This document shows, one piece after another, positions 1 to 64,000 of a stretch of 64,000 nucleotides of DNA. Both the position numbers and the translations under genes were made by a program. The number at the start of each line of letters is the position of its first letter. Position 1 is the stretch's first letter. The stretch comes from Clostridia bacterium. Its GTDB lineage: Bacteria > Bacillota > Clostridia > UMGS1810. The stretch is from NCBI GenBank assembly GCA_045654685.1, contig JAZONV010000088.1, positions 585 through 64,584 of the forward strand, read 5' to 3'. Below the pieces are notes generated by a model. That model had not been told where the DNA came from and did no database searches. It was given only the letters and a program-made list of their open reading frames with translations.

Positions 1-788
1 TTATTCCTACATTCACAGTAACCTTCCAGGTTGGTGAGTTGGTTGTTGGTACAATTACTAAAGACGAAGGTGAATCTGTAGAAAAGACAGAATATCCTGC
101 AGTTGAACCTAAAGAAGGTCACACAATTGTTTGGGATAACGAAGGACCCATCACAGAAGATGCAACAGTATATGGTACTTATGTAGCAAACTCCTACACA
201 GTAACATACAAAGTTGATGGAGAAGTTGTTCATACAGAAACTGTAGAATATGGCGCAGCAATTCCTGCATATGAATATGAAGTAACTGACGGCTACACAT
301 TCTCAGGCTTCGGTGAAATCCCCGAAACAATGCCTGCTGAAGACCTCGTATTCGAAGGTACAACAGAAGAAATTCCTGCTACAATGTACACAGTAACATT
401 TATAGTTATGGGTGAAGAATATGATGCAATTGAAGTTGAAGAAGGCACAGCAATTGGTGACTTGATGCCTGCTGATCCTGAAGTTGCAACATACATCTTC
501 AATGGTTGGTTTGAAGCAACAGGTGCACCTGTAGATGCTGAAACAATCATCAATGGTGACATTGAAGTTACAGCTGACTTCACAAAAGATGCAAAAGACG
601 TTAACGGTGACGATGTAATAGATTCAAAAGACTCTATCTATCTCCTTAACCACTGTGCACTTCCCGAACTCTATCCTATCGATGAAACACTTGACTTTGA
701 CTTTGACAAAGACGGCGTTGTATCATCTAAGGATGCTGTATTCCACTTCCTCGCTCTTGCACTTTCTGAAATTTATTCTATCAGATAA
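1..788 (+). CDS. 3' part of a secreted surface protein: Listeria-Bacteroides (Flg_new-type) repeats ending in a dockerin-like module; 5' end lies outside the window
   Basis: Frame is open from base 3 to the stop at 786-788. Repeats such as YTVTYKVDGEVVHTETVEYGAAIP..GYTFSGF and YTVTFIVMGEEYD..FNGWF. C-terminus has two calcium-loop-like segments (DVNGDDVIDSKDSIYLL / DFDKDGVVSSKDAVFHF) as in dockerins. Confidence 0.7.
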   Translation, partial: IPTFTVTFQVGELVVGTITKDEGESVEKTEYPAVEPKEGHTIVWDNEGPITEDATVYGTYVANSYTVTYKVDGEVVHTETVEYGAAIPAYEYEVTDGYTFSGFGEIPETMPAEDLVFEGTTEEIPATMYTVTFIVMGEEYDAIEVEEGTAIGDLMPADPEVATYIFNGWFEATGAPVDAETIINGDIEVTADFTKDAKDVNGDDVIDSKDSIYLLNHCALPELYPIDETLDFDFDKDGVVSSKDAVFHFLALALSEIYSIR

Positions 789-870
789 GATAGTGTGTTG
801 ATCTATTGAGATTGGATCAGATACTTAAAACACATTAGCCTTTACAAGCGCAATGAAAGGGAAATGATTT

Positions 871-3800
871 ATGAAAAAAATATTGTCAATAATGCTGACA
901 GTATTAATGTGTTTTAGTTCAATGTTTGGTTCAGTTGTGTATGTTGCTGCAGATTCTGCGGCAACATACACTTTCTCAAATATTGAAGCTAAAGCAGGTG
1001 ATACAGTAGAAGTACTTGTCACATATACTTCGGCACAAGAAGCAAACTTAACCGCATTGGCTGAAATTACACTTTCAAGCGCTGATGCGGAAATTGTTGG
1101 TTTTACTTATTCAGACGAAGTTGAAGGATTGATCAACACCGGATTGTCAAATTACGATCCCAAAACAAAATCCTTAATCACTCTGTTTAATGAAGCTATG
1201 ATTTATGACGGTGTTTTAGGAACACTTGAAATAAAAATAGGTGATGAAGCTTCTTTGGGTGACATTACAATTTCTGCATCTTCTGTTGTTGTTAATGAAA
1301 ACACAGAAACAGAAATTCTCTCATCCGTAACAAACGGCACAATCACAATTGATGATGGTACAGAACCTGCAGAAAAGGCAGTATATACCATCGGAACAGC
1401 AGAGGCAAATCCCGGTCAGACAGTAATTGTAGACCTGAGATACACCTCCGGCGGAAATGCGAACCTCAGCGCAATTGCAGAGTTTGAACTTTCAAATAAC
1501 GATGCAGAAATTGTAGGTTTCACATTCTCCGATGAAGCAAAAGCAGTTATTAGCCAGTTGTCAAACTATGATCCCGAAACAAAATCGGTAATCACATTGT
1601 TTGACGATGATGCAAGAGCATTTGACGGTGTTCTTGGTACACTCCAGATCAGAGTGAACAACGATGCTCCCGAAGGTGACATCACAATCACAGCAACATC
1701 AAGAGTTCAGAACGAAGGTGTTGGCGTTGTGGAATCAGAAGTTGTAGACGGTAAAATTACAGTTGTTAATTCCGTTGAACCTCCCATGCCACCATACTTC
1801 ACAATCGGTGATGCTCAGGCAGATGCTGGTGATGTTGTACAGGTTGAAGTAAACTTCACATCAAGTGTTGATGTTAACCTTGTTGCACTTGCTCAACTTA
1901 ATGTTGGCGACAAAGCAGAAATCATCGAATTTGAATTTGATGATGATTTCAAATCATATATCAACGTAGGGCTTTCAAACTATGATGCTGAAACAAAATC
2001 TGTAATCATACTCTTTAAAGAGGCTATGGAATATGAAGGTATTATCGGAAGATTCACCATAAAAGTTGCAGATGGTGCATCAGGCAGTGACATTACAGTA
2101 ACTGCCGGATCAAGAGTTCAGAATGAAGAAGGAGAAGGAATTATTGATTCTATGGTTTATGCCGGAACAATCACAGTTTCCAATCCCGTTGTTCCTGAAA
2201 TTGAATCTATCGTAGTCGATGCTGATGCATTTGAAATTGCAGATGCTGACAAAGATAATGAAGAAATAATTATCGCTGCTGCAAAAGATGCAATCGAAAC
2301 AATAACAGTTAAGTGGACAGAAGGCAAAGAAGATACATTCATCACAACAGATGATGTTGACTTTGAAGTAGATACTCAAGCTAAAACAGTTACAGTATCA
2401 TACGGTCAGTTCACAGATGTTATTGAATACACAGTTGCACAGCCCATACCGGCTTCCTCTCTCACATTTGGTGATGCAGACGTGGATGCAGGTGAGATTG
2501 CAGAAGTTGATGTAATTCTCAATATAACAGAGAATGCAAATCTTATTGGTATAGGTGACATTTCATTCTCAAGCCAATACGCTGAAATTGAAGATTTTGT
2601 TTTCTCCGATGAAGTGGATGGACTTATTAATGATCGTCTTTCAACCTATGACCCCGAATTGCGTTCGATTGGTGTGTTGTTTACAGACCTTATGAAATTC
2701 AATGGCATACTCGGTACATTGAAAGTTAAAATTTCTGAAGATGCTCCTTCCGGAGATATCACAGTTACTGCAAGAATTTTCAATGTTAAAGACGATGAAG
2801 CGCATGTGGTTTTTGAATCTGAAATTATAAATGGTACAATTTCCGTTACAGAAATTGAGCCTCCACCGGTTATGATGCATACTGTTTCATTCTATGTTGA
2901 CAATGAAATATATGATGAAATAGATGTTGAAGAAGGAACAAAGATTGGCGATAAGATGCCTGCAGATCCTGAAAAAGAAGGATTTGAATTTGTTAAGTGG
3001 GATGTAGTTTCAGGTGAGGCTGTAACAGCTGAAACTGTTGTATATTACAGTTTCTCCACACAAGCAGTATTTGAAGCAAAAGAATACACCGTTATCTACT
3101 ATGTAGATGGCGTTGAAGTTAACAAAGCAACAGTTAAATATGGTGAAGCAATTCCTGAATTTGACTATGTTGCACCTGAAGGCTATGAATTCTCAGGTTG
3201 GGATGCAGAAGTTCCTGCAACAATGCCTGCAGAAAACCTTGACTTTAACGGAACACTTACCGCAAAAGAATACACAGTTATCTACTATGTAGATGGCGTT
3301 GAAGTTAACAAAGCAACAGTTAAATATGGTGAAGCAATTCCTGAATTTGACTATGTTGCACCTGAAGGCTATGAGTTCTCAGGCTGGGATGCAGAAGTAC
3401 CTGCAACAATGCCTGCAGAAGATCTTGATTTCAACGGAACACTTACTGCAAAAGAATATACCGTAACATACTATGTAGACGGTGTAGAAGTTAACAAAGC
3501 AACAGTTAAATACGGAGAAGCAATTCCCGCATATAACTATGAAGTTCCCGAAGGTTATGATTTCTCAGGTTGGGATGCAGAAGTACCTGCAACAATGCCT
3601 GCAGAAAACCTTGAGTTTAACGGAACACTTACCGCAAAAGAATACACAGTAACCTACTATGTAGATGGAGATATCTATGATGAAATAAGTGTTACAGATG
3701 GTGAAATGATTGGAGATCAGATGCCCGAAGTTCCTTTAAAAGAAGGTTGGCTTTTCACAGGTTGGGTAGATGAAAATGGCGAAAAAGTTACAGCTGATAC

Positions 3801-4038
3801 TGTTGTTGAAGCTGAAATGACTTTGACAGCAACCTTCATATCTTTGGATGTTAATAGTGACGGAGTTGTAGATTCACAGGATTCAATCTATTTGCTTAAT
3901 CATTGTGTACTTCCCCGTCTCTACCCTGTAGATGAAGAACTTGATCTTGACTACAACGGTGACGGCAAAGTTAATTCCGGTGATGCCATTTTCCATCTGG
4001 CAACGATTGCACTTCCTGCAATCTATTCCCTCAGATAA
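871..4038 (+). CDS. Scaffoldin-like surface protein: signal peptide, four cohesin-like modules, an X module, Flg_new-type repeats, C-terminal dockerin-like module
   Basis: RBS-like GAAAGGGAAA upstream and a hydrophobic signal peptide (MKKILSIMLTVLMCFSS). Four modules of about 135 aa begin ..AGDTVEV.V.. and end ..G(T/K)ITV, with an internal LSNYDP.TKS.I.LF motif. Repeats EYTV.YYVDGVEVNKATVKYGEAIP..GYEFSGWD follow. C-terminal DVNSDGVVDSQDSIYLL / DYNGDGKVNSGDAIFHL. Confidence 0.7.
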   Translation: MKKILSIMLTVLMCFSSMFGSVVYVAADSAATYTFSNIEAKAGDTVEVLVTYTSAQEANLTALAEITLSSADAEIVGFTYSDEVEGLINTGLSNYDPKTKSLITLFNEAMIYDGVLGTLEIKIGDEASLGDITISASSVVVNENTETEILSSVTNGTITIDDGTEPAEKAVYTIGTAEANPGQTVIVDLRYTSGGNANLSAIAEFELSNNDAEIVGFTFSDEAKAVISQLSNYDPETKSVITLFDDDARAFDGVLGTLQIRVNNDAPEGDITITATSRVQNEGVGVVESEVVDGKITVVNSVEPPMPPYFTIGDAQADAGDVVQVEVNFTSSVDVNLVALAQLNVGDKAEIIEFEFDDDFKSYINVGLSNYDAETKSVIILFKEAMEYEGIIGRFTIKVADGASGSDITVTAGSRVQNEEGEGIIDSMVYAGTITVSNPVVPEIESIVVDADAFEIADADKDNEEIIIAAAKDAIETITVKWTEGKEDTFITTDDVDFEVDTQAKTVTVSYGQFTDVIEYTVAQPIPASSLTFGDADVDAGEIAEVDVILNITENANLIGIGDISFSSQYAEIEDFVFSDEVDGLINDRLSTYDPELRSIGVLFTDLMKFNGILGTLKVKISEDAPSGDITVTARIFNVKDDEAHVVFESEIINGTISVTEIEPPPVMMHTVSFYVDNEIYDEIDVEEGTKIGDKMPADPEKEGFEFVKWDVVSGEAVTAETVVYYSFSTQAVFEAKEYTVIYYVDGVEVNKATVKYGEAIPEFDYVAPEGYEFSGWDAEVPATMPAENLDFNGTLTAKEYTVIYYVDGVEVNKATVKYGEAIPEFDYVAPEGYEFSGWDAEVPATMPAEDLDFNGTLTAKEYTVTYYVDGVEVNKATVKYGEAIPAYNYEVPEGYDFSGWDAEVPATMPAENLEFNGTLTAKEYTVTYYVDGDIYDEISVTDGEMIGDQMPEVPLKEGWLFTGWVDENGEKVTADTVVEAEMTLTATFISLDVNSDGVVDSQDSIYLLNHCVLPRLYPVDEELDLDYNGDGKVNSGDAIFHLATIALPAIYSLR
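3079..3636 (+). repeat. Three tandem near-identical 186-bp (62-codon) in-frame repeats encoding Flg_new-type modules
   Basis: Units start at 3079, 3265 and 3451 (KEYTV(I/T)YYVDGVEVNKATVKYGEAIP...). A fourth, diverged unit begins at 3637. Confidence 0.9.
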
Positions 4039-4119
4039 GGACATGGTGTTAATTCCGTAATTGAATTAATCACTAAAAGAACACATTAACCTTGTAACAT
4101 TAATGAAAGGGATAAAACT

Positions 4120-7100
4120 ATGAAAAGAATATTGTCAATAATGCTGACGGTATTAATGTGTTTTAGTTCGATTTTTGGTTCAGTAATGTATGTTGCTGCA
4201 GATGGTGCAGCAACATACACTTTCTCAAATGTTGATGCTAATGCAGGTGATACGGTAGAAATACCTGTCACATATACTTCAGCACAAGCAGCTAATCTCA
4301 CCGCATTGGCTGAAATTACACTTTCAAGTGCTGATGCTGAAATTATAGGTTTTACCTATGCTGAAGACGTAGAAGAAGTGATTAATGTAGGATTGTCAAA
4401 CTACGATCCAAGAACAAAATCCATAATCACATTATTTAATGAGTCTCAGGCTTTTAATGGCGTTTTAGGAACACTTGAAGTGAAAATCAGCGATAATGCA
4501 CAGGACGGAGAAATTGTAATTTCTGCATCCGCAGTTGCTATCAACGAAGATGCAGAAGAAAACTTACAAACATCCGTAGTAGACGGAACAATCACAGTAG
4601 GTGACGGAAGTGCATCTTCTGAAATCGCTGTATATACAATCGGAAATGCAGAAGCAAATCCCGGTCAGACAGTAACTGTTGACTTAAGATATACTTCCGC
4701 AGGTGATGCAAACCTCAGCGCAATCGCACAGTTTGAACTTTCAAATGGCGATGCTGAAATTGTTGGTTTCACATTCTCCGATGAAGCAAAAGCAGTTATT
4801 AGCCAGTTGTCAAACTATGATCCCGAAACAAAATCGGTAATCACATTATTTGACGATGATGCAAGAGCTTTTGACGGCGTTCTTGGTACACTTCAGATTA
4901 AAGTGAGCGAAGAAGCTTCCGAGGGCGACATCACAATCACAGCAACATCAAGAGTTCAGAACGAAGGTGTTGGCGATGTGGAATCAGAAGTTGTAGACGG
5001 TAAAATTACTGTTGTAGTTCCGCCTGCACCCGTTACTGCTCCCACATTTGAATTTGGTGATGCACAGGCAAAACAGGGTGAAACTGTTGAAGTTGAGTTG
5101 ACATTCGACACAGCTGAAGAAGTTAACCTTATTGCTCTTGCACAGATCAACGTTGGTGACAAAGCTGAAATTACAGGCTTTGAATTTGATGAAGATTTCG
5201 AACAGTATATTAATGCTGATCTTTCAAACTACGATTCTGCAACAAAATCATTGATTATTCTCTTTAAAGAAGCAATGGTATTTGAAGGATCTGTAGGTAA
5301 ATTTACAGTTAAAATTGCAGACGATGCACCTGTTGGTGAACTCGTTATTACAGCATCTTCAAGAGTTCAGAATGAAGATGGCGAAGGCGTAATTGATTCT
5401 GAAGTTGAGTCCGGAACAATCACAGTTTCTGAAAAAGAACCTGCTCCTGTTCCCGAAATCGAATCTATCGTAGTTGATGCAGAAGCATTTGAAATTGCAG
5501 ACGCTGACAAAGATAATGAAGAAGCAATTATCGCTGCTGCAAAAGATGCAATTGAAACAATCACAGTTAAGTGGACAGAAGGCAAAGAAGATACATTCAT
5601 CACAACAGATGATGTTGACTTTGATGTAGATACTCAGGCTAAAACAGTTACAGTATCATATGGTGACTTCACAGATGTAATCGAATACACAGTTGCAGAC
5701 CCCATAATCCTTATTTCCACAGTAACATTTGGTGATGATGATGTTGTTGCCGGTGAAATTGCAGAAGTTGATGTAATTCTCAACATAACAGAGAATGCAA
5801 ACCTCATTGGTATCGGTAACATTTCATTCTCAAGCGATGATGCTGAAATTGAAGAATTTGTATTCTCCGATGAAGCAAAAGCAGTTATTAATGATCGTCT
5901 TTCAACCTATGAACCCGAACAGCAGTCCATTGTTGCATTGTTTGAAAATGCAATGACATTTAATGGCGTTCTCGGTACATTGAAAGTTAAAGTAGATGCT
6001 GATGCTCCTGAAGGAGATATTACAGTTAATGCAAGAATCTTCAATGTTAAAAACGAAGATAATCGTGAAACATTAGACTCTGAAATCGTACCGGGTACAA
6101 TTTCAGTTTCTGAAAATCAGCTTCCCCCTGCTCCTACAATGTATGTAGTAACATTTGTTGTAGACGGAGTGGAAACAACAATCGAAGTTGAAGAAGGCAC
6201 AGCAATCGGTGATCAGATGCCCGAAGATCCTGAAAAAGAAGGCTATGAATTCACAGGATGGACAGATGAAGACGGTGAAGCTGTAGATGCTGATACAATC
6301 GTTAATGGCGATATGACAGTAACTGCAAACTTTGATGAAATTGTTGTTGCACCTACAATGTATGTGGTAACATTTGTTGTAGATGGCGAAGAAACAACAA
6401 TCGAAGTTGAAGAAGGCACAGCAATCGGTGCTCAGATGCCCGAAGATCCTGAAAAAGAAGGCTATGAATTCACAGGATGGACAGATGAAGACGGCGAAGC
6501 TGTAGATGCTGAAACAATCGTTAATGGCGATATGACAGTAACTGCAAACTTTGAAGAAATTCCTGTTGTCTTTATTGGTATTGAAGTTGTAGATGAAGAC
6601 GGCGAAGCCGTAATAGGAATTGAAATTCCATACGGCACAGCACTTGAAGACATCGAAGATGTAATCAGAGCTGTAATCGTTGTTAATGCTCTCTATGATA
6701 ATGATACAAAAGAAGAAGTTGCAGACTATGAAGTTTCTGCAATTGATGAAAAAGGCGATACAGTAGTTGTAATTTCATATGAAGGCGAAGAAGTAGAAAT
6801 CGCTGTTACATTTGAAACAGACGATGCATACATCTACGTTGATGATGATTCAATTATTGTTCCCTATGCTAAACACAATGGCAAAACAGCAGAAGATATC
6901 GCTGAATACGTGGCAGGTAAAGTTGAAGTCACATATGTAGATATATATGGTGATGAATATGTTGTTGAAGAAGGTTATACAGTAGTTTATGACGGTGAAA
7001 TTGCACCTGAAGAAACAGGCGTTGCAACAATCACTTATGAAGGTCTTGAAGTAACTGTTGATGTAACTCTCAACAAAAAATCATCCGGTGGTGGCGGATC

Positions 7101-7800
7101 ACTTCCTTCCGGTACAGTAATCGGTTCCGGCGGAAATGTTCCTGCAACTCCAAGCAAACCTGTAGATCCTGAACCGGTAGATCCTGAACCTGTTGATCCC
7201 GAACCTGTTGATCCCGAACCGATAGATCCTATTGGTCCTTCAACATCAGAACTTCCATATTCTGATATTACTAAAGATGATTGGGCTTATGAAGCAATCA
7301 AAGATCTTTATAATAAAGGTATTGTAAATGGTGAACCTGACAATAAGATTAAACTTGACGTTGGTATCACAAGACAGGAAGTTGCAAAAGTTGTTCTTCT
7401 TGGTAGAGGATTTGAAGCAGATGAATCTCTTGAACTCAATATTGCTGATCCTGAAACTGTAGCAGAATGGGCTGAAAGCTATGTTGCAACAGCAATGGCA
7501 AAAGCAATTATCAAGGGTTATGAAGATGGTTCCGTTAAAGGTACAAAAATCGTAACAAGAGCAGAACTTGCAGCTATCATTGTAAGATCTCTCGGTGCTA
7601 CATCTGAATTTAATGGTTCAAGCTTCACAGACGTAACTGCTGATGATTGGTTCGCTGCAGAAGTTGAATGTGCTAAGAGTCTTGGCATTATCAACGGATA
7701 CGAAGACGGATCATTCAGAGGAAATCAGGAAGTAACAAGAAGAGAAGCATTCGTAATGGTTCAGAGAATGATGAAACTTGTTGAAGCTCTCGAAAAATAA
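4120..7800 (+). CDS. Anchoring scaffoldin-like protein: signal peptide, four cohesin-like modules, X module, Flg_new-type repeats, Ig-like region, Gly and PVDPE linkers, three C-terminal SLH repeats
   Basis: Same module grammar as 871..4038. C-terminal SLH-type segments: YSDITKDDWAYEAIKDLYNKGIVNG.., IADPETVAEWAESYVATAMAKAIIKGYEDGS.., FTDVTADDWFAAEVECAKSLGIINGYEDGSFRG..TRREA. Confidence 0.75.
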   Translation: MKRILSIMLTVLMCFSSIFGSVMYVAADGAATYTFSNVDANAGDTVEIPVTYTSAQAANLTALAEITLSSADAEIIGFTYAEDVEEVINVGLSNYDPRTKSIITLFNESQAFNGVLGTLEVKISDNAQDGEIVISASAVAINEDAEENLQTSVVDGTITVGDGSASSEIAVYTIGNAEANPGQTVTVDLRYTSAGDANLSAIAQFELSNGDAEIVGFTFSDEAKAVISQLSNYDPETKSVITLFDDDARAFDGVLGTLQIKVSEEASEGDITITATSRVQNEGVGDVESEVVDGKITVVVPPAPVTAPTFEFGDAQAKQGETVEVELTFDTAEEVNLIALAQINVGDKAEITGFEFDEDFEQYINADLSNYDSATKSLIILFKEAMVFEGSVGKFTVKIADDAPVGELVITASSRVQNEDGEGVIDSEVESGTITVSEKEPAPVPEIESIVVDAEAFEIADADKDNEEAIIAAAKDAIETITVKWTEGKEDTFITTDDVDFDVDTQAKTVTVSYGDFTDVIEYTVADPIILISTVTFGDDDVVAGEIAEVDVILNITENANLIGIGNISFSSDDAEIEEFVFSDEAKAVINDRLSTYEPEQQSIVALFENAMTFNGVLGTLKVKVDADAPEGDITVNARIFNVKNEDNRETLDSEIVPGTISVSENQLPPAPTMYVVTFVVDGVETTIEVEEGTAIGDQMPEDPEKEGYEFTGWTDEDGEAVDADTIVNGDMTVTANFDEIVVAPTMYVVTFVVDGEETTIEVEEGTAIGAQMPEDPEKEGYEFTGWTDEDGEAVDAETIVNGDMTVTANFEEIPVVFIGIEVVDEDGEAVIGIEIPYGTALEDIEDVIRAVIVVNALYDNDTKEEVADYEVSAIDEKGDTVVVISYEGEEVEIAVTFETDDAYIYVDDDSIIVPYAKHNGKTAEDIAEYVAGKVEVTYVDIYGDEYVVEEGYTVVYDGEIAPEETGVATITYEGLEVTVDVTLNKKSSGGGGSLPSGTVIGSGGNVPATPSKPVDPEPVDPEPVDPEPVDPEPIDPIGPSTSELPYSDITKDDWAYEAIKDLYNKGIVNGEPDNKIKLDVGITRQEVAKVVLLGRGFEADESLELNIADPETVAEWAESYVATAMAKAIIKGYEDGSVKGTKIVTRAELAAIIVRSLGATSEFNGSSFTDVTADDWFAAEVECAKSLGIINGYEDGSFRGNQEVTRREAFVMVQRMMKLVEALEK
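6133..6570 (+). repeat. Two tandem 219-bp in-frame repeats (73-aa Flg_new-type module)
   Basis: PTMYVVTFVVDG(V/E)ETTIEVEEGTAIG.QMPEDPEKEGYEFTGWTDEDGEAVDA.TIVNGDMTVTANF occurs twice, starting at 6133 and 6352. Confidence 0.9.
7159..7230 (+). repeat. 15-nt tandem repeat encoding a (PVDPE)n linker
   Basis: cctgtagatcctgaa / ccggtagatcctgaa / cctgttgatcccgaa x2 / ccgatagatcct, read directly. Confidence 0.9.
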
Positions 7801-7847
7801 TACAGTAGTTTGTAATCCTTTTGGATAACAATTATGCATAATAATTA

Positions 7848-7887
7848 CAGCGTGTTAAACGATTTGTTTAACACGCTGTTTTTTTTT
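7848..7887 (+). terminator. Intrinsic terminator after the SLH scaffoldin gene
   Basis: 13-bp stem cagcgtgttaaac / gtttaacacgctg followed by a run of nine T. Confidence 0.85.
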
Positions 7888-8556
7888 GCCTTTCGGGCGT
7901 TTTTAGAGCGCATTGTGTTTGTGGGTTGAATTTATGCACCAAAGAATAATTATTCTGTTTACGGGCAAAATTTTTGCCTGCAGGCAATATTTAGCCTTGG
8001 TACAATTGAATAATTTGATTCTTATCTGACATTAAATTATGTGTAATGACATATAATTAATATATGAGCATTTTAATGGATTATAAAGAAAAAGCTTGGA
8101 CTTTTTTGTCCAAGCCTTCAGACTGTCGAAAAAGCCCGCATCGCAAAGTGCGGGCATAAAACTTTTGAGAAAAGTATATTCAAGATGTAAATAGTCATTA
8201 ATGAAACTTTTGTAAACATAGTTTCCAAAAGTTTTGATTTAAGGCACTTTGCTTGCTTCGTCAGAGCTCATTGCCGTACCCTCGTACTGTCTGCTTCGCT
8301 CTTCCTTGCCTGCGACCGTTTTCGAAAGTCTCCCAGCGTGTCGACTTTATCGACACGCTGAAAGCTTGGACTTTTTTGTCCAAGCTTCTCTGAATTATCT
8401 CTGAAAAAGTTGACGAATACGGGGGAATTGTTAGTGTTTTGAACAAAAAACACAGATTATTGCTGATAAATGATAGATTGCAAAAAAAATTATTGTTCAT
8501 CATTTTCCGAGTGTGTATAATTTTAGTTACTCACAAATTTTACAAATAAACAGGAG

Positions 8557-9342
8557 ATGATTATTTTGAAAAACAAAATCAGGGTATTAATAGCTGATGA
8601 TAACAAGGATTTTTGCAGAGAAATCAAGAACACATTTGCCACAAATGACAGAATTGAGGTGGTGGCTGTAGCCAATGATGGCAGGGAGGCATATGAACTT
8701 GTTCTGGAAACAAGACCTGATGTGCTTGTGACAGATATTATCATGCCATATATGGATGGTCTTGCACTTATCAGTAAAATCAATGACAACACAATACTTT
8801 CCAGAAAACCACAGTACATTGTATTTTCATCTATGGGATATGAAAATATAATAACAAAAGCCATGAATCTTGGTGCACGATATTTTTATGCAAAGCCTTT
8901 TGATGTAACAGACCTTATGGCACGAATTTTTGACATATTTTCATCAGAAACACCCCAAAAACGTTCAGGTGTGAAAAACGGTCCGGAGATGGATCTGGAA
9001 ACGAATATAACAATGTATATTCAGCAACTTGGTGTTCCGGCACACATAAAGGGTTATCAGTATATCAGAGATGCAATAACAATGGTTATAGAAGACATGG
9101 AAACAATCAATTCAATCACAAAACTTCTCTATCCCTCTGTTGCAAAACACTACAACACAACTCCCTCAAGAGTAGAACGGGCAATTCGCCATGCCATTGA
9201 GGTTGCATGGGACAGAGGAAATCCCGATGTTTTGAATGAGCTTTTCGGATATACAATTCTTGGAAGTAAGGGAAAACCAACAAACAGCGAATTTATTGCT
9301 CTGATTGCGGATAAGATAAGGCTGGAGATGAAAACAGCGTAG
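8557..9342 (+). CDS. spo0A: Sporulation master response regulator Spo0A
   Basis: Receiver domain (VLIADDN.., DIIMPYMDG) plus the Spo0A-specific C-terminal domain ([16 protein letters not shown].., [19 protein letters not shown].., [18 protein letters not shown]). The real start may be TTG at 8566, 9 nt after AGGAG at 8552-8556. Confidence 0.9.
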
Positions 9343-9992
9343 TTTTTTTATGAAAGGGGATTCCCCTTTCAAACCCCTTTTCGCTTGTTTCATATGTCGG
9401 CTTGATGAGAAAAAATTAAGGATGCTCATACGGCAGTGCTTCTTAGGGGAGAATTGGTTTTGGATAGATATTTTCCGTTGATAGTGCGCAAAAAAATGCA
9501 GACATACGCCAGTATGACTGCATTTTTTGTGTCTTCTCTAAACCGAAAAATATCTAACCCAAAACTGCCTCGCACTCAAAAATCTCGATTTTGAGTGCAG
9601 AACACGGAAAAAAGCTGAAGGAATCCTTGACGGATTTAGAAGCTTTTTGACACAGTTATGTGCCAAAATCGTGTTTTTTGAGCAATTTATCCCTAAGAAG
9701 CACTGCCGTAATGTCGCCTCCGGCTCCTGATTCGCTAATCCTTAATTTTTCCATCCTCAAGTTCACCCGCCATATGAAAAGGCGAATTTTTCGCACCACA
9801 ACTACGTACGAAATTTCCTGATATTTCGCACCAATAGATTCAAAAAATGTGAATGGGATATTTATCCGTAATTTTTGCGGAGGAAAACATCATTTGATCA
9901 AAAGGCAATATTGTAGGGGCGGATAATATCCGCCCGAAAAAGATTAATCTTTAATCTATATTTTCTGAAAGCATAATAATATCCTTTTGTTT
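9341..9992. repeat. Copy A of an approximately 340-bp duplicated segment, interrupted by a 317-bp insertion
   Basis: 9341-9399 and 9717-9992 align with 10702-11039 at roughly 95 percent identity by eye. The segment begins right after a stop codon with the hairpin gaaaggggattcccctttc and ends inside the 3' end of the SLOG gene. Confidence 0.85.
9400..9716. mobile_element. MITE-like foldback insertion with no coding capacity
   Basis: Present in copy A and absent at the same point of copy B (catatgtcg|cct...). Flanked by direct ATGTCG (9394-9399 and 9711-9716). 22-nt inverted repeats tacggcagtgcttcttagggga (9429-9450) / tccctaagaagcactgccgta (9690-9710). Interior is a chain of hairpins. Confidence 0.5.
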
Positions 9993-10394
9993 TCTTTTGG
10001 CATATTTGAAAGAGGTGTATGCACCGCCGAATGTATGAGTTATATATGAAATTACTACATCTGATTTATCAATCATATATTCATTTCTTTTAATAATCGC
10101 AAGCTTCTTTGGAACTTTTTCAAGTGGGGGATATTCACTGAAGTCGTACAGATTCTTATTGTATTCTCGTTCCATATATGGGGTTACACATACACAGACG
10201 ATATGAGAATATTTGTTTTTTAGTGCTTTCAAAGTTTTTGCACACAGTTTATCAAAATCTCCATAATCGCCAAGGAGAAATTCTTGTGCTCCATTTTGAA
10301 TTAAATTTTCTAATGTGCACAATAAATATGGAGTGATATATGAGATTTCCTTTTGTGATAAGTCTCCGTGTCCGCAAAAAGTTACAATTTTCAT
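9951..10394 (-). CDS. SLOG-superfamily (DUF1273/YpsA-like) protein
   Basis: 147 aa. N-terminal MKIVTFCGHGD, a Gly-rich GDYGDFD motif and KSDVVISY.. fit the Rossmann-like SLOG pattern as remembered; no search was run. Confidence 0.5.
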   Translation of the reverse strand: MKIVTFCGHGDLSQKEISYITPYLLCTLENLIQNGAQEFLLGDYGDFDKLCAKTLKALKNKYSHIVCVCVTPYMEREYNKNLYDFSEYPPLEKVPKKLAIIKRNEYMIDKSDVVISYITHTFGGAYTSFKYAKRKQKDIIMLSENID

Positions 10395-10464
10395 ATTGCA
10401 CCCCCAAAAAAATATACATCAGGCAATAAACCTTATAATTATGTTATCACAAAACATCAATATA

Positions 10465-10520
10465 TGCAATACAAACGCAATGCATACATATATATTTTTG
10501 TAATATACAATTGTATTGCA
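10465..10520. promoter_or_regulatory. 10-bp inverted repeat in the divergent SLOG/RHH promoter region, a candidate operator
   Basis: tgcaatacaa (10465-10474) and ttgtattgca (10511-10520) bracket the AT-rich region just upstream of the RHH gene RBS (agaggtga). Confidence 0.35.
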
Positions 10521-10531
10521 GAGGTGATAAT

Positions 10532-10702
10532 ATGAAAAAGTTTAAGATACCATCAATTCCGCCAACCACAAATAAATGTATTCGTTTTCCGAACGATATA
10601 GTGGAAAGGGTAGAAAAGACAATAGAAGGGAAAAACTGCACTTTCACAGCTTTTGTTATTGAAGCGGTAAGGGTTGCTCTCGAAAATGTTGAGCAAGAGT
10701 AA
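10532..10702 (+). CDS. Small ribbon-helix-helix (Arc/CopG-like) DNA-binding protein
   Basis: 56 aa from the ATG at 10532 (RBS agaggtga). IRFPNDIVERVEKTIEG..FTAFVIEAVRVALE has the beta-strand then two-helix pattern of RHH proteins. Confidence 0.5.
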   Translation: MKKFKIPSIPPTTNKCIRFPNDIVERVEKTIEGKNCTFTAFVIEAVRVALENVEQE

Positions 10703-11039
10703 GTTTTTTTATGAAAGGGGATTCCCCTTTCAAACCCCTTTTCGCTTGTTTCATATGTCGCCTACGGCTCCGGATTCGCTAATCCTTAATTTTTCCATCC
10801 TCAAGTTCACCCGCCATATGAAAAGGCGAATTTTTCGCACCACAACTACTTACGAAATTTCCTGATATTTCGCACCAATAGGTTCAAAAAATGTGAAGGG
10901 GATATTCATCCGTAATTTTTGCGGAGGAAAACATCATTTGATCAAAAGGCAATATTGTAGGGGCGGATACTATCCGCTCGGAAAAGATTAATCTTTAATC
11001 TATATTTTCTGAAAGCATAATAATATCCTTTTGTTTTCT
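10702..11039. repeat. Copy B of the duplicated segment, including a 3' fragment of the SLOG gene
   Basis: Aligns with 9341-9399 plus 9717-9992. Its last approximately 50 nt (ttaatctttaatctatattttctgaaagcataataatatccttttgttttct) duplicate the 3' end of the gene at 9951..10394. Confidence 0.85.
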
Positions 11040-11056
11040 GTATTTTGCATTCAGCC

Positions 11057-11095
11057 AAAAAAACCTCACAAATTTCATTTAGAAACTTGTGAGGT
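11057..11095 (-). terminator. Intrinsic terminator after rhaA
   Basis: Stem cctcacaa / ttgtgagg with a T-run on the minus strand (A-run 11057-11063 on plus). Confidence 0.75.
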
Positions 11096-11121
11096 TTGAT
11101 TTTTGTGATTATATTCTGAAA

Positions 11122-12387
11122 TTATCTTTTTGAGAGAACTTCTTTTTCATATTTCTGAACTTCGGAAAGCCATTGGAGACCAACGCCTTTATTTGTCTGT
11201 TCGCAGTAGTAATCCCAAACGAGAGCAAAGGGAGCGGCTTTGAATTCTTCCTTATAAGCAAGTCTTGCAGTAACGTCACCGTCAAGTTCAAGCTGTTTCA
11301 TCTTGTCGTTTGGCTGGAGAAGTGCGGCAAGCATAGCTTTTCTTGTGTTTCTGATACCGATTACCCAAGCGGCAATACGGTTGATTGATGCATCAAAGAA
11401 GTCTGTTGCAACATAGGTCTTATCAAGTTTGCCCATTCTTACAAGTTCTTCAAAGATTGCTCTTGTTTCATCATCAATACCAACAACGTGGTCAGAATCC
11501 CATCTGATTGCTCTTGTAACGTGGAGAAGAACAGAATCAGAGAATGTGAAAATTCCGGAGAGTTTGTTGGAAACAGTTTCGGTTGGGTGATAGTGACCAT
11601 TATCAAGTGTTGCAATGATGTGGTCTTTGTTTGCTTTCATAACATAGCCCATGCAGAATTCGTGTGAACCAACTGTATAACTTTCTGCACCGATACCGAA
11701 TACTTTTGATTCAATACCGTCAATAACATTTTCAACATCTTTTGTTGCTTCGAAAATTTCGTCATAGGATTTTTTGAGTCTCATTCTGGGAGAGAGAGCA
11801 TCAACGGGGAATTCTTTGTCGCCATCGGGAGTCCAGTGGTTAATAACACAGGGGAAACCTGTCTTTTTAGCAAAGTATTCACCGATTCTTCTGCAGGCAA
11901 TACCATGACGTACCCAAAAACTTCTGATGTTTTCGTCAGCACATGAAAGTGTACCTTTATCTGTGCTTAAAGGATGAGCAAAATAGGTGGGGTTAAAATC
12001 AAGTCCCATGCCGTTTTCAACAGCAAAATCTACCCATTTGTCATAGTGTTCGGGTTTGATGGAATCACGTTCAACATAGGTGTCTGCTTCTATGTAATTT
12101 GCGTGAATGTTAATTTTGATTTTTCCGGGAATAAATTTCAGCGCTTCTGAAATATCCTGACGGAGTTCTTCGCCGTTTTGTGCTTTTCCGGGATAGTTAC
12201 CTGTTGTCTGAATACCGCCGGTCAGGGATTTATCTTCTTTAATCTCTGTTCCTCCAACATCATCGCCCTGCCAGCAGTGCATTGATATGGGTGTTTCGTC
12301 AACTGTTTTGATTGCACTGTCAACATCTATTCCGTAGCGTGCATAAAACTCTTTGGCAAGTTCATAGCCTTTTTTTACATCGTACAT
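11122..12387 (-). CDS. rhaA: L-rhamnose isomerase
   Basis: Strong resemblance to RhaA (..ELAKEFYARYGIDVDSAIKTVDETPISMHCWQGDDVGG..). Start set at MYDVKKGYEL (12387), giving about 421 aa, rather than the upstream in-frame ATG at 12471. Confidence 0.85.
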   Translation of the reverse strand: MYDVKKGYELAKEFYARYGIDVDSAIKTVDETPISMHCWQGDDVGGTEIKEDKSLTGGIQTTGNYPGKAQNGEELRQDISEALKFIPGKIKINIHANYIEADTYVERDSIKPEHYDKWVDFAVENGMGLDFNPTYFAHPLSTDKGTLSCADENIRSFWVRHGIACRRIGEYFAKKTGFPCVINHWTPDGDKEFPVDALSPRMRLKKSYDEIFEATKDVENVIDGIESKVFGIGAESYTVGSHEFCMGYVMKANKDHIIATLDNGHYHPTETVSNKLSGIFTFSDSVLLHVTRAIRWDSDHVVGIDDETRAIFEELVRMGKLDKTYVATDFFDASINRIAAWVIGIRNTRKAMLAALLQPNDKMKQLELDGDVTARLAYKEEFKAAPFALVWDYYCEQTNKGVGLQWLSEVQKYEKEVLSKR

Positions 12388-12504
12388 AGGTTTAGTCCGT
12401 AGCCTTTCTGCCCATATGATTTTTTTGTCTCCTGTGCCGTGGGCAAGACAAAGGAGTATATATTCAAACACATTTGCCTGTAGGGCATGGGTTTGCTTTA
12501 AAAA

Positions 12505-13101
12505 TTAATGTTTTTCTTCCAGAGCTTTTATCTTTGCTGCAAAAAGACGAAGATACATAACGGCGGCAAAAATAAGAATAATATCGCAAATATATATAAT
12601 GAGATTTATAAGTGTCGGCTTAACATTCATATGAAGTATGGGGAGAAGAAGCAAAAATACCAATACAACATCAATGACAAAAGTACACACTTTTCCATAC
12701 CATTTTGCACCAAAGACCTGACCGCCTTTGTTAATGAGAACAAGTCCCATAACACCCATGCTGATTTCTTTTACAAAAAGAATAGCTGCAACGGAAAGCA
12801 TGAGAGGATATTTGAGCATCAGACAAAGAGCTACGGCAAATTGATAGAGCTTGTCCGCTATTGGGTCAATTGTTTTTCCAAGGTCTGTGACACAGTTGAA
12901 GTGTCTTGCAATTTTGCCGTCGAGAAAATCAGTCACAAATCCTGCAACCATAACCGCAAATGCAGGATAATATTCATCGGGTGACTTTGCACAGGTATAT
13001 AGCCACACAAAAATGGGGATAAGTATGATCCTGATATACACAAGTATATTAGGAACGGTAAATATTTCGTTTTTTATACTGCTGTTACCTGCGCCTGACA
13101 T
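12505..13101 (-). CDS. pgsA: CDP-alcohol phosphatidyltransferase (phosphatidylglycerophosphate synthase-like)
   Basis: Signature DFLDGKIARHFNCVTDLGKTIDPIADK (DGxxARx8Gx3Dx3D) plus multiple transmembrane segments. Confidence 0.8.
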   Translation of the reverse strand: MSGAGNSSIKNEIFTVPNILVYIRIILIPIFVWLYTCAKSPDEYYPAFAVMVAGFVTDFLDGKIARHFNCVTDLGKTIDPIADKLYQFAVALCLMLKYPLMLSVAAILFVKEISMGVMGLVLINKGGQVFGAKWYGKVCTFVIDVVLVFLLLLPILHMNVKPTLINLIIYICDIILIFAAVMYLRLFAAKIKALEEKH

Positions 13102-13255
13102 TTACAAAACACGCCTTTTTACTATATTTTCACATATTATAATTATACATATTATCCACAAATTTGTCAATATCTTTTAAGGGAATGTGAATTGGACGTT
13201 TTGCCATAAGTTCCACCTTCCAATCGTGCTTTGTACTCTTGGGGTGTCACTTAAT

Positions 13256-13428
13256 ATGAATTCCAAAGGAATTCATTGAAGTTAAAACTCGCCAAAGCGA
13301 GTTTTTTCCATAATGTCTGCTATGCAGACATTTCATGCTGCGAAGCAGTATTTCATGAAACCGAAGGTTTTATTTCATGCACCTTCAGGTGCATTTCATT
13401 CTCACTAATTGATTTTCAATCAGTGAGA
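13256..13428. repeat. Array of seven short perfect hairpins with four ATTTCAT linkers
   Basis: Hairpins at 13256-13276, 13284-13305, 13315-13329, 13338-13348, 13358-13370, 13379-13392 and 13400-13428. ATTTCAT at 13330, 13350, 13372 and 13393 (period 20-22 bp). Confidence 0.85.
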
Positions 13429-13538
13429 TATTCCCTCCGGTTTCTATTCTTTGATTATGTTGACAAATTATCAATGATTTGTTAAAATAACATTGAAAAA
13501 AGCAAATTTCCCATGCTTTGGGAAAGGGGAGAGAAGTT

Positions 13539-14306
13539 ATGATACTTGCAATAGATATAGGCAATACAAATATTGTTCTTGGAGGATTTGAAGAAGACAC
13601 ACTCAAATTCGTTGCCAGAATTGCCACTAATGCTGTGAAAACAGAAGATGAATATGCCACAAAAATAAAGAGCATTCTTGCTCTTCACAAAGTTGACAAC
13701 AAAGCTGTTAAAGGTGCCATAATTTCGTCTGTTGTGCCGCCTCTTAACAGTATTATGAAAAAAGCGGTAAACATTGTCTATGGTGTGGATGCTATCATGG
13801 TGGGCCCCGGAATAAAAACAGGAATTAACATTCAATGTGATAATCCTTCAACAGTTGGTGCGGACCTTATCTGTGCCTGTGTTGCGGCGCACCACATATA
13901 TAAAAGTCCGTCTCTTATAATTGATATGGGAACTGCCACAAAAATGATGGTTATGGACGAAAAAGGAACATTTATCGGTGTTTCCATTATTCCCGGTGTG
14001 GGAATTGGTCTGAAAGCACTTGCATCAGGTACAGCACAGCTTCCCCAGATAAGCCTTGAAGCTCCCAAATCCGTAATTGGTAAAAATACGGCAGATTGTA
14101 TGCGTTCGGGAGTTGTTTTCGGAAATGCAAGCCTTATAGACGGTATGATTGACAGATTCAATGAGGAAATGGGGCAGGAACTGCCGCTTATTGCAACGGG
14201 TGGACTTTCTTCAACCATTATTCCCCATTGCAAACATAATATAACTTTTGATGAGCATCTTTTGTTAAAGGGACTCAAAATACTCTATGATAAAAATTTC
14301 AAATGA
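13539..14306 (+). CDS. coaX: Type III pantothenate kinase
   Basis: MILAIDIGNTN start motif, RBS ggggagag upstream, and the acetate/sugar-kinase-fold pattern typical of CoaX. Confidence 0.85.
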   Translation: MILAIDIGNTNIVLGGFEEDTLKFVARIATNAVKTEDEYATKIKSILALHKVDNKAVKGAIISSVVPPLNSIMKKAVNIVYGVDAIMVGPGIKTGINIQCDNPSTVGADLICACVAAHHIYKSPSLIIDMGTATKMMVMDEKGTFIGVSIIPGVGIGLKALASGTAQLPQISLEAPKSVIGKNTADCMRSGVVFGNASLIDGMIDRFNEEMGQELPLIATGGLSSTIIPHCKHNITFDEHLLLKGLKILYDKNFK

Positions 14307-14429
14307 TAAAAACAACGGGGGAAAAAGCGCAGATAATAACTGCGACTTGAAAAAAGTACCTTGTTTATATAAATATTCTATAATAAAGCGTTGTATCTTG
14401 AATAAGAACGACAGCAAGGAGGAATTTTT

Positions 14430-15014
14430 ATGACAAAAGAAAAGAAAGTTGACACCTACTCATTGGTGCTCGGTGCAATTCTGACGGCTTTGGTAATTAT
14501 ACTTCAGTTTATGGGCTCGTTCATAAAATTTGGCCCGTTTTCTGTATCATTGGTATTGATTCCCATAGTTATAGGAGCTGCTACCTGCAAAAAAGGAATT
14601 GGAGCCTGGCTTGGACTCGTTTTCGGGCTTGTTGTTCTCATTTCGGGGGACGCTGCATTGTTTCTTGCAGTAAATGTTCCCGGAACAATTCTTACAGTTC
14701 TCTTGAAAGGCACAGCCTGCGGATATGTTGCCGCGCTTTGCTACAGCCTGATTGAAAAGTATAACAAATATGTTGCTGTGATTGTTGCGGCAATTGTTTG
14801 TCCCGTGGTAAACACCGGTATATTTTTACTTGGATGTCTTGCATTTTTTATGGATACAGTATCCGGATGGGCACAGGCGGCAGGTCTTGGCGGAGGAGTA
14901 GCACACTATATGATTTTTGGTCTTGTGGGTGCAAATTTTCTCTTTGAACTGGCAGTTAATATTTTGCTTTGTCCCATTGTTGTGAGAATACTTAATATAT
15001 TCAGAAAAAAATAG
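14430..15014 (+). CDS. ECF-transporter S component, possibly pantothenate-specific
   Basis: 194 aa, about six transmembrane helices, Gly-rich small membrane protein. The substrate guess rests only on adjacency to coaX. Confidence 0.5.
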   Translation: MTKEKKVDTYSLVLGAILTALVIILQFMGSFIKFGPFSVSLVLIPIVIGAATCKKGIGAWLGLVFGLVVLISGDAALFLAVNVPGTILTVLLKGTACGYVAALCYSLIEKYNKYVAVIVAAIVCPVVNTGIFLLGCLAFFMDTVSGWAQAAGLGGGVAHYMIFGLVGANFLFELAVNILLCPIVVRILNIFRKK

Positions 15015-15057
15015 ATTTCATAAACCGGGTGCATTTTGCACGACGATATAACAAAAT

Positions 15058-15101
15058 ATCCCCTTTGGAATCTGTGCTGTGCACAGTATTCCAAAGGGGA
15101 T
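15058..15101. terminator. Bidirectional terminator hairpin between convergent genes
   Basis: 14-bp stem atcccctttggaat / attccaaaggggat enclosing an inner ctgtgc/gcacag stem. Confidence 0.7.
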
Positions 15102-15124
15102 TTACTGTTTGAAAAAAAGAGATT

Positions 15125-15928
15125 TTACAGGTCGGATTTGGAGTTTGAGTTTCCGATATATTCTTTAGGCGATGTTCCCATTTCACTTTTAAACACCGAT
15201 GAAAAATAGAGCGGGTCCGTAAATCCTGAAAGAAGTGCCACATTTTTTACAGAGTCTATTCCGTGGTCAAAAAGAGTGACAGCATATTTGATTCTGAGAG
15301 TTCTCAGATATTGTGAAAATCCGGTTTTCATTTCTTTTTTGAATATGTTGGAAATATATTTTGGATTATATGAAAGTTCTTTTGCAACCTCGCCGAGAGA
15401 AAGAGACGGGTCGTTGAAACGGGTTTCCATAATTTCCAAAATCTTATGGAAAAGATCGTTTTTGGGTGAATTGGCACAATTTAGCCTTGAAAATGAATAG
15501 TACAAAATGCTCTCTGATGCCAGATCAATAGTTTCCTCGTTTGCTCTTGAAAGACTTTCCTTCCACATGGGAATGAGGCTGTCGTGTCCCAAAAACATCC
15601 GGTTGTTTTTGTGAATATTGAATCGTCTGAAAAGTTCATCGGAGCGTGAGCCTTCAAAATTAATATACATATATTCACATCCCGCCTCCACCTCTGCATA
15701 CATCTCCTCATCTTTAAAAGCAAATATGAGAGAGTTGGCAGAAAACTTAAGGCGGGTATTGTCAAACACAAAGGTTCCTGAGCCTTTTGTCACAAGTATC
15801 ATCCGGTTTAACTGAATTGTATGTTTTTGCCTCATAACATCCGTATCCACTTCCCATACAAAGCAGGAAACCGAAAGACTTTCAGTATATTGGGGTGTAA
15901 CAAACTTGCATATGTTATCTCTTTTCAT
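15125..15928 (-). CDS. AraC-family transcriptional regulator
   Basis: N-terminal cupin-like part and C-terminal double HTH (..LGEVAKELSYNPKYISNIFKKEMK.., ..VALLSGFTDPLYFSSVFKSEMGTSPKEY). Confidence 0.85.
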   Translation of the reverse strand: MKRDNICKFVTPQYTESLSVSCFVWEVDTDVMRQKHTIQLNRMILVTKGSGTFVFDNTRLKFSANSLIFAFKDEEMYAEVEAGCEYMYINFEGSRSDELFRRFNIHKNNRMFLGHDSLIPMWKESLSRANEETIDLASESILYYSFSRLNCANSPKNDLFHKILEIMETRFNDPSLSLGEVAKELSYNPKYISNIFKKEMKTGFSQYLRTLRIKYAVTLFDHGIDSVKNVALLSGFTDPLYFSSVFKSEMGTSPKEYIGNSNSKSDL

Positions 15929-16142
15929 ATATAATCATCCTTTTGTTACATTATATAATAAATATGGGCTCATTGCAATACAAATTAAACTTTTTTAAAT
16001 GTATATATGGAAAATTTCTATTCCTTTAGAAAGAAATGCTTGATATAATCTAAAAAAGAGACTAAAGGTCAGAGCATATATCGGGATGACTGAATTAATT
16101 TGGTATTCCGGTATGATATAAAAAAAGAAAAGGGGTATTATT

Positions 16143-17429
16143 ATGAGTAATATAAAACTCGGAATTTTTGGAACAGGCAGAGCAAAATTTCTTGTTCCCG
16201 ACTTTTTGCTCAACGGCTTTGACATTGTTGCAGTATGCGACATGAACGCTGAACGTATGAAAATGGTAACCGATCAGCTGGGCGATGATGTGGCATGCTA
16301 CACAGATTTTGATGAATTCATAAAACACGACATGGATGCAGTATTTTTAGGGAACTTCTTCCACGAGCATGCTCCCTTTGCAATAAAATGCTTTGAAAGA
16401 GGAATTCATGTACTCAGCGAATGTATCAGTAACGGCACCATGGCAGAAGGTGTCGAACTTCTTCGTGCTTTTGAAAAGTCAGAAAGCATCTATATGCTTG
16501 CAGAGAACTATCCCCAGAGAAGATGTTGCCTTGAAATGAAACGTGTTTGTGAAGGCGGAACACTTGGAAAAATCCTTTATGCAGAGGGTGAATATAATCA
16601 TCCCGGACAGGGCACAAATGCATCCAACACAAAAATGTATAACTATTTCCCTGAGCACTGGAGAAATTATCTTCCCAGAAGTTATTATGTTACCCATTCT
16701 CTCGGTCCCATTATGGCGGCAACAGGTGCAACACCTGTGAGAGTTGCAAGTTTCAATATTTTTGATCCTGCTGATGAAAGCGTACCGAGTGCATCATATG
16801 TGGGAGACAGAGCAGCCATCATAACAACTCAAAACGATGACGGCTCAGTATTTAAGTTTACCGGTCATGCATCCTTTGGCGGACATCACAATTCCTATCG
16901 CATATGCGGAAGTAAAGGTCAGATTGAAAACATCCGCGGTATGGAAGATAAGATTATGTTAAGATACAATGACTGGGAAATCCCCGAAGGCATGGAAGAA
17001 ATCAACTGCTATGACCCAAAGTGGGATGAAACTGCAAACCAGGAGAGGTTAAAGGTGAGCGGACACGGCGGTGGAGATTTCCTCACAGTCCGTATGTTTG
17101 CAGATTGTGTGAGAAACAAAAAGCAACCTTCTCATCCCTTTGATGTCTATTCTGCAGTTAATATGTCATCTGTTGCAATCCTTGCTCACCGTTCAATGTT
17201 AGATGGCGGAGTGCCCTATGACATTCCTGATTTTACAAAAGAAGAAGTCAGAGTACAGTTTGAAAACGACAGACTCACACCATTCCATGGTTCAGACGGC
17301 TCCAAACCCAACATTCCATGTTGTTCTGTTACGGACTATAAGCCTACTCCCGAACAGATTGAAATGAAAAACAAACTTATTGAAAATGCACAGACAGACA
17401 GCGAAAGTGAGAAAAAACATAACGTGTAA
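16143..17429 (+). CDS. Gfo/Idh/MocA-family oxidoreductase
   Basis: N-terminal Rossmann motif (KLGIFGTGRA) and overall family resemblance. Divergent from the AraC gene. Confidence 0.6.
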   Translation: MSNIKLGIFGTGRAKFLVPDFLLNGFDIVAVCDMNAERMKMVTDQLGDDVACYTDFDEFIKHDMDAVFLGNFFHEHAPFAIKCFERGIHVLSECISNGTMAEGVELLRAFEKSESIYMLAENYPQRRCCLEMKRVCEGGTLGKILYAEGEYNHPGQGTNASNTKMYNYFPEHWRNYLPRSYYVTHSLGPIMAATGATPVRVASFNIFDPADESVPSASYVGDRAAIITTQNDDGSVFKFTGHASFGGHHNSYRICGSKGQIENIRGMEDKIMLRYNDWEIPEGMEEINCYDPKWDETANQERLKVSGHGGGDFLTVRMFADCVRNKKQPSHPFDVYSAVNMSSVAILAHRSMLDGGVPYDIPDFTKEEVRVQFENDRLTPFHGSDGSKPNIPCCSVTDYKPTPEQIEMKNKLIENAQTDSESEKKHNV

Positions 17430-17681
17430 ATTGGAATTTATTGGTTTGATAAAACTTGGCTAAAGAGAAAAAAATGTCCCCCTTGCCTAAAGGGGGATGT
17501 CAATCCGAAAGGATTGACAGGGGGATTCTATGTGTACAATCATTCAAAAACGCAGTATTTGTACGTGTTTCTATGAATAATGAATCCTCCCGTCACGCTA
17601 ACGCGTGCCACCCTCCTTTAGGCAAGGAGGGCTTTCGCTTCAGCGTTTTTTCATCATCATTAGTGAGCTAAATTCCAATTT
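17428..17681. repeat. Hairpin cluster bounded by a 13-bp inverted repeat
   Basis: aaattggaattta (17428-17440) / taaattccaattt (17669-17681). The same two arms are directly adjacent at 28758-28790. Inside lie hairpins tccccc..ggggga, tgtcaatcc-gaaa-ggattgaca, cacgc-taac-gcgtg and ccctcc..ggaggg. Confidence 0.7.
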
Positions 17682-17695
17682 AACGCAAATTCAAA

Positions 17696-17748
17696 GGGAC
17701 AGTAAATTAATTCGACAAATTTCATCGAATTAATTTACTGTCCCTTTT
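17696..17748. terminator. 19-bp-stem hairpin between convergent genes; a copy lies at 42168
   Basis: gggacagtaaattaattcg / cgaattaatttactgtccc, loop contains aatttcat, followed by TTTT. Confidence 0.7.
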
Positions 17749-17829
17749 GGGAATAGGGAAAAATGATCCGGACTTTTTTTCACATTCCCTTTTCTTTCGT
17801 TATCTTCAGTGCAGGCACTTCCTGCTGTT

Positions 17830-19080
17830 TTAGTTTATTGCCACATCCGCTCTTCTTTGTTCCTGATTCCAGTTAACATTATAGATGTTAAGAAGGTCAT
17901 CGAGGAGAAGGCACATATATCCGTTTGTATTATAGGAGTTTTCAAGTATGTAACTTTCTTCGCCTTTTTTAATTTCGATTTTAATATCTGTTTCAGCAAC
18001 TGAACGAGCTACTTTTCCTTCTTTGCCTTTATACTCTGTTATAGGCATTGGTGTTGGGATCTTTTGCGGATTATAGGAAAGGGTGAGTGTTCTTGTTTCA
18101 TCATTGTATGAACTGTCAAATCCGTAATTTTCAAGATCCTGGGCAATCAGAGTGATTTTTCCCATATAACTGAAAGTGGGGATTTCGTTTGAGTTAAGAT
18201 ATGTGGAAGTATCTGTATGGAACAAGGTGTTATATTTTAATTTTGCCATAGTGAATCCATAGTTCAGGAGAACTGTTGCATCGCTAAAGCGCTGACCTGA
18301 AGAAGATGATGCCATAGTAACTGCAATCATACGTCTTCCGTCTTTTGTTGCGGTTGCACAGAAGCAATATCCTGCAGCTGAAGTTGTTCCTGTTTTCATA
18401 CCGTCTGCACCGGGGTAGTAGTAGGTATCATAGAGATGGTTGGTGCTGTAATAGTTTCTTCCGTGGAAATATACGCTTCTTTTGGAACTTCTTGCGATAA
18501 TATCGGGATATTTTGAAATAAAGTTTTTAACAATTGTTGCAAGAGCTATGGGGCTGACTTTGTTGTTGGCAACACCGAAGCAATCGTAGAAATATGCATC
18601 CACACCCATTTGGGCTGCTTTTTCATTCATCATTTTTACAAATGCCCACTCGCTTCCTGCCACAAGTTCTGCAAGAGCAACAGCAGATCCGATATCGGAA
18701 TAGGTGATTACCATGCCGATAAGTTCGTCAACCGTATAGACGGTGTTATAGTAGAGGGGAACTGTCTGATATTCGGGATTTCTTGATTTTGAATATACGT
18801 TTGCGCTTATGGGAACCTGTGTGTATATGTCAAATTTTCCTTCTGCCATCGCTTCATATACACAGTAGAGATTCATAATTTTGGTCATGCTTGCGGGAAC
18901 TCTTGGTGAATATCCGTTATATTCATAATATATATCACCGGTATCATAATCTATGACACATGCTCCCTGGGATGAAATGTAGGATGAGCCCACATATGCC
19001 GCAGAAGCAGAAATTGAAATTGTGAGAAGAATGGTAACTATAATTGTTAGTGCGGAAAACTTTTTAATTCTGAAATTCAT
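17830..19080 (-). CDS. D-alanyl-D-alanine carboxypeptidase (peptidase S11, PBP5-like) with a C-terminal extension
   Basis: Signal peptide, SxxK (ASMTK) and KTG (MKTGTT) motifs. Confidence 0.8.
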   Translation of the reverse strand: MNFRIKKFSALTIIVTILLTISISASAAYVGSSYISSQGACVIDYDTGDIYYEYNGYSPRVPASMTKIMNLYCVYEAMAEGKFDIYTQVPISANVYSKSRNPEYQTVPLYYNTVYTVDELIGMVITYSDIGSAVALAELVAGSEWAFVKMMNEKAAQMGVDAYFYDCFGVANNKVSPIALATIVKNFISKYPDIIARSSKRSVYFHGRNYYSTNHLYDTYYYPGADGMKTGTTSAAGYCFCATATKDGRRMIAVTMASSSSGQRFSDATVLLNYGFTMAKLKYNTLFHTDTSTYLNSNEIPTFSYMGKITLIAQDLENYGFDSSYNDETRTLTLSYNPQKIPTPMPITEYKGKEGKVARSVAETDIKIEIKKGEESYILENSYNTNGYMCLLLDDLLNIYNVNWNQEQRRADVAIN

Positions 19081-19097
19081 TTTTTAACCCTTCCTTA

Positions 19098-20432
19098 TCA
19101 GTATATTGCAACAGTTGTTTTGACGGGCACATAACTTGCTACCCAGTCAGCATCTGCTTTAAGCATTCTTATACATCCTGCTGATGCAGGATTTCCAATG
19201 GTTTTGTCCGTAACATATCCGGCAGGACTTACGGGCTGGTTGTGAATGGCATATCCGTCGAAAAGATAGAGAACAGGATTGCAAGTATATGAGGGTGTAA
19301 CCCAGCTTGTTTTGTATACATATTCGCACACAACCGTTGGAGTGGGAGTTGCATTCTTTCCGGTTGCAACGGGGAAGGTTCTCAGGGCTTTCCATCTGCC
19401 TTTTGAACCAAGAAATACCGTGAGTCTCTGGCGTTCTTTGTTAACCCAGATAAGATATGGTGTTTTGCTTTCGTATCCCATGGTGTTGACAAAATTTTCT
19501 CTGTCAAAATCTGTAAGATCATCGGCAATTGTAAAATTGTGATCGCTTCTTGATACAGAGGACATGGGCACCCAGCATACTTGTCCGTCGGCAAGTTTGA
19601 CTCTGCATGATCTCATGGAGTTGTGATTGTCGGGGTTCATATATTCAACCAATGTACCTGCAGGGATATAGATACCGTTTGAAGATGTTACGTTATATTT
19701 CGTATATGCAGGGATTTTAACGGGATTTATCTGTTTTTCCTTGTTGGAAAGATAAAGAGTGGGGAGTCCGGGATTTTCCCCGTTAACATTGAGAACAAAA
19801 TGAAAGTTGAAATCTTTTTCTGAGTAGTTATTATAGATGGCAGGAACGGTGATATCTATGGTATCTCCGTTTTTCAAATGATAGTATGTATCAACCTCGT
19901 GAATATAACATCCGTTCACATAGCCTGTACCTCTCACAAAAAATTCTCTTTCGGGAGGGCAGGCAAACTGAACCGTATAGGAAACATCTGTCCATATGTT
20001 GTGTGTTTCGGGCTTTTTGGAAAAGAAAATTTTAAAATCTTCGGAGTCTTCACAGGTGAAGGTGACAGAATCGGTTATGACAGCACCATCAGACAGGGTA
20101 AGTTTTGTTTCTATTGTATGAAGGCTTCCCTCGGAAAACATTGGTACACAAAATTTGAAAGAAGCATTTTCAAGAGAAGATTTTGAATATCCTTCGCCAC
20201 CGATTCCCATGAGATTGCCGTCAAGAGTCATGGAGAGGTTGGCATTTTGGGAGTCATCCATCCCCGATACGGAAATGCTTAATACTGCATCTTCGCCGCA
20301 GTATAGAGTCTGATTTATACTTGTTGTAAGAACAATTGGTTCTGTAAAAATTCCCACAGATTCGTTGCCGTATGCTATGGCAGACGAGAATATCAATGAG
20401 AGAGTAAGAAGAATTGTGATTAATTTTTTCAT
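19098..20432 (-). CDS. L,D-transpeptidase (YkuD-domain) protein with a long N-terminal beta-rich region
   Basis: C-terminal catalytic signature GYAIHNQPV...NPASAGCIRM. Signal peptide present. Confidence 0.8.
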   Translation of the reverse strand: MKKLITILLTLSLIFSSAIAYGNESVGIFTEPIVLTTSINQTLYCGEDAVLSISVSGMDDSQNANLSMTLDGNLMGIGGEGYSKSSLENASFKFCVPMFSEGSLHTIETKLTLSDGAVITDSVTFTCEDSEDFKIFFSKKPETHNIWTDVSYTVQFACPPEREFFVRGTGYVNGCYIHEVDTYYHLKNGDTIDITVPAIYNNYSEKDFNFHFVLNVNGENPGLPTLYLSNKEKQINPVKIPAYTKYNVTSSNGIYIPAGTLVEYMNPDNHNSMRSCRVKLADGQVCWVPMSSVSRSDHNFTIADDLTDFDRENFVNTMGYESKTPYLIWVNKERQRLTVFLGSKGRWKALRTFPVATGKNATPTPTVVCEYVYKTSWVTPSYTCNPVLYLFDGYAIHNQPVSPAGYVTDKTIGNPASAGCIRMLKADADWVASYVPVKTTVAIY

Positions 20433-20481
20433 AATTATGTCCCCCGGTTTGATTAGTTATATATAAAACAAATTTGTTTCA

Positions 20482-21858
20482 TCACTTTCCGATACAGAAA
20501 TTGTGGAAAATCCTGTCCACAATTTCCTCTGAAACCGTAAGCCCAACAATCTCTCCAAGAGACGAGGCGGCGGTTTCAAGGTCTATAAAGGTTGTGTCAA
20601 TAGGAATTTGAGCTTCTATTGCATCAATTGCACCTTTAAGGGCATCTCTTGCCTTAAACAAAGCATCAACGTGACGTGTGTTGGTTATCACATCGGCGGC
20701 GTTGACATCAATCTGACCCATTTCAAAAAGTGCTTTTATGGTGTTTTCAAGTTCTTGTGTGCCTTTGGAATCTTTTACGGAAAATTCGATTATGTTGTCA
20801 AACATACCATCAAGCTCACTTTTTTTAACAAGATTTCCTGAATCTGTTTTGTTGATAAGTGCAATGGTTTTCTTATTCCGGCAAAGTTCCATTATTTTTT
20901 CATCTTCTGCATCAATGCCCGATGTGGCATCTGCCATGAATATTATCAGTTCGGCATCTTTTATAAAATCAACAGATTTGGTGACACCAATCTTTTCTAT
21001 GGGGTCGTCCGTTTCTCTTATGCCGGCGGTATCTATGAGACAAAGAACTATGTCAGACAAAGTGATATATTCTTCAATGGCATCTCTGGTTGTTCCTGCT
21101 ATGTCTGTGACAATGGCTTTGTCTTCTCCCGAGAGAAGATTCATGAGAGATGATTTTCCCACGTTTGGTTTGCCCACAATGGCGGTTTTGATTCCCGAAC
21201 GTATGAGCTTGCCCTTCTCGGAGGATTCAATAAGTTTGTTTGTTTCTATATATATATTCCTGATTTCATCCGTAAATTCCTCATCACTTACAGGTTCCAA
21301 CCCTTCGTCGGGATAGTCTATCAAAACCTGAATATTTGCGCAAAGAGCAATGAGTCTTTGTCTTAATGAATTAATCTTGTGGGATAGAGCTCCCCCAAGG
21401 TTGTTTACGGATATGTGATGTTGAATTGCGGTTTTTGAGTTTATTATGTCAATTACCGATTCCGCTTCGCAAAGGTCAATTTTCCCGTTGAGAAAGGCTC
21501 TTTTTGTAAACTCGCCTCTGTCTGCCATTGTGGCTCCGTTTTTCAAAACCTCGCAAAGGACTGCTTTGGTGACAACAATTCCTCCGTGGCAGTTTATTTC
21601 TACGGTATCTTCGCCTGTGAATGTACGGGGAGCTTTCATAAGTGAAACTAAAACCTGGTCGATTTTTCTGCCCTCTGAATCTTTGATGTGACCGTAGTGA
21701 ATTGTGTGAGATTCAGACGATGCAAGGGATATGCCCGAAGGGGCGAAAAAAACCTTGTCTGCAATTTTCACGGCATCAGGCCCGCTTATTCTGATTATGG
21801 ATATACCTCCCGTCCCGTAGGGGGTGGAGATTGCGGCAATGGTAGAAAAAAGATCCAT
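20482..21858 (-). CDS. mnmE: tRNA modification GTPase MnmE
   Basis: G1 GKPNVGKSS, DTAGIRE, C-terminal CIGK. Start chosen at MDLFSTIAAISTP (RBS gaaagga), not the upstream ATG at 21924. Confidence 0.9.
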   Translation of the reverse strand: MDLFSTIAAISTPYGTGGISIIRISGPDAVKIADKVFFAPSGISLASSESHTIHYGHIKDSEGRKIDQVLVSLMKAPRTFTGEDTVEINCHGGIVVTKAVLCEVLKNGATMADRGEFTKRAFLNGKIDLCEAESVIDIINSKTAIQHHISVNNLGGALSHKINSLRQRLIALCANIQVLIDYPDEGLEPVSDEEFTDEIRNIYIETNKLIESSEKGKLIRSGIKTAIVGKPNVGKSSLMNLLSGEDKAIVTDIAGTTRDAIEEYITLSDIVLCLIDTAGIRETDDPIEKIGVTKSVDFIKDAELIIFMADATSGIDAEDEKIMELCRNKKTIALINKTDSGNLVKKSELDGMFDNIIEFSVKDSKGTQELENTIKALFEMGQIDVNAADVITNTRHVDALFKARDALKGAIDAIEAQIPIDTTFIDLETAASSLGEIVGLTVSEEIVDRIFHNFCIGK

Positions 21859-21961
21859 CTTAAAAAATCCTTTCAAATTTAAAATGAGATGCCGGAAATC
21901 GCGGCATCTCAAAAAATGTTCCAATATCCGGAAGAATCAAAAATATAAGGCTATAGTTTTA

Positions 21962-22624
21962 TTATTTCTGTTTAAGTGCTATAACAACTTTGCGGTTGAT
22001 TCCCTGACCGATACTGTAGGTTGTAACGGATTCGTGATCCTGAAGAGTTGAATGTATAATTCTTCTTTCATATGCATTCATGGGTTCCAAGGTTGTGCTT
22101 CTTCTTGTACGCATAACTTTGTTTGCAAGTTTTTGAGCGAGACTTTCCAAAGCTTCGTTTCTCTTTTCGCGGTAGTTTTCAGCGTCGAGAGAAATTTTCA
22201 TGAAACCGGAATCGCCTTTGTTTACTGCAAGGCTTGTGAGGTGCTGAAGAGCATCTAATGTTTCGCCTCTTTTGCCGATTACGATTCCCATGTCGGGGCC
22301 TGAAAGATTAACTTTCAAAACGTCGCCGTCAGCTTCGGTGTCAATTGTAACATCTTCGCCTGCAAGCTCAAAAACTTTTGAAAGAAATTCTTTTGCCTTG
22401 TCTGCACAATCATCGGGGCAACAATCTTTTGCTTTTTCGCTTTTGGATCCGGATTCTTTTTTGCTCACCTTTACAACAGCCATTTTGCTGCCAATTCCGA
22501 GGAAGCCTTTTGAACCTTCGTCAATAACTTCAATGTCTGCCTGAGCTTCTTCTATGCCCAGTTCTTCAAGAGCAAGAGCAATTGCTTCTTCTTTTGTCTT
22601 TGCACTTTTTTCTATTGTCATCAT
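21962..22624 (-). CDS. jag: Jag/KhpB RNA-binding protein (KH + R3H)
   Basis: R3H segment ERRIIHSTLQDHESVTTYSIG and its position after yidC. Confidence 0.85.
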   Translation of the reverse strand: MMTIEKSAKTKEEAIALALEELGIEEAQADIEVIDEGSKGFLGIGSKMAVVKVSKKESGSKSEKAKDCCPDDCADKAKEFLSKVFELAGEDVTIDTEADGDVLKVNLSGPDMGIVIGKRGETLDALQHLTSLAVNKGDSGFMKISLDAENYREKRNEALESLAQKLANKVMRTRRSTTLEPMNAYERRIIHSTLQDHESVTTYSIGQGINRKVVIALKQK

Positions 22625-23547
22625 TTGTTTCTCCTTTTTTTCTTATTGGGATGTGTTTCAGACTGTTTTTGTCTTTTTTCGCTGTCATGAAGTTCAATTT
22701 CACTTGAAAACTTGTTTGCATAAAAACCATTTAAAAGAACAGTCTGTAAAATTCCGAATACGTTTGATGCTATCCAGTAAAGTCCCATAGCCATGGGGAG
22801 TGTGTAGGTTATCCAGAGAGTGAAAATGGGCATAACCACAGACATTGATTTTGTCATGCTTTCTGCGGATTGTGCTCCGTTTTGTTCGTTTCTCTTGGGC
22901 TCTGTGGAAAGAACACGCTGAGGCTTCTGGGGCTCATCTTTCTTTTTGTCATTGTCATTTTTGTTCATCCACTGTGTGATTTTGCTTGAAAGATAGGTTG
23001 TTACAGCGGCAAGAACGGGAATTAAAAGTGTTGCCCATGCGGCAAATGAAAGCTCGGGCTTGTCTGCAAGATTAAGACCGAGAAATTTGAAGTTTATTAT
23101 GTCAAGTTTCTGGGCAACATTAATCTGTGCCATCATATTACCCTTAAGGGCAATTCCTGCTTTTTCTGCAAGGTCTGCAATTTTATCCGCACCAAAATGG
23201 CACATATATTTCAGAGGTTCATAGATTACTCTGTAGAGAGAAATAAGAATCGGAAGCTGAATCAGAAGAGGGAGACATCCGCCCATGGGGCTTGCGCCAT
23301 ACTCTTTGTAGAGCTTCATGGTTTCCTGATTGAGCATTTGCTGATCATTTTTGTATTTCTCCTGAAGTGCCTGAAGTTTTGGCTGGAGTTTTTGCATTTT
23401 TGTCATTGATTTTTGTTGCTTCAATGTGAGAGGCAACAAAATGAGTTTTACTGCCAGTGTGAAAAGAATAAGTGCAACACCGTAGTTGTTTACAAATCCA
23501 TATATCCAGTCGAGAAGATACCCGATAGGAACTTTTATTATATCCAT
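22621..23547 (-). CDS. yidC: Membrane protein insertase YidC/SpoIIIJ
   Basis: PLTLKQQKSMTKMQKLQPKLQALQEKYKNDQQ..LYKEYGASPMGGCLPLLIQLPI is the canonical YidC core. Confidence 0.9.
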   Translation of the reverse strand: MDIIKVPIGYLLDWIYGFVNNYGVALILFTLAVKLILLPLTLKQQKSMTKMQKLQPKLQALQEKYKNDQQMLNQETMKLYKEYGASPMGGCLPLLIQLPILISLYRVIYEPLKYMCHFGADKIADLAEKAGIALKGNMMAQINVAQKLDIINFKFLGLNLADKPELSFAAWATLLIPVLAAVTTYLSSKITQWMNKNDNDKKKDEPQKPQRVLSTEPKRNEQNGAQSAESMTKSMSVVMPIFTLWITYTLPMAMGLYWIASNVFGILQTVLLNGFYANKFSSEIELHDSEKRQKQSETHPNKKKRRNK

Positions 23548-23586
23548 ATTTTCCTCCTGTTTAAAGCCTGATTTTCAAAAGAAAAT

Positions 23587-23799
23587 CTACTTTAGCGGAT
23601 CATAGCCGCCTTTGTGGAACGGATGACATTTAAGGATTCTTTTTGCTGAAAGCCAAGTGCCTTTTGCGGCTCCGTATTTTTCCACAGCCGAAAGGGCATA
23701 GCTTGAACAGGTTGGATAAAACCTGCAACAACTTTTTTTCATGGGCGAAATGTGTTTTTGATAAAAACGAATACTTCCCAAAAGAAATTTTTTCATCAT
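23587..23799 (-). CDS. yidD: Membrane protein insertion efficiency factor YidD
   Basis: [35 protein letters not shown]. Start set at MMKKF; alternatives are 23796 and 23823. Confidence 0.85.
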
Positions 23800-24122
23800 A
23801 CAAGTTCCGCCTTTTCGAGACAAAAGTCAAGATCCTTTTGTATTTGGGCAAATTCTACTCTGGCCATTTTTGCCCTTGCGGCGATAATTATGTTATAGCC
23901 GTCTTTAATGTCATCATTTCGTGCACTATAGGCTGCACGAATAAGCCTTTTCAATCTGTTTCTCATAACTGCTCCTCCAAGTGCGGGAGAAACGGTGAGA
24001 CCAAGCTTGGTTTGGGACTGACGATTTTTGTACCAGTAAAAAACAAGGGTACCCGTCACGAGTTTTGCGCCCTTCCTGTAAGCATAGGTAAATTCCCGGT
24101 TGAGTTTGACAGTATTTTTCAT
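23796..24122 (-). CDS. rnpA: Ribonuclease P protein component
   Basis: [20 protein letters not shown] motif. Start at [11 protein letters not shown] preceded by RBS gggaggga. Confidence 0.9.
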
Positions 24123-24178
24123 GAAAACATTCCCTCCCGGTATAGATTTTTGCCACTTTGAAAAAAGTTCCCAATATG

Positions 24179-24205
24179 GCAAAAAAGACCACCTTAAGTG
24201 GTCTT
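24179..24205 (-). terminator. Hairpin plus T-run between rpmH and rnpA (terminator or attenuator)
   Basis: Minus strand reads aagaccac-ttaag-gtggtctt followed by tttttt. Confidence 0.6.
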
Positions 24206-24217
24206 CGTAAAATCATC

Positions 24218-24352
24218 TTAAGCTGAAAGTACTTTTCTGCCTTTAAGTCTTCTGCGAGCTAAAACCTTTCTGCCGTTAGCAGTGCTCATTCTTGCTCTGA
24301 AGCCGTGAACTTTGCTTCTGTGTCTTACGTTAGGCTGATATGTTCTTTTCAT
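24218..24352 (-). CDS. rpmH: 50S ribosomal protein L34 (not in the ORF track because it is shorter than 60 aa)
   Basis: Minus-strand translation [44 protein letters not shown], 44 aa. Confidence 0.95.
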
Positions 24353-24453
24353 ATTGCTACACCTCCTCAATTTGCACTTTAAATTCTATTTAAGTGCCGT
24401 CCTTTGCCAGTAAAGCGGCAAATAAAATCTGTAGTGATTACAAACCATTTAAA

Positions 24454-24482
24454 ATTATATACTATCAATCGTGTTTTGTCAA
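24454..24482 (-). promoter_or_regulatory. Consensus sigma-A promoter for rpmH
   Basis: Minus strand reads TTGACA (24482-24477), a 17-nt spacer, then TATAAT (24459-24454). Confidence 0.75.
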
Positions 24483-24522
24483 CAGAAAAATTCCATAAAT
24501 ACAGAATTTATGCAATTTTTTG

Positions 24523-25950
24523 TTATCTTTTATAAAGGAAATTGAGTCGTTTGTATTTTTCTGTGCTAATTTCACCAAGTTGCGGACGTGTTATTCTGAA
24601 TAGCCAGTTGCCGTGGGCTTTACCGGGAACGTTCAATCTTGTGTCGGAGCCATAGCCGAGAAGGTCCTGAATGGGGAGAATAAGCAAGCCGGCGTTTGAC
24701 ATAAACATCATTCGGATTATGGCATCATACCCCTGATTTCCCGAATGTCCTGCATATTCCATGAGTTCGTCTCTTTGGCTGTCTCCAAGCTCCCATACAT
24801 ATCCGAGAAGGGTGTTGTTGTCGTGAGTTCCGGTATAGGCAACGCAGTTTCGGGGGTAATTGTGAGGCTTGTGGGGATTGTCGCCTGATTCAAGAAAGCC
24901 AAACTGCAGAACCCTCATCCCCGGATATCCCGAATATGCCACAAGGTCTTCCACTTCTTTTGTTATCATGCCAAGGTCTTCTGCAATGATGATTTTGTCG
25001 CCTTTTATGGAATTTATCATATCTATAAAGTCCTCTCCGGGACCCTTAAGCCACTTTCCGTCTCTTGCAGATGTCTCCTTTGCATCTACCGCCCAGTAGG
25101 ATTCGATGGCTCTGAAATGGTCAATTCTCGCGCCATCAAACAGAGAAAACATGTTCTGTAATCTTGCCTTCCACCAGGAAAATCCGTCTTTTTTCATTTC
25201 ATCCCATCTGTAGAGAGGGTTGCCCCAAAGCTGACCATCGGGAGAAAAATAGTCGGGGGGAACACCGGATACGAGTTTGGGCTCTCCATCGTCTGTCAGT
25301 TCAAAATATTTTTTATTTCCCCATACGTCGGCTGAATCGTGGGCAACATAGATGGGGATGTCACCTATAACTTTTATGCCTTTTGAGTTGGCATAGTTTT
25401 TAACCTTTGCCCATTGGGTGAAAAATTCATACTGAATAAACTTCCATGCAAACAAAATTTCGGGATCAACTTTAGTCTCTGTCCACTTTGTCCAGCAATT
25501 TTCATTGTTTGCATGTTTCAAAGCCATAAATTCGCAAAATTGTTTCAGAAAAAAACTTCCATCTGAAAAATCCTCAATCTTTTTTCTGTACTCACCATCC
25601 ACCTTTTTCGATGCTTTTTTCAGAATATCAAATCTTGTGTGATACAGACGGACAAATTCTGCACTATAGGGTGTTTCCTGTCGGGCGCTTTTAAGGTCAT
25701 CCCCTGTGAGCAGACCCTTTTCAAAAAGAGTGTCAAGGTCAACAAAGTAGGGATTGCCTCCAAAGGCTGAATAGGATTTGTAGGGGGAATTACATTCATC
25801 CACCATACAAAATGGAAGAACCTGCCAGTAGGAAAAACCACATTCGGACAGAAAATCTACAAATTCAAGCGCTTCTTTTCCGAAACTTCCTATGGAATAT
25901 TCTCCCCAAAGTGATGAAATATGCATCAGAACACCGCTGCCTCTTTTCAT
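24523..25950 (-). CDS. malQ: 4-alpha-glucanotransferase (GH77 amylomaltase)
   Basis: N-terminus GVLMHISSLWGEYSIGSFGKEA..F..LSECGFSYWQVLP and the overall MalQ pattern. Confidence 0.85.
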   Translation of the reverse strand: MKRGSGVLMHISSLWGEYSIGSFGKEALEFVDFLSECGFSYWQVLPFCMVDECNSPYKSYSAFGGNPYFVDLDTLFEKGLLTGDDLKSARQETPYSAEFVRLYHTRFDILKKASKKVDGEYRKKIEDFSDGSFFLKQFCEFMALKHANNENCWTKWTETKVDPEILFAWKFIQYEFFTQWAKVKNYANSKGIKVIGDIPIYVAHDSADVWGNKKYFELTDDGEPKLVSGVPPDYFSPDGQLWGNPLYRWDEMKKDGFSWWKARLQNMFSLFDGARIDHFRAIESYWAVDAKETSARDGKWLKGPGEDFIDMINSIKGDKIIIAEDLGMITKEVEDLVAYSGYPGMRVLQFGFLESGDNPHKPHNYPRNCVAYTGTHDNNTLLGYVWELGDSQRDELMEYAGHSGNQGYDAIIRMMFMSNAGLLILPIQDLLGYGSDTRLNVPGKAHGNWLFRITRPQLGEISTEKYKRLNFLYKR

Positions 25951-26014
25951 GAAAATTACCTCCCTGAAACCAAAAAAACATATGAAAACGTATTATGAAT
26001 AATATATAAAAAAG

Positions 26015-26113
26015 TTATCCACATTTTAGCAAATTATTCATAAAATCAGGTAATATGTCGGTTTTCACCCTTTTTTTCGGGAGTTATCCACAAAGTAATA
26101 CACGTTATCCACA
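26015..26113 (+). promoter_or_regulatory. Cluster of three perfect DnaA boxes (TTATCCACA), a candidate oriC part or DnaA-box cluster
   Basis: Boxes at 26015-26023, 26084-26092 and 26105-26113, all in the same orientation. An AT-rich stretch lies immediately upstream (about 25975-26012). Confidence 0.65.
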
Positions 26114-26190
26114 TGTGGGGTGGAGGCGCAACTAATCAGTTTCACGTCAAAAGGTATATGGGTAGACCGGATAAGATGAGTGTCACATTG

Positions 26191-26472
26191 GTTAGTGCAG
26201 TAAGACTTGAACACCTATTGGTTTTAGCAGGGCAATTTTCCCTAAAACTGTGTCAAACCCCTTGATAATACGGAAGTATTCCCTGCGAGCTTTTCCTTGT
26301 TTCAGAAAAAATTGCCACTGATAAAACTGCTCACATCTCAAACGGATTATTTTTAGGAGAATTTTACTGCGGAGGTCGCAGATGGGCTGTCGCCCTTCAA
26401 GACCGACAAATTGAAAGGCTTCAAAAATAATTCGTTTGAGACAACAGGGGTTCGAGTCTTACTGCACTAAAC
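26191..26472 (+). ncRNA. Candidate structured RNA or foldback element: three helices of about 20 bp in a three-way arrangement; class unknown
   Basis: P1 26192-26212 / 26450-26470 (21 bp, one U-G). P2 26221-26239 / 26308-26327 (one bulge, one mismatch). P3 26336-26354 / 26423-26441 (19 bp, one G-U). The wobbles pair only on the plus strand. Confidence 0.35.
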
Positions 26473-26539
26473 AGATGATTTCTGTCAGAACAGATGGATT
26501 CGATCCGGAAAATATCAAAGATAAACAGGAGGACATGAA

Positions 26540-28411
26540 ATGATTTTCCCAATTCCCAAAGAGGAAGTATATGCAAAAGATATATACAAAATGAAAAACT
26601 ATGAGGAAAATACCAACATTGTATATCTTTATGAAAAGTATAGAAAAGGTGATGCAGACCTTTCGGTAAAAACAGATTTGTCTTTTGGAAGAGAAGAGTA
26701 TGAAATTCTGATAGATGATAAAGGAATTACCGTTACCGCATCGGGAGATGAGGGGGTTTTCAGGGCAATAACTTCTCTTGGACAACTCATTGAAAGAGGA
26801 AAGGGGATTTTGTATTTCTGTAAAATTTCCGACTCACCTGATTTTGAAAACAGATGCTATCTTCTTGATGTGAGTTACGGAAGAATGCCGAAGGTAGAAA
26901 TCCTGAAAAGATATATGGATTATGCAGCAGGGCTCAAGTATAATGAGTTTCAACTGTTTTTTGAATCCCTGGTCTATGACTATGAGGCGTATAAAGACTG
27001 CACAAAGGATTTTCAGTGCTACACACCCGATGACATAAGGGAAATTAACGAGTATTGCAGAAAAAGATTCATAAAACTTGTTCCCTATGTTGCAAGTTTC
27101 GGTCATCTGAGGTCCTGGCTGAATCTTGACAGATTCAAACATCTGAGAGTGGGTGATGATGAAGTCAACACAGGAACAATAAATCCTTTTCATCCTGAAA
27201 CAATGGACTTTCTTGACGGATTCTATCAGTCTCTCTTTGACCTTTGTGACACATCAGATGTTGCAAATGTAGGCTTTGACGAAAGTGCAGGGCTCGGTCT
27301 TTATCAGACGGAGGAGATCTGCAAAAAGGAAGGCAAGGAAAAGGTTTTTGTTGACTGGCTCAATAAAGTTGCAGACCATGTCAGAGAAAAATACGGAAGA
27401 AGATGTCAGTATTTTACTGATATGATTCACCATTTTGAAGATGAAGACTATGTCCTGGAAAATGTTCCCAAAGACGGAACCGCGCTTATCTGGGGATACG
27501 ATCCCATTCCTACGGCAAGTATGGAAAGATGGTGTATGACACTTGAAAAACACGGTGTGCCTTTCTATGTCTGCCCAAGTTCAAGCACCTGGTGCAGCGG
27601 AACGGGGCGTATGGATGTTTGTCAGTTCAATCTTCAGATTCTTGCAGAAGTGGGAAGGAGCCATGGCGCAGTAGGATATATGTATACCGACTGGGGTTCA
27701 GGTGACGGTCACAATTCGTTTCCTGTATGGAATTTCTATCCTGCAGCTCTCGGAGGACAATATGCGTGGAATGCGGGAGCAAAGCAGGACAGATATATGT
27801 TTAAAACAGATTTCATAAAAGGAGCAAGGGAATATACCGATAAGGTTGTATTTGAAGGGAAGCCCATATCCGAACTTATGTACAGACTGGGTCAGTATTA
27901 TCTTCTTGAACCTCAGAGGACTCCCGGCGGAACATCCTGCATGAAAATGATTGGCAAACCCCTTTGTGATTCTTCTTGCGGAAGTCCGTTGTATGGCGGC
28001 GTTGACTATCAATATTTTGGTGACGATTTCTATTTTGACAATCTGGAATCCTACATGAAAAAAGCGATAGGATGTGTTGAGGAAACAGAATTTGACGAAA
28101 ATTACAAAAGACAGATTCTTGTAAATTCATATCAGGCACTCATAGGCATTGAAACTGCAAGAATCAGATATCACAGAGGTTCAACGCCTGAAAAAATTGA
28201 TGAAATCATAAAAATGATTGATGATAATCTCAAAGAGTATGAAGTTTTGTGGGACAGAGAAAACTTTCCCAAAGGCAAAGAAAACTTTATGGTGATGCTT
28301 GAAGGAAGGCGGTCAGACCTTGTTGAACTAAAAGAGATGGGATGTGTATATGCAGAACCCGAAACAAAGAAAGAGGCAGGGTTTATGGATGATAATCCAT
28401 GGTTGTTGTGA
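26540..28411 (+). CDS. GH20-like (beta-N-acetylhexosaminidase-like) protein, paralog 1
   Basis: N-terminal GH20b-like domain (..GVFRAITSLGQLIE..) then a TIM-barrel-like region with FENRCYLLDVSYGRMP and VANVGFDES (compare GH20 R..MLD..R and HIGGDE). The usual H.HL.DD segment is replaced by NEFQLFFES. Confidence 0.5.
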   Translation: MIFPIPKEEVYAKDIYKMKNYEENTNIVYLYEKYRKGDADLSVKTDLSFGREEYEILIDDKGITVTASGDEGVFRAITSLGQLIERGKGILYFCKISDSPDFENRCYLLDVSYGRMPKVEILKRYMDYAAGLKYNEFQLFFESLVYDYEAYKDCTKDFQCYTPDDIREINEYCRKRFIKLVPYVASFGHLRSWLNLDRFKHLRVGDDEVNTGTINPFHPETMDFLDGFYQSLFDLCDTSDVANVGFDESAGLGLYQTEEICKKEGKEKVFVDWLNKVADHVREKYGRRCQYFTDMIHHFEDEDYVLENVPKDGTALIWGYDPIPTASMERWCMTLEKHGVPFYVCPSSSTWCSGTGRMDVCQFNLQILAEVGRSHGAVGYMYTDWGSGDGHNSFPVWNFYPAALGGQYAWNAGAKQDRYMFKTDFIKGAREYTDKVVFEGKPISELMYRLGQYYLLEPQRTPGGTSCMKMIGKPLCDSSCGSPLYGGVDYQYFGDDFYFDNLESYMKKAIGCVEETEFDENYKRQILVNSYQALIGIETARIRYHRGSTPEKIDEIIKMIDDNLKEYEVLWDRENFPKGKENFMVMLEGRRSDLVELKEMGCVYAEPETKKEAGFMDDNPWLL

Positions 28412-28533
28412 TAAGAAAAAAATCATAATATCGGAAGGAAATGTAAAAAAAGTCCGGATCGCAAAAAAGCAGTAATAATAAGAAACACAAAACAAAAAAC
28501 CTCTTGTAAATCATTAAAAATCACACTGAATGC

Positions 28534-28790
28534 AGGGATTGTACCCTAATCGTATAATACGCATAATTATGCGATAAATGGGAATTTGGCTAAATTTTGC
28601 ACATACGTGCAAAGCTAAATAGTAGCTTTGCTACAGCTAAATTGCATCAAAGATGCAGCTAAATAAAATTTGCCGAAGCTGCCCAAAGGGCAATTTAGCT
28701 CCCGAAGGGAATTTAGCTGACGTAAGTCAATTTAGCTTGCCGCAGGCAAATTTAGCTAATTGGAATTTATCACAAGATAAATTCCAATTT
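28534..28790. repeat. Array of at least 12 short perfect hairpins, with four GCTAAAT linkers followed by four ATTTAGC linkers
   Basis: GCTAAAT at 28589, 28614, 28636 and 28658. ATTTAGC at 28693, 28711, 28730 and 28750. Intervening hairpins include tgcacatacgtgca, gtagctttgctac, tgcatcaaagatgca, gcccaaagggc, cccgaaggg, gacgtaagtc and tgccgcaggca. Terminal hairpin aattggaatttat..ataaattccaatt. Confidence 0.9.
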
Positions 28791-28920
28791 ATATATTATA
28801 CAGTTAAAGAGACAGTCCCTTCGTTTTAAAGAGTTCAATTTTTTTAAAAAAGGACATTTTCGTTAAATAATGTGCAGATTTAAAAGATATTAATATACAA
28901 TAAAAGGATAATTTACTACA

Positions 28921-28949
28921 TTGAGATAATTTGGAAAAAGTGGTATGAT
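28921..28949 (+). promoter_or_regulatory. Possible sigma-A promoter for the SGNH hydrolase gene
   Basis: TTGAGA (28921-28926), a 17-nt spacer, then TGg-TATGAT (28944-28949). Confidence 0.4.
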
Positions 28950-28984
28950 GATTTCATAATACAGACCAAAGGAAGGTAAAAAAC

Positions 28985-29902
28985 ATGAAGGGATTTCCAA
29001 GAGATGCAAGAGTTTGTTTTATAGGGGACAGTATAACCCATGATAATGATTTTGTATCCCATATATCTGCATATTATCACGAACACCTGAAAGACAGAAA
29101 AGTAAATTTCTACAACTGCGGTGTTGCAGGGGGAAGAATGGGGCCTGCTCTTGAAATTATTGAAAAGGACGTTTTTTCTCACAACCCAACCCATGCGGTC
29201 ATTATGATGGGCATAAACGATTCCGACCGTATGGCACTTTTGGAGGATAGGTCATACGAACGATATGACAGACTCAAAAAGGCATATGACATATTTGAAC
29301 AAAACTTAAGACAGATGTGTACAATCATCAGAGAAAGAAATATCAAAGCCATTCTCTGCACTCAAACTCCCTATGATGAATATCAGAACACAGACACGGA
29401 AGTTTTAAACGGTGGTTGGGCGCTTATGGCAGGATATGCTCAATGTGTTCGTGATGTTGCAAGGGAGATGAATCTTCCTTTGTGTGACTATCACACATAT
29501 TTTTCAAAAGTTCTTCAAAAAGAGGTGCTTTTTATGCCTGATCGGGTTCATCCCAATGACCTTGGGCAGTTTCATATGGCAAAATGCTTTCTTGCATTTC
29601 AGGGGTATGATTTGGGAGAGAAAAAGCCATTTCCAAAATATATGAATTTGTGGAGAGAAAAGGTTGAGATGCTCCGAAACATATGGGCGGCAGAGAGGAT
29701 TATTACCAACAGATTCGACCTTTCTCAAGAGGAACAGATATCTAAAATCAAAGCCTATGTTGAAGACCCGGAAAACATTGAGATAAGGTCACACATTGTA
29801 GGAAGAGGAAGACAATATCTGGAAACGTATCATATGAGGGATCAGCTGAACGAAGAAATAAATTATATTATGGAAGTGGAATTTAAAAAAGGTCAAATTT
29901 GA
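28985..29902 (+). CDS. SGNH/GDSL-family hydrolase (probable carbohydrate esterase)
   Basis: Block I FIGDSITHD, block III MMGINDS, block V PDRVHPN. Confidence 0.8.
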   Translation: MKGFPRDARVCFIGDSITHDNDFVSHISAYYHEHLKDRKVNFYNCGVAGGRMGPALEIIEKDVFSHNPTHAVIMMGINDSDRMALLEDRSYERYDRLKKAYDIFEQNLRQMCTIIRERNIKAILCTQTPYDEYQNTDTEVLNGGWALMAGYAQCVRDVAREMNLPLCDYHTYFSKVLQKEVLFMPDRVHPNDLGQFHMAKCFLAFQGYDLGEKKPFPKYMNLWREKVEMLRNIWAAERIITNRFDLSQEEQISKIKAYVEDPENIEIRSHIVGRGRQYLETYHMRDQLNEEINYIMEVEFKKGQI

Positions 29903-30018
29903 TATATTGCAACACGTTGGATTCTGTAGTAAAATAAAAGAGTATATCATGCGATTACAATTATTATGACACATTCCGGTTTGTTGATAAATAACAAAGG
30001 ATAACAGGAGATGAAAAA

Positions 30019-32481
30019 ATGCTCAAAATTGACTTGAACGGAACATGGAATCTTAAGGGTATTTCACCTGACGGAGAGAGTTTTGATATTGATGCCACGG
30101 TGCCGGGAAGCACTCTTAATGCTGTGCTCAATTCAGACATAGAAAAAAATCTTGACGTGTTCTACAGAGACAATGCCGAAAAGGTTCAAAAATATGAAAA
30201 TTACGCCTGGATATATACCAGAACATTTGAAATAGAAAAGACAGACAAAAACCTAGTGATAGTGTTTGAAAAACTCGATACCTATTGTGACATATATATC
30301 AACGGCAAAAATCTTGCGTCCAGTGATAACGGATATATTTCCCATAGATTTGACATAACAAAATATGTAAAGGACGGGGAAAATGAAATCAGCATATACT
30401 TCCAGTCTCCCATAACCAAAGTGGCAGGCAAGAAAGAAGTTAAAGCTTGTGCTTTTGCTGCATATGAAAGACTCTATACAAGAAGACCTCAATGCACCTA
30501 CGGCTGGGATTGGACAATGCGTTTTGTCACATGCGGTATCGGAAAGACATACATAGAAGAAACAGAAGAAGGCATAAAGATTGAATCTTTATATATCTAC
30601 ACAAAAAGCATTGATGATGAATCTGCCGAAATAGTTGCAGATATTGACTTTTTGGATTTTGAACATGGCGGCGTGATAGATTTTGAAATAATTTCGCCAA
30701 AGGGCGAGATTGTTGCAACTCACACACGCTACACAGAGGAACCATTTATGCGCATAAATCTCGATGTTGAAAATCCAATGCTCTGGTATCCTCTCGGCTA
30801 TGGCGAGCCCAATCTTTATACGATTTCGGTCAGATGCGGACAAAGGATTCTTTATAAAAAACCTTTTGGCATAAGAACAGTTAAGATTACTGAAATCACC
30901 GACAAAGAGGGCAGCGAAAACTACAACAAGTGTATTGAACTTAAAAAGACGGAATTTTCCGGATTTTATGATAAAAATGAAAGCTTTGCAGGCTTCGTTT
31001 TGAAAGTCAACGGAGAAAAGATTTTGTGTAAAGGCGCAAACTGGGTGCCATGCCGACCTTTCTCAATGGGCTGTACAGATGAAAGAATAACATCCATTCT
31101 TTCCCTTGCAAAAGATGCCGGAGTCAACATGATAAGAGTATGGGGCGGCGGCGATTTTGAAACAGAGCATTTCTATGATGAATGTTCAAGACTTGGCATA
31201 ATGGTGACTCAGGACTTTTTGATGGCATGTGCCAGGTATCCCGAAGATGAACAATGGTTTTTGGATCAACTGAAAAAAGAAGCGGAATATGCATCAGAGC
31301 TTTTGAGAAACAAAGCATGCCTTATGTGGTGGTCGGGAGATAATGAAAATGCCGTAATGGGATGCGATACAGACACAGACTATCACGGAAGAGCATCTGC
31401 ATATAAGGCTATTGCTCCCGTCATATACAAAAAAGACTATAACAGAAGATTTCTTGCATCAAGTCCCTATGGCGGAAAATTCTATGCATCAAACACAAAA
31501 GGAACAACTCATAACACACAGTTCATGGGCCCCTTTTTCAGATATATAATGAATAGTGACGATTTTTCGGACTATAAAGAATATGTCAAAACCTACAATG
31601 CAAGATTTGTTGCAGAAGAGCCGATTCTCGGTGCATCTTCTGAAAAATGCCTGAAAAACTTCATGACACATGAGGATATATATGGTGATGATCTTTCAAT
31701 GTGGCTTTATCATACCAAAGGCAACCCCGGACTTGAACATGAGATTTTTGAATACATCTATGAATTTGCAAGAGGTATTATGGGAGATTTCAAAGATGGT
31801 GAAGACAGATTTTTCAAACTGAAATACCTGCAATATGAATGGGTGAGACTGTCCATGGAAAGAACAAGACGTGAAAAATGGTTCTCATCAGGGGTTATAT
31901 ACTGGATGCTTAACGACTGTTGGCCTGCAGCTTCGGGATGGGCACTCATTGACTACTACAATGAGCCAAAACCTGCTTATTATTCATTCAAGCGGGGAGC
32001 AAAACCTGTTGTTGTGTCTGTTGATTTTGAAGATGGAAAATATAAAATTCACATATGCAATGACGGAAAAGAGCAGACAGTTCCCCTCAAATGGTACGCC
32101 ATTTCCAAGGATGGCAAAATTGCGGCACAGTCCGGCGTGAAAGAAATTGCTGTTCCCAAGAACACATCCCTTGTTGCATTGGAACTTGACGAAGATGAAA
32201 TTCCAAAGGATTGCTTTGTTGTTGCAGAAACAGACTGTGACAGAGCTTTTTACAGAAAAGGTATCCTGGATATAGTTCCATCTGATGAAAGAATTGCTCA
32301 CGTCAAAGTTGAGGGAGAATATGTCAAAGTGACGTCAAATGCATATATACACGCTTTGGAACTTTGCTCTGATTGTGTATTTGAAGACAACTATTTTTCG
32401 CTTCTTCCCGGTGAGGAAAGAAGTGTTAAAATCATCCAGAAATGTGATGAAAATGTCAGTGCAAAAGCATATACAATATAG
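30019..32481 (+). CDS. GH2-family glycosidase, beta-mannosidase-like
   Basis: N-terminal LNGTWNLKG.., WWSGDNEN acid/base-type motif, about 820 aa multi-domain architecture typical of GH2 beta-mannosidases. Confidence 0.7.
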   Translation: MLKIDLNGTWNLKGISPDGESFDIDATVPGSTLNAVLNSDIEKNLDVFYRDNAEKVQKYENYAWIYTRTFEIEKTDKNLVIVFEKLDTYCDIYINGKNLASSDNGYISHRFDITKYVKDGENEISIYFQSPITKVAGKKEVKACAFAAYERLYTRRPQCTYGWDWTMRFVTCGIGKTYIEETEEGIKIESLYIYTKSIDDESAEIVADIDFLDFEHGGVIDFEIISPKGEIVATHTRYTEEPFMRINLDVENPMLWYPLGYGEPNLYTISVRCGQRILYKKPFGIRTVKITEITDKEGSENYNKCIELKKTEFSGFYDKNESFAGFVLKVNGEKILCKGANWVPCRPFSMGCTDERITSILSLAKDAGVNMIRVWGGGDFETEHFYDECSRLGIMVTQDFLMACARYPEDEQWFLDQLKKEAEYASELLRNKACLMWWSGDNENAVMGCDTDTDYHGRASAYKAIAPVIYKKDYNRRFLASSPYGGKFYASNTKGTTHNTQFMGPFFRYIMNSDDFSDYKEYVKTYNARFVAEEPILGASSEKCLKNFMTHEDIYGDDLSMWLYHTKGNPGLEHEIFEYIYEFARGIMGDFKDGEDRFFKLKYLQYEWVRLSMERTRREKWFSSGVIYWMLNDCWPAASGWALIDYYNEPKPAYYSFKRGAKPVVVSVDFEDGKYKIHICNDGKEQTVPLKWYAISKDGKIAAQSGVKEIAVPKNTSLVALELDEDEIPKDCFVVAETDCDRAFYRKGILDIVPSDERIAHVKVEGEYVKVTSNAYIHALELCSDCVFEDNYFSLLPGEERSVKIIQKCDENVSAKAYTI

Positions 32482-32577
32482 AATCAAAAAATTTGAAAAG
32501 TATAATTTTACCACTACCCCCACATCAAAAGTATAAAAATACCTATTGAATAAGGCGTGTAGTCGTGTTACATTCTA

Positions 32578-32611
32578 TTAGCCGTCGGACATTTTTCCGG
32601 CGGCTAATTTT
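32578..32611 (+). terminator. Intrinsic terminator after the GH2 gene
   Basis: ttagccgtcgga / tccggcggctaa (one U-G) followed by TTTT. Confidence 0.8.
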
Positions 32612-32835
32612 ATGTTTGTGACTAATTTTGGGCCTTATGCTTGCAAAGTCAAACAGTTTAATGTCTTGTCGAATAAAGAAAAATATGGTATTATTAAATA
32701 GAAGGTTGGAGTTGAATATAAAAATTTATTGTAATTATTAAGTTTTGTATGTATTACACAATAATCTGGTTTAATAGACAACGATGATTTTAATCTATAT
32801 ATCTTATTTGGCAACATTGAGGAGGCTTGTGAAGA

Positions 32836-33549
32836 ATGAAGGTAGCTATATGCGATGATAATATAAATTATATCAGCATCATTGAAAATTACATTAATAA
32901 ATTTAAAAAAACTGCTGTAGAGTGCGATGCGTACACAAGCGGCGAGGAGTTAGTTTATTCCTACAGGGATAAAAAAGAACGGTACGATGTGATTTTTCTT
33001 GATATGGAAATGGAGCAGCTTAACGGAATTGAAACGGCAAATATCATCCGGGAAATTGACGAGCATGTAATAATAGTGTTCGTCACAAGTTATACGGAAT
33101 ATATGCGCGAAAGCTTTAAATGCTCCCCTTTCAGGTTTTTAGTTAAGCCTGTCGATGATGAAGAATTTGAAACAGTGTTTTATGATATATGTAAAAAGCT
33201 ATCAAAACAGCGCAAGGTATTTGCATTTACGGAGAACAAAGCAAAGGTCAGATTGTATTGCGACGATATAATATATTGTGAAAGTCAAGACCATTGGATA
33301 TGGATTCACACTAAAGAAAAAGTATATAAAATCTTCAAATCCTTAACCGAGCTATACGGACAGTTTGACAAGGAAATGTTTTGCAGAGTACATAAATCAT
33401 TTATAATAAATTTTTTGTATATAAAAAGTATAAAGAACAACGATGCGGAACTTTATTATTGCGATAAGCCCGTTCCGATAAGCCGTTCATACAAAAAGGA
33501 AGTGCTTAAAGAATATACAAATTTTCTTGAAAGGGATTTTAAGGTATGA
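32836..33549 (+). CDS. LytTR-family response regulator (AgrA-like)
   Basis: Receiver domain (MKVAICDD.., IFLDMEM) and C-terminal LytTR-type domain (..CRVHKSFIINFLYIKSI..). Confidence 0.85.
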   Translation: MKVAICDDNINYISIIENYINKFKKTAVECDAYTSGEELVYSYRDKKERYDVIFLDMEMEQLNGIETANIIREIDEHVIIVFVTSYTEYMRESFKCSPFRFLVKPVDDEEFETVFYDICKKLSKQRKVFAFTENKAKVRLYCDDIIYCESQDHWIWIHTKEKVYKIFKSLTELYGQFDKEMFCRVHKSFIINFLYIKSIKNNDAELYYCDKPVPISRSYKKEVLKEYTNFLERDFKV

Positions 33550-34841
33550 CGATATATAATATTACTAATGTGTTAACAGGACTTATTGAAGCAATAATGA
33601 TGATAATGATATGCGAAGCCTTTTGCACTAAAAGAGAAAATTTATCGTCTTGGGCATATGGTGTAGGAGTAATAGCTTTAACAGCAATGATAAATATAAG
33701 CAACACCTTTTTCAACTTCGGTATGCTGAACGTTGTTGTAATGATTCTTTCATTTTTTGCAACTTCATTCTTATACAAAGCAAAGCTACCGACGAGAGCA
33801 ATAATTTCGGTATTGAACTACTTGCTTATTATTATAGTTGAAATAATGATAATGTTCAGTATCACAATTATATATGATATTACTGTTTCGGACGCAGTAA
33901 ATGTTCCTACATACAGATTACTTGGAACTATTGTGTCGAAGATGCTGTCATTGTTAATCGTAAATATGATGAGAATAAAATTCAGGAGAAAATCCTTATA
34001 TATGAGTACATCATATTGGGTATTGTTTTTCTTAATGTTTTTGAGTTCTACAGCGACTGTATTTCTGATATTTAATCTTTCGTATGATATTGAAGGGGCA
34101 TATATGTATGATCTTTCTATACTGTGTTCATTCGGGGTTTTATTCAGTACATTTTTTGCTCTGTTTCTCTATGAAAGATTGGCCAATCAAGCTGAGACAA
34201 TTCGAAATCAAGAGCAATACGAACAACATTTGAAAACGCAATTAAAACATTTAGATGATATTTTAATTACTCAGAAACAAGTCAAGAAATTTAAACACGA
34301 TTTTAACAACTTCCAGATAGGATTACAAGCATATCTGGATAACAATGACATAGCCGGAGCAACTAAATATTTAAAGGATTTAAGAGAAAAGACGAGTAAT
34401 GGTAGTTGTGTTATTGAAACGGGTAATACGGCGCTTGATGCGATTTTAAGCACAAAAATTGCCATTGCTGAAAGCAAAGGCATAGATGTGAAAACAATAA
34501 TTCAAATTCCCGAAGAAATTGCCGTTGAACCGATTGACTTGTGTATTATTTTCGGTAATGCGCTTGATAACGCAATAGAAGCATGTGACAGAACGGAATT
34601 ATCTGATAAGGAAATCTCCATAACGATTATATGTAAGGATAAGGCAGTGCTTTGTAAGGTTGTTAATACCGCACCAAAACCTATAAATTCTGTGCTTGAT
34701 ACATCCAAAGTTGATAAGCAAAATCACGGTTTTGGGTTAGAAAATATAAAAACCGCACTTTCAAAATATAATGCCAATCCAACAATTGAAAAGACCGAGA
34801 CGGAATTTACATTGAAATTTGTTATTTTCACCAAAGAATAA
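33546..34841 (+). CDS. AgrC-like membrane sensor histidine kinase (HPK10, GHKL ATPase)
   Basis: ATGA start/stop overlap with the regulator gene. About six transmembrane helices, H-box KKFKHDFNNF, C-terminal ATPase (..GNALDNAIEA.., ..HGFGLENI). Confidence 0.85.
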   Translation: MTIYNITNVLTGLIEAIMMIMICEAFCTKRENLSSWAYGVGVIALTAMINISNTFFNFGMLNVVVMILSFFATSFLYKAKLPTRAIISVLNYLLIIIVEIMIMFSITIIYDITVSDAVNVPTYRLLGTIVSKMLSLLIVNMMRIKFRRKSLYMSTSYWVLFFLMFLSSTATVFLIFNLSYDIEGAYMYDLSILCSFGVLFSTFFALFLYERLANQAETIRNQEQYEQHLKTQLKHLDDILITQKQVKKFKHDFNNFQIGLQAYLDNNDIAGATKYLKDLREKTSNGSCVIETGNTALDAILSTKIAIAESKGIDVKTIIQIPEEIAVEPIDLCIIFGNALDNAIEACDRTELSDKEISITIICKDKAVLCKVVNTAPKPINSVLDTSKVDKQNHGFGLENIKTALSKYNANPTIEKTETEFTLKFVIFTKE

Positions 34842-34853
34842 TTAGGACGAAGG

Positions 34854-34889
34854 GAGTCTGAACGATAAAGTTCAGACTCTCTTCTTTTT
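34854..34889 (+). terminator. Intrinsic terminator after the kinase gene
   Basis: gagtctgaac / gttcagactc followed by a T-rich tract. Confidence 0.75.
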
Positions 34890-34985
34890 CTGTGCAACTT
34901 TCGTTGATTAGATTGCATTTCACGAAGAACTAAATTTTTTCATCAAATTATATGTTATAATTACATCACAGAAAGGGGGTGCGAT

Positions 34986-35573
34986 ATGAAAAGTATATCC
35001 AGCAGTATTGCCAATACTTTATGGACTCAAGGTATAATTCAAAAAGAAGATATTGACACTTGCCGATATGGTTTAGATGTATTTATTTCTTCGGTACTAG
35101 AAATTGCAAGCATTTTGACAATAGCAACATTTGTAGAAAATTTCTTTGAGACGGTTTTGTTTTTTACAGCGTTTATACCATTGAGGGTTTATGCCGGTGG
35201 GTATCACGCAGATACAAAATTGAAATGCTATCTTATATCTCTTGGTGTTTATGGCATTTTCACTGTGATAATAAATGAACTTCCGTCGGGTGCATATTTA
35301 CCAGTTACTTTAATTAGCACAATGCTTTCTATGATTATGGTTTTGATTGTTGCCCCTGTTATCCACAAAAATAAAACTGTAAATGAAATTGAAAGGAAAC
35401 ATTACCGAAAGTTTAGCATTTGGGTATGTTCAGTTGAAACGGTGCTAATTCTGTTATTAACAGCTATCTTTTCTCAAAGTTCATTTATCGTTTCATTAAC
35501 GATAGGACAAGCTGCTGTAACATTTTCAATGATAGCAGCAGTAATTAAGGAAATTTTAGTTGATAATGAATAA
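34986..35573 (+). CDS. agrB: AgrB-family autoinducer-processing membrane protease
   Basis: Polytopic membrane protein with the characteristic FIPLRVYAGGYHA segment. Confidence 0.85.
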   Translation: MKSISSSIANTLWTQGIIQKEDIDTCRYGLDVFISSVLEIASILTIATFVENFFETVLFFTAFIPLRVYAGGYHADTKLKCYLISLGVYGIFTVIINELPSGAYLPVTLISTMLSMIMVLIVAPVIHKNKTVNEIERKHYRKFSIWVCSVETVLILLLTAIFSQSSFIVSLTIGQAAVTFSMIAAVIKEILVDNE

Positions 35574-35611
35574 TAAGGTTTCTTCGGAATTTTAGAGGGG
35601 ATGTGTTTGGA

Positions 35612-35782
35612 ATGAGAAAGTTCAAAGAAACAGCAAAGAAATTCGTAATTAAGTATGGAGCGGCTGTTGCATCGTGTGCATTTGCCTTCGTTGCAATTTC
35701 CGCAAATACTTCCTGTGGACTTCCGTACTACGAGCCGGAAGAACCTGCCGGATTGACTAAGTACAAAAAGGCTCACAACTAA
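35612..35782 (+). CDS. agrD: AgrD-like cyclic autoinducing-peptide precursor (56 aa, absent from the ORF track)
   Basis: Translation MRKFKETAKKFVIKYGAAVASCAFAFVAISANTSCGLPYYEPEEPAGLTKYKKAHN. Amphipathic/hydrophobic leader, Cys-containing core, acidic Pro-containing tail. RBS agagggga upstream. Sits immediately after agrB. Confidence 0.75.
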   Translation: MRKFKETAKKFVIKYGAAVASCAFAFVAISANTSCGLPYYEPEEPAGLTKYKKAHN

Positions 35783-35808
35783 CGTTTCGTTTAAATAGCG
35801 AAGGTTAT

Positions 35809-35848
35809 TTTGTAGGTTTATGTAAACCTACAAAGGGACATATGTCCC
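35809..35848. repeat. Two abutting perfect palindromes downstream of agrD
   Basis: tttgtaggttta-tg-taaacctacaaa (35809-35834) then gggacatatgtccc (35835-35848). Confidence 0.8.
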
Positions 35849-36072
35849 TTGCAAAATTTGCACTTTTCCCTAAAAAAAGAGAAATCCCAATAATCAGATA
35901 CAAGCCCTCAAAAAACATTGTTTCAGATTATCCAGGAATTTCTCCAACAGTAAGGATACACGTTCTTCGCATCTTTGTCAAGTATCTTTATAAGTTGGTT
36001 TAGGGAAAAAGAAAAGAACAGTACAAAACTATAAAGTCTAACAAAATGACTTGCTTAGGAAGGAGAAAATTT

Positions 36073-37143
36073 ATGAAAAAATTATTAGCTTTTGTTATGT
36101 TGCTTTGTTTATCATTTGCATCTACCGTATCTGCTACGGAATACAACGCTTTAAAAACCGAAAGTTTATCAGTTGCTCAGTGCGAAGAGTTAAAAAAAGA
36201 AGGAATTTCTGAAAAAGAAATTTCTACAATGAAAAGACAGATTGAGATAAATAATTTCAGTTCTGTACAAATAGAAAATTATATAAGTTCTAAAATTAAT
36301 GCAGCACGACTTCTCAAAGAGGAGGGCTATGAACCACAAAATTATTTAAAAACAACTAATGGGGATACTGTTACACCAATGGGTATTGTTCCACAGGTTA
36401 AACATGGTAGTCCATTGTCTGTAATAAACGGTAGAAGTTCTGATTCTACTGTCTCTGATGTCTCTGATGTTATAAATAGTAGAGACCAAACAGGAGTATA
36501 TTATTTAGTAGAGTCAAAAGCTGGGTATGACCAAATGACCTCATATCTTACTCTCCCTGTAGTTCAAAACGTTGCCTCTATAGATAGACCTTTTCATATG
36601 TTTGGAGTATCATCAACAAATGGTTCTGCTAATATGTGGGGGGATATAGGATTGGTGTATTTCCCGAGCAGCGGAACTTGGAAAGGTTTTTATAATTTCA
36701 AGGAAGCCAACGAAAGTATACATAATGAAAATTATGAGTTTTCATTCTCAGGAGGAAGAAATCTCTACTTTCATTTGACTATAACAACATCGTCAGCTAT
36801 ATTAGATATAATAAATCCTTCATCTTGGAGTGTAATTAGAACGGTTAGATATGATTTTGCTACTAATTGTGTTCCATCCAATTTTTCTACTGTTAAAATT
36901 TCTAAACAAATAACACTTGCTCAACATTATGTAGGTTCATTAAATGTAAATACTGGAACTAGAATGACTGGAGGTCAATTTTCACAAACTCACTTATATT
37001 TGACAAACGAATATGATTATGCTTTTGCTCCTGCATATTGCAACAGAGCTATTCGACAAGGTCCAACTGAATCTGCATACAGAAAAGTTACATATACTCG
37101 TACTGCATGGACGAGTGATAATGTAAACATATCTTTTAATTGA
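36073..37143 (+). CDS. Secreted protein of unknown function
   Basis: Start at MKKLLAFVML (RBS aggaaggag) with a signal peptide. N-terminal charged helical part, then a beta-rich region of about 250 aa. No motif recognised. Confidence 0.7.
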   Translation: MKKLLAFVMLLCLSFASTVSATEYNALKTESLSVAQCEELKKEGISEKEISTMKRQIEINNFSSVQIENYISSKINAARLLKEEGYEPQNYLKTTNGDTVTPMGIVPQVKHGSPLSVINGRSSDSTVSDVSDVINSRDQTGVYYLVESKAGYDQMTSYLTLPVVQNVASIDRPFHMFGVSSTNGSANMWGDIGLVYFPSSGTWKGFYNFKEANESIHNENYEFSFSGGRNLYFHLTITTSSAILDIINPSSWSVIRTVRYDFATNCVPSNFSTVKISKQITLAQHYVGSLNVNTGTRMTGGQFSQTHLYLTNEYDYAFAPAYCNRAIRQGPTESAYRKVTYTRTAWTSDNVNISFN

Positions 37144-37154
37144 GGTGAAGTATA

Positions 37155-38003
37155 GTGAATAAACTTAAATACATAAGTTTATTATTATGCCTGTACTTGT
37201 TATTTTGTGCTTTTGGTGTTTCGGCTGAAAATTATTTTTCAGCCGAAACAGTTCCTTTTGACGTGGTTGTCAACGGGGAAAACCTCAACAATAAAAAACT
37301 AGAATATCCTGTTTTTTTCATGGAGGAAATAATATATCTTCCTCTCACATATTTTAATTTAAATCTTGTAGGAATCAACATTGAAGTTGATAAAAATGTC
37401 GTAAAAATTGATAAAAGCAAAGATCTATCCCCTAAAGAATATGTTCCCTATCCTGAAGGGCAAATACTATTTTCCAACGTAAGTTTATGTCCGTTTGACA
37501 TAATAGTTGAAAAAGAAAAATATAACAAAAAAGAAAATTATCCTATTCTGTTTTATAATGATATTATATATTTACCATTAACATGGGATATTATAGTAGA
37601 TAGATTTGGATGGGAATATGTTTTTGATGATACAGGATTTAAGTTGTTCACTGACGGATATTTTTATACTTCAAATGGAGACTCATACATTACTGAAGAT
37701 GAAGAAGGAAGAAAAAAATATCATTCTGTCGAAAATTTTACATATTATAAACAAGGCGAAACTATTGTATCTGTTTCAACTGCAACAAATCGACTTGGTC
37801 CCATTTCCTCCAATATGGTTATAAGAAGAAATGGTGAAGAAATAAAGGTTTCGGGATATACTGGTTATTATCAAAAAAACGGACCTTTGTTTACCGTAAA
37901 AAACGGATATGTTTTTAGTGTCCATTATAGTGCTCCGGATGAAAGAAAGCCTCGCTTGTGCAAGATAAGTATTGAAACTGGAGAAATAGAATATTTGGAA
38001 TAA
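37155..38003 (+). CDS. Secreted protein of unknown function with two stalk-like (copper amine oxidase N-terminal-like) motifs
   Basis: GTG start 11 nt after the preceding stop, with a signal peptide. Repeated YP(V/I)(F/L)F....IIYLPLT motif; the domain assignment is tentative. Confidence 0.65.
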   Translation: MNKLKYISLLLCLYLLFCAFGVSAENYFSAETVPFDVVVNGENLNNKKLEYPVFFMEEIIYLPLTYFNLNLVGINIEVDKNVVKIDKSKDLSPKEYVPYPEGQILFSNVSLCPFDIIVEKEKYNKKENYPILFYNDIIYLPLTWDIIVDRFGWEYVFDDTGFKLFTDGYFYTSNGDSYITEDEEGRKKYHSVENFTYYKQGETIVSVSTATNRLGPISSNMVIRRNGEEIKVSGYTGYYQKNGPLFTVKNGYVFSVHYSAPDERKPRLCKISIETGEIEYLE

Positions 38004-38275
38004 AACAAAAAGCAACACATCGCAATTTCGTGAAATATCTTTTCAAGATATTTTTCTCTGATTTTTGCCTTTTTGCTCTTGCCAAACCTCACCCTCGCAG
38101 TACCTTTGTACAGCTTCGGGCTACCGCGGTAATCGGGAACCATTCCCGATTACCGTTCGGTTTGACAATTCCGAATCATTTTTTCCTGCCCCCGAGTGAT
38201 AGTAAAAATTGCTCGCAATTTTTACTATCACCATTCTCGGCTCGTTATTAAACAAAGCGATAAATTGGAGTTTAA

Positions 38276-38331
38276 CTCACTGATTGATTTTCAATCAGTG
38301 AGAATGAAATGCACCTTATGGTGCATGAAAT
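38276..38331. repeat. Partial second copy of the ATTTCAT hairpin array, with linkers in the opposite sense
   Basis: ctcactgattgattttcaatcagtgag - aatgaaat - gcaccttatggtgc - atgaaat. The same two hairpins occur at 13379-13428. Confidence 0.8.
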
Positions 38332-38346
38332 GAAACAATCGATTTT

Positions 38347-38667
38347 ATGGCAACAGACAGACTGAGCGACTCACAGCGAAAAACCTACTGGTCAAATGAC
38401 CATGGCTATGGTCTCGGAATCAGAGCACCAAAAGAAGACAGTATTTTCACAGATTTTGGTTGGGGCGGTGCTGCCGGAGCATATCTTGGAGTTGACAGAA
38501 AACATGGTCTTTCCATTTACTATGCACAGCATATGCTCTCTTCACCCAACGGGGAAATGCGAAACTGGATATATCATCACATAATGGCTGAATTGTTCGG
38601 AAGTGAAGAATTTGAAAATCTCATAAGAAACTGTGTGTTGTCCGGAAATTACAGATTTACTTTCTGA
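38347..38667 (+). pseudogene. C-terminal remnant of a serine hydrolase / beta-lactamase-family gene
   Basis: 106-aa ORF containing GWGGAAGAYLGVD (compare the family's C-terminal GHGG.GG box). It lacks the N-terminal approximately 250 aa with SxxK. The upstream sequence is hairpin-repeat DNA. Confidence 0.55.
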
Positions 38668-38834
38668 TATGTCAAAACAGTTTGTGTTTTAAGATTGGTC
38701 AGATTTAAAGAAACACAGTCAACAGATTATATAATTATATTGTCAAGTTATATGATAATATGGTGGATAAGTTTAATAATTGTTGTACTTGACACTTACA
38801 TATGATATATTGGTTTGTGAGTAAACGTTCACTT

Positions 38835-38868
38835 AGCCGTCGGACAATGCTCCGACGGCTGATGTTTT
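38835..38868 (+). terminator. Terminator-like hairpin just upstream of the RBS of GH20-like paralog 2
   Basis: agccgtcgga / tccgacggct followed by gatgTTTT. The stem is the same as in the terminator at 32578. Confidence 0.5.
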
Positions 38869-38880
38869 AGGAGGATAAAA

Positions 38881-40740
38881 ATGATTTTTCCGATTCCCAA
38901 AGAGGAAGTATATGAAAACGGCATATACAAAATGAAAAACTATGATGATAACACGGACCTTTTGTATCTTTTTGAAAAGTATAAAAACTCAGATGCCGAT
39001 CTTAAAATAAAAACAGATGTAACCTTTGGAAAAGAAGAATATAAACTTTTGATAAATGAGGATGGAATTCTTGTTACCGCATCGGGAGATGAGGGGGTTT
39101 TCAGAGCAATAACATCTTTGAAACAACTCATTGAAAGAGGAAAAGGAAAACTGAGATATTGTAAAGTGTCCGACAATCCCGATTTTGAAAACAGATGCTA
39201 TCTTCTTGATGTAAGCTACGGCAGAATGCCCAAGGTTGAAATAATAAAAAGATATATAGATTATATTGCCGGACTTAAATATAACGAGTTTCAGTTGTTT
39301 TTTGAATCCCTTGTATATGATTATGAAGCCTATAAGGACTGTACAAAAGATTTTCAATGCTACACTCCCGAGGACATGAAAGAAATCAATGAATATTGCA
39401 AAAAGAGATTTATAAAATTGGTTCCCTATGTTGCAAGTTTCGGGCATTTGAGAGCGTGGCTCAATCTTGACAGATTCAAGCATCTGAGGGTGGGGGATGA
39501 CGAAACAAACACAGCAACCATAAATCCTCTCCATCCTGAGTCATTGAATTTTCTCGACGGATTCTATTCTTCGCTTTTTGACCTTTGTGACTCATCCGAT
39601 GTTGCAAATGTTGGCTTTGACGAAAGTATGGGTCTCGGCCTTTATCAGACAGAAGAAATCTGCAAAGAAAAAGGAAAAGAAAGAGTTTTCGTGGATTGGC
39701 TCAACAAGGTTGCCGATCATGTGAGAGAAAAATATTCAAGACGTTGTCAATACTTTACGGACATGATTCACGGTTTTGAAAACGAAGATTACGTTTTGGA
39801 AAATGTTCCCAAAGATGGCACTGCTGTTGTCTGGGGCTATGATCCTCTCGACGGCGTGGGCGTGGAAAAGCATTGTATGGCTTTGGAAAAACACGGAATT
39901 CCTTTCTATGTTTGTCCAAGTTCAAGCACTTGGTGCAGCGGCACGGGACGTGTGGACGTTTGTCAGTTCAATTTGCAGGTTTTTGCAGGAGTTGGCATCA
40001 AACACGGAGCCGTAGGGTATATGTATACCGACTGGGGATCGGGGGACGGTCACAACTCATTCCCCGTGTGGAATTTCTATCCTGCAGCCCTTGGAGGTCA
40101 ATATGCGTGGAACTCATGGAAAGAGAAAAAGGGCAATGGAATCAAACTGGAATTAATCAGTGCCGCAAAAGAATATACCGACAAGGTAGTCTTTGAGGGC
40201 AAGCCCATATCGGAACTGATGTGCAGACTGGGGCAGTATTATCTCCTTGAACCTCAAAGAATACCATCTGCCACACTTTCCATGGTGACACTCAGAAGAC
40301 CGCTTTCCTGGTATTCAAACGGTGCTATAGACTATGTTAAATATTTTGATGATTTCTATTCCGACAACCTGGAATTCTATATGACAAGAGCCATCAGATG
40401 CGTTGAAGAAACAGACTTTGACGAAAATTATAAAAGACAGATTCTCGTAAATGCAAATCAGGCGCTTATTGCCATTGAAATCGGAAGAATAAGACATCAC
40501 AGAGGTTCAACACCCGAAAAGATTGACAAGCTCATAAAAATGATTGACGAAAATCTGAAAGAATATGAACTTTTGTGGGACAGAGAAAACTTCCCCCAAG
40601 GGAAAGAAAACTTTATGGTTCTTCTTCGCGAAAAAAGAACAGAACTTGTTTCTCTTAAAGAAAACGGATGCAAATTTGAAGACGAAGAAGCTCAAAAAAC
40701 CCAAGGGAATGAAGAAGATGAAGCCTGGTGGCTTTGGTAA
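38881..40740 (+). CDS. GH20-like protein, paralog 2
   Basis: High identity to 26540..28411 through about the first 370 aa (MIFPIPKEEVY.., FENRCYLLDVSYGRMPKVEI.., VANVGFDES). Confidence 0.5.
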   Translation: MIFPIPKEEVYENGIYKMKNYDDNTDLLYLFEKYKNSDADLKIKTDVTFGKEEYKLLINEDGILVTASGDEGVFRAITSLKQLIERGKGKLRYCKVSDNPDFENRCYLLDVSYGRMPKVEIIKRYIDYIAGLKYNEFQLFFESLVYDYEAYKDCTKDFQCYTPEDMKEINEYCKKRFIKLVPYVASFGHLRAWLNLDRFKHLRVGDDETNTATINPLHPESLNFLDGFYSSLFDLCDSSDVANVGFDESMGLGLYQTEEICKEKGKERVFVDWLNKVADHVREKYSRRCQYFTDMIHGFENEDYVLENVPKDGTAVVWGYDPLDGVGVEKHCMALEKHGIPFYVCPSSSTWCSGTGRVDVCQFNLQVFAGVGIKHGAVGYMYTDWGSGDGHNSFPVWNFYPAALGGQYAWNSWKEKKGNGIKLELISAAKEYTDKVVFEGKPISELMCRLGQYYLLEPQRIPSATLSMVTLRRPLSWYSNGAIDYVKYFDDFYSDNLEFYMTRAIRCVEETDFDENYKRQILVNANQALIAIEIGRIRHHRGSTPEKIDKLIKMIDENLKEYELLWDRENFPQGKENFMVLLREKRTELVSLKENGCKFEDEEAQKTQGNEEDEAWWLW

Positions 40741-40802
40741 ACTTTTTGGGTTGAAGGTTTTTGTTCGTGCAGAAGAATTTTTCTAAAAAAGGAGATTTGA
40801 TT

Positions 40803-42116
40803 ATGGAAACTTTAAAATTTGATTTATCAAAAAAAGGCGGAAAATTTAAGATTCTCAATGCTACAAACGGCGGACCATGGCACAAAAGACATACTACAGG
40901 CCAATACAGAAGCAATTTCGAAGAATACAAAGCAGCCCGAATTCCCTACTCGAGAAATCATGATTCAGCCATGCATCCGATATATGGAGGGCCTTACAGT
41001 CATGATATAACCTGTATTTTCCCAAATTTTGATGCCGATGTTAACGACCCGGCATCCTACGATTTTGCCTGTACGGATGAATCCATTCTGGTAACTTTGG
41101 ACGCAGGAACAGAAACCTTTTTCAGACTTGGCCAAACAATTGAACATCAAATAAAAAAGCATGGAACACTTCCCCCTGCAGATTTTAATAAGTGGGCAGA
41201 AATCTGCGAGCATATCATCATGCACTATAACTACGGATGGGCAGATGGTTATGAACTCGGCATTGAATACTGGGAAATCTGGAACGAGCCTGACCTTGGC
41301 TGTGACAGCCCCAATAAACCCACATGGGGAGGCACGCCCGAAGAATTTTTTGAGTTTTTTGAAATCAGCGCCAAGCACCTGAAAAAGCGTTTTCCGAATT
41401 TGAAAATCGGTGGCCCTGCATTTTTGGGCTATATGGACTGGGGTGAAGCTTTTCTTTCTCATATGCAAAAGAATAATGTTCCCATGGATTTCTTCTCATG
41501 GCACGTATACCCCACAAAAGGGTCGCAGGAAATGACAGACAAGGCCTACAAAATAAAAAATCTTCTTGAAAAATATGGCTATGGCAAAATTGAAAGCATA
41601 CTCAATGAGTGGAACTATGTCAGAGGTTGGAAAGATAAATTTCAATACAGTATTGATGCAATACGCGGACTCAAAGGTGCGGCATTTGTAATGTCATGTA
41701 TCTGTGATGCCCAAAAATGTGATGCCATTGATATGCTCATGTATTATGACACAAGACCTTCAGTTTTTTGCGGTGTCTTTGACTTTTACAACTGCAAGCC
41801 TTTGAAGGGATATTATCCTCTCTATTGGTACGGAATGTTCTATGATATGGAATCGGAAATAAGATGTGAAGCAGAATCAGAAAACATATACACTCTTTGC
41901 GGAACAGACAAAGAGGGAAAAGTTTTGTGTGTTGTTGTTAACTACTCTGATGACGACGATGCAAAAGAGACGGAAGTAAAAGTGGATTTCGGAAAAAACG
42001 GCAGATATGAAATCTACAAAGTTGATTCTCAAAAGGATGGACAGCTCATCGAAACCACCGAAAATCTTGAGTTTACTTTAGAGAATCAGTCATTTATACT
42101 CATTAAAGAAATATAA
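40803..42116 (+). CDS. Clan GH-A glycoside hydrolase, GH39-like
   Basis: Start at METLKFDL (RBS aaaggag). YWEIWNEPDL acid/base-type motif and SILNEWNY nucleophile-type motif. Confidence 0.6.
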   Translation: METLKFDLSKKGGKFKILNATNGGPWHKRHTTGQYRSNFEEYKAARIPYSRNHDSAMHPIYGGPYSHDITCIFPNFDADVNDPASYDFACTDESILVTLDAGTETFFRLGQTIEHQIKKHGTLPPADFNKWAEICEHIIMHYNYGWADGYELGIEYWEIWNEPDLGCDSPNKPTWGGTPEEFFEFFEISAKHLKKRFPNLKIGGPAFLGYMDWGEAFLSHMQKNNVPMDFFSWHVYPTKGSQEMTDKAYKIKNLLEKYGYGKIESILNEWNYVRGWKDKFQYSIDAIRGLKGAAFVMSCICDAQKCDAIDMLMYYDTRPSVFCGVFDFYNCKPLKGYYPLYWYGMFYDMESEIRCEAESENIYTLCGTDKEGKVLCVVVNYSDDDDAKETEVKVDFGKNGRYEIYKVDSQKDGQLIETTENLEFTLENQSFILIKEI

Positions 42117-42167
42117 GCGGACAAAAGAAACCCAAAAAACAGGGAATGAAAATTGCTGTTATCAAAA

Positions 42168-42223
42168 GGGACTGTAAATTAATTCGTGGAATTTCATCGG
42201 ATTAATTTACAGTCCCTGTTTTT
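42168..42223. terminator. Second copy of the 19-bp-stem hairpin, between convergent genes
   Basis: gggactgtaaattaattcg / cggattaatttacagtccc, loop tggaatttcat, followed by tgTTTTT. Confidence 0.75.
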
Positions 42224-42457
42224 CTTGATGTGTAGGAAATTGCGTTGAATTTAGTTCGCGAGATGAGATGTCAACGATATTGTGCTCGCGACATGGGTGC
42301 AGGCACAGCCTGCTTTCTTGTTGGGGGTTTAAAAACAATGGGAGTTAAAATCAATTATAAAAATCCCATGTGAAAGTCACACATTATCCGACGATAGATT
42401 TGTACTATTTTTTGATAGATAAAACGTTGTAATTTTTATGCTGCAGAGTTATTATTT

Positions 42458-43342
42458 TTACAGGTCAATATTTTTTCGGAGCATCTTTCTGAATTCAGAA
42501 GGAGTACAACCTCTGATTTTGCGAAAAACCCGAGTGAAATATGATGCACTGTTGAACCCTGAAAAAGCAACAATATCTGTTATGGAAGCATCGGGATTTG
42601 CTGTCATAAGCTGCTCTGCATAACCTGTTTTCATTTTGCCGATAAGTTCGTTGGCACTACACCCAAGGTTGGATTTTAAAAGCCTTGCAAAATGGCTGTA
42701 GCTGATGTGCAATTCTTTTGCAATATCATATGGAGATATATCTTCGGTTATGTGCTTTTCGATATAGAGTTGTGCGTCTGTAATATATGAGTTTGCTTCG
42801 CTGCTCATATTTGTTTTCCCGATAAAGCATTTGCACAGAGCGGCATGAAGACGAAGAATTTCGGAACGAATGATCAGTTCCTTTTCAAACCCCGCACTTT
42901 GGTATATTGACATTATATCTTCTATGAGTTTGCTCAGAGTTTCCCACATGGGATCTGTAGGATTTATAATATAATTTTTTGTGCGGATTATATGACGGAA
43001 AGGCATTAGATATTTCATATTGTCAATGGAGAGCTCGAAGTTGTATATAACAGCAGGGCTGTATCCGCACACATATATTTTATACATCTCTCCGACAGAA
43101 TGAGTTCCGTGAATTGTGCCCGGAGGAACAACGACAATACTGCCGGGTGAAAGGGTAATATCTTCAGAGTTGATTTTAAGACCGAATGAGCCTTCTTTTA
43201 CCCACAAAATCTCAAAACTGTCGTGCCAGTGGTCTGGGTAAAAATATGAATTTTCGCTCTTATGCCATGCACAGGTATAATCATTTTGCTTTTTGAATCT
43301 GAGTGGTGCAGGAGTAAGATTTTTCATGCAACGTTCCTCCAA
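42458..43342 (-). CDS. AraC-family transcriptional regulator (cupin + HTH)
   Basis: C-terminal ..IAKELHISYSHFARLLKSNLG.., ..VAFSGFNSASYFTRVFRKIRGCTPSEFR. Confidence 0.85.
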   Translation of the reverse strand: MEERCMKNLTPAPLRFKKQNDYTCAWHKSENSYFYPDHWHDSFEILWVKEGSFGLKINSEDITLSPGSIVVVPPGTIHGTHSVGEMYKIYVCGYSPAVIYNFELSIDNMKYLMPFRHIIRTKNYIINPTDPMWETLSKLIEDIMSIYQSAGFEKELIIRSEILRLHAALCKCFIGKTNMSSEANSYITDAQLYIEKHITEDISPYDIAKELHISYSHFARLLKSNLGCSANELIGKMKTGYAEQLMTANPDASITDIVAFSGFNSASYFTRVFRKIRGCTPSEFRKMLRKNIDL

Positions 43343-43637
43343 TCCTTGTCAGCGGTAAATATTGATACAAGTATATCATAGAATCCCATAAAAGTAAAGG
43401 GACAGATATGTTTAATATTACCGAAATACTAAATATCACAATATATTACAAGTGTGATGTTTTGGTTGCAGGGGGCAGAGAGGCAGAAAGTATAATTGAC
43501 CCTACGGATGATGCAGATATCTTCACCTTTTCAAAGAAAAAAGGGAAAGAGTATATGAAAAAATATATCAAACCATACACATCTCTTTGGAAAGCATCCT
43601 CTTTTGCAGGTAGTTAATATAATAAGGGTGGGATCAG

Positions 43638-44486
43638 ATGAAGTACATATATTCACCATATATTATACAATGTGAACAAATTAAACATGAATTCGATAAT
43701 GTATCACCTGTGCGAAAAGTTACGGACTATGAATTTGACTTTTGTCTGAATTGTAATTGCGAGATGTGGATAGATGGCAGGAAATATAAAATAAAAAAAG
43801 GAGATTTTGTGACCCGTTGTCCCGGGCAGAAAGTATCTTTTAGTGGAAAATATGAATGTTATATGTTGACATTGAATTTTTCTGAGCATTGTAAGGATGG
43901 GGACTGTTTCGGGAATTCTTTCAGAAAAACACAACTGAATTTTTCGCCTGACATACAGAGCGTACTTCCGACTGTTTTTTGTCCGATTCACTATGAAGAT
44001 TATTTGCGGATATTTCAAGACCTTGTTTTTTCAAAAGAATCCCACATAAATGAAAATCAGAGGGCGATTTTCCATATCAATGAATTGTTGCATCTTGTCA
44101 TATCCGATGCATATTCATATAATTGTCCGACAAACGGTGTTTTGCCGACTCCGGCAGATGAAGTGTATCAGCACATAAGAGAGCACTACAGAGAGGAAAT
44201 CAAACTTGATGATCTGGCAGACATAGTGCATCTCAGCAAACACTATCTTGTTCGTTTGTTCAGAGAAAATTTTAACACTTCACCCATAAATATGATAATA
44301 AAATTGCGTATGGAATACGCTCAAAAATTATTGGCAGAAACCAATTTGTCCATTAAAGAGATTGCCGCATCCTGCGGATATAAAGACCCGTCTTTTTTTA
44401 ATCGGTATTTCAAAAAGAACTTTACCATGACACCGGATGCCTACAGACAAGCATCAATAAATAATGGAGATGAGTCCAATGGCTAA
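43638..44486 (+). CDS. AraC-family transcriptional regulator, tandem paralog 1
   Basis: MKYIYSPYIIQCEQIKHEF.. N-terminus. C-terminal ..LADIVHLSKHYLVRLFRENF.., ..IAASCGYKDPSFFNRYFKK. Confidence 0.85.
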   Translation: MKYIYSPYIIQCEQIKHEFDNVSPVRKVTDYEFDFCLNCNCEMWIDGRKYKIKKGDFVTRCPGQKVSFSGKYECYMLTLNFSEHCKDGDCFGNSFRKTQLNFSPDIQSVLPTVFCPIHYEDYLRIFQDLVFSKESHINENQRAIFHINELLHLVISDAYSYNCPTNGVLPTPADEVYQHIREHYREEIKLDDLADIVHLSKHYLVRLFRENFNTSPINMIIKLRMEYAQKLLAETNLSIKEIAASCGYKDPSFFNRYFKKNFTMTPDAYRQASINNGDESNG

Positions 44487-45333
44487 ACATATATATTCAC
44501 CATATATTATACAATGCGGTCATTTCAAACATGAATTTGCATCTGCAACGGTGGCAAGAAAAGTTGCATATTACGAATTTGAGTTTTGTCTGGATTGCGA
44601 TTGTAAAATGTGGGTTGACGGCAAAGAGTATAAACTTGACAAAGGATGTCTTGTTACACGGCGTCCAGGTCAAATGGTATATTATAAAGGCAACTGTGAT
44701 TGTTATATGCTGACAGTTGATTTCCATCAGAGCACCCAAAACGTAAAGTATTCGGAGGATGAAGGGGATTTTCAATCCATATTTTCGTTTGACATATGGA
44801 ATAGGATTCCGCTTGTGTTTAAGCCGTCTCATCACAAAGTTTATGAACGTATATTTTGGGATCTTGTTTCCGCAAAAAAATCGGATATAAATGACAATCC
44901 GGCATCACTTTTGCGTATCAAGGAACTGTTGCATCTGGCGGTAGCTGATGTACATTCACACAAATGTCCTTCGGAAAAGGATACGGAATATTTTGTTTTC
45001 CGGGTGTATGATTATATACAAGAACATTTCAGAGAAGAAATAAAACTTGAAGACCTTGTGGATATTGCTCGTATCAGCAAGCACTATCTGATACGGCTGT
45101 TCAAGAGGAATTTCAGTAAATCTCCAATTGAATTGATAATATCATTACGCATGGATTATGCCCGAAAATTGCTCGTTGAAACAGACATGTCAATTAAAGA
45201 GGTTGCCGCATCTTGCGGATATAAAGACCCATGCTTTTTCAACAGGTATTTCAAAAAATTTTTTTCCATAGCGCCTTCTGCATACAGGAGGATTTGGAAA
45301 AGAACGGGAATGTCAGATAATGTGCATATCTGA
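44479..45333 (+). CDS. AraC-family transcriptional regulator, tandem paralog 2
   Basis: MAKHIYSPYIIQCGHFKHEF.. parallels paralog 1. The start overlaps the previous stop by 8 nt; the ORF track's alternative start is 44464. Confidence 0.8.
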   Translation: MAKHIYSPYIIQCGHFKHEFASATVARKVAYYEFEFCLDCDCKMWVDGKEYKLDKGCLVTRRPGQMVYYKGNCDCYMLTVDFHQSTQNVKYSEDEGDFQSIFSFDIWNRIPLVFKPSHHKVYERIFWDLVSAKKSDINDNPASLLRIKELLHLAVADVHSHKCPSEKDTEYFVFRVYDYIQEHFREEIKLEDLVDIARISKHYLIRLFKRNFSKSPIELIISLRMDYARKLLVETDMSIKEVAASCGYKDPCFFNRYFKKFFSIAPSAYRRIWKRTGMSDNVHI

Positions 45334-45540
45334 TTTTTCCGGGGATATTAAACATCATTACTAAAAGTAAAATTGTTTCCGGGTAGTTATGATTTTTCAT
45401 AATCCGAAAAAATAAGCAAAAAACAGTAAAAATAGTATAATTATACCACTTGTATAATTATATGGATATATGATATCATTACATTATCGTATTATGATGT
45501 ATATATTGGCAGTGTTAATACATAAACAGGAGGAAGAAAA

Positions 45541-47214
45541 ATGAAAAAAGTACTTTGTATGCTCATGACATTTGTTATGGTGATATGTACGTGCGCCTAT
45601 GCTGCAGACATTTCAATCAAAGACGCAGGCAAAAACATCATAACAGTCAAGGGAGAAGCACCGGTGGGTGCAACAGTTACCATTGCGGTGCTGAACCCCG
45701 GATATGATGTGTCTGATGTTGCCGTATCGGGAGAAAGAGCTTTGCAATATTACGGCAAAGTTGCATCAGGCACCAACGAATTTGAACTTGACGTGAAAAT
45801 GGAAGACCCATACCTGTTCGGAGGCGGTGAATACACATTCATAATTTCTGATAAGTCATCCACCTCTACAGACAGTTTCGGATTCTATTTCTTTGAGAAA
45901 AAGATTGCAGAAATTCAAACTCTCAACGAAAGCGGTTCTGACGGAAGAGCAAAAGAACTTTTTAAAGTTTACAGTCTTGATAAGCACGAGCTTGTGCCGG
46001 TGGTGAAAGAAGAAACCGTCGAAAAAATTCTTGCTCTTGAAGATGAATATGAAATAGATGTAGACAAGATGTATGGAATACTGGTTGAAACACTTTGTAT
46101 CGGGGCATACAGGGACGGTGTTTCAAAACTTTTGAAAAACGGATTTCTCACCTATACAGACATTGTGGGAATAGACTCCGAATCCACATATGAAGATTAT
46201 CTTTCAAACATAAACGAAACAGGTGTCAATGCCGTAAATGATGATGTTTTGGGAAATGAATATAAAACCTCAAGTGAAATCAGAGAAACATTTTCAAAAT
46301 CTGTTCTTTTGAACCTCATAACCAATTCACCCAAAATGGGATATGGTCATGTTTCGGGAATTCTCGAAAAATATGAAGAAGAACTTTCTTTGTTTGGGTT
46401 TGATACAGAAAAGTTAGATGATGTTAAAAACAAGGTTTATGTCTACAAAAAACTTGTTGCATCAGATGCCAAAACTTTGGATGAACTTACCGATACTTTT
46501 GAAAAAGCCATAAAAAATGCTGACGAATCAAAAGAGACAACCTCCGGCGGCGGAGGCGGTGGTGGAGGCGGAGTGTCCGCTCCTTCCGTTTCAGCACCGG
46601 CAGACGGAGCAGAAAAACCTGTTTCAACTGAGCAAAACACTTCCGGCGGATATGTTGAAAACACATCTGTTCCCTTTGAAGATATGAATGATGCATCATG
46701 GGCAACAGACTCTGTTGCATATCTTTACAGACGCGGAATCATATCGGGAAAATCAAGCCGGACCTTTGACCCATCAGGTCTTGTTACAAGAGAAGAATTT
46801 GCAAAAATGGCAGTTCTTGCATTTGTAGGCTCTGCAAGCGGCTCTGTTTCATCCTTTGAAGATGTTTCAGGCTGGTCAGCGCCATATGTGGCAATGGCGG
46901 CATCAAAGGGAATTGTAACCGGAATTTCCGAAAAAGAGTTTAACCCAAAAGGTAATGTTACCCGTGAACAAGCTGCAACAATAATTGCAAGAGCAATGGA
47001 AACTGCAGGATTTGTATTCGAAAATACCGGAGTAAAATTTGACGATGACGATTCAATAAGTGACTGGGCGAAAGAAAAAATTGCCCTTCTTGCCTCCGAA
47101 GAAATAATTTCCGGCAGAGGAGACGGTATGTTCCGTCCCTTGGATAATATGACAAGAGCAGAGGCGGCAAAACTCATATTTGAAGCAATGATGAGAACAG
47201 GAGGAACAAACTGA
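45541..47214 (+). CDS. SLH-anchored surface protein (unknown N-terminal region, poly-Gly linker, three SLH repeats)
   Basis: Signal peptide, then TSGGGGGGGGG linker, then FEDMNDASWATDSVAYLYRRGIISG.., FEDVSGWSAPYVAMAASKGIVTG.., DDDSISDWAKEKIALLASEEIISG.. Confidence 0.8.
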   Translation: MKKVLCMLMTFVMVICTCAYAADISIKDAGKNIITVKGEAPVGATVTIAVLNPGYDVSDVAVSGERALQYYGKVASGTNEFELDVKMEDPYLFGGGEYTFIISDKSSTSTDSFGFYFFEKKIAEIQTLNESGSDGRAKELFKVYSLDKHELVPVVKEETVEKILALEDEYEIDVDKMYGILVETLCIGAYRDGVSKLLKNGFLTYTDIVGIDSESTYEDYLSNINETGVNAVNDDVLGNEYKTSSEIRETFSKSVLLNLITNSPKMGYGHVSGILEKYEEELSLFGFDTEKLDDVKNKVYVYKKLVASDAKTLDELTDTFEKAIKNADESKETTSGGGGGGGGGVSAPSVSAPADGAEKPVSTEQNTSGGYVENTSVPFEDMNDASWATDSVAYLYRRGIISGKSSRTFDPSGLVTREEFAKMAVLAFVGSASGSVSSFEDVSGWSAPYVAMAASKGIVTGISEKEFNPKGNVTREQAATIIARAMETAGFVFENTGVKFDDDDSISDWAKEKIALLASEEIISGRGDGMFRPLDNMTRAEAAKLIFEAMMRTGGTN

Positions 47215-49877
47215 TGACGAAAAAACTCATAGCGTTGGTTTTGAGTGTTTTTGTGGCTTTTTCATCTTGTGCAATGACAGTATTTGGTGAAGAAGCTTCA
47301 GATACTCAAACCACAGTTTCTGCAGATGTTGAATTTGCAAAAGCCTTAGGGATTTTCGCAGATGATGTTGTCCCTGAAGAAACAGTAAAGAGAATAGATC
47401 TTGCAAAATGTATTCTGAACATAATTTTAAAAGGAACAGAACTTTCAACAGAAGACGGAAGCCTTCTTTTTGATGATGTAGAATATGATGATTCAGGATA
47501 TGCAGATGCCATTTCAAAGGCCGGCATAATGGGCGGAGTCGGCAACAGACAGTTTGCTCCCGGCGATAGTGTTACATATTCTCAGGTTTTGAAAGTTTTT
47601 GTATCCTTCCTTGGCTATGATGTGAAAGCACAGGGGCTTGGCGGATATCCGTCAGGATATATGGCAGTTGCAACACAGCTTGGCATAACTGACAAATATG
47701 CCCCCTACGGTGACAGCTTTGTAACATGGGAAAGTTTGGCTTCAATGTTTAAACGTTCTCTGGGAGTTCCGCTTTTCCAGGTAGTGTCCTACAAGGATTC
47801 CACATTTATCTACAATCCCAATCTTGAAAAAGACTATTTGAGAGAATATTTCGGAATACAAAGATATTCCGATGTCATAAACGGAGTGTACGGAACCAAT
47901 GTTATCGGATATGCAGATGTTGAGTATGATGAAATTCTTCTCGGAACAACAGTTTTCAGATTCAACACAGATGTGTTTGATTTGTCTGAAAAACTCGGAT
48001 ACAAAATAGAAGCATATTATGCTGATAACGGCGACCATAATGAAATTTTATATTATGATGAATATGACAATGGTGTAATTTCCCTGGACGGCAGAGAAGT
48101 TGAAGGATTCGAAGGCGGAATCCTCTACTACAACGGCAAAAAGGAAAAGAAATTAAAAATCAATACCGAAACCAACATCATATATAATGGTAAAAACTGT
48201 TCCACCTATGATGAGGACATATTCAGCGTATGGAATCTTTCTTCAATGGACGGTTCATTAAAGGCAATTGACAACAATTCCGACGGAACATATGATTTTA
48301 TTATTCTCGATGCCTACGAATCCTATGTTGTGGGTTCAATAATCGGTGATACAATCGTCCCGAAATACAGAACAGGTTCATATGTTGACATTTCTTCATA
48401 TGTTGAGGGTGAAAACCTTCTTTTCTACAACCTTAAAGGCAAACCAATCAGTATTGAAAAGGTTGTCAAAGGATGCATCATAAGCGTAAGTCACGACATT
48501 GACGGAAATGTGTCCAAAATTATTGTAACAACAGACTCCTACACGGGAGAGATAGACGAAATTGAAGTTGAAAACGGAAGATATTATTTGACAGTTGACG
48601 GAACAAGATATACACCATCCGAAGTTTTGAAACTCAATCCCCAGATTAAAACTTTGAGAGCAGGACAGAAAGTCACCATGATGTTCAACAAGGGCGGTCT
48701 TCTTTCCGATGTTGATGCTCTCGCTTTCCAGATTATTGAAACCGCATATCTTTATGCGGCGAAAAAAGGAAAAGGTCTTGATGCTCAAAACAGCGCAACC
48801 ATCAGAGCGTTCTCCTCGGGCGGATTTTTCCAGAACTATGATCTTGCAGAGCATGTTGAAGTTGTATGGGGCTCGGAAACAGATGTTAAAAAACCTCATG
48901 AAGTTCTTGCAATTTTAGGAAAAACAAATGAGACCGACGTTACAAGACAGGTTATTAATTTCAAGAAAAACGATGAAGGAAAAATAAACTGGATAAACAT
49001 TGCAAGTGACAATGAAAGAAACATAGACGGTCTCTACAGATACGACCTTGATGCCATGGGAATGACAGGTTCAAAAAATTATCTCGGAAACGGATTTGAA
49101 GGCAAACTTTTAGTTAGCGGAACTTCTGTTTTCTCTGTTCCCACAGAAGCCAACAGATACGATGAAGATGTATACTTTGTCGGAAGTCTTACAAACAACA
49201 AAAACTTTACTTTGAGTGAAGCCTATGGTGATGAAAAAAATGGCAACGTTGCTCATTCCATCGTAATTTTGAATGACAAATCCGGAACATTTAAAAATTC
49301 GCCCGGATATATGATTGTTGAGTCAGTTACAAATGCCGTAGATTATGACAGCACACCTTCTGTTAAGATTACAGGCTACATTGCAGGTGCTCAAAAAGAG
49401 TATTTCGGTGACGAAAATGTTCTTAAAAGCGTGACAGGTTCCAATCCCGAAAAAGGCGACCTTATAAAATTCACACTTGACAGAGAAGGACGCATATCCG
49501 AACTTTCTGAATTTGTTTTTGACTCTTCCGAAAGATTTTCAGGAGACATTGCAAAGATGATTCCCACAAAAAAGACAAACCCAAGTCACACCTCTTTTAA
49601 TGTAACAGAAAGATATGTGTTTGGAAAAATCATCAGGTCAAATGATGAAAGTTTTGTTCTCGAAGTGAACAATGGCACCACAATCACAAATGAGTCATAT
49701 TTGAAAGCTGCATCCTACAGATATTACACCTATGAAGACATCGGCTCAAAAGGCGGTCTTTTGCAAAAGGCAAAAAATGAAGCAGTATATGCTTTCCCCG
49801 AAGGTTCACCAAAAGCAAATTATGCAGTAGTATTTGTTAACTATGGTGTTCCCACCGATATAATAGTGTACAGATAA
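47214..49877 (+). CDS. Large secreted protein with N-terminal SLH-like repeats and a long beta-rich region of unknown function
   Basis: TGATG stop/start overlap with the upstream gene. Signal peptide. FDDVEYDDSGYADAISKAGIMGGVGNRQFAPGDSVTYSQVLKVFVSFLG is SLH-like. Confidence 0.7.
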   Translation: MTKKLIALVLSVFVAFSSCAMTVFGEEASDTQTTVSADVEFAKALGIFADDVVPEETVKRIDLAKCILNIILKGTELSTEDGSLLFDDVEYDDSGYADAISKAGIMGGVGNRQFAPGDSVTYSQVLKVFVSFLGYDVKAQGLGGYPSGYMAVATQLGITDKYAPYGDSFVTWESLASMFKRSLGVPLFQVVSYKDSTFIYNPNLEKDYLREYFGIQRYSDVINGVYGTNVIGYADVEYDEILLGTTVFRFNTDVFDLSEKLGYKIEAYYADNGDHNEILYYDEYDNGVISLDGREVEGFEGGILYYNGKKEKKLKINTETNIIYNGKNCSTYDEDIFSVWNLSSMDGSLKAIDNNSDGTYDFIILDAYESYVVGSIIGDTIVPKYRTGSYVDISSYVEGENLLFYNLKGKPISIEKVVKGCIISVSHDIDGNVSKIIVTTDSYTGEIDEIEVENGRYYLTVDGTRYTPSEVLKLNPQIKTLRAGQKVTMMFNKGGLLSDVDALAFQIIETAYLYAAKKGKGLDAQNSATIRAFSSGGFFQNYDLAEHVEVVWGSETDVKKPHEVLAILGKTNETDVTRQVINFKKNDEGKINWINIASDNERNIDGLYRYDLDAMGMTGSKNYLGNGFEGKLLVSGTSVFSVPTEANRYDEDVYFVGSLTNNKNFTLSEAYGDEKNGNVAHSIVILNDKSGTFKNSPGYMIVESVTNAVDYDSTPSVKITGYIAGAQKEYFGDENVLKSVTGSNPEKGDLIKFTLDREGRISELSEFVFDSSERFSGDIAKMIPTKKTNPSHTSFNVTERYVFGKIIRSNDESFVLEVNNGTTITNESYLKAASYRYYTYEDIGSKGGLLQKAKNEAVYAFPEGSPKANYAVVFVNYGVPTDIIVYR

Positions 49878-49891
49878 GGAGGTTAAGATAT

Positions 49892-52800
49892 ATGAAAAAA
49901 ATTATAAGTATAATTCTTGCATCGCTTCTTCTTTTTTCAAGTGCAAGTGCGGCAGTACGCCCCATAAAATTTTATGATTTGGTTTCAAATGAAAATCTTA
50001 TCTTCCCTGAAAAAGTAATTCCTGTTCTGACAGACGGTAACATTGTTATTGAAGCAGAAGACATGGACTATAAAGACCAGGCAAAAGTTGTTCCCAATGA
50101 AAAAGCATCCGGCGGATACGGAATCACTTGTCAGAATGCAACTTTTACAAGTGATGTGGCATTGGTTGATAATGTTACAATGGGATTCAAAGTGGAAATT
50201 CCTGTGTGGGAAATCGGAACATATCATTTGTGGCTTCGTATTTATACCCCCAATTCAAGTTCCACATCCTTTTTTGAATCCTACACAGGCTCATCAGCAT
50301 ATAAAGCAAGATGGCTTACCGTAAAACCTGATTTTTATTGGGTAAAAATCGGAGCGATAAATATGTCTGACGGTATTTTTGAATATAATATAAAATACAG
50401 AGACGTTGGCTTTACTCTTGATAAATTCATCATAACAAACGATAAAAATTTTAATCCTGTCGGAAAAGATGATTTGCCCGACTCAATGCTTGGCATTGAG
50501 AAAGAGCCGATAGCTCCGCCTCCACCGTTTACACCTCCTGCAGGTGTTCACCCCAGAGTAATGGTTCAGGAAAAGGATCTTCCCCAAATCAAGGAAAATG
50601 TGAAGAGCGCTCTCCTTGCTCCCATGTATTCCCAGGTTAAGCAAAGAGCCTTCCTTGAAATGGATTGCCATATGCCCAACAAAGGAATTGCAAATAACGT
50701 GTCTTTGGCACATGTTTTCAATATCCAATGCAGAGCCTTCATATATCTTATGGGTGAAGCGGACAAAGCCCATGCAAGACAAACAGTTCAGTATATGAGA
50801 GATATGTATGACACTCTCATTTGGGACAGAACTGTCGGCGATATCACCCGTCAGATGGGTACAGTTCTTGCAGTAAGCGGATGTGTATATGACTGGTGTT
50901 TTGATGTTTTAACAGACGAAGATAAAGATTATTTCATCAAAAGAATGAAACGTCTTGCATCAATGATGGAAATCGGCTATCCTGCATCTATGCATGAAAC
51001 CTTTGCAGGACACGGTGGTGAAGGTGAACTTTTCTACTTCCAGTCCACAGCCGGAATTGCTATCTATGATGAAGACCCCCAGATGTATAATGCTGCTGCA
51101 GGTGTTCTCTATGAGCACATGTTCCGGACAAGAGAATATTTCAACCATTCAGGTCATCACCCTGCAGGTACTGCATACGGTCCTGTCAGAGCCACATGGG
51201 AAATCATCGGTCAGCTTGTGTTTGAAAGACTTGGTGACCCCAATGTAATGGGAAATGAAACAGACAAAATTCCTTACAGTTTCATAAACTTCAGACAGCC
51301 AAACGGTCTTTTCATAGAAGATGGTGACACATGGATTGCCGTAAATCCCACCACAGGGCCCACATATTCAGCAAACGACCTTCCTATGATGGTATATTCA
51401 ATGCACTTTGGCAACCCCTATGTAAATGGTGAAGCAGTAAAACAGCTTTCTCTCAGAAACTATTCTGCAGGCTCATCACTTTATGATAATGGTGTTCTTG
51501 CCCTTCTCTTTGTAGACCCCAATGTTGGCTACACCTATCCCGATGATTACGGCAAGGAAATGCCCCTCACTCACTTCACAGAATACCCAATCACCACAAT
51601 GACATCAAGAACTTCATGGAGATCAGGTATTGACGGTGAAACTGCAGTTGTGTTTGTAAACGGTCAGGAAAAACTTGTTGGTGACCATGACCATGAGCAC
51701 TCCGATATCGGCGGATTCTCCATCTACTATAAAGGTCTTCTCACATCAGGTGGCGGAACCTATGCAGGTGAAAACGGCGGATGGGGTATAAAACACTACT
51801 ACAACTACTACAGAAGAACGGTTTCCAAAAACTGTCTCACAATATATGATCCCGATGAAACATTCGGAATTACGGGATATCCCATAAAGTATGACCTTGC
51901 AAATGACGGCGGTCAGAGATTTGAAGAAAACACAGACACTTTGCCTGAATTCCTTGAACACGCAGACCATGCAAAAACTGTCGGAACCTATGCAGGCCCC
52001 AACAGACAAACTCCGGAGTTTTCATATCTCAAAACCGACCTTACAGATGCATATTCCGATAAAATCACAGGCTACACCCGTTCAACTGTCAGCCTGAACC
52101 TTTTCAACACAGATTATCCTCTTGTATTCATTTGCTATGATAACGTGTCATCTGCAAAATCCACATTCAAAAAGACATGGAATCTTCAGTCAATTGAAAC
52201 AGAGCCTGTAACAGTTAACAACGTGACAACAATCACAAGAAACAGTTATGGCTACACAGGAAAACTTGTTGTAAACACTCTCATTCCCGAAGGTCAGAAC
52301 GCAGTATTTGAAAATGTGGGCGGTGACGGAAAAGAAAGTTTGTCAGGCGGTGCAAATCATCCCAACCCCGACAAAGCAGGAGCAGACCACGAACAGGGCA
52401 AATGGAGACTTGAACTTTCACCAAGAAAGAACTCAAAGGATGACATTTTCTTAAATGCAATGTTTGTAACAGACAGAACGAAAAATCTTCCCGACCTTCC
52501 AATGACAAAGATTGAAACACTCGATTTTGTGGGAGTGTCTGTTATGGACAGACTTGTTCTTTTCTCAAAGAAAAGAGATGCAGTTTCCACCTCTTTCAAC
52601 ATAACAGTTCCAACTTCCGAATATAGCGAAATCTGCACTCTCATAACAGATGTAGCCCCCGGAAAATGGCAGGTTACAGGTGCAAACGGCTCATTTGTAA
52701 CAGAAGTTAAGGCGGAAGAAAAAGCTCTCTATGCCCGACTCAAAGCAGGGGACTATTCTTTCACAAAAGTGGATGATTCCACAGAAGCTGTAAAAATTGA

Positions 52801-53611
52801 CTACCCCAGAGACGAAAGAGTACTTCGTACAGGTGATGTTTTGGTATATGACCAGACAGGCAAACGTTTTGCCTACACTCATCAGCCAACAGTTTTGAAA
52901 GATGGTCAGCCATATCTTTCCGAAGATGATTTCAGACAATATGGCGTTGATGTTGCAGTAAGCGGAAATCAGATTATCCTCACAAGAGCTAATCACCGCA
53001 CAACCATGACAATGGGTGATACATATGCGGTATCAAATGATGTCGGCATAAATCTCACATCTGCACCTTTCGTAGGGGAAAACGGTCAGGTATATATCAA
53101 TCCTCTTGACCACAAGAAAATTCTTAATGCAAATATGTATTTTGATTCATATTCAAGAATTCTGAGAACCTTGAAACTGGCTGAAAAAGGCAGCTCCGAG
53201 ATGTTAAACGGCGTTGTTGATACAAACAAAGTAGTTGAGCCAATTTACTATGAAGCATCAGGCACAGACGGAAATGACGTTTCAGGAGCCTTTGACTATA
53301 ACTACAAAACAAGATGGTCATCAGAAGGTGTATCTGAATATATCATCATTGACTATGGTACAAAGATAGATTTTGACAAGCTTATGATTGCATTCCTTGA
53401 AGGTGATCTCAGAAGAGAAAAATTTGAAATCTTAGTATCCGATGACGGAATTGAATTCAAAGAAGTGTTCAAAGGTGAGTCAAGCGGTGCTACTGCCGAG
53501 CTTGAGCCTTTCCTTGTTAACGCATCGGGAAGATATGTCAAAGTATACTGCCACGGAAACAATCTTAATAAATGGAACTCAATACTTGAAATTGTAGCAC
53601 TTGAAAAATAA
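49892..53611 (+). CDS. Heparinase II/III-like (DUF4962-type) putative polysaccharide lyase with an N-terminal CBM-like module and a C-terminal discoidin (F5/8 type C)-like module
   Basis: Starts 14 nt after the upstream stop. IVIEAEDMDY..GYGITC..LDKFIITND (CBM-like); PPAGVHPRVMV..; HGGEGELFYF; GDHDHEHSDIGGFSIYYKG (heparinase II/III-like); C-terminal ..YNYKTRWSSEG..YVKVYCHGNNLNKWNSILEI. Confidence 0.65.
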   Translation: MKKIISIILASLLLFSSASAAVRPIKFYDLVSNENLIFPEKVIPVLTDGNIVIEAEDMDYKDQAKVVPNEKASGGYGITCQNATFTSDVALVDNVTMGFKVEIPVWEIGTYHLWLRIYTPNSSSTSFFESYTGSSAYKARWLTVKPDFYWVKIGAINMSDGIFEYNIKYRDVGFTLDKFIITNDKNFNPVGKDDLPDSMLGIEKEPIAPPPPFTPPAGVHPRVMVQEKDLPQIKENVKSALLAPMYSQVKQRAFLEMDCHMPNKGIANNVSLAHVFNIQCRAFIYLMGEADKAHARQTVQYMRDMYDTLIWDRTVGDITRQMGTVLAVSGCVYDWCFDVLTDEDKDYFIKRMKRLASMMEIGYPASMHETFAGHGGEGELFYFQSTAGIAIYDEDPQMYNAAAGVLYEHMFRTREYFNHSGHHPAGTAYGPVRATWEIIGQLVFERLGDPNVMGNETDKIPYSFINFRQPNGLFIEDGDTWIAVNPTTGPTYSANDLPMMVYSMHFGNPYVNGEAVKQLSLRNYSAGSSLYDNGVLALLFVDPNVGYTYPDDYGKEMPLTHFTEYPITTMTSRTSWRSGIDGETAVVFVNGQEKLVGDHDHEHSDIGGFSIYYKGLLTSGGGTYAGENGGWGIKHYYNYYRRTVSKNCLTIYDPDETFGITGYPIKYDLANDGGQRFEENTDTLPEFLEHADHAKTVGTYAGPNRQTPEFSYLKTDLTDAYSDKITGYTRSTVSLNLFNTDYPLVFICYDNVSSAKSTFKKTWNLQSIETEPVTVNNVTTITRNSYGYTGKLVVNTLIPEGQNAVFENVGGDGKESLSGGANHPNPDKAGADHEQGKWRLELSPRKNSKDDIFLNAMFVTDRTKNLPDLPMTKIETLDFVGVSVMDRLVLFSKKRDAVSTSFNITVPTSEYSEICTLITDVAPGKWQVTGANGSFVTEVKAEEKALYARLKAGDYSFTKVDDSTEAVKIDYPRDERVLRTGDVLVYDQTGKRFAYTHQPTVLKDGQPYLSEDDFRQYGVDVAVSGNQIILTRANHRTTMTMGDTYAVSNDVGINLTSAPFVGENGQVYINPLDHKKILNANMYFDSYSRILRTLKLAEKGSSEMLNGVVDTNKVVEPIYYEASGTDGNDVSGAFDYNYKTRWSSEGVSEYIIIDYGTKIDFDKLMIAFLEGDLRREKFEILVSDDGIEFKEVFKGESSGATAELEPFLVNASGRYVKVYCHGNNLNKWNSILEIVALEK

Positions 53612-53700
53612 AAAGAGTTCTGTCATCTGTTATAAGAAAATATCGGAAGGGGAGAACACCTTCCCTTCCGAAGCCCTAAAAAACGAAAAGGGAGATATGT

Positions 53701-55371
53701 ATGAAAACAATACTTAAAGTATCAATCCTAACATTATTAATGATGTTACTCATCTGTCCCGCTTCCCTTGCATCCTCGCCTGTCACATTGGAAACTGCAG
53801 TATCCTATGCACCCGAAGGCTATGCAGCCATGGTCTATGCAAGCGATGAAACCGGGACGGCAACAAGCTATGTCTACACAGTAAACGGTGTAGATTCTGA
53901 ACAAACTGAAGAAACTTCCTTCAAGGCATCCGTAGTATTTGGCATAAACGAAATTTATGTCACCGCCTACGATGCTGACGGCGATGTGATTGGTGTTTCT
54001 GACACCATAGAAATTATCGGTAATGAATATGCTTCTATTCAGACACACAAACTTTTTGATGTTGATGTTGTATCCCCCACATTCAGAACCAATCAGGGAA
54101 CCCAGGGTGATGTCAGCACCGTTGTATCTGAAGCATTCGACCTTTCGGGAAGCTCTGATCCCGAAAACGCATCTCACGGAAAGGTAATTCATCTTAAGTC
54201 CGAGAACCCCGTTAATGTGGGCGGTGCGAGAAATGCCGACATTAGCTACTATAACGAACGTAAAACTTTTGACGCAGTGTATAAAAGCGGAAAAAATACA
54301 ATGATGTATGATATGGATATTATGCCCATCAGCGTTGATAAGGACAGTAAGATTCTGACTGTTCGTTATAATAATGATAGCGCCAGCACATATCCTTTCA
54401 TCTTCAAGACCGACGGAACCGTTCAGGTTGCAACATCAGTTGACTCTACTTATGTTTCAGACACTATTGTTCCCGTGTTTGATGCACCACTTGAAAAATG
54501 GATTAACATGCAGATTATAATGGATGGTGTGTGCGAGCAGATAATTCTCATTGCAGACGGTGTTGTATATTCTTCCTTCGGGTTTGACACAGCATCAAAA
54601 GAAAATCTTAAATTGAATCTTGAAAAGACCTGTCAGATGTCCTACATAATGTTTGCCGTTGAAGCAGGCGGTATGGGTGGAGAAGGAAAATGCAACGAAT
54701 TCTATGTTGATAACTTCGCCTACAAATCAACCAATCACCTCATCAGATATGAATTTCACTCATCTGCACAAAAAGGTGATGACTCATATGAACTAAACGC
54801 TTTCCCACTTGATGGTGCAAGTGTTGTCATCGAATTTTCACAGGATATGGAAGAAATTCTGAAAGAAGATGTTATCTTCAAGGTTAATGGTGAGGAAAAA
54901 GATTTTGACTTTTCCTTTGATGAGGGAATGGATGTTATAATCATCACACCCATCGGTGAATTTTTGGGAAGAGAAAACTGTATAGTTTCATTCCCCAAGG
55001 CAAGAACCGCTCTTGGAGCAATGGCATCAGGCGATGATTTTGTTGAATTCACCGTTGATTTTCCGCCTTGTGCAATCACAAAATGTGAAACAGATTCTGT
55101 TGTACCCGGTGAATATGCAACCTTTGATGTTGAAGTGAGAAATCTTCTCTCTGATGATAAGGACGGAATCATCATTGTGGGTCTGTACAAAGACGGCGGT
55201 CTTAAGAGAGTCGGCACAACACCTGCATACTGCAACGGTGAGGATGAAAAGTCCGGTCAGGTGTCTGTAATGATTCCCGAAGACTACAATGAAGAAGATT
55301 ATGACATGATTGCATATTATGTCTATCAGAATTCTCTCTACATTATAGATTTCATAGAAGTTGAAGCGTAA
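53701..55371 (+). CDS. Secreted protein of unknown function (beta-rich, possibly LamG/Ig-like modules)
   Basis: Signal peptide MKTILKVSILTLLMMLLICPASLA. No catalytic motif recognised. Confidence 0.65.
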   Translation: MKTILKVSILTLLMMLLICPASLASSPVTLETAVSYAPEGYAAMVYASDETGTATSYVYTVNGVDSEQTEETSFKASVVFGINEIYVTAYDADGDVIGVSDTIEIIGNEYASIQTHKLFDVDVVSPTFRTNQGTQGDVSTVVSEAFDLSGSSDPENASHGKVIHLKSENPVNVGGARNADISYYNERKTFDAVYKSGKNTMMYDMDIMPISVDKDSKILTVRYNNDSASTYPFIFKTDGTVQVATSVDSTYVSDTIVPVFDAPLEKWINMQIIMDGVCEQIILIADGVVYSSFGFDTASKENLKLNLEKTCQMSYIMFAVEAGGMGGEGKCNEFYVDNFAYKSTNHLIRYEFHSSAQKGDDSYELNAFPLDGASVVIEFSQDMEEILKEDVIFKVNGEEKDFDFSFDEGMDVIIITPIGEFLGRENCIVSFPKARTALGAMASGDDFVEFTVDFPPCAITKCETDSVVPGEYATFDVEVRNLLSDDKDGIIIVGLYKDGGLKRVGTTPAYCNGEDEKSGQVSVMIPEDYNEEDYDMIAYYVYQNSLYIIDFIEVEA

Positions 55372-55385
55372 AAGAAATATTATTG

Positions 55386-55433
55386 ACAATGGAAATATTC
55401 TATAAACACATAGAATATTTCCATTGTTTTTTT
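55386..55433 (+). terminator. Strong intrinsic terminator
   Basis: 18-bp stem acaatggaaatattctat / atagaatatttccattgt followed by a 7-T run. Confidence 0.9.
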
Positions 55434-55723
55434 GGCTCTTTGTCAATAGTTGGGGTCAAAATTGAATAATGGAATTTTGATGGCGGTTGCAGCTATTTAT
55501 GCAGCCGCCTTTCCTATGCCTGATTTTTCTTGAGCTCTATTTGTTGGACACCCCAACATTTATTATAGAGCCTTTACAATTCAAAGTGGAATTTGTACAT
55601 TGACGGACATCTTTATTTATGGTACATTATAATGTATAATAGAATGTAATGTCCGTGTGATATGCCATATCACACAAAGAATAGGACAACAACATTAGGC
55701 ATACACAGGAAAGGAAGGATAAT

Positions 55724-57391
55724 ATGAGAAAAATTTTATCTTTGGTTTTGGTACTCATTTTTACTCTCTCTGTAACCGCTTTTGGAGCAGATGTTGAGAT
55801 TAAAGATGCAGGAAGGGACATCGTAACTGTCAGAGGCAGTATAGGAGAAGAAGGGTTGGTTTCAGTAATGATAATAAACCCCGGCTTCTATGCAGAAGAC
55901 GTCTTACCTCAAAGTAAACAGGCAGTTCAGTTCTACGGAACTGCAAATGAGGGCGCTGACGGTTTTGAAATCGATGTGAGGATGACAGACCCTCACGGAT
56001 ATGAAGGAGGAGAATATACAGTTGTATATTCCAATGGTTCTATCACCAAGACTGAATCCTTTGTGTTCTATTTCTACGGAAAAAAACTTGACACAATTCA
56101 GACCCTTAATGAAGAAGGCATTGACGGACAGGCGCAAGACGCATACAGAGTGTACAGCCTTGACAGCACAGAACTCTATGGTGCAGTTTCTGTATCAAGT
56201 CTCGAACGTGTACTTTCTTCAATGGGCGAATTTGAAGAAAATGTTGATGGTATGTATGCCGCTCTTTTAGATGCACTTCATATTGCAGCATATTCAGAAG
56301 GTGCTGATTTACTCATTGAAGACGGCAGACTTGCCTATGTTGATGTTGTTGGCATAGATGAAGAAGCTACATATTCGGATTATCTTACAAAAATTTCAGA
56401 AACCGGTGTGGGCAAAGTGCATGATGCAGTTCTCGGCGGTGAATATGAAAAAGACGAAGACATAACAAAAGCTTTTTCCGAAGCTGTTGTGCTTAACTAT
56501 ATAACATATCCCAAGTCTCTCGGATTTGGTCATGTTTCGGAAGTTTTTGAAAAATATGCAGAACTTCTTCTTGAAAACGAAATTGATACAGAACTTATGG
56601 ATGATGTTGACAACAAGAACTATGTGTATAAAAAATTTGCCACATCAAGCGACAAGAGTTTTTCAGAACTTAAGAAAACATATGAAAAAGCTCTGAAAGC
56701 AGCTGATAATCAGTATGAATCCTCCGGCGGTGGCGGAGGCGGCGGTGGCGGAAGCTCCTCCGGCACAGTTTCAATTCCTTCAGACGGCCCCGGTCTCCCT
56801 GTAGTATCAGGTCAGGAAAACGGAAGCGGATATCTGGAAAATCCCGAAGTTCCCTTTGAAGATATGGAAAATGCTTCATGGGCACAGGAATCCGTTGCCG
56901 CATTGTATAAAAGAAACATAATTTCCGGAAGATCGGAAAAAGTGTTTGACCCATCAGGCTTGGTTACAAGAGAAGAATTTGCAAAAATGGCGGTTCTTGC
57001 TTTTGCAGGAAAAGCAATTGGTGCACAAAACCCCTTCTCTGATGTGTCAGGATGGTCAGTTCCATATGTGGCAACTGCATTTTCAGAAGGAATCATTCAG
57101 GGTATAAGCGAAACAAGCTTTAACCCCCTTGGAAATATAACCCGTGAGCAGGCGGCAACCATAATTGCAAGAGCAATGATCAATGCCGGCTACACTTTCC
57201 AAAATGAACCCTCCGAGTTTGACGATGATGACTCCATAAGCCCCTGGGCAAAAGACAGCATCGGAGCTCTGGCAGGAGATGAGATAATTAATGGTAGAGA
57301 TGAAGGCCTTTTCTGCCCCGGAGAAAACATGACCCGTGCAGAAGCGGCAAAACTTATCTACACAGCAATGGCAATTGTAGGGAGGGATTAA
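55724..57391 (+). CDS. SLH-anchored surface protein, paralog of 45541..47214
   Basis: Collinear with the paralog: GADVEIKDAGRDIVTVRG.., poly-Gly linker, three SLH repeats. Confidence 0.8.
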   Translation: MRKILSLVLVLIFTLSVTAFGADVEIKDAGRDIVTVRGSIGEEGLVSVMIINPGFYAEDVLPQSKQAVQFYGTANEGADGFEIDVRMTDPHGYEGGEYTVVYSNGSITKTESFVFYFYGKKLDTIQTLNEEGIDGQAQDAYRVYSLDSTELYGAVSVSSLERVLSSMGEFEENVDGMYAALLDALHIAAYSEGADLLIEDGRLAYVDVVGIDEEATYSDYLTKISETGVGKVHDAVLGGEYEKDEDITKAFSEAVVLNYITYPKSLGFGHVSEVFEKYAELLLENEIDTELMDDVDNKNYVYKKFATSSDKSFSELKKTYEKALKAADNQYESSGGGGGGGGGSSSGTVSIPSDGPGLPVVSGQENGSGYLENPEVPFEDMENASWAQESVAALYKRNIISGRSEKVFDPSGLVTREEFAKMAVLAFAGKAIGAQNPFSDVSGWSVPYVATAFSEGIIQGISETSFNPLGNITREQAATIIARAMINAGYTFQNEPSEFDDDDSISPWAKDSIGALAGDEIINGRDEGLFCPGENMTRAEAAKLIYTAMAIVGRD

Positions 57392-57394
57392 TTA

Positions 57395-60046
57395 GTGAAT
57401 AAAAGAATAATATCTGTAATTCTGACTCTTGCATTTGTTATATCGGGATTTGCATGCACTTCTTTTGCACAAGATGAAGTTGATGCTCCCGTAATTTCAA
57501 AAGATTTTGAATTTGCAAAAGCAGTCGGAATATTTGGAGACGAATACGTTCCCAACGAAGCAGTTTCAAGAATTGGACTTGCAAAATGTTTTTCAAATAT
57601 CATCTTAAAAGGCGTTGAGCCTGCATTGGATAGCGGAAGTGTGCTTTTTGATGATGTTGACTATGCTGATGCCGGCTATGCAGATGCAATGGCAGGTGCC
57701 GGAATAATGACCGGCGTGGGCCCAAGAACATTTTTACCCAACGGAAATGTTACATATATGCAGCTTCTCAAAGTTTTTGTATCTTTCCTTGGCTACGATG
57801 TTAAAGCTCAGGGACTTGGCGGATATCCTTCAGGATATATGGCAGTTGCAACAGAGCTGGGACTTACAGACAAAAACTCACCATATTTGGATAGCTACAT
57901 AACATATGAAACTCTTGCAACAATGTTTAAGGTTGCTCTCAGAGTGCCCCTTTTCCAGATTCTCTATTATGAAGACAGCACCTTCATATACAGAGAAAAT
58001 GAAAAAACCGACTACCTCAGAGAATATCTTGACGTACACAGATATTCACAGGTGGTAAATGCCGTATATAACACAAATATAATAAACGGCAAAGAAATCG
58101 AACATGATGAAATAATTCTCGGAAACACAACTTTCAGATTTGATGCAAAAACATCCGACCTTTATGAAAAACTCGGATACAAACTCGAAGTTTTCTACAA
58201 GAAAAACGGCATGGATGCACAGATTATCTATTATGATGAATATGATAATAACGTAATCACATTGGACGGAAAAGATGTGGAAGGCTATGAAGACGGAAAC
58301 ATTCTTTATTCTGTGGACAACAAAGAAAAAAGAATTAAAATCTCCACAGATACAAACGTTCTCTACAACGGCAACCTTTGTGCCGAATATGACGAAACAA
58401 TTTTCAATCAATGGTATCTCACCAATAAAGACGGTTCCCTTAAAGCAATCGACAACAACGGTGACAAAAAGTACGATTTCGTAATTGTTGATGCATATGA
58501 GTCCTATGTTGTAGATACAATTACCGCTGAAGCAATCATTCCAATGTACAGAAGCTCTGTTGTTATAGACATTAGTGCCTATGTTCAGGGTGAAGCTGTT
58601 CTTTTCAGAAACGTTAAGGGAAAACCCGTAAGCATTGACAGCGTTGTACAGGGAAGTGTCATAAGCGTATCCAAAAACCTTGACGGTGTTGTAACAAACA
58701 TTGTCGTTACAGCCGACACCTACACAGGTGAAGTTGAGGAAATAGAGATTGAAGACGGAAAGTATTATATAACCGTTAGCGGAACAAGATATAATCCTTC
58801 AGCTTGTCTTTCCTACAATCCCCAGGTTTCAAGACTTCGTCCGGGCAACAAGGTTACAATGATGTTCAACAAAGGCGGACTTTTATCCGACATTGAAATG
58901 ATGAAATATCAGCAGATTGATACTGCATATCTTATGGATGCAAAAACCGCAAAAGGTCTTGAAGCGGGAAATTCCGTAAGCATAAGATTTTTCTCATCAG
59001 GCGGATTTTTCGGAACATTTGACCTTGCTGAAAAAGTTGAAGTTCTCTATGGAGAAGAAACATACTATTTAAAACCCATAGAAGTTCTTGATAAATTTGG
59101 TTATGAAGGAAACAAAGCAGACGGAAACATCAAAAGACAACCATTTATGTACAAGAAAAACAAAGACGGCAAGATCAATTGGGTGAATATCGCCAAAGAA
59201 GGTTCAGATCCTGTGAACGGTTTGTATAAATATAAACTTACAGACATTGGTCTTTCTGAAAGCCCCAAATTCTATGGATCAACTTTTGAAGGAAAACTTC
59301 TTTTGAACGGTACTGCAATATTCTGCGTACCCAATGAAGAAAACAGAGACGACGATTCGTTCTATAATGTTAAGACAAGTCTTGAAAACAACAACGCCGG
59401 ATATAATGGCATCCAGATCTATGGTTCAAAGAAAGAAAGCCGTATTGCAACTGCCATTGTCATAACATCTGAAACCCAGGGTGCAAACCTTTCTTCATCG
59501 GTTATGATTGTTGATAGTGTAACAGATGCTCTTGACCCCAATGGCATTCCTGCCGTTAAGGTAAAAGGCTATGTTGGCGGAGCAGTAAAAGAATATTATG
59601 GTACACGTGCTTCTCTTACGGATGAAAACGGAATTTCACCTGCCCAGGGAGATGTGGTTTCCATAAAAGTCGGAAGAGAGGATAAAATCGTAGAATACAC
59701 TATTCTCTTTGATCAGGACATAAAAGACCTGACCGGAACTGCAAATCCGACAGTATCAAGAATGGACGAAAGATACAGATATCTTTACGGAAGACTTGAC
59801 TGGTCCGATGAAGAAAGTTTCCTTGTTGAAATTGATGACGGTTCGGGCAATCTCACAAAAGACGTATACCTCAAGTCCACATCATACAGATACTACGTAT
59901 GTGAAGACCTTGGAACAAGAGGAGTCAAGGTGAGAACTGCAAAAGCAGCAGAAGTTTTTGCATATCCTGCTGGATATGAGAAAGCAAACAATATATTCAT
60001 GTGGACAAATTACGGTACACCACAGATTATTGTAGTTTATAAATAA
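57395..60046 (+). CDS. Large secreted SLH-like/beta-rich protein, paralog of 47214..49877
   Basis: GTG start 3 nt after the upstream stop. Collinear similarity (..LKVFVSFLGYDVKAQGLGGYPSGYMAVAT..). Confidence 0.7.
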   Translation: MNKRIISVILTLAFVISGFACTSFAQDEVDAPVISKDFEFAKAVGIFGDEYVPNEAVSRIGLAKCFSNIILKGVEPALDSGSVLFDDVDYADAGYADAMAGAGIMTGVGPRTFLPNGNVTYMQLLKVFVSFLGYDVKAQGLGGYPSGYMAVATELGLTDKNSPYLDSYITYETLATMFKVALRVPLFQILYYEDSTFIYRENEKTDYLREYLDVHRYSQVVNAVYNTNIINGKEIEHDEIILGNTTFRFDAKTSDLYEKLGYKLEVFYKKNGMDAQIIYYDEYDNNVITLDGKDVEGYEDGNILYSVDNKEKRIKISTDTNVLYNGNLCAEYDETIFNQWYLTNKDGSLKAIDNNGDKKYDFVIVDAYESYVVDTITAEAIIPMYRSSVVIDISAYVQGEAVLFRNVKGKPVSIDSVVQGSVISVSKNLDGVVTNIVVTADTYTGEVEEIEIEDGKYYITVSGTRYNPSACLSYNPQVSRLRPGNKVTMMFNKGGLLSDIEMMKYQQIDTAYLMDAKTAKGLEAGNSVSIRFFSSGGFFGTFDLAEKVEVLYGEETYYLKPIEVLDKFGYEGNKADGNIKRQPFMYKKNKDGKINWVNIAKEGSDPVNGLYKYKLTDIGLSESPKFYGSTFEGKLLLNGTAIFCVPNEENRDDDSFYNVKTSLENNNAGYNGIQIYGSKKESRIATAIVITSETQGANLSSSVMIVDSVTDALDPNGIPAVKVKGYVGGAVKEYYGTRASLTDENGISPAQGDVVSIKVGREDKIVEYTILFDQDIKDLTGTANPTVSRMDERYRYLYGRLDWSDEESFLVEIDDGSGNLTKDVYLKSTSYRYYVCEDLGTRGVKVRTAKAAEVFAYPAGYEKANNIFMWTNYGTPQIIVVYK

Positions 60047-60059
60047 GGAGGTTGAGATA

Positions 60060-63000
60060 ATGAAAAGAATAATTTGTATTGTCCTTGCATTTTTAATGCT
60101 TTCCACAAGTGCATTTGCGGCAAAAAGACCAATTGACTATTTTGGAGTTGTAGCAAATGATAATCTCACCTTCCCCGAAAAAGTAATACCCACTTTGGTG
60201 AATGGTAACATTGTTGTTGAAGCAGAAAATATGGACTATTCCAAAGATGCTAAAATAATTGCAGACGGTGATGCATCGGAAGGCTATGCCATCACTTGTG
60301 CCGCTGCAAAATATTCAAACGCCCCCGAAGAAGTTGAAGAAGTAACAATGAGCCTTAAAATTCAGGTTCCCGAGGATGAAATCGGACGCTACTATCTCTG
60401 GCTTCGTCTGAAAACCCCTGCAAATGGTACATCATACTTTGAATCAATGACCGGTAACTCAAAGTATCAGACAAAATGGCTCACAAACCGTGCCGATTAC
60501 TATTGGCTCAAGGTTGCAACACCAAGCCTTGCAGATGGTGTTTTTGAATATAATGTAAAATACAGAGACTATGCATTCAGACTGGACAAATTCATTCTCA
60601 CAAATGATGAGGATTTTGCTCCTGTCGGAATGGATGACCTTCCAAATGCAATGCTTGGAATTGAAAAAGAGCCTATCGCTCCTCCTCCGCCGGTAACTCC
60701 TCCCGCAGGCGTTCACCCAAGAGTTTTGTTCCAGGAAAAAGACATTCCCCAGATTAAGAAAAACTGGGAACACCCTGTCCTTGCAACAATGTATGCTCAG
60801 GTTAAAGACAGAGCATTTATCGAAATGGATTGTCATATGCCCGACAAAGGCGGCGCAAACAACTTCTCTGTTGGACACGCGTTTAACATTCAGTGCCGTG
60901 CACTTATGTATGCTTTTGGTGAAGCGGACAAGAAACATGCCAAGAAAACAATTCAGCATATGAAAGATATGTATGATACTGTTGTTTGGGCAAGTGCCAA
61001 CGATATCACCCGTCAGATGGGTACATTGCTTGCTGTAAGCGGATGTGTATATGACTGGTGCTATGATGTCCTCACAGAAGAAGATAAAGAATATTTCATA
61101 TTGCAGATGAAGAAAGTTGCATCAAAGATGGAAATCGGCTACCCTGCAGGAATGAATGAAACCTTTGCAGGTCACGGCGGTGAAGGTGAACTTTTCTACT
61201 TCCAGTCCACAGCAGGTATTGCCATCTATGATGAAGACCCCCAGATGTATAATGCAGCAGCGGGTGTTCTTTATGAATATATGTTCCCCACAAGAAAAGC
61301 CTTCAACGATGCAGGAATCCACCCCGCAGGCACCACATATGGACCTTTAAGAACAATGTGGGAGGTTGTCGGTCAACTTGTGTTTGAGAGAATGGGCGAC
61401 CATAATGTAATGGGTGAAAACATTTCCAATATCCCTCTCACCACAATCTATACAAGACAGCCAAACGGAATGTATTTTGAAGACGGTGACACCTGGATTG
61501 CAGTAAATGCCTCAATAGGTCCGACCTATCAGACAAACGACCTTCCCCTTATGATATATGCATCCTACTATGATGACCCCTTTGTATATGGTGAAGCTGT
61601 AAAAAATCTGTCTCTCAGAGGCTACTCTGCAGGCTCATCAGTATATGATAACGGAGTGCTTGCGCTTCTTTTCCTGAATCCCAACAAAGAATTTGCATAT
61701 ATGGATGACTATGGCAAAGAAGCTCCCCTCACACACTTCACTTCATATCCCATAACCACAATGCAGGCAAGAACCTCCTGGAGACAGGGTATGCTTGGAG
61801 AAACTGCTCAGGTGTTTGTAAACGGTCAGGAAAAACTCATTGGTGACCACGACCACGACCATTCAGACATCGGCGCATTTTCAATCTACTATAAAGGTCT
61901 TCTCACAGGAAGTGCGGGAACCTATGCAGGTCCCAACGGCGGTTGGGGTGTTCAGCACTACTATAACTACTACAGAAGAACAGTTTCCAAAAACTGTCTC
62001 ACAGTATATGATCCCAATGAAACATTCGGTATCTCAGGATATCCTCTTAACTATGACCTTGCAAACGATGGTGGTCAGAGATTTGAAGAAAATTCAGACA
62101 CCTATCCCGAATTTGAATCTCATGCAGACCATGCAAAAACAGATTCAACCTATGCAGGTCCAAACAGAGAAACACCTGAATTCTCATATCTCAAAACAGA
62201 CCTTACAGATGCATACACCGAAAAGGTTGCAGGCTACACTCGTTCAACAGTTGTTCTTAACCTTTTCAATACAGATTACCCCATGGCACTTATCTGCTAT
62301 GACAACGTGTCATCCTCAAATGCATCTTTCAAAAAGACATGGAACCTTCAGTCCTATGAGTTAGAGCCCAAAACCGAAGGAAATATCACCACAATTGAAA
62401 GAGACAACTATGGCTACACAGGAAAACTTGTTGTTCAGACAATGATTCCGGAAGGTCAGAATGCAGTGTTCACAAATGTGGGCGGTCAGGGCAAAGAAAG
62501 TTTTGTTGACGGTGTTAACTATGACAACTGGGAAACAGGTCACGAACAGGGACTTTGGAGACTTGAACTTTCACCGAGAAAAGCATCAAAAGACGATGTG
62601 TTCTTGAATGCTATGTACGTGACAGACAAGACTAAAAATCTCCCTCAGCTTCCCATGACAAAATATGAAACAGACAGATTCTATGGTGTTGGAGTTATGG
62701 ACAGACTCGTATTCTTCTCCAAAAAGAGAGAAATGACAACCATTCCTTTCACTCTCAATGTTCCCCAGAGCGAATATGCTGAAACATGTGTTCTTGTAAC
62801 CGACGTTGCTGCAGGCAAATGGCAGGTAACAGGCGGAAGTGTGAACACAGTTATGGAAGTTAGTGAAGAAGAAAACGTAATCTATCTCAGGCTTACTCCT
62901 GGTGACTACACTTTCACAAAAGTTGACGATGCAACAGAGGCAGTTAAAATTGATTATCCAAGAGATGAAAGAACATTAAGAACAGGTGACGTTTGGGTAT

Positions 63001-63755
63001 ATAATGTAACAGAGAGAAGATTCTCCTACACAGAAGATCCCACAGTTGCAAAAGACGGTCAGCCATTCCTTTCAGAAGATGATTACAGAGCAAACGGCGC
63101 AACAGTTACCGTTTCAGGAAATCAGGTGACTCTCACAAGAGGTAACGCTACAACCATTCTCACAATCGGAAGCACCGAGGCAATCACAAATGATATTGCA
63201 GTTACAAATCAGACAGCACCGTTTATAGGGGATAACGGTAAGGTGTATATCAATCCTCTTGAAAACAACAGAACCTTTGGAATGAATGCAGTTTATGACT
63301 CATTTGCAAGAATCCTGAAGGTTAGCAAAATGTCAACACCTGACGAATTCAAGAATGTTATAGATATTACAAAGATTGCAGAGCCTCTCGGATGTTCCGC
63401 ATCCTCACACGATGGTAATGCACCTGAAAACGCTCTTGACTACAACTACAATACAAGATGGTCAGCAGATGGTATCTATGAATTTATAACCATTGACTAC
63501 GGTACAAAAACAGACTTTGACAAACTTATGATTGCAACACTTGAAGGTGATCTCAGAAGTCTTGAGTTTGAAATTCTCGTATCAGATGATGGCATTAACT
63601 TCACCGAAGTATACAAAGGCAAGGCATCGGGTACAACCACCGCAATTGAGTCATTCCCCGTTAATGCATCAGGAAGATATATTAAACTTTATTGCCACGG
63701 CAATAACCTTAACACATGGAACTCCGTAACAGAAATTATCGCACTTAAAAAATAA
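60060..63755 (+). CDS. Heparinase II/III-like putative polysaccharide lyase, paralog of 49892..53611
   Basis: Same architecture and motifs (GDHDHDHSDIGAFSIYYKG; C-terminal discoidin-like module). Roughly two thirds of residues are identical by eye. Confidence 0.65.
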   Translation: MKRIICIVLAFLMLSTSAFAAKRPIDYFGVVANDNLTFPEKVIPTLVNGNIVVEAENMDYSKDAKIIADGDASEGYAITCAAAKYSNAPEEVEEVTMSLKIQVPEDEIGRYYLWLRLKTPANGTSYFESMTGNSKYQTKWLTNRADYYWLKVATPSLADGVFEYNVKYRDYAFRLDKFILTNDEDFAPVGMDDLPNAMLGIEKEPIAPPPPVTPPAGVHPRVLFQEKDIPQIKKNWEHPVLATMYAQVKDRAFIEMDCHMPDKGGANNFSVGHAFNIQCRALMYAFGEADKKHAKKTIQHMKDMYDTVVWASANDITRQMGTLLAVSGCVYDWCYDVLTEEDKEYFILQMKKVASKMEIGYPAGMNETFAGHGGEGELFYFQSTAGIAIYDEDPQMYNAAAGVLYEYMFPTRKAFNDAGIHPAGTTYGPLRTMWEVVGQLVFERMGDHNVMGENISNIPLTTIYTRQPNGMYFEDGDTWIAVNASIGPTYQTNDLPLMIYASYYDDPFVYGEAVKNLSLRGYSAGSSVYDNGVLALLFLNPNKEFAYMDDYGKEAPLTHFTSYPITTMQARTSWRQGMLGETAQVFVNGQEKLIGDHDHDHSDIGAFSIYYKGLLTGSAGTYAGPNGGWGVQHYYNYYRRTVSKNCLTVYDPNETFGISGYPLNYDLANDGGQRFEENSDTYPEFESHADHAKTDSTYAGPNRETPEFSYLKTDLTDAYTEKVAGYTRSTVVLNLFNTDYPMALICYDNVSSSNASFKKTWNLQSYELEPKTEGNITTIERDNYGYTGKLVVQTMIPEGQNAVFTNVGGQGKESFVDGVNYDNWETGHEQGLWRLELSPRKASKDDVFLNAMYVTDKTKNLPQLPMTKYETDRFYGVGVMDRLVFFSKKREMTTIPFTLNVPQSEYAETCVLVTDVAAGKWQVTGGSVNTVMEVSEEENVIYLRLTPGDYTFTKVDDATEAVKIDYPRDERTLRTGDVWVYNVTERRFSYTEDPTVAKDGQPFLSEDDYRANGATVTVSGNQVTLTRGNATTILTIGSTEAITNDIAVTNQTAPFIGDNGKVYINPLENNRTFGMNAVYDSFARILKVSKMSTPDEFKNVIDITKIAEPLGCSASSHDGNAPENALDYNYNTRWSADGIYEFITIDYGTKTDFDKLMIATLEGDLRSLEFEILVSDDGINFTEVYKGKASGTTTAIESFPVNASGRYIKLYCHGNNLNTWNSVTEIIALKK

Positions 63756-63779
63756 GCAACACATACAAGGAGAATAATT

Positions 63780-64000
63780 ATGATATTTCCACGTCCAAAA
63801 AGTGAAGTCTATCATGAAGGCTCATATACAATGAAAGCATACAGAGAAACAAGTGATCTTGTTTCTCTGTATGAAGAATTAAAATCAGGAACAGAAGACC
63901 TTACGGTTAAAACTGAACTGACACTTGGCAAAGAAGAATATACCATAAATGTTGATGAAAACGGCATTTTGATTACTGTTTCAACAGATGAAGGGCTTTT
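63780..64000 (+). CDS. GH20-like protein, paralog 3 (5' part; runs off the window end)
   Basis: MIFPRPKSEVYHEGSYTMKAY...LTLGKEEYTINVDENGILITVSTDEGL parallels the N-termini at 26540 and 38881. RBS aaggaga upstream. Confidence 0.6.
   Translation, partial: MIFPRPKSEVYHEGSYTMKAYRETSDLVSLYEELKSGTEDLTVKTELTLGKEEYTINVDENGILITVSTDEGL

Follow-up and report, generated by a model that had tools for sequence, protein, structure and literature searches.

The window, i.e. the whole 64 kb stretch of DNA that was analysed, carries at positions 28534-28790 an array of eight 7-nt linkers with interspersed hairpins, located between two co-directional genes whose direction is shared by the + strand and not by orientation B. 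The latter is the - strand of the window, so named since it matches the orientation of the Rfam family Gut-1. The coordinates of the eight linkers in a first-pass annotation were all exact, and its wording of constant linkers with variable palindromic spacers describes the array correctly (Table 1). The hairpins between the linkers have perfect stems of 4-7 bp and loops of 3-4 nt. An exact look-up of the window's own protein returned zero matches.

Table 1. Coordinates of the array and of related structures in the 64 kb window.
Feature	Position	Strand	Basis or remarks
Sister array, canonical one-armed Gut-1	13325-13401	-	four ATGAAAT linkers; Rfam 56.1 bits (cut-off 50)
Separate foldback of ~250 nt	17428-17681	+	closed by AAATTGGAATTTAT and its complement; folding z-score -8.7
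Three small flanking palindromes	28534-28573		AGGG..CCCT 28534-28547; CGTATaATACG 28551-28561; CGCATAATTATGCG 28560-28573
ATAAATGGGAATTT	28574-28587	+	13 of 14 positions complementary to 28779-28792 (inverted repeat)
Linker GCTAAAT (R4 in B)	28589-28595	+	exact match
Hairpin hp7, TTTGCAC atac GTGCAAA	28596-28613		perfect-hairpin list
Linker GCTAAAT (R3 in B)	28614-28620	+	exact match
Hairpin hp6, GTAGC ttt GCTAC	28622-28634		perfect-hairpin list
Linker GCTAAAT (R2 in B)	28636-28642	+	exact match
Hairpin hp5, TGCATC aaa GATGCA	28643-28657		perfect-hairpin list
Linker GCTAAAT (R1 in B)	28658-28664	+	exact match
Asymmetric centre	28665-28679		+ strand AAAATTTGCCGAAGC; B strand GCTTCGGCAAATTTT
Hairpin hp4, TGCCC aaa GGGCA	28680-28692		perfect-hairpin list
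Linker L4 in B, ATTTAGC on +, GCTAAAT on -	28693-28699	-	exact match
Hairpin hp3, TCCC gaa GGGA	28700-28710		perfect-hairpin list
Linker L3 in B (ATTTAGC on +)	28711-28717	-	exact match
Hairpin hp2, TGAC gtaa GTCA	28718-28729		perfect-hairpin list
Linker L2 in B (ATTTAGC on +)	28730-28736	-	exact match
Hairpin hp1, TTGCC gca GGCAA	28737-28749		perfect-hairpin list
Linker L1 in B (ATTTAGC on +)	28750-28756	-	exact match
14-bp terminal hairpin, one base from L1	28758-28789		inverted repeat; followed on + by TATATATTAT, scored terminator-like
TATAAT, 5 nt before the long hairpin	28795-28800	-	read from the sequence; missed by consensus promoter scan
Second, truncated copy of the Gut-1 array at 13.3 kb	38272-38336	+	long hairpin and two units; 28.5 bits, E 0.0017

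The eight linkers of the array form an extreme local cluster, far from chance, because eight of the 11 GCTAAAT/ATTTAGC sites of the window sit inside 168 bp while the total is close to that of shuffled sequences (10.6). The dense perfect hairpins reported earlier were confirmed: the 257-nt array region holds 21 (overlaps included), and 257-nt windows over the locus reach 24, the maximum of the 64 kb (mean 5.0, sd 2.7). Folding z-scores of the array were -6.6 (+ strand RNA), -6.3 (- strand RNA) and -10.1 (DNA parameters).

Regarding the edges of the array, the three small palindromes show no conservation at other family loci and therefore probably lie outside the family core. The adjoining ATAAATGGGAATTT could, from its complementarity, close the whole element in competition with the terminal hairpin. 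That long hairpin resembles a + strand terminator, and the TATAAT beyond it, which has no good -35, is a possible -10 box for B-direction transcription. The recurrences noted earlier were found again, namely the terminal arms at 17428 and 17668 and the sister array at 13.3 kb, which reads as four ATTTCAT linkers on the + strand and is flanked by a long hairpin 5' and a terminator-like hairpin 3'. With the truncated copy at 38 kb, the window thus contains three Gut-1-type arrays; the foldback at 17.4 kb matched no Rfam family.

Gut-1 is an orphan gut motif (Rfam RF01706; Weinberg et al. 2010, PMC2864571), described in 2010 as restricted to the human gut, absent from any sequenced organism and of unknown function; both the Rfam model and the published description comprise three hairpins of one arm only (PMC2864571). 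A search of the literature on Gut-1 found nothing beyond the 2010 paper. The window array itself scored 19.1 bits against RF01706 (E 0.51, - strand 28688-28758), which is below the gathering threshold of 50 bits, and none of the GCTAAAT-class arrays at 18 other loci (16 two-armed, 2 one-armed) reached that threshold. It nevertheless has at least three variable short hairpins with a constant 7-nt linker between them (GCUAAAU, as against GUGAAAU in Gut-1), a long hairpin just before the first linker, as in the seed sequences and at nearly all loci, and hairpins that are backed by covariation. The published Gut-1 seed sequences in turn continue into a centre and a complementary second arm. What the Rfam model captures is a single arm; the full element is larger, polar and two-armed, and entire linker classes escape the model. 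The first-pass statement that the array fits no known element class does not hold, since the sister array is Gut-1 and the window array its two-armed variant; the assignment of the window array as a two-armed, unannotated member of the Gut-1 kind of hairpin-array element is well supported.

The search for such arrays in other genomes, as had been proposed, returned at least 119 loci, nearly all in metagenome-assembled genomes of gut or rumen Clostridia, and the same layout recurs in dozens of gut and rumen species of Oscillospiraceae and Ruminococcaceae. After a long hairpin come four linker-hairpin units, then an asymmetric centre and four anti-linker units, and other linker classes have this layout too. 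On the B strand the element reads AGCUAAAU linkers (L arm), a polar centre GCU-nnnn-GGCAAAUUUU and AUUUAGCU linkers (R arm). The L-then-R order was found in 77 of 136 linker clusters and the reverse in only one, and 51 of the 62 two-armed elements have 4+4 units. The complementary second arm inferred from the window was found again, exact or near, in other linker classes. The array is not symmetric as had been supposed: its centre is polar and the same everywhere (family consensus TAAATTCGCC nnnn AGC), and hairpins are position-specific, with TTTGCAAC..GTTGCAAA at the hp7 position of many other loci and tandem G-A internal loops on the B strand at the hp6 position of many relatives. A strong hairpin, often a bidirectional terminator, lies one base from L1 in nearly every member. 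In a metagenome scan for three GTGATAT copies, most marine and lake matches were unrelated tandem repeats and were filtered out. No phage or plasmid matches of the element were obtained by BLAST; of 26 pattern matches in IMG/VR two were real elements, one of them adjoining a tRNA.

Over 133 + 123 distinct spacers of the family, about 96% of stem pairs are Watson-Crick. Pairing at the four outer positions of the stems reaches 92% (L arm) and 82% (R arm), compared with 51% and 44% when the 3' halves are exchanged among spacers. Spacers of 9-24 nt are tolerated without phasing, and nearly all hairpins differ from copy to copy, both inside one genome and from genome to genome, while the linkers stay fixed; a comparison of related strains for this pattern had been proposed. 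It is well supported that the hairpins serve as structural spacers, turning over freely in sequence with pairing kept, and that the 7-nt linkers carry the conserved information. The same holds for the view of Gut-1 as a structured non-coding module that is conserved in Oscillospiraceae and Ruminococcaceae of gut and rumen.

Two long-range pairings were considered. The first is a rod in which linkers of one arm pair with those of the other, as proposed earlier for the single strand. This rod is the predicted minimum-energy fold of the window array on both strands, and that part of the proposal holds across the family, where the minimum-energy fold averages -58 kcal/mol compared with -39 kcal/mol for local hairpins only, linker-linker pairs adding about 20 kcal/mol. 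The arms are complementary or nearly so in all three two-armed classes read. The substitution pattern, however, backs the rod only weakly: among about 35 single deviant linkers a few keep the pair by a G-U wobble and the rest break it, the recurrent variants ATTTCGC and GCGAAAT are not at rod-partner positions, and in the GTGATAT class the outer linkers are systematically mismatched. The second pairing, P0, joins the conserved 10-mer of the centre to the first linker and the 5' arm of the first hairpin. In the window, bases 28666-28674 of the centre form a perfect 9-bp complement to bases 28745-28753, which span hp1 and the adjoining linker L1. In the family, 90% of cells are paired and 9 of 11 pairs have changes in both partners, a level attained by 0 of 500 shuffles; the pairing is kept in three linker classes. 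In fold predictions of the full-length strand P0 has almost zero equilibrium probability. An invertible segment was considered, the 10-bp inverted repeats of P0 flanking the L arm, and rejected, as a search for the inverted state gave only normal elements. Loop-loop kissing was also rejected: UUC (L arm) and GAA (R arm) loops are complementary as types, but the junction partners were mismatched in the elements checked by eye.

Regarding the active strand, several features of the R arm and of the flanks are specific to one orientation. On the B strand the R arm contains 12 G-U pairs and zero A-C, and its tandem G-A loops are favourable only there; over all stems G-U pairs are very rare (~1%). 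Loops of the types GAA, GCA and GTA occur on the strand that reads ATTTAGC (GNA/TNC polarity), and GNA triloops are known to stabilise DNA mini-hairpins. One-armed arrays have terminators after the array in B orientation, and TG-extended -10 promoters were predicted 14-48 nt upstream in eight loci, plus L271 and L277. The consensus promoter scan found nothing next to many elements, and at 10 loci the element begins right behind a tRNA or tmRNA terminator without room for a promoter in B direction. A conserved module of about 26 nt, GGCATCTAAATT...TATAA, was missed by the same scan. A sigma-54 promoter was rejected by eye (GC at -12 missing), and readings of the linkers as primase CTA/TTA sites or as stop or start codons were dropped, as none holds across linker classes. 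Probably the element acts as a single strand, most likely RNA.

The only recurrent neighbour gene near the 119 loci encodes a four-helix-bundle protein of family PF05635. It was located just downstream of the R arm and co-oriented in 12 of the 12 pattern-derived loci that have it, look-ups starting from the protein found the element upstream in five of five cases, and every PF05635 gene examined has such an element directly upstream. The linker class tracks the protein subfamily (L050 type with GCTAAAT, L144 type with GTGATAT), a match that could arise from shared ancestry alone. The protein is 82-94% identical between species, with about half of the conserved codons differing, and the linked element copies hold orthologous positions that are stable over long divergence. 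About 84% of the two-armed elements, including that of the window, are without a nearby PF05635 gene. Gut metagenomes contain thousands of PF05635 proteins, and one species carrying the protein-plus-element locus accounted for 364 contigs. In the common human-gut carrier (loci L283-L286) the order runs tRNA, terminator, element, PF05635 gene. The family includes the proteins of 23S rRNA intervening sequences (IVS) and the Avd protein of diversity-generating retroelements (DGRs). The nearest solved homologue is 2rld, deposited with five chains; Avd forms a positively charged, pentameric barrel and acts together with a structured RNA (PMC6182149).

The best explanation at present, held tentatively, is that the window array is a two-armed structured single strand of Gut-1 type which either exposes or conceals a multivalent 7-nt site, perhaps one for a PF05635 protein. 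The strand would present a row of identical single-stranded 7-mers between clamp hairpins. Because the second arm carries the complement, the strand could close up as a rod in which four helices of 7-8 bp meet at four-way junctions, each carrying two hairpins, and the linkers would then be hidden. P0 would be a second, competing conformation, in which the centre 10-mer lies on the first linker and the 5' arm of the first hairpin. The candidate ligand is the highly conserved PF05635 protein; the copy before its gene would be the leader or operator of that gene, and orphan copies, the window array included, may be further targets or decoys. Stated in full, the arrays would be the nucleic-acid partners of probably pentameric PF05635 proteins, in an RNA- or ssDNA-protein system. 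Each arm would carry four to five repeats of a 7-nt code specific to the linker class, the complementary arm would mask the code, the centre pairing would compete with this, and the number of units would vary between strains; one copy would be autoregulatory and many orphan copies would be targets or decoys; in this extended form the reading is itself rather unlikely.

An appreciable, if minority, chance is given to an intergenic repeat like REP/BIME or BOX, without a dedicated ligand and acting in cis at the ends of transcription units, where it could shield the 3' UTR from exonucleases, provide back-up termination or insulate the next promoter from a strong unit upstream. Duplication and recombination would spread such a repeat and alter its size, and on the lagging-strand template it might fold as ssDNA. 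It would account for the constant abutment on a strong, often bidirectional terminator hairpin, for the 10 loci between a tRNA or tmRNA terminator and the next promoter, and for the position of the window copy between co-directional genes with a terminator-like hairpin at its end. R-arm hairpins followed by AUUUAGCU also score as weak terminators. Three Gut-1-type arrays within 64 kb, a unit number that varies between strains and through internal duplication, and stems that are nearly all Watson-Crick, with loops of GNA/TNC polarity, also speak for it, and either orientation could work, because both strands read L arm then R arm. A simple barrier, however, needs neither invariant class-specific linkers nor a co-varying centre nor a modal 4+4 count, and the hairpin sequences are unconserved, the opposite of REP, BIME and BOX. 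The 13.3 kb Gut-1 is not at the 3' end of any gene, because it lies between divergent genes, with its own terminator. No transposase (Y1 included), RAYT or integrase recurs near the 119 loci, and the strict PF05635 adjacency would stay unexplained.

It is improbable that the array is a MITE-like non-autonomous mobile element bounded by the inverted repeat AAATTGGAATTTAT, as is the foldback at 17.4 kb. The motif has 9 matches in the window compared with 3.4 expected, recurring at 17428/17668, 28757/28777 and near 38262, the segment at 28574-28587 pairs with 28779-28792, and genomic contexts vary among species; inverted terminal motifs are present in the source genome, but AAATTGGAATTTAT is specific to it and different hairpins fill that position in other genomes. 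The element is also absent upstream of the GDSL gene in relatives, where three homologues (62-66% identity) stand among different neighbours with short spacers; as synteny is already broken there, this comparison says nothing on mobility either way. No target-site duplication and no associated transposase were found, the copies have diverged in almost every hairpin, as expected of old elements under structural selection and not of recent transposition, and the PF05635-linked copies keep their positions.

Likewise improbable is a double-stranded array of eight protein sites, set as two opposed blocks in the manner of an operator, centromere or iteron. The bound protein might be the four-helix-bundle protein encoded next to the element, or else a sigma or transcription factor. 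In favour, all linkers of one arm are the same and those of the opposite arm are their complement or close to it, as a single duplex site used in both orientations would give; the element lies just upstream of the PF05635 promoter; and the -10 region there is similar to the class linker, with GCTAAAAT for one class and GTGATATATT for the other. The spacing, however, is neither fixed nor helically phased (9-24 nt), and every spacer is a palindrome whose stems co-vary as in a single strand, which a duplex site array does not need. The L060 arms even differ as double-stranded sites (GTGATAT and GTTATAT). Arms of 4-7 bp are too short for cruciform extrusion. The first-pass centromere or iteron reading fails in addition on the chromosomal, multi-copy nature of the element, with neither plasmid or phage matches nor par or rep genes nearby. 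A known defence array, i.e. CRISPR or a type III toxin-antitoxin RNA such as ToxI, is hardly credible: the regular repeat-and-spacer appearance, the variable unit number and a linker AAAU that recalls ToxN cleavage sites speak for it, but the repeats have 7 nt (in CRISPR ~23-47 nt, the spacers being unique and not palindromic and accompanied by cas genes or a leader), the spacers are palindromes of 9-24 nt and not foreign-derived, the units differ from each other where those of ToxI are near-identical, 34-45 nt long and arranged in tandem ahead of a toxin gene, and no cas or toxin genes are nearby.

Gut-1, an orphan since 2010, is now placed in identifiable gut and rumen Oscillospiraceae and Ruminococcaceae, and the two-armed polar form, the co-varying long-range pairing, the strain-variable unit number and the PF05635-locked copy are new for it. 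The link to PF05635 gives Gut-1 its first testable candidate partner, so that the roles of the motif and of the protein family outside DGRs could be addressed together. If the arrays are indeed partners of these proteins, they would form a previously unrecognised RNA-protein (or ssDNA-protein) system in gut Clostridia.

Regarding known systems, the REP/BIME elements of enterobacteria and the BOX elements of pneumococcus are modular, multi-copy intergenic palindrome arrays that vary in their number of modules, often adjoin terminators and affect transcript ends; these conserve palindromes or modules, in REP/BIME with units of alternating orientation and a RAYT gene in the genome, whereas here the palindromes are free and the linkers conserved. 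Clusters of short hairpins closed by C-GNA-G loops with sheared G-A pairs are known from Streptomyces telomeres, parvovirus ITRs and the d(GCGAAGC) mini-hairpin. The arrays share with them the close packing, the loops and the G-A pairs; the ssDNA clusters, however, sit at replicon ends or origins and are bound by end-patching or Rep proteins, whereas the array is internal, chromosomal and multi-copy, and promoters and terminators occur in part of its family. The sponge RNAs CsrB/RsmZ (for CsrA) and CrcZ (for Hfq/Crc) present variable copies of a short single-stranded motif between unrelated hairpins and, like the arrays, have several paralogous genes per genome with a copy number that changes by duplication. 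The array motif lies in linkers instead of loops and is neither GGA, which is absent from loops and linkers, nor A-rich; its protein partner is only a candidate, and the self-complementary second arm has no counterpart in the sponges, so that the resemblance is one of design only. As in Avd/IVS systems, a small PF05635 four-helix-bundle protein is encoded beside a non-coding nucleic acid with extensive structure; the arrays, however, have neither a reverse transcriptase nor a template repeat nor rRNA nearby, and binding to the array is hypothetical. Compared with Gut-1 as described, the window array has the linker GCUAAAU rather than GUGAAAU or GUGAUAU, and the family as described includes neither a second arm nor the centre pairing nor a link to PF05635; both have tandem hairpins of free sequence, a constant 7-nt linker ending in A(A/U)AU and hosts among the gut Clostridia.

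The array of eight GCTAAAT/ATTTAGC linkers at 28.5 kb is a real feature. All eight linker positions given in the first-pass annotation were exact, and its spacers are mini-hairpins as described, every one a perfect stem of 4-7 bp with a loop of 3-4 nt. GCTAAAT sites number 11 in the 64 kb window (10.6 in shuffles), and 8 of the 11 are packed into 168 bp, four per strand. Up to 24 perfect hairpins per 257 nt were counted at the array, the window maximum (mean 5.0, sd 2.7), and the folding energy lay 6-10 sd below that of shuffled sequences, being low in all three computations (RNA of either strand, and DNA). An alternative hairpin, built partly from linker bases, competes with two local hairpins.

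Features of the window and of related loci (L-numbers are array loci or contigs from scans or protein look-ups)
Feature	Location	Strand	Remarks
Cohesin/dockerin protein	871-4038		
Gut-1 (Rfam) array	13325-13401	-	56 bits
Foldback, ~250 nt	17428-17681	+	immediately behind stop codon
Alternative 9-bp perfect hairpin	28609-28631		GCAAAGCTA/TAGCTTTGC
P0 pairing	28666-28674 with 28745-28753		
14-bp hairpin	right-hand end of array		closes that side
TATAAT	28795-28800	-	without -35
Two long perfect hairpins	38100-38260		13-bp and 17-bp stems; precede partial copy
Partial Gut-1 copy (truncated duplicate of the 13.3 kb array)	38272-38336	+	28.5 bits; long hairpin and two ATGAAAT units
Three-gene set, first copy	45541-53611		557/887/1239 aa
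Three-gene set, second copy, in tandem	55724-63755		555/883/1231 aa
~26-nt module	L039 2886-2941 and 3113-3160; L102 350-372 and 505-530; L044, L057, L060, L099		
~19-bp-stem hairpin	L087 5844-5900; L034, L048, L076, L094, L105, L117, L007, L016		
tRNA/tmRNA gene, terminator, element, PF05635 gene	L283-L286 about 640-1000; also L050, L055, L107		
-10 regions resembling linkers	just after R arm, e.g. L271 about 1170-1200, L283 about 960-1000		

A scan of one genome per species for three AGCTAAAT sites at 9-18 nt spacing matched at least 119 loci, so the array is not a one-off; hosts of the listed loci were nearly all Oscillospiraceae, Ruminococcus or Clostridia MAGs from human, rumen and other animal guts. 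Among the loci listed, GCTAAAT preceded ATTTAGC in 77 of 136 linker clusters (reverse order in one), and 51 of 62 two-armed elements carried 4+4 linkers (up to 2 mismatches allowed); the layout first noticed in the window is therefore a conserved architecture. The family is polar. Read on the window's + strand (orientation A), TAAATTCGCC-nnnn-AGC comes after the fourth GCTAAAT, and then a hairpin and the ATTTAGC arm; read on the reverse complement (orientation B, the window's - strand and that of the Rfam family Gut-1, RF01706), the order is long hairpin, linkers L1-L4 of the L arm with hairpins hp1-hp4, GCT-nnnn-GGCGAATTTA, and linkers R1-R4 of the R arm with hp5-hp7. The same layout was found with TCGATAT/ATATCGA linkers (L039, L024) and GTGATAT/ATATCAC linkers (L060 and 11 metagenome loci), and the unit number of one-armed arrays runs from 3 to 13, with duplications inside them. 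In about nine genomes a conserved hairpin with a ~19-bp stem (AACCCACTATGACACTTTC ... GAAAGaCGTCAgAGTGGGTT) and mutually complementary flanks (GAAAGAAA and TTTCTTC) stands downstream of the element, at 30-90 nt, and is a long terminator or else another intergenic repeat.

The units fold as single-strand hairpins, which differ by position (e.g., TCGCC..GGCGA in hp1, TTTGCAAC..GTTGCAAA in hp7), with tandem G-A internal loops frequent in hp6 and hp7. Stem pairs totalled 1605 Watson-Crick, 18 G-U, 9 A-C and 37 other. Pairing at the outer four stem positions was 92% in the L arm and 82% in the R arm, and 51% and 44%, respectively, after exchange of 3' halves among 133 and 123 distinct spacers; hairpin sequences turn over and pairing is maintained. 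Loops read in the GCTAAAT direction are TTC, TGC or TAC and never GAA, hence GAA, GCA or GTA in the ATTTAGC direction.

A new long-range pairing, P0, joins the centre 10-mer to the 3' part of L1 and the 5' arm of hp1. Three linker classes supplied 55 distinct sequences, in which 90% of P0 cells were paired and 9 of the 11 pairs had both-sided changes, for example TCGCC/GGCGA, TTGC/GCAA, TCGGC/GCCGA, TCAC/GTGA and TCGTCC/GGACGA in the hairpin part, and TAAAT/ATTTA, TATAT/ATATA and TTTAT/ATAAA in the linker part. None of 500 shuffles matched these values, slid registers reached at most 49%, and in L088, where the L arm is lost, P0 is kept as a plain hairpin. Its equilibrium probability is about zero, since it is out-competed by a rod of paired L and R linkers, which would make P0 an alternative dependent on kinetics or on a ligand. 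The rod is predicted to be favoured thermodynamically, the mean minimum free energy going from -39 to -58 kcal/mol; for it also count the arms, complementary or nearly so in every linker class examined, the modal 4+4, and the L-arm-then-R-arm order, which reads alike on both strands. Against it count some 35 single deviant linkers whose rod partners, with few wobble exceptions, do not match, the outer L linkers GTTATAT of the GTGATAT class, opposite which the R linkers are still ATATCAC, and L060, where three ATATAAC linkers face GTGATAT. Within an arm the linkers are therefore kept uniform through some cause besides the upkeep of individual helices, which points to a reader of the linker acting in trans.

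Orientation B is supported by the R arm, which on that strand has 12 G-U pairs and no A-C pair and purine-purine loops favourable on B only, by terminators behind one-armed arrays in the B direction (e.g., window 13.3 kb, L072, L159, L207), and by adjoining tRNA/tmRNA genes, of which 10 of 10 lie upstream, co-oriented, at 32-49 nt. TG-extended -10 promoters with a 17-nt spacer were found 14-48 nt upstream of L1 at eight loci, compared with three in the opposite direction, and the same type was called in the independently fetched L271 and L277. However, the consensus scan called no promoter at many loci, elements behind tRNA terminators leave no space for one, and G-U pairs are scarce overall. 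In the window the neighbours run with the + strand (a GH20 gene upstream, a GDSL gene downstream) and the long hairpin was scored as a + strand terminator, so that this element could be transcribed as GH20 3' UTR. A conserved module of ~26 nt, (T)TGGCATCTAAAT(T/C)RTTC..TTTATA(A/T), stands behind the R arm or ahead of the long hairpin and is repeated between tandem elements of different linker classes; it is promoter-like by eye, with no call in the consensus scan. The main rival explanation, a structural module of REP or BOX kind that acts in cis at transcription-unit ends, possibly with a single-stranded DNA phase, draws on the adjacency to terminators, the tolerance of orientation, the near-perfectly Watson-Crick stems and the GNA polarity of the loops, and is considered less likely than the preferred reading. 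A MITE, a CRISPR array and a ToxI-like array fit poorly, as does a double-stranded site array, whose phased form is ruled out by spacer lengths of 9 to 24 nt across the family.

The genes around the listed loci are varied housekeeping genes, with no recurrent transposase or integrase. The sole recurrent neighbour encodes a protein of 117-123 aa of Pfam PF05635 (E 2.9e-28), the 23S rRNA-intervening-sequence family. In the pattern-derived loci, 12 of 12 such genes start 24-206 nt after the R arm (11 within 90 nt), co-oriented with B. Because that sample had been chosen for arrays, the reverse test was run from five homologues picked by protein alone (P0172, P0227, P0254, P0283, P0313); on the contigs fetched, a two-armed element lay directly upstream of the gene in all five. 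No PF05635 gene is nearby in ~84% of the listed two-armed elements, that at 28.5 kb included. L050-type proteins go with GCTAAAT/ATTTAGC and L144-type proteins, ~66% identical to them, with GTGATAT/ATATCAC. Between species the protein is 82-94% identical and about half of the conserved residues have different codons; hence both the gene and its place next to the element are ancient and maintained by selection. The exact P0254 protein (L283-L285) is recorded on 364 contigs, one of 2.42 Mb, and its source is thus a very common gut organism. A recurrent order with different tRNAs is tRNA/tmRNA gene, bidirectional terminator, element and PF05635 gene. At the putative PF05635 promoter, the -10 region is similar to the linker class of the same locus (ATTTA-GCTAAAAT for one class, TGTGATATATT for the other), which may be coincidence or may mean that linkers are related to -10-like sequences.

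The strain comparison proposed in the first-pass annotation can be drawn from contigs with an identical P0313 protein, on which unit number and order differ between L arms and the R arm hardly changes. L287-L289 (about 790-900) have 4, 6 and 5 L-arm units, counting degenerate GCGGAT linkers in L288, and the same R arm and gene save one R-arm hairpin in L289. Through gain and loss of units, the L arm changes quickly.

The nearest solved homologue of the PF05635 protein, 2rld, was deposited with five chains, and Avd of DGRs is a relative. Avd is a pentameric, positively charged barrel that works with structured RNA (PMC6182149). In the preferred reading the element would act as RNA, its linkers would serve as multivalent binding sites, alternately masked and accessible under the control of the second arm and P0, and the PF05635 protein would be the ligand.

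The 17.4 kb foldback (RNA minimum free energy -103 kcal/mol, z -8.7) has AAATTGGAATTTAT and the complement as its closing arms, which are also those of the 28.5 kb element's terminal hairpin; no Rfam family matched it, and constant linkers are lacking inside. ATAAATTGGAGTTTAA lies ahead of the partial Gut-1 copy, which continues into a coding-like fragment, and the region 38100-38336 resembles an intergenic scrap heap. The first protein of the first three-gene set, the one tested, has S-layer-homology domains, and the source has the look of a gut Clostridium that degrades fibre or starch.

Gut-1 has a consensus of repeated GUGAAAU plus hairpin and was described from human gut sequences and from no sequenced organism (PMC2864571). 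The 28.5 kb element scored 19 bits against its model, on the B-left arm, and no GCTAAAT-class array at 18 tested loci, of which 16 were two-armed and 2 one-armed, reached the cut-off. In Gut-1 seed sequences with the GUGAUAU linker, GGCGAAUAUA comes next, followed by four units of AUAUCAC plus hairpin; the data thus already contained the two-armed element, but the model did not cover it. The element is a variant of a known but uncharacterised kind, and is worth following up because it supplies Gut-1 with a complete architecture, with hosts and with a candidate partner protein.

Follow-up and report, generated by a model that had tools for sequence, protein, structure and literature searches.

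Tandem Cassettes Pairing SLH Proteins with Heparinase II-Type Lyases in a Clostridial Genome

Organization of the Two Cassettes

The window analyzed here, the whole stretch of 64,000 nucleotides from a member of the Clostridia, contains a tightly packed series of genes with related products (table 1). The initial annotation had described three of them, here called A1, A2, and A3, as a three-gene surface operon, and its gene structure is borne out: three open reading frames of the forward strand lie where it placed them, A1 and A2 share position 47214 in a one-base TGATG overlap, and a gap of 14 nt, with AAGGAGG inside, separates A2 from A3 (49877 to 49892). What it overlooked is a conserved fourth gene, X, and a second, diverged triad at 55724–63755; the cassette comprises four genes including X and is duplicated in tandem. 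X is kept 3' of the lyase in relatives, and inside the window it is found in cassette A only. It has 79% identity to a gene of locus L001 and 45% to one of L014, while its C-terminus has 34% identity to counterparts in L002, L012, and L013; this C-terminal part is common to Big_5-type proteins, and searches of Pfam and PDB with X gave no match.

Table 1. Features of the Two Cassettes and Their Flanks in the Window
Feature	Position	Strand	Length	Description
AraC-type regulator 1	43638..44486	+	282 aa	Directly 5' of cassette A; Pfam HTH_18, E 6.6e-25
AraC-type regulator 2	44464..45333	+	289 aa	Pfam HTH_18, E 9.1e-24
A1	45541..47214	+	557 aa	Signal peptide, Ig-like/helical head, Gly-rich linker, three C-terminal SLH
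A2	47214..49877	+	887 aa	Signal peptide, divergent N-terminal SLH trimer, ~700 aa of small beta-barrels (predicted)
A3	49892..53611	+	1239 aa	Signal peptide, PL21 heparinase II-like core, C-terminal CBM32
X	53701..55371	+	556 aa	Secreted, no known domain; downstream of the lyase
Terminator-like hairpin	55385..55428	+		Stem of 19 bp, then a run of T; end of cassette A; consensus scan only
Second hairpin	55482–55509			Consensus scan only
B1	55724..57391	+	555 aa	A1 paralogue, 53% identity; Pfam SLH x3, E 5.8e-38
B2	57395..60046	+	883 aa	GTG start 3 nt past the B1 stop; A2 paralogue, 52% identity
B3	60060..63755	+	1231 aa	A3 paralogue, 66.5% identity
GH20-family gene (start)	63780..64000	+		24 nt after B3, no signal peptide; runs past the window end

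The two genes for AraC-type regulators share 23 nt, and 207 nt separate the second from A1; from this position the two may control cassette A. At the other end, an alignment of 73 aa shows the start of the GH20 gene to be 92% identical to the GH20 gene behind the orthologous lyase in L014. In the window, the part from 36 to 64 kb gave no sugar transporter, and the whole has neither an ABC importer nor a GH88 enzyme. Spo0A was found, which indicates that the host is a spore-forming Firmicute.

The Lyases

By its sequence A3 is a member of the PL21 heparinase II family, if not demonstrably a functional equivalent of HepB: it matches the NCBIfam HepB model (NF045571) with E 6.7e-142 and 474 bits, under the equivalog cut-off of 600. 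The initial annotation had made its reading depend on a match of this core to a lyase fold, and such a match is evident in the phmmer alignment with heparinase II (PDB 2FUQ; E 3.5e-106, residues 216–958 against 19–746). Its description of the core as heparinase II/III-like was right as to homology but too generic, since the core, whose catalytic residues are intact, is specifically PL21-like; for DUF4962 the Pfam match is only sub-threshold. Pfam recognizes HepII_C and, confirming the proposed discoidin-like end, F5_F8_type_C/CBM32 (residues 1126–1234), with a weak Cu_amine_oxidN1-like domain at ~1000–1090. The core is preceded by an N-terminal beta domain (residues 22–200), for which the searches gave no family, and a Pro-rich linker. 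Searches of A3 for SLH, dockerin, and LPXTG gave nothing, and the protein is anchor-less as had been claimed. The domain set of B3 is the same: HepII_C, Cu_amine_oxidN1 (E 3.4e-6), and CBM32.

The cores of A3 and B3 align end to end with HepB of Pedobacter heparinus (PL21, PDB 2FUQ/3E80), with which they have in common the (alpha/alpha)6 toroid, the beta-sandwich, HepII_C, and the catalytic residues. A3, however, comes from a Gram-positive anaerobe and is ~490 aa longer, the extras being the N-terminal beta domain, the Cu_amine_oxidN1-like domain, and CBM32. The residues of note in its core are H374, E377, Y429, H601, and H603; by alignment with 2FUQ the first four correspond to His202, the neutralizing Glu205, Tyr257, and His406 of HepII, as listed for that enzyme (PMC12088678). 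The motif GDHDHEHSDIGGFSIYYKG, quoted in the initial annotation, is present in A3 and aligns with HepII His406/His408. The catalytic His/Glu/Tyr/His set is identical in A3, B3, and the lyases of L001, L002, L012, L013, and L014, and the His202 equivalent is absent from those of L005, L015, and L023. Two of the three zinc ligands of HepII, Asp425 and His451, align with Gly and Lys and appear replaced in A3 and B3. Because of these apparent replacements and of the HepB score below cut-off, heparin specificity should not be assumed. We propose that A3 is a beta-eliminative lyase of a uronic-acid polymer. Its substrate may not be heparin, since no sulfatase occurs in any related locus, and it would probably be an unsulfated, heparosan- or GAG-like polymer.

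The SLH Proteins A1 and A2

The three C-terminal SLH repeats attributed to A1 are confirmed by Pfam (E 2.8e-42, residues ~377–553), and each of them has one TRxE motif (TREE, TREQ, and TRAE). In an AlphaFold2 model of low confidence (pLDDT 54) they follow an Ig-like beta domain (~aa 23–116), a helical part (~118–329), and a Gly-rich linker (330–376). The SLH repeats of A2 are less obvious. By Pfam they are borderline, their 20.5 bits falling just short of the required 20.8, and yet the N-terminal SLH-like repeats of the initial annotation stand, for among PDB entries the A2 family profile matches Sap, SbsB, and SpaA in their SLH trimers (E 1e-10, residues 22–172), and the AlphaFold2 model of A2 (pLDDT 78) superposes on the SLH of SpaA/Sap with Foldseek probability 1.0 and TM (target) of 0.6–0.74. 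The trimer spans ~aa 36–185; of its repeats only the first has retained the TRAE-motif Arg (R60), and Tyr and Trp stand in repeats 2 and 3; R60 is invariant among 32 family members. Judging from these sequences, both proteins may bind a pyruvylated wall polymer.

The remaining ~700 aa of A2 are beta-rich and without family or fold match, as had been noted, and are predicted to form a chain of small OB/SH3-like beta-barrels with no large catalytic domain. The N-terminal domain of A1 likewise has no match in Pfam, NCBIfam, or PDB, and no paper was found that covers the non-SLH parts of either protein. Both contain conserved motifs, such as GYGHV in A1 and G748-D749 in A2. Most of the invariant residues are Gly, Tyr, Pro, or Asn. 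A lipobox is not conserved in the A2 family, being present in 9 of 146 members. The family is not rare but large: at least 150 full-length clusters at 50% identity and 7,969 matches at E<=1e-30.

Conservation in Related Loci

We surveyed 18 related loci, a sample biased toward A2 relatives, and found a protein with C-terminal SLH directly before the A2-type protein in 16 of them, a clear A1 homologue as the first protein in 13 (in one of these fused to its partner), and a lyase of the heparinase II/III superfamily in 16. The co-conservation on which the initial annotation had staked its proposal is evident, the triad being present as two copies in the window and in 10 further loci. It occurs in L001/L011, L002-4/L027, L010, L012, L013, L014, L015, and L021/22, and also in L023/24, where genes 1 and 2 are fused; when the pairwise identity matrices of A1, A2, and A3 are compared, the correlation is r = 0.95–0.96. 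Even distant A2-like proteins (22–26% identity) are still preceded by a C-terminal-SLH protein in L009, L018, L019, and L025. Tethering of the lyase by the pair would not be universal, because the enzyme beside the A2-like protein of the distant L006 has SLH of its own and L005/L016 are without the A1 partner.

The association of A1 with A2 is close. In each of the 15 pairs that are not fused the two genes lie tightly together, the extremes being an overlap of 4 nt and a gap of 15 nt, and two independent natural fusions of the two proteins exist. One, P0077, seen in two samples, joins the A1 N-domain (E 1e-68) and SLH to A2 from profile position 25, and therefore has no second signal peptide; in the other, P0152, a single SLH module and the body of A2 are combined with an A1 N-domain (E 8e-43). 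That A1 and A2 act together as a functional unit is thus well supported. They may well form a physical complex, and the pair may hold or present the lyase.

Several cassettes adjoin genes for the uptake and further breakdown of sugars: a solute-binding protein (SBP) and two permeases in L005, L018, L019, L021, and L023, and GH88 in L002 and L019.

Possible Function of the SLH Pair

These results raise a question: What do two wall-anchored proteins with no recognizable catalytic domain do in front of a lyase that has no anchor? We consider it fairly probable that the window, from an uncultured, Oscillospiraceae-like member of the Clostridia living in gut or rumen, holds two tandem, diverged copies of a conserved Gram-positive polysaccharide-utilization cassette, in which A1 and A2 form a wall-anchored structure serving the lyase locus. 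Each cassette would be one operon for Sec-secreted proteins. A1 would sit on the pyruvylated secondary cell-wall polymer via its three C-terminal SLH, carrying the Ig-like and helical head on a Gly-rich tether, and A2 would be anchored by its N-terminal SLH trimer, with the string of beta-barrels projecting outward; made in fixed proportion, the two would constitute one two-subunit surface structure. A3, equipped with its own CBM32, would cleave a uronic-acid/HexNAc polymer by His/Tyr-mediated beta-elimination, and X would be an accessory secreted protein. The A1/A2 structure would most probably retain the anchor-less lyase at the cell surface, and/or its substrate and products, with the effect that an ABC importer, and not competitors, would receive the unsaturated oligosaccharides.

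A bolder form of this reading, which we put forward only tentatively, is that the SLH pair represents a widespread, unnamed display scaffold of a non-cohesin/dockerin kind in the Clostridia of gut and rumen, a wall-anchored platform of two subunits with one copy per polysaccharide locus, which would dock the lyase and accessory proteins and feed the ABC importer; as such it would be a Gram-positive structural counterpart of the Bacteroidota "utilisome". Docking could possibly occur via the recurrent Cu_amine_oxidN1-like module or the N-terminal domain of the lyase. No cohesin, dockerin, or other interaction module was detected in the cassette proteins: Cohesin and Dockerin_1 are absent from A1, A2, A3, X, and B1–B3 at E<=0.01 and from their unassigned parts at E<=10. 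The same Pfam search finds both families in window ORFs at 39–7800, where a set of the cellulosomal scaffoldin kind lies.

It is rather unlikely that A1 and A2 are surface glycan-binding proteins, analogues of those of SusD/E/F type, which capture polysaccharide or retain oligosaccharides for the importer and do not bind the lyase, the latter being free or held on its substrate by its own CBM32. Such a role would suit L018 and L019, in which the SBP and permeases lie directly behind the A2-like gene with no enzyme between, and the fusion of CBM32 or Golvesin_C to some A2-type proteins (P0116, P0128, P0143, and P0109), the CBM32 of these family members being the one hint that A1 and A2 might capture glycans. 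It would also fit the presence of CBM32 and the N-terminal beta domain on the lyase itself, as well as the extra PL21 paralogues that lack an A1/A2 of their own within L002, L012–14, and L021. However, for the window proteins no carbohydrate-binding fold or family is recognized in the head of A1 or the body of A2, the invariant residues of the A2 body that could mark a binding site are few, and the junction between A2 and the lyase stays at 0–22 nt in 12 loci in which A2 identity ranges from 28 to 100%.

Distinctly less probable is that A1 and A2 are paralogues of S-layer or envelope proteins, forming a condition-specific two-component lattice or antigenic and phage-evasion variants, which are co-regulated with the lyase and have no glycan role. 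A2 does have the plan and similar length of S-layer proteins with N-terminal SLH (SbsB of Geobacillus, 892 aa and matched by A2; Sap/EA1 of Bacillus anthracis; SpaA of Paenibacillus alvei), on which its SLH superposes; several paralogues occur per genome; and the partners evolve faster than the enzyme, with identities of 99% for the lyase, 88% for A2, and 75% for A1 between L012 and L013, and of 89, 68, and 77%, respectively, between cassette B of the window and L014. Moreover, in two loci with 98–100% identity elsewhere, A1, the start of A2, and X have been replaced in cassette-like manner (~74% DNA identity). We count this replacement of noncatalytic genes as evidence of surface exposure, and it also suggests that phages or immunity exert selection on them. 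Yet the A2 body has no detectable similarity to those S-layer proteins, and A2 is multi-copy and paired with a second SLH protein. S-layer genes are usually solitary and highly expressed, and lattice proteins self-assemble in two dimensions; the pair, by contrast, lies in lyase operons within lyase/CAZyme/ABC clusters in 16 of the 18 loci, which is atypical for S-layer genes, with operon-like spacing over A2 identities of 22–100%, and the CBM32 fusions point to a carbohydrate function.

That A2 or A1 is an unrecognized carbohydrate-active enzyme partnering the lyase (for instance an esterase, a stand-in for a sulfatase, or a member of some new glycoside hydrolase or lyase family) is most improbable, for in spite of the large regions without Pfam or PDB match and the conserved motifs mentioned above, the A2 body is modeled as small barrels, the invariant residues are of kinds typical of structural positions, and the head of A1 consists of helices and a small Ig-like domain.

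Relation to Known Systems

The preferred reading, that of a wall-anchored structure serving a lyase locus, may be compared with several known systems. In SLH-anchored CAZymes of Firmicutes, such as XynA1 of Paenibacillus sp. JDR-2, ChiW of Paenibacillus FPU-7, and the SLH glycosidases of Caldicellulosiruptor, SLH likewise keeps polysaccharide breakdown at the Gram-positive surface, beside ABC importers (PMC4765114, PMC5132251), but the anchor is within the enzyme polypeptide, whereas here the enzyme is anchor-less and SLH resides on two separate noncatalytic proteins. The anchoring scaffoldins of cellulosomes (SdbA, OlpB, and Orf2p, with SLH and cohesin) are also noncatalytic SLH proteins and display secreted enzymes; in contrast, no cohesin was found in A1/A2 and no dockerin in A3/X, and the pair belongs to one locus while a scaffoldin is a general scaffold.

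The logic of the locus is that of the Sus-like PULs and utilisomes of Bacteroidota (e.g., the heparin PUL of B. thetaiotaomicron): a regulator, a surface endo-acting enzyme, noncatalytic surface proteins, an importer, and downstream GH88-type enzymes, the latter in relatives. The window system differs in having no outer membrane, in SLH anchoring to a wall polymer, and in the lack of any sequence or fold relationship; neither SusC nor SusD is among the Pfam results for the window or the related loci. The likeness to outer-membrane glycan-capture machines suggested in the initial annotation is a reasonable hypothesis and only that, because the holding of the lyase, the capture of glycan, and the substrate are all inferred. 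A gpPUL, as defined for Roseburia and Eubacterium, unites a CAZyme, a regulator of transcription, and a glycan transporter in one locus. The cassettes share with it CAZymes and regulators, here of AraC type, and in relatives an ABC transporter stands beside them; the gpPULs that have been described lack an SLH-protein pair of their own, and the window cassettes have no adjacent transporter. Our literature searches agree with the earlier statement that no system of this composition has been described, as does a 2022 review that records no characterized glycosaminoglycan gpPUL in gut Firmicutes (PMC9067506).

The cassette of an SLH pair and a heparinase II-type lyase looks like an undescribed variant of SLH-based surface degradation of acidic polysaccharides. 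Much less is understood of how gut Firmicutes harvest glycans than of the Sus-like systems in Bacteroidota. The cassette defines two uncharacterized families that are genetically tied to heparinase II/III-type lyases and ABC importers; for at least one of the two, sequence clusters number in the thousands and Pfam offers no model apart from SLH. If the pair acted at the surface as a scaffold or to capture material, this would account for the retention of anchor-less lyases on Gram-positive cells, and the pair could be used in MAGs as a genomic marker of loci for acidic glycans. PL21, known almost only from Bacteroidota, would then gain enzymes from Firmicutes. The families occur in uncultured Oscillospiraceae and Clostridia of human, including Hadza, and ruminant guts.

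Organization of the lyase cassettes

The three genes that the initial annotation had read as a surface operon with a tethered lyase, here called A1, A2 and A3 (cassette A), all lie on the forward strand within exactly the boundaries then assigned to them. Their tight coupling is equally clear, with A1 and A2 overlapping by one base (TGATG) and a 14-nt spacer, holding an AAGGAGG ribosome-binding site, separating A2 from A3. Two elements of this region had been overlooked. One is a second, diverged copy of the triad (B1, B2 and B3, at 55724-63755) with the same gene order and close spacing, the proteins of which are 53 %, 52 % and 66.5 % identical to those of the first, second and third gene of cassette A, respectively. 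The other is gene X, lying between the two copies, which opens with a typical Sec signal peptide, read from the sequence, as do A1, A2 and A3.

Features of the window, with coordinates in nucleotides
Feature	Position	Strand	Remarks
Dockerin protein	39-788	+	cellulosome-like set
Two cohesins, Listeria-Bacteroides repeats, dockerin	871-4038	+	cellulosome-like set
Two cohesins, three C-terminal SLH	4120-7800	+	cellulosome-like set
Spo0A	8557-9342	+	Pfam Spo0A_C, E 1.6e-45
mnmE, jag, yidC	20482-23547	-
Glycan-related genes	26540-28411, 28985-29902, 30019-32481, 38881-40740, 40761-42116	+	upstream of cassettes
Glycan-related gene	42458-43342	-	upstream of cassettes
agr-like set	32836-35573	+	quorum sensing
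Open reading frame	36046-37143	+	365 aa, no Pfam match
Open reading frame	37155-38003	+	282 aa, no Pfam match
AraC-type regulators	43638-45333		upstream of cassette A
A1	45541-47214	+	557 aa
A2	47214-49877	+	887 aa
A3	49892-53611	+	1239 aa
X	53701-55371		556 aa, secreted, no known domain
Strong terminator-like hairpin	55385-55428		only after X
B1	55724-57391		paralogue of A1
B2	57395-60046		paralogue of A2
B3	60060-63755		paralogue of A3
GH20 gene	63780-64000 (window end)	+	directly after B3, no signal peptide

Given the position of the hairpin, cassette A is best read as a four-gene operon, A1-A2-A3-X. Homologues of X follow the lyase on its 3' side in several relatives, full-length in loci L001 (79 %) and L014 (45 %), while the X-like genes of L002, L012 and L013 match only its C-terminal part; Pfam (E<=10) and PDB sequence searches returned nothing credible for this protein. 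Cassette B runs on into the GH20 gene, as does the orthologous locus L014, where the GH20 behind the lyase is 92 % identical to the start seen here. Since an X-like gene comes after GH20 in L014, cassette B probably extends past the end of the window.

The lyase

Alignment of the whole core of A3 with heparinase II of Pedobacter heparinus (HepII; E 3.5e-106) upholds the heparinase-like core first proposed and indicates that A3 is a bona fide PL21 homologue, a new member of this family. Its match to the NCBIfam model HepB (E 6.7e-142) reaches 474 bits and so falls short of the equivalog cut-off of 600 bits. In HepII, catalysis relies on His202, Tyr257 and His406, with Glu205 as neutralizer (PMC12088678). 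These align with H374, Y429, H601 and E377 of A3, respectively, and the equivalents are conserved in B3 and close orthologues. Of the residues that we take to be the zinc ligands of HepII, His408, Asp425 and His451, only His408 is kept in A3.

Regarding the ends of A3, the discoidin-like C-terminus of the initial annotation stands, as a CBM32 module, and the CBM-like N-terminal sandwich could not be assigned to a family: residues 22-200 form a beta domain for which Pfam (E<=10) and PDB searches gave nothing credible. The core is also flanked by a weak Cu_amine_oxidN1-like domain (aa ~1000-1090; aa 1010-1080 in B3), which is present in many lyases of these cassettes and forms, at 12847-14040 of locus L025, an open reading frame of its own (397 aa) right behind the A2-like gene; we consider this recurrent module a candidate element for docking between proteins. 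A3 itself was found to carry neither SLH nor a dockerin or sortase signal, in line with the view that the enzyme has no anchor of its own.

The two SLH proteins

A1 ends in three canonical SLH repeats (Pfam E 2.8e-42), which bears out the C-terminal anchor ascribed to it. Its first 330 residues have zero matches in Pfam (to E<=10), NCBIfam or PDB, and an NCBIfam 'NEAT/LRR' match was disregarded, as it spans the SLH region only. A word-indexed homologue search yielded four relatives of the head; a shallow and poor AF2 model (five sequences, pLDDT 54) suggests an Ig-like sandwich (23-116) and a helical region (118-329), followed by a poly-Gly linker and the SLH module.

The match of A2 to Pfam SLH is borderline only, and it is the profile of its family that recovers the SLH trimers of Sap, SbsB and SpaA in PDB (E 1e-10, residues 22-172), on which the AF2 model of A2 (pLDDT 78) also superposes with a Foldseek probability of 1.0; the SLH-like N-terminus originally recognized is thereby confirmed. 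The Arg of the TRAE motif is kept in the first repeat only, and this residue, R60, is invariant among 32 family members. The remaining 700 residues, described at first as beta-rich and unassigned, are predicted to form a chain of small beta-barrels. Foldseek searches of PDB and BFVD with the model matched the SLH part alone and found no meaningful structural neighbour for this body, since OB-fold arrays (HIN, CSD, LEF-3) and the beta-propeller protein DDB1 were hit at low TM only and provided no functional lead; Pfam (E<=10) and PDB sequence searches gave nothing credible. Within the body, hhalign detected no regular repeat array and one short hairpin motif common to residues ~415-441 and 743-770 (probability 87 %).

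A2 had seemed to belong to a rare family, with 13 relatives by word-indexed search, a view overturned by an exhaustive HMM search that found 7,969 representatives (50 %-identity clusters) at E<=1e-30. The best 150 of these are all full-length (E<1e-121). Family members come from Ruminococcaceae, Oscillospiraceae and Clostridia MAGs, and their source names say only 'S-layer homology domain-containing protein'. Lipoprotein anchoring was considered for the lipobox-like motifs AFSSC and SGFAC in A2 and B2, and rejected because such motifs occur in only 9 of 146 family members. Two very long proteins, P0082 (2313 aa) and P0099 (2594 aa), have four to five partial A2-profile stretches around internal SLH modules and could be either fusions of several units or arrays of family members in tandem.

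Conservation and divergence of the cassettes

We inspected 18 non-redundant loci, a small sample seeded from A2 relatives and derived from human gut (Hadza included), ruminant gut and similar sources; a metagenome scan with a narrow pattern returned a single locus. The triad of the initial annotation is conserved in this survey, an A1 homologue being either fused to the A2 homologue or positioned directly 5' of it in 13 loci, and a heparinase II/III-superfamily lyase being present in the clusters of 16, immediately after A2 in 12. Three or four other loci (L009, L018, L025 and, less regularly, L019) have in the place of A1 a non-homologous look-alike built of a beta head, helices, Gly linker and three C-terminal SLH; no such SLH partner was found in the remaining two (L005/L016 and L006). 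The closest genome, Clostridia MAG GCA_045541875.1, has at least three such cassettes.

The partnership of A1 and A2 is well supported. Wherever the two genes are unfused they lie close together, with spacings between a 4-nt overlap and a 15-nt gap, and two natural fusions occur. P0077 (1493 aa, from two JGI samples) combines an A1 head (E 1e-68), three SLH, a linker and A2 minus its signal peptide, and its gene is followed by a PL21 gene; P0152 (1281 aa) has just one SLH module besides an A1 head (E 8e-43) and the A2 body. Pairwise identity matrices for the three genes, compared across ten triads, correlate with r = 0.95-0.96. Hence, the cassettes duplicate and diverge as units, with orthologous pairs formed by cassette A and L001, cassette B and L014, and L012 and L013.

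Within these units, the non-catalytic genes evolve faster than the lyase: identities for lyase, A2 and A1 are 99 %, 88 % and 75 % between L012 and L013, and 89 %, 68 % and 77 % between cassette B and L014. The L012/L013 pair, from two different MAGs, is a mosaic at the DNA level. Identity reaches 98-100 % over the PL21 gene, a second PL21 and the greater part of A2, and drops to about 74 % (~70-78 %) in A1, in the first ~300 codons of A2 and in the bulk of the X-like gene (divergent stretches 1033-3700 and 9118-10300 of L012). This mosaic represents cassette-like replacement of non-catalytic surface genes, a pattern characteristic of proteins that are exposed at the surface and subject to diversifying selection or allelic exchange.

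Possible function and relation to known systems

In functional terms, the AraC-type regulators probably turn on the operon; A1 and A2, once secreted, would attach to wall polymer by way of their SLH modules and form a two-subunit surface structure. This structure might hold the lyase close to the wall, or the glycan and its products, or all of these. A3 would break down a uronic-acid/HexNAc polymer by beta-elimination, and the products would enter by ABC import for intracellular processing of GH88/GH20 type. An SBP and two ABC permeases adjoin the cassette in five of the 18 loci, GH88 occurs in two and GH20 in several; in the window, neither a sulfatase nor GH88 nor an ABC transporter for sugars was found. 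That A1 and A2 may bind glycan is consistent with the N-terminal CBM32 preceding the SLH module in the A2-type proteins P0116, P0128 and P0143 and with Golvesin_C at the same place in P0109, which tie the family to carbohydrate recognition. Their putative role in tethering gains no support from lyases lacking their own A1/A2, none of which carries SLH. Sulfatases are absent from all 18 loci and, together with the HepB score under its cut-off, this advises caution about heparin; our best guess for the substrate, held with low confidence, is an unsulfated heparosan/GAG-like polymer.

Surface display of CAZymes by SLH is known. In Paenibacillus and Caldicellulosiruptor, however, SLH sits on the enzyme itself, and in cellulosomes on cohesin scaffoldins, whereas here it is found on two dedicated non-catalytic proteins lacking cohesin, with an enzyme lacking dockerin. 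Our literature search found no description of a cassette of this make-up, as the initial annotation had maintained, and according to a 2022 review no Gram-positive polysaccharide-utilization locus for glycosaminoglycans has been characterized in gut Firmicutes (PMC9067506). That the cassette is an altogether new kind of scaffold for displaying enzymes is a tentative proposal, which we consider rather unlikely to hold.

Other genes in the window

The glycan-related genes upstream of the cassettes comprise two divergent GH20-like genes, a GDSL esterase, a GH2 beta-mannosidase-like gene, a GH39-like gene and a third AraC regulator. The agr-like set includes a LytTR response regulator, a GHKL histidine kinase and AgrB, and two adjacent open reading frames have no Pfam match. 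The presence of Spo0A indicates that the source is an endospore-forming Firmicute. Clusters of mnmE, jag and yidC usually adjoin the replication origin; cumulative GC skew dips only slightly, at 24-26 kb of the window. The last of the three consecutive cellulosome-like genes encodes an anchoring scaffoldin, and classical cohesin-dockerin display therefore coexists with the SLH pair in this organism.
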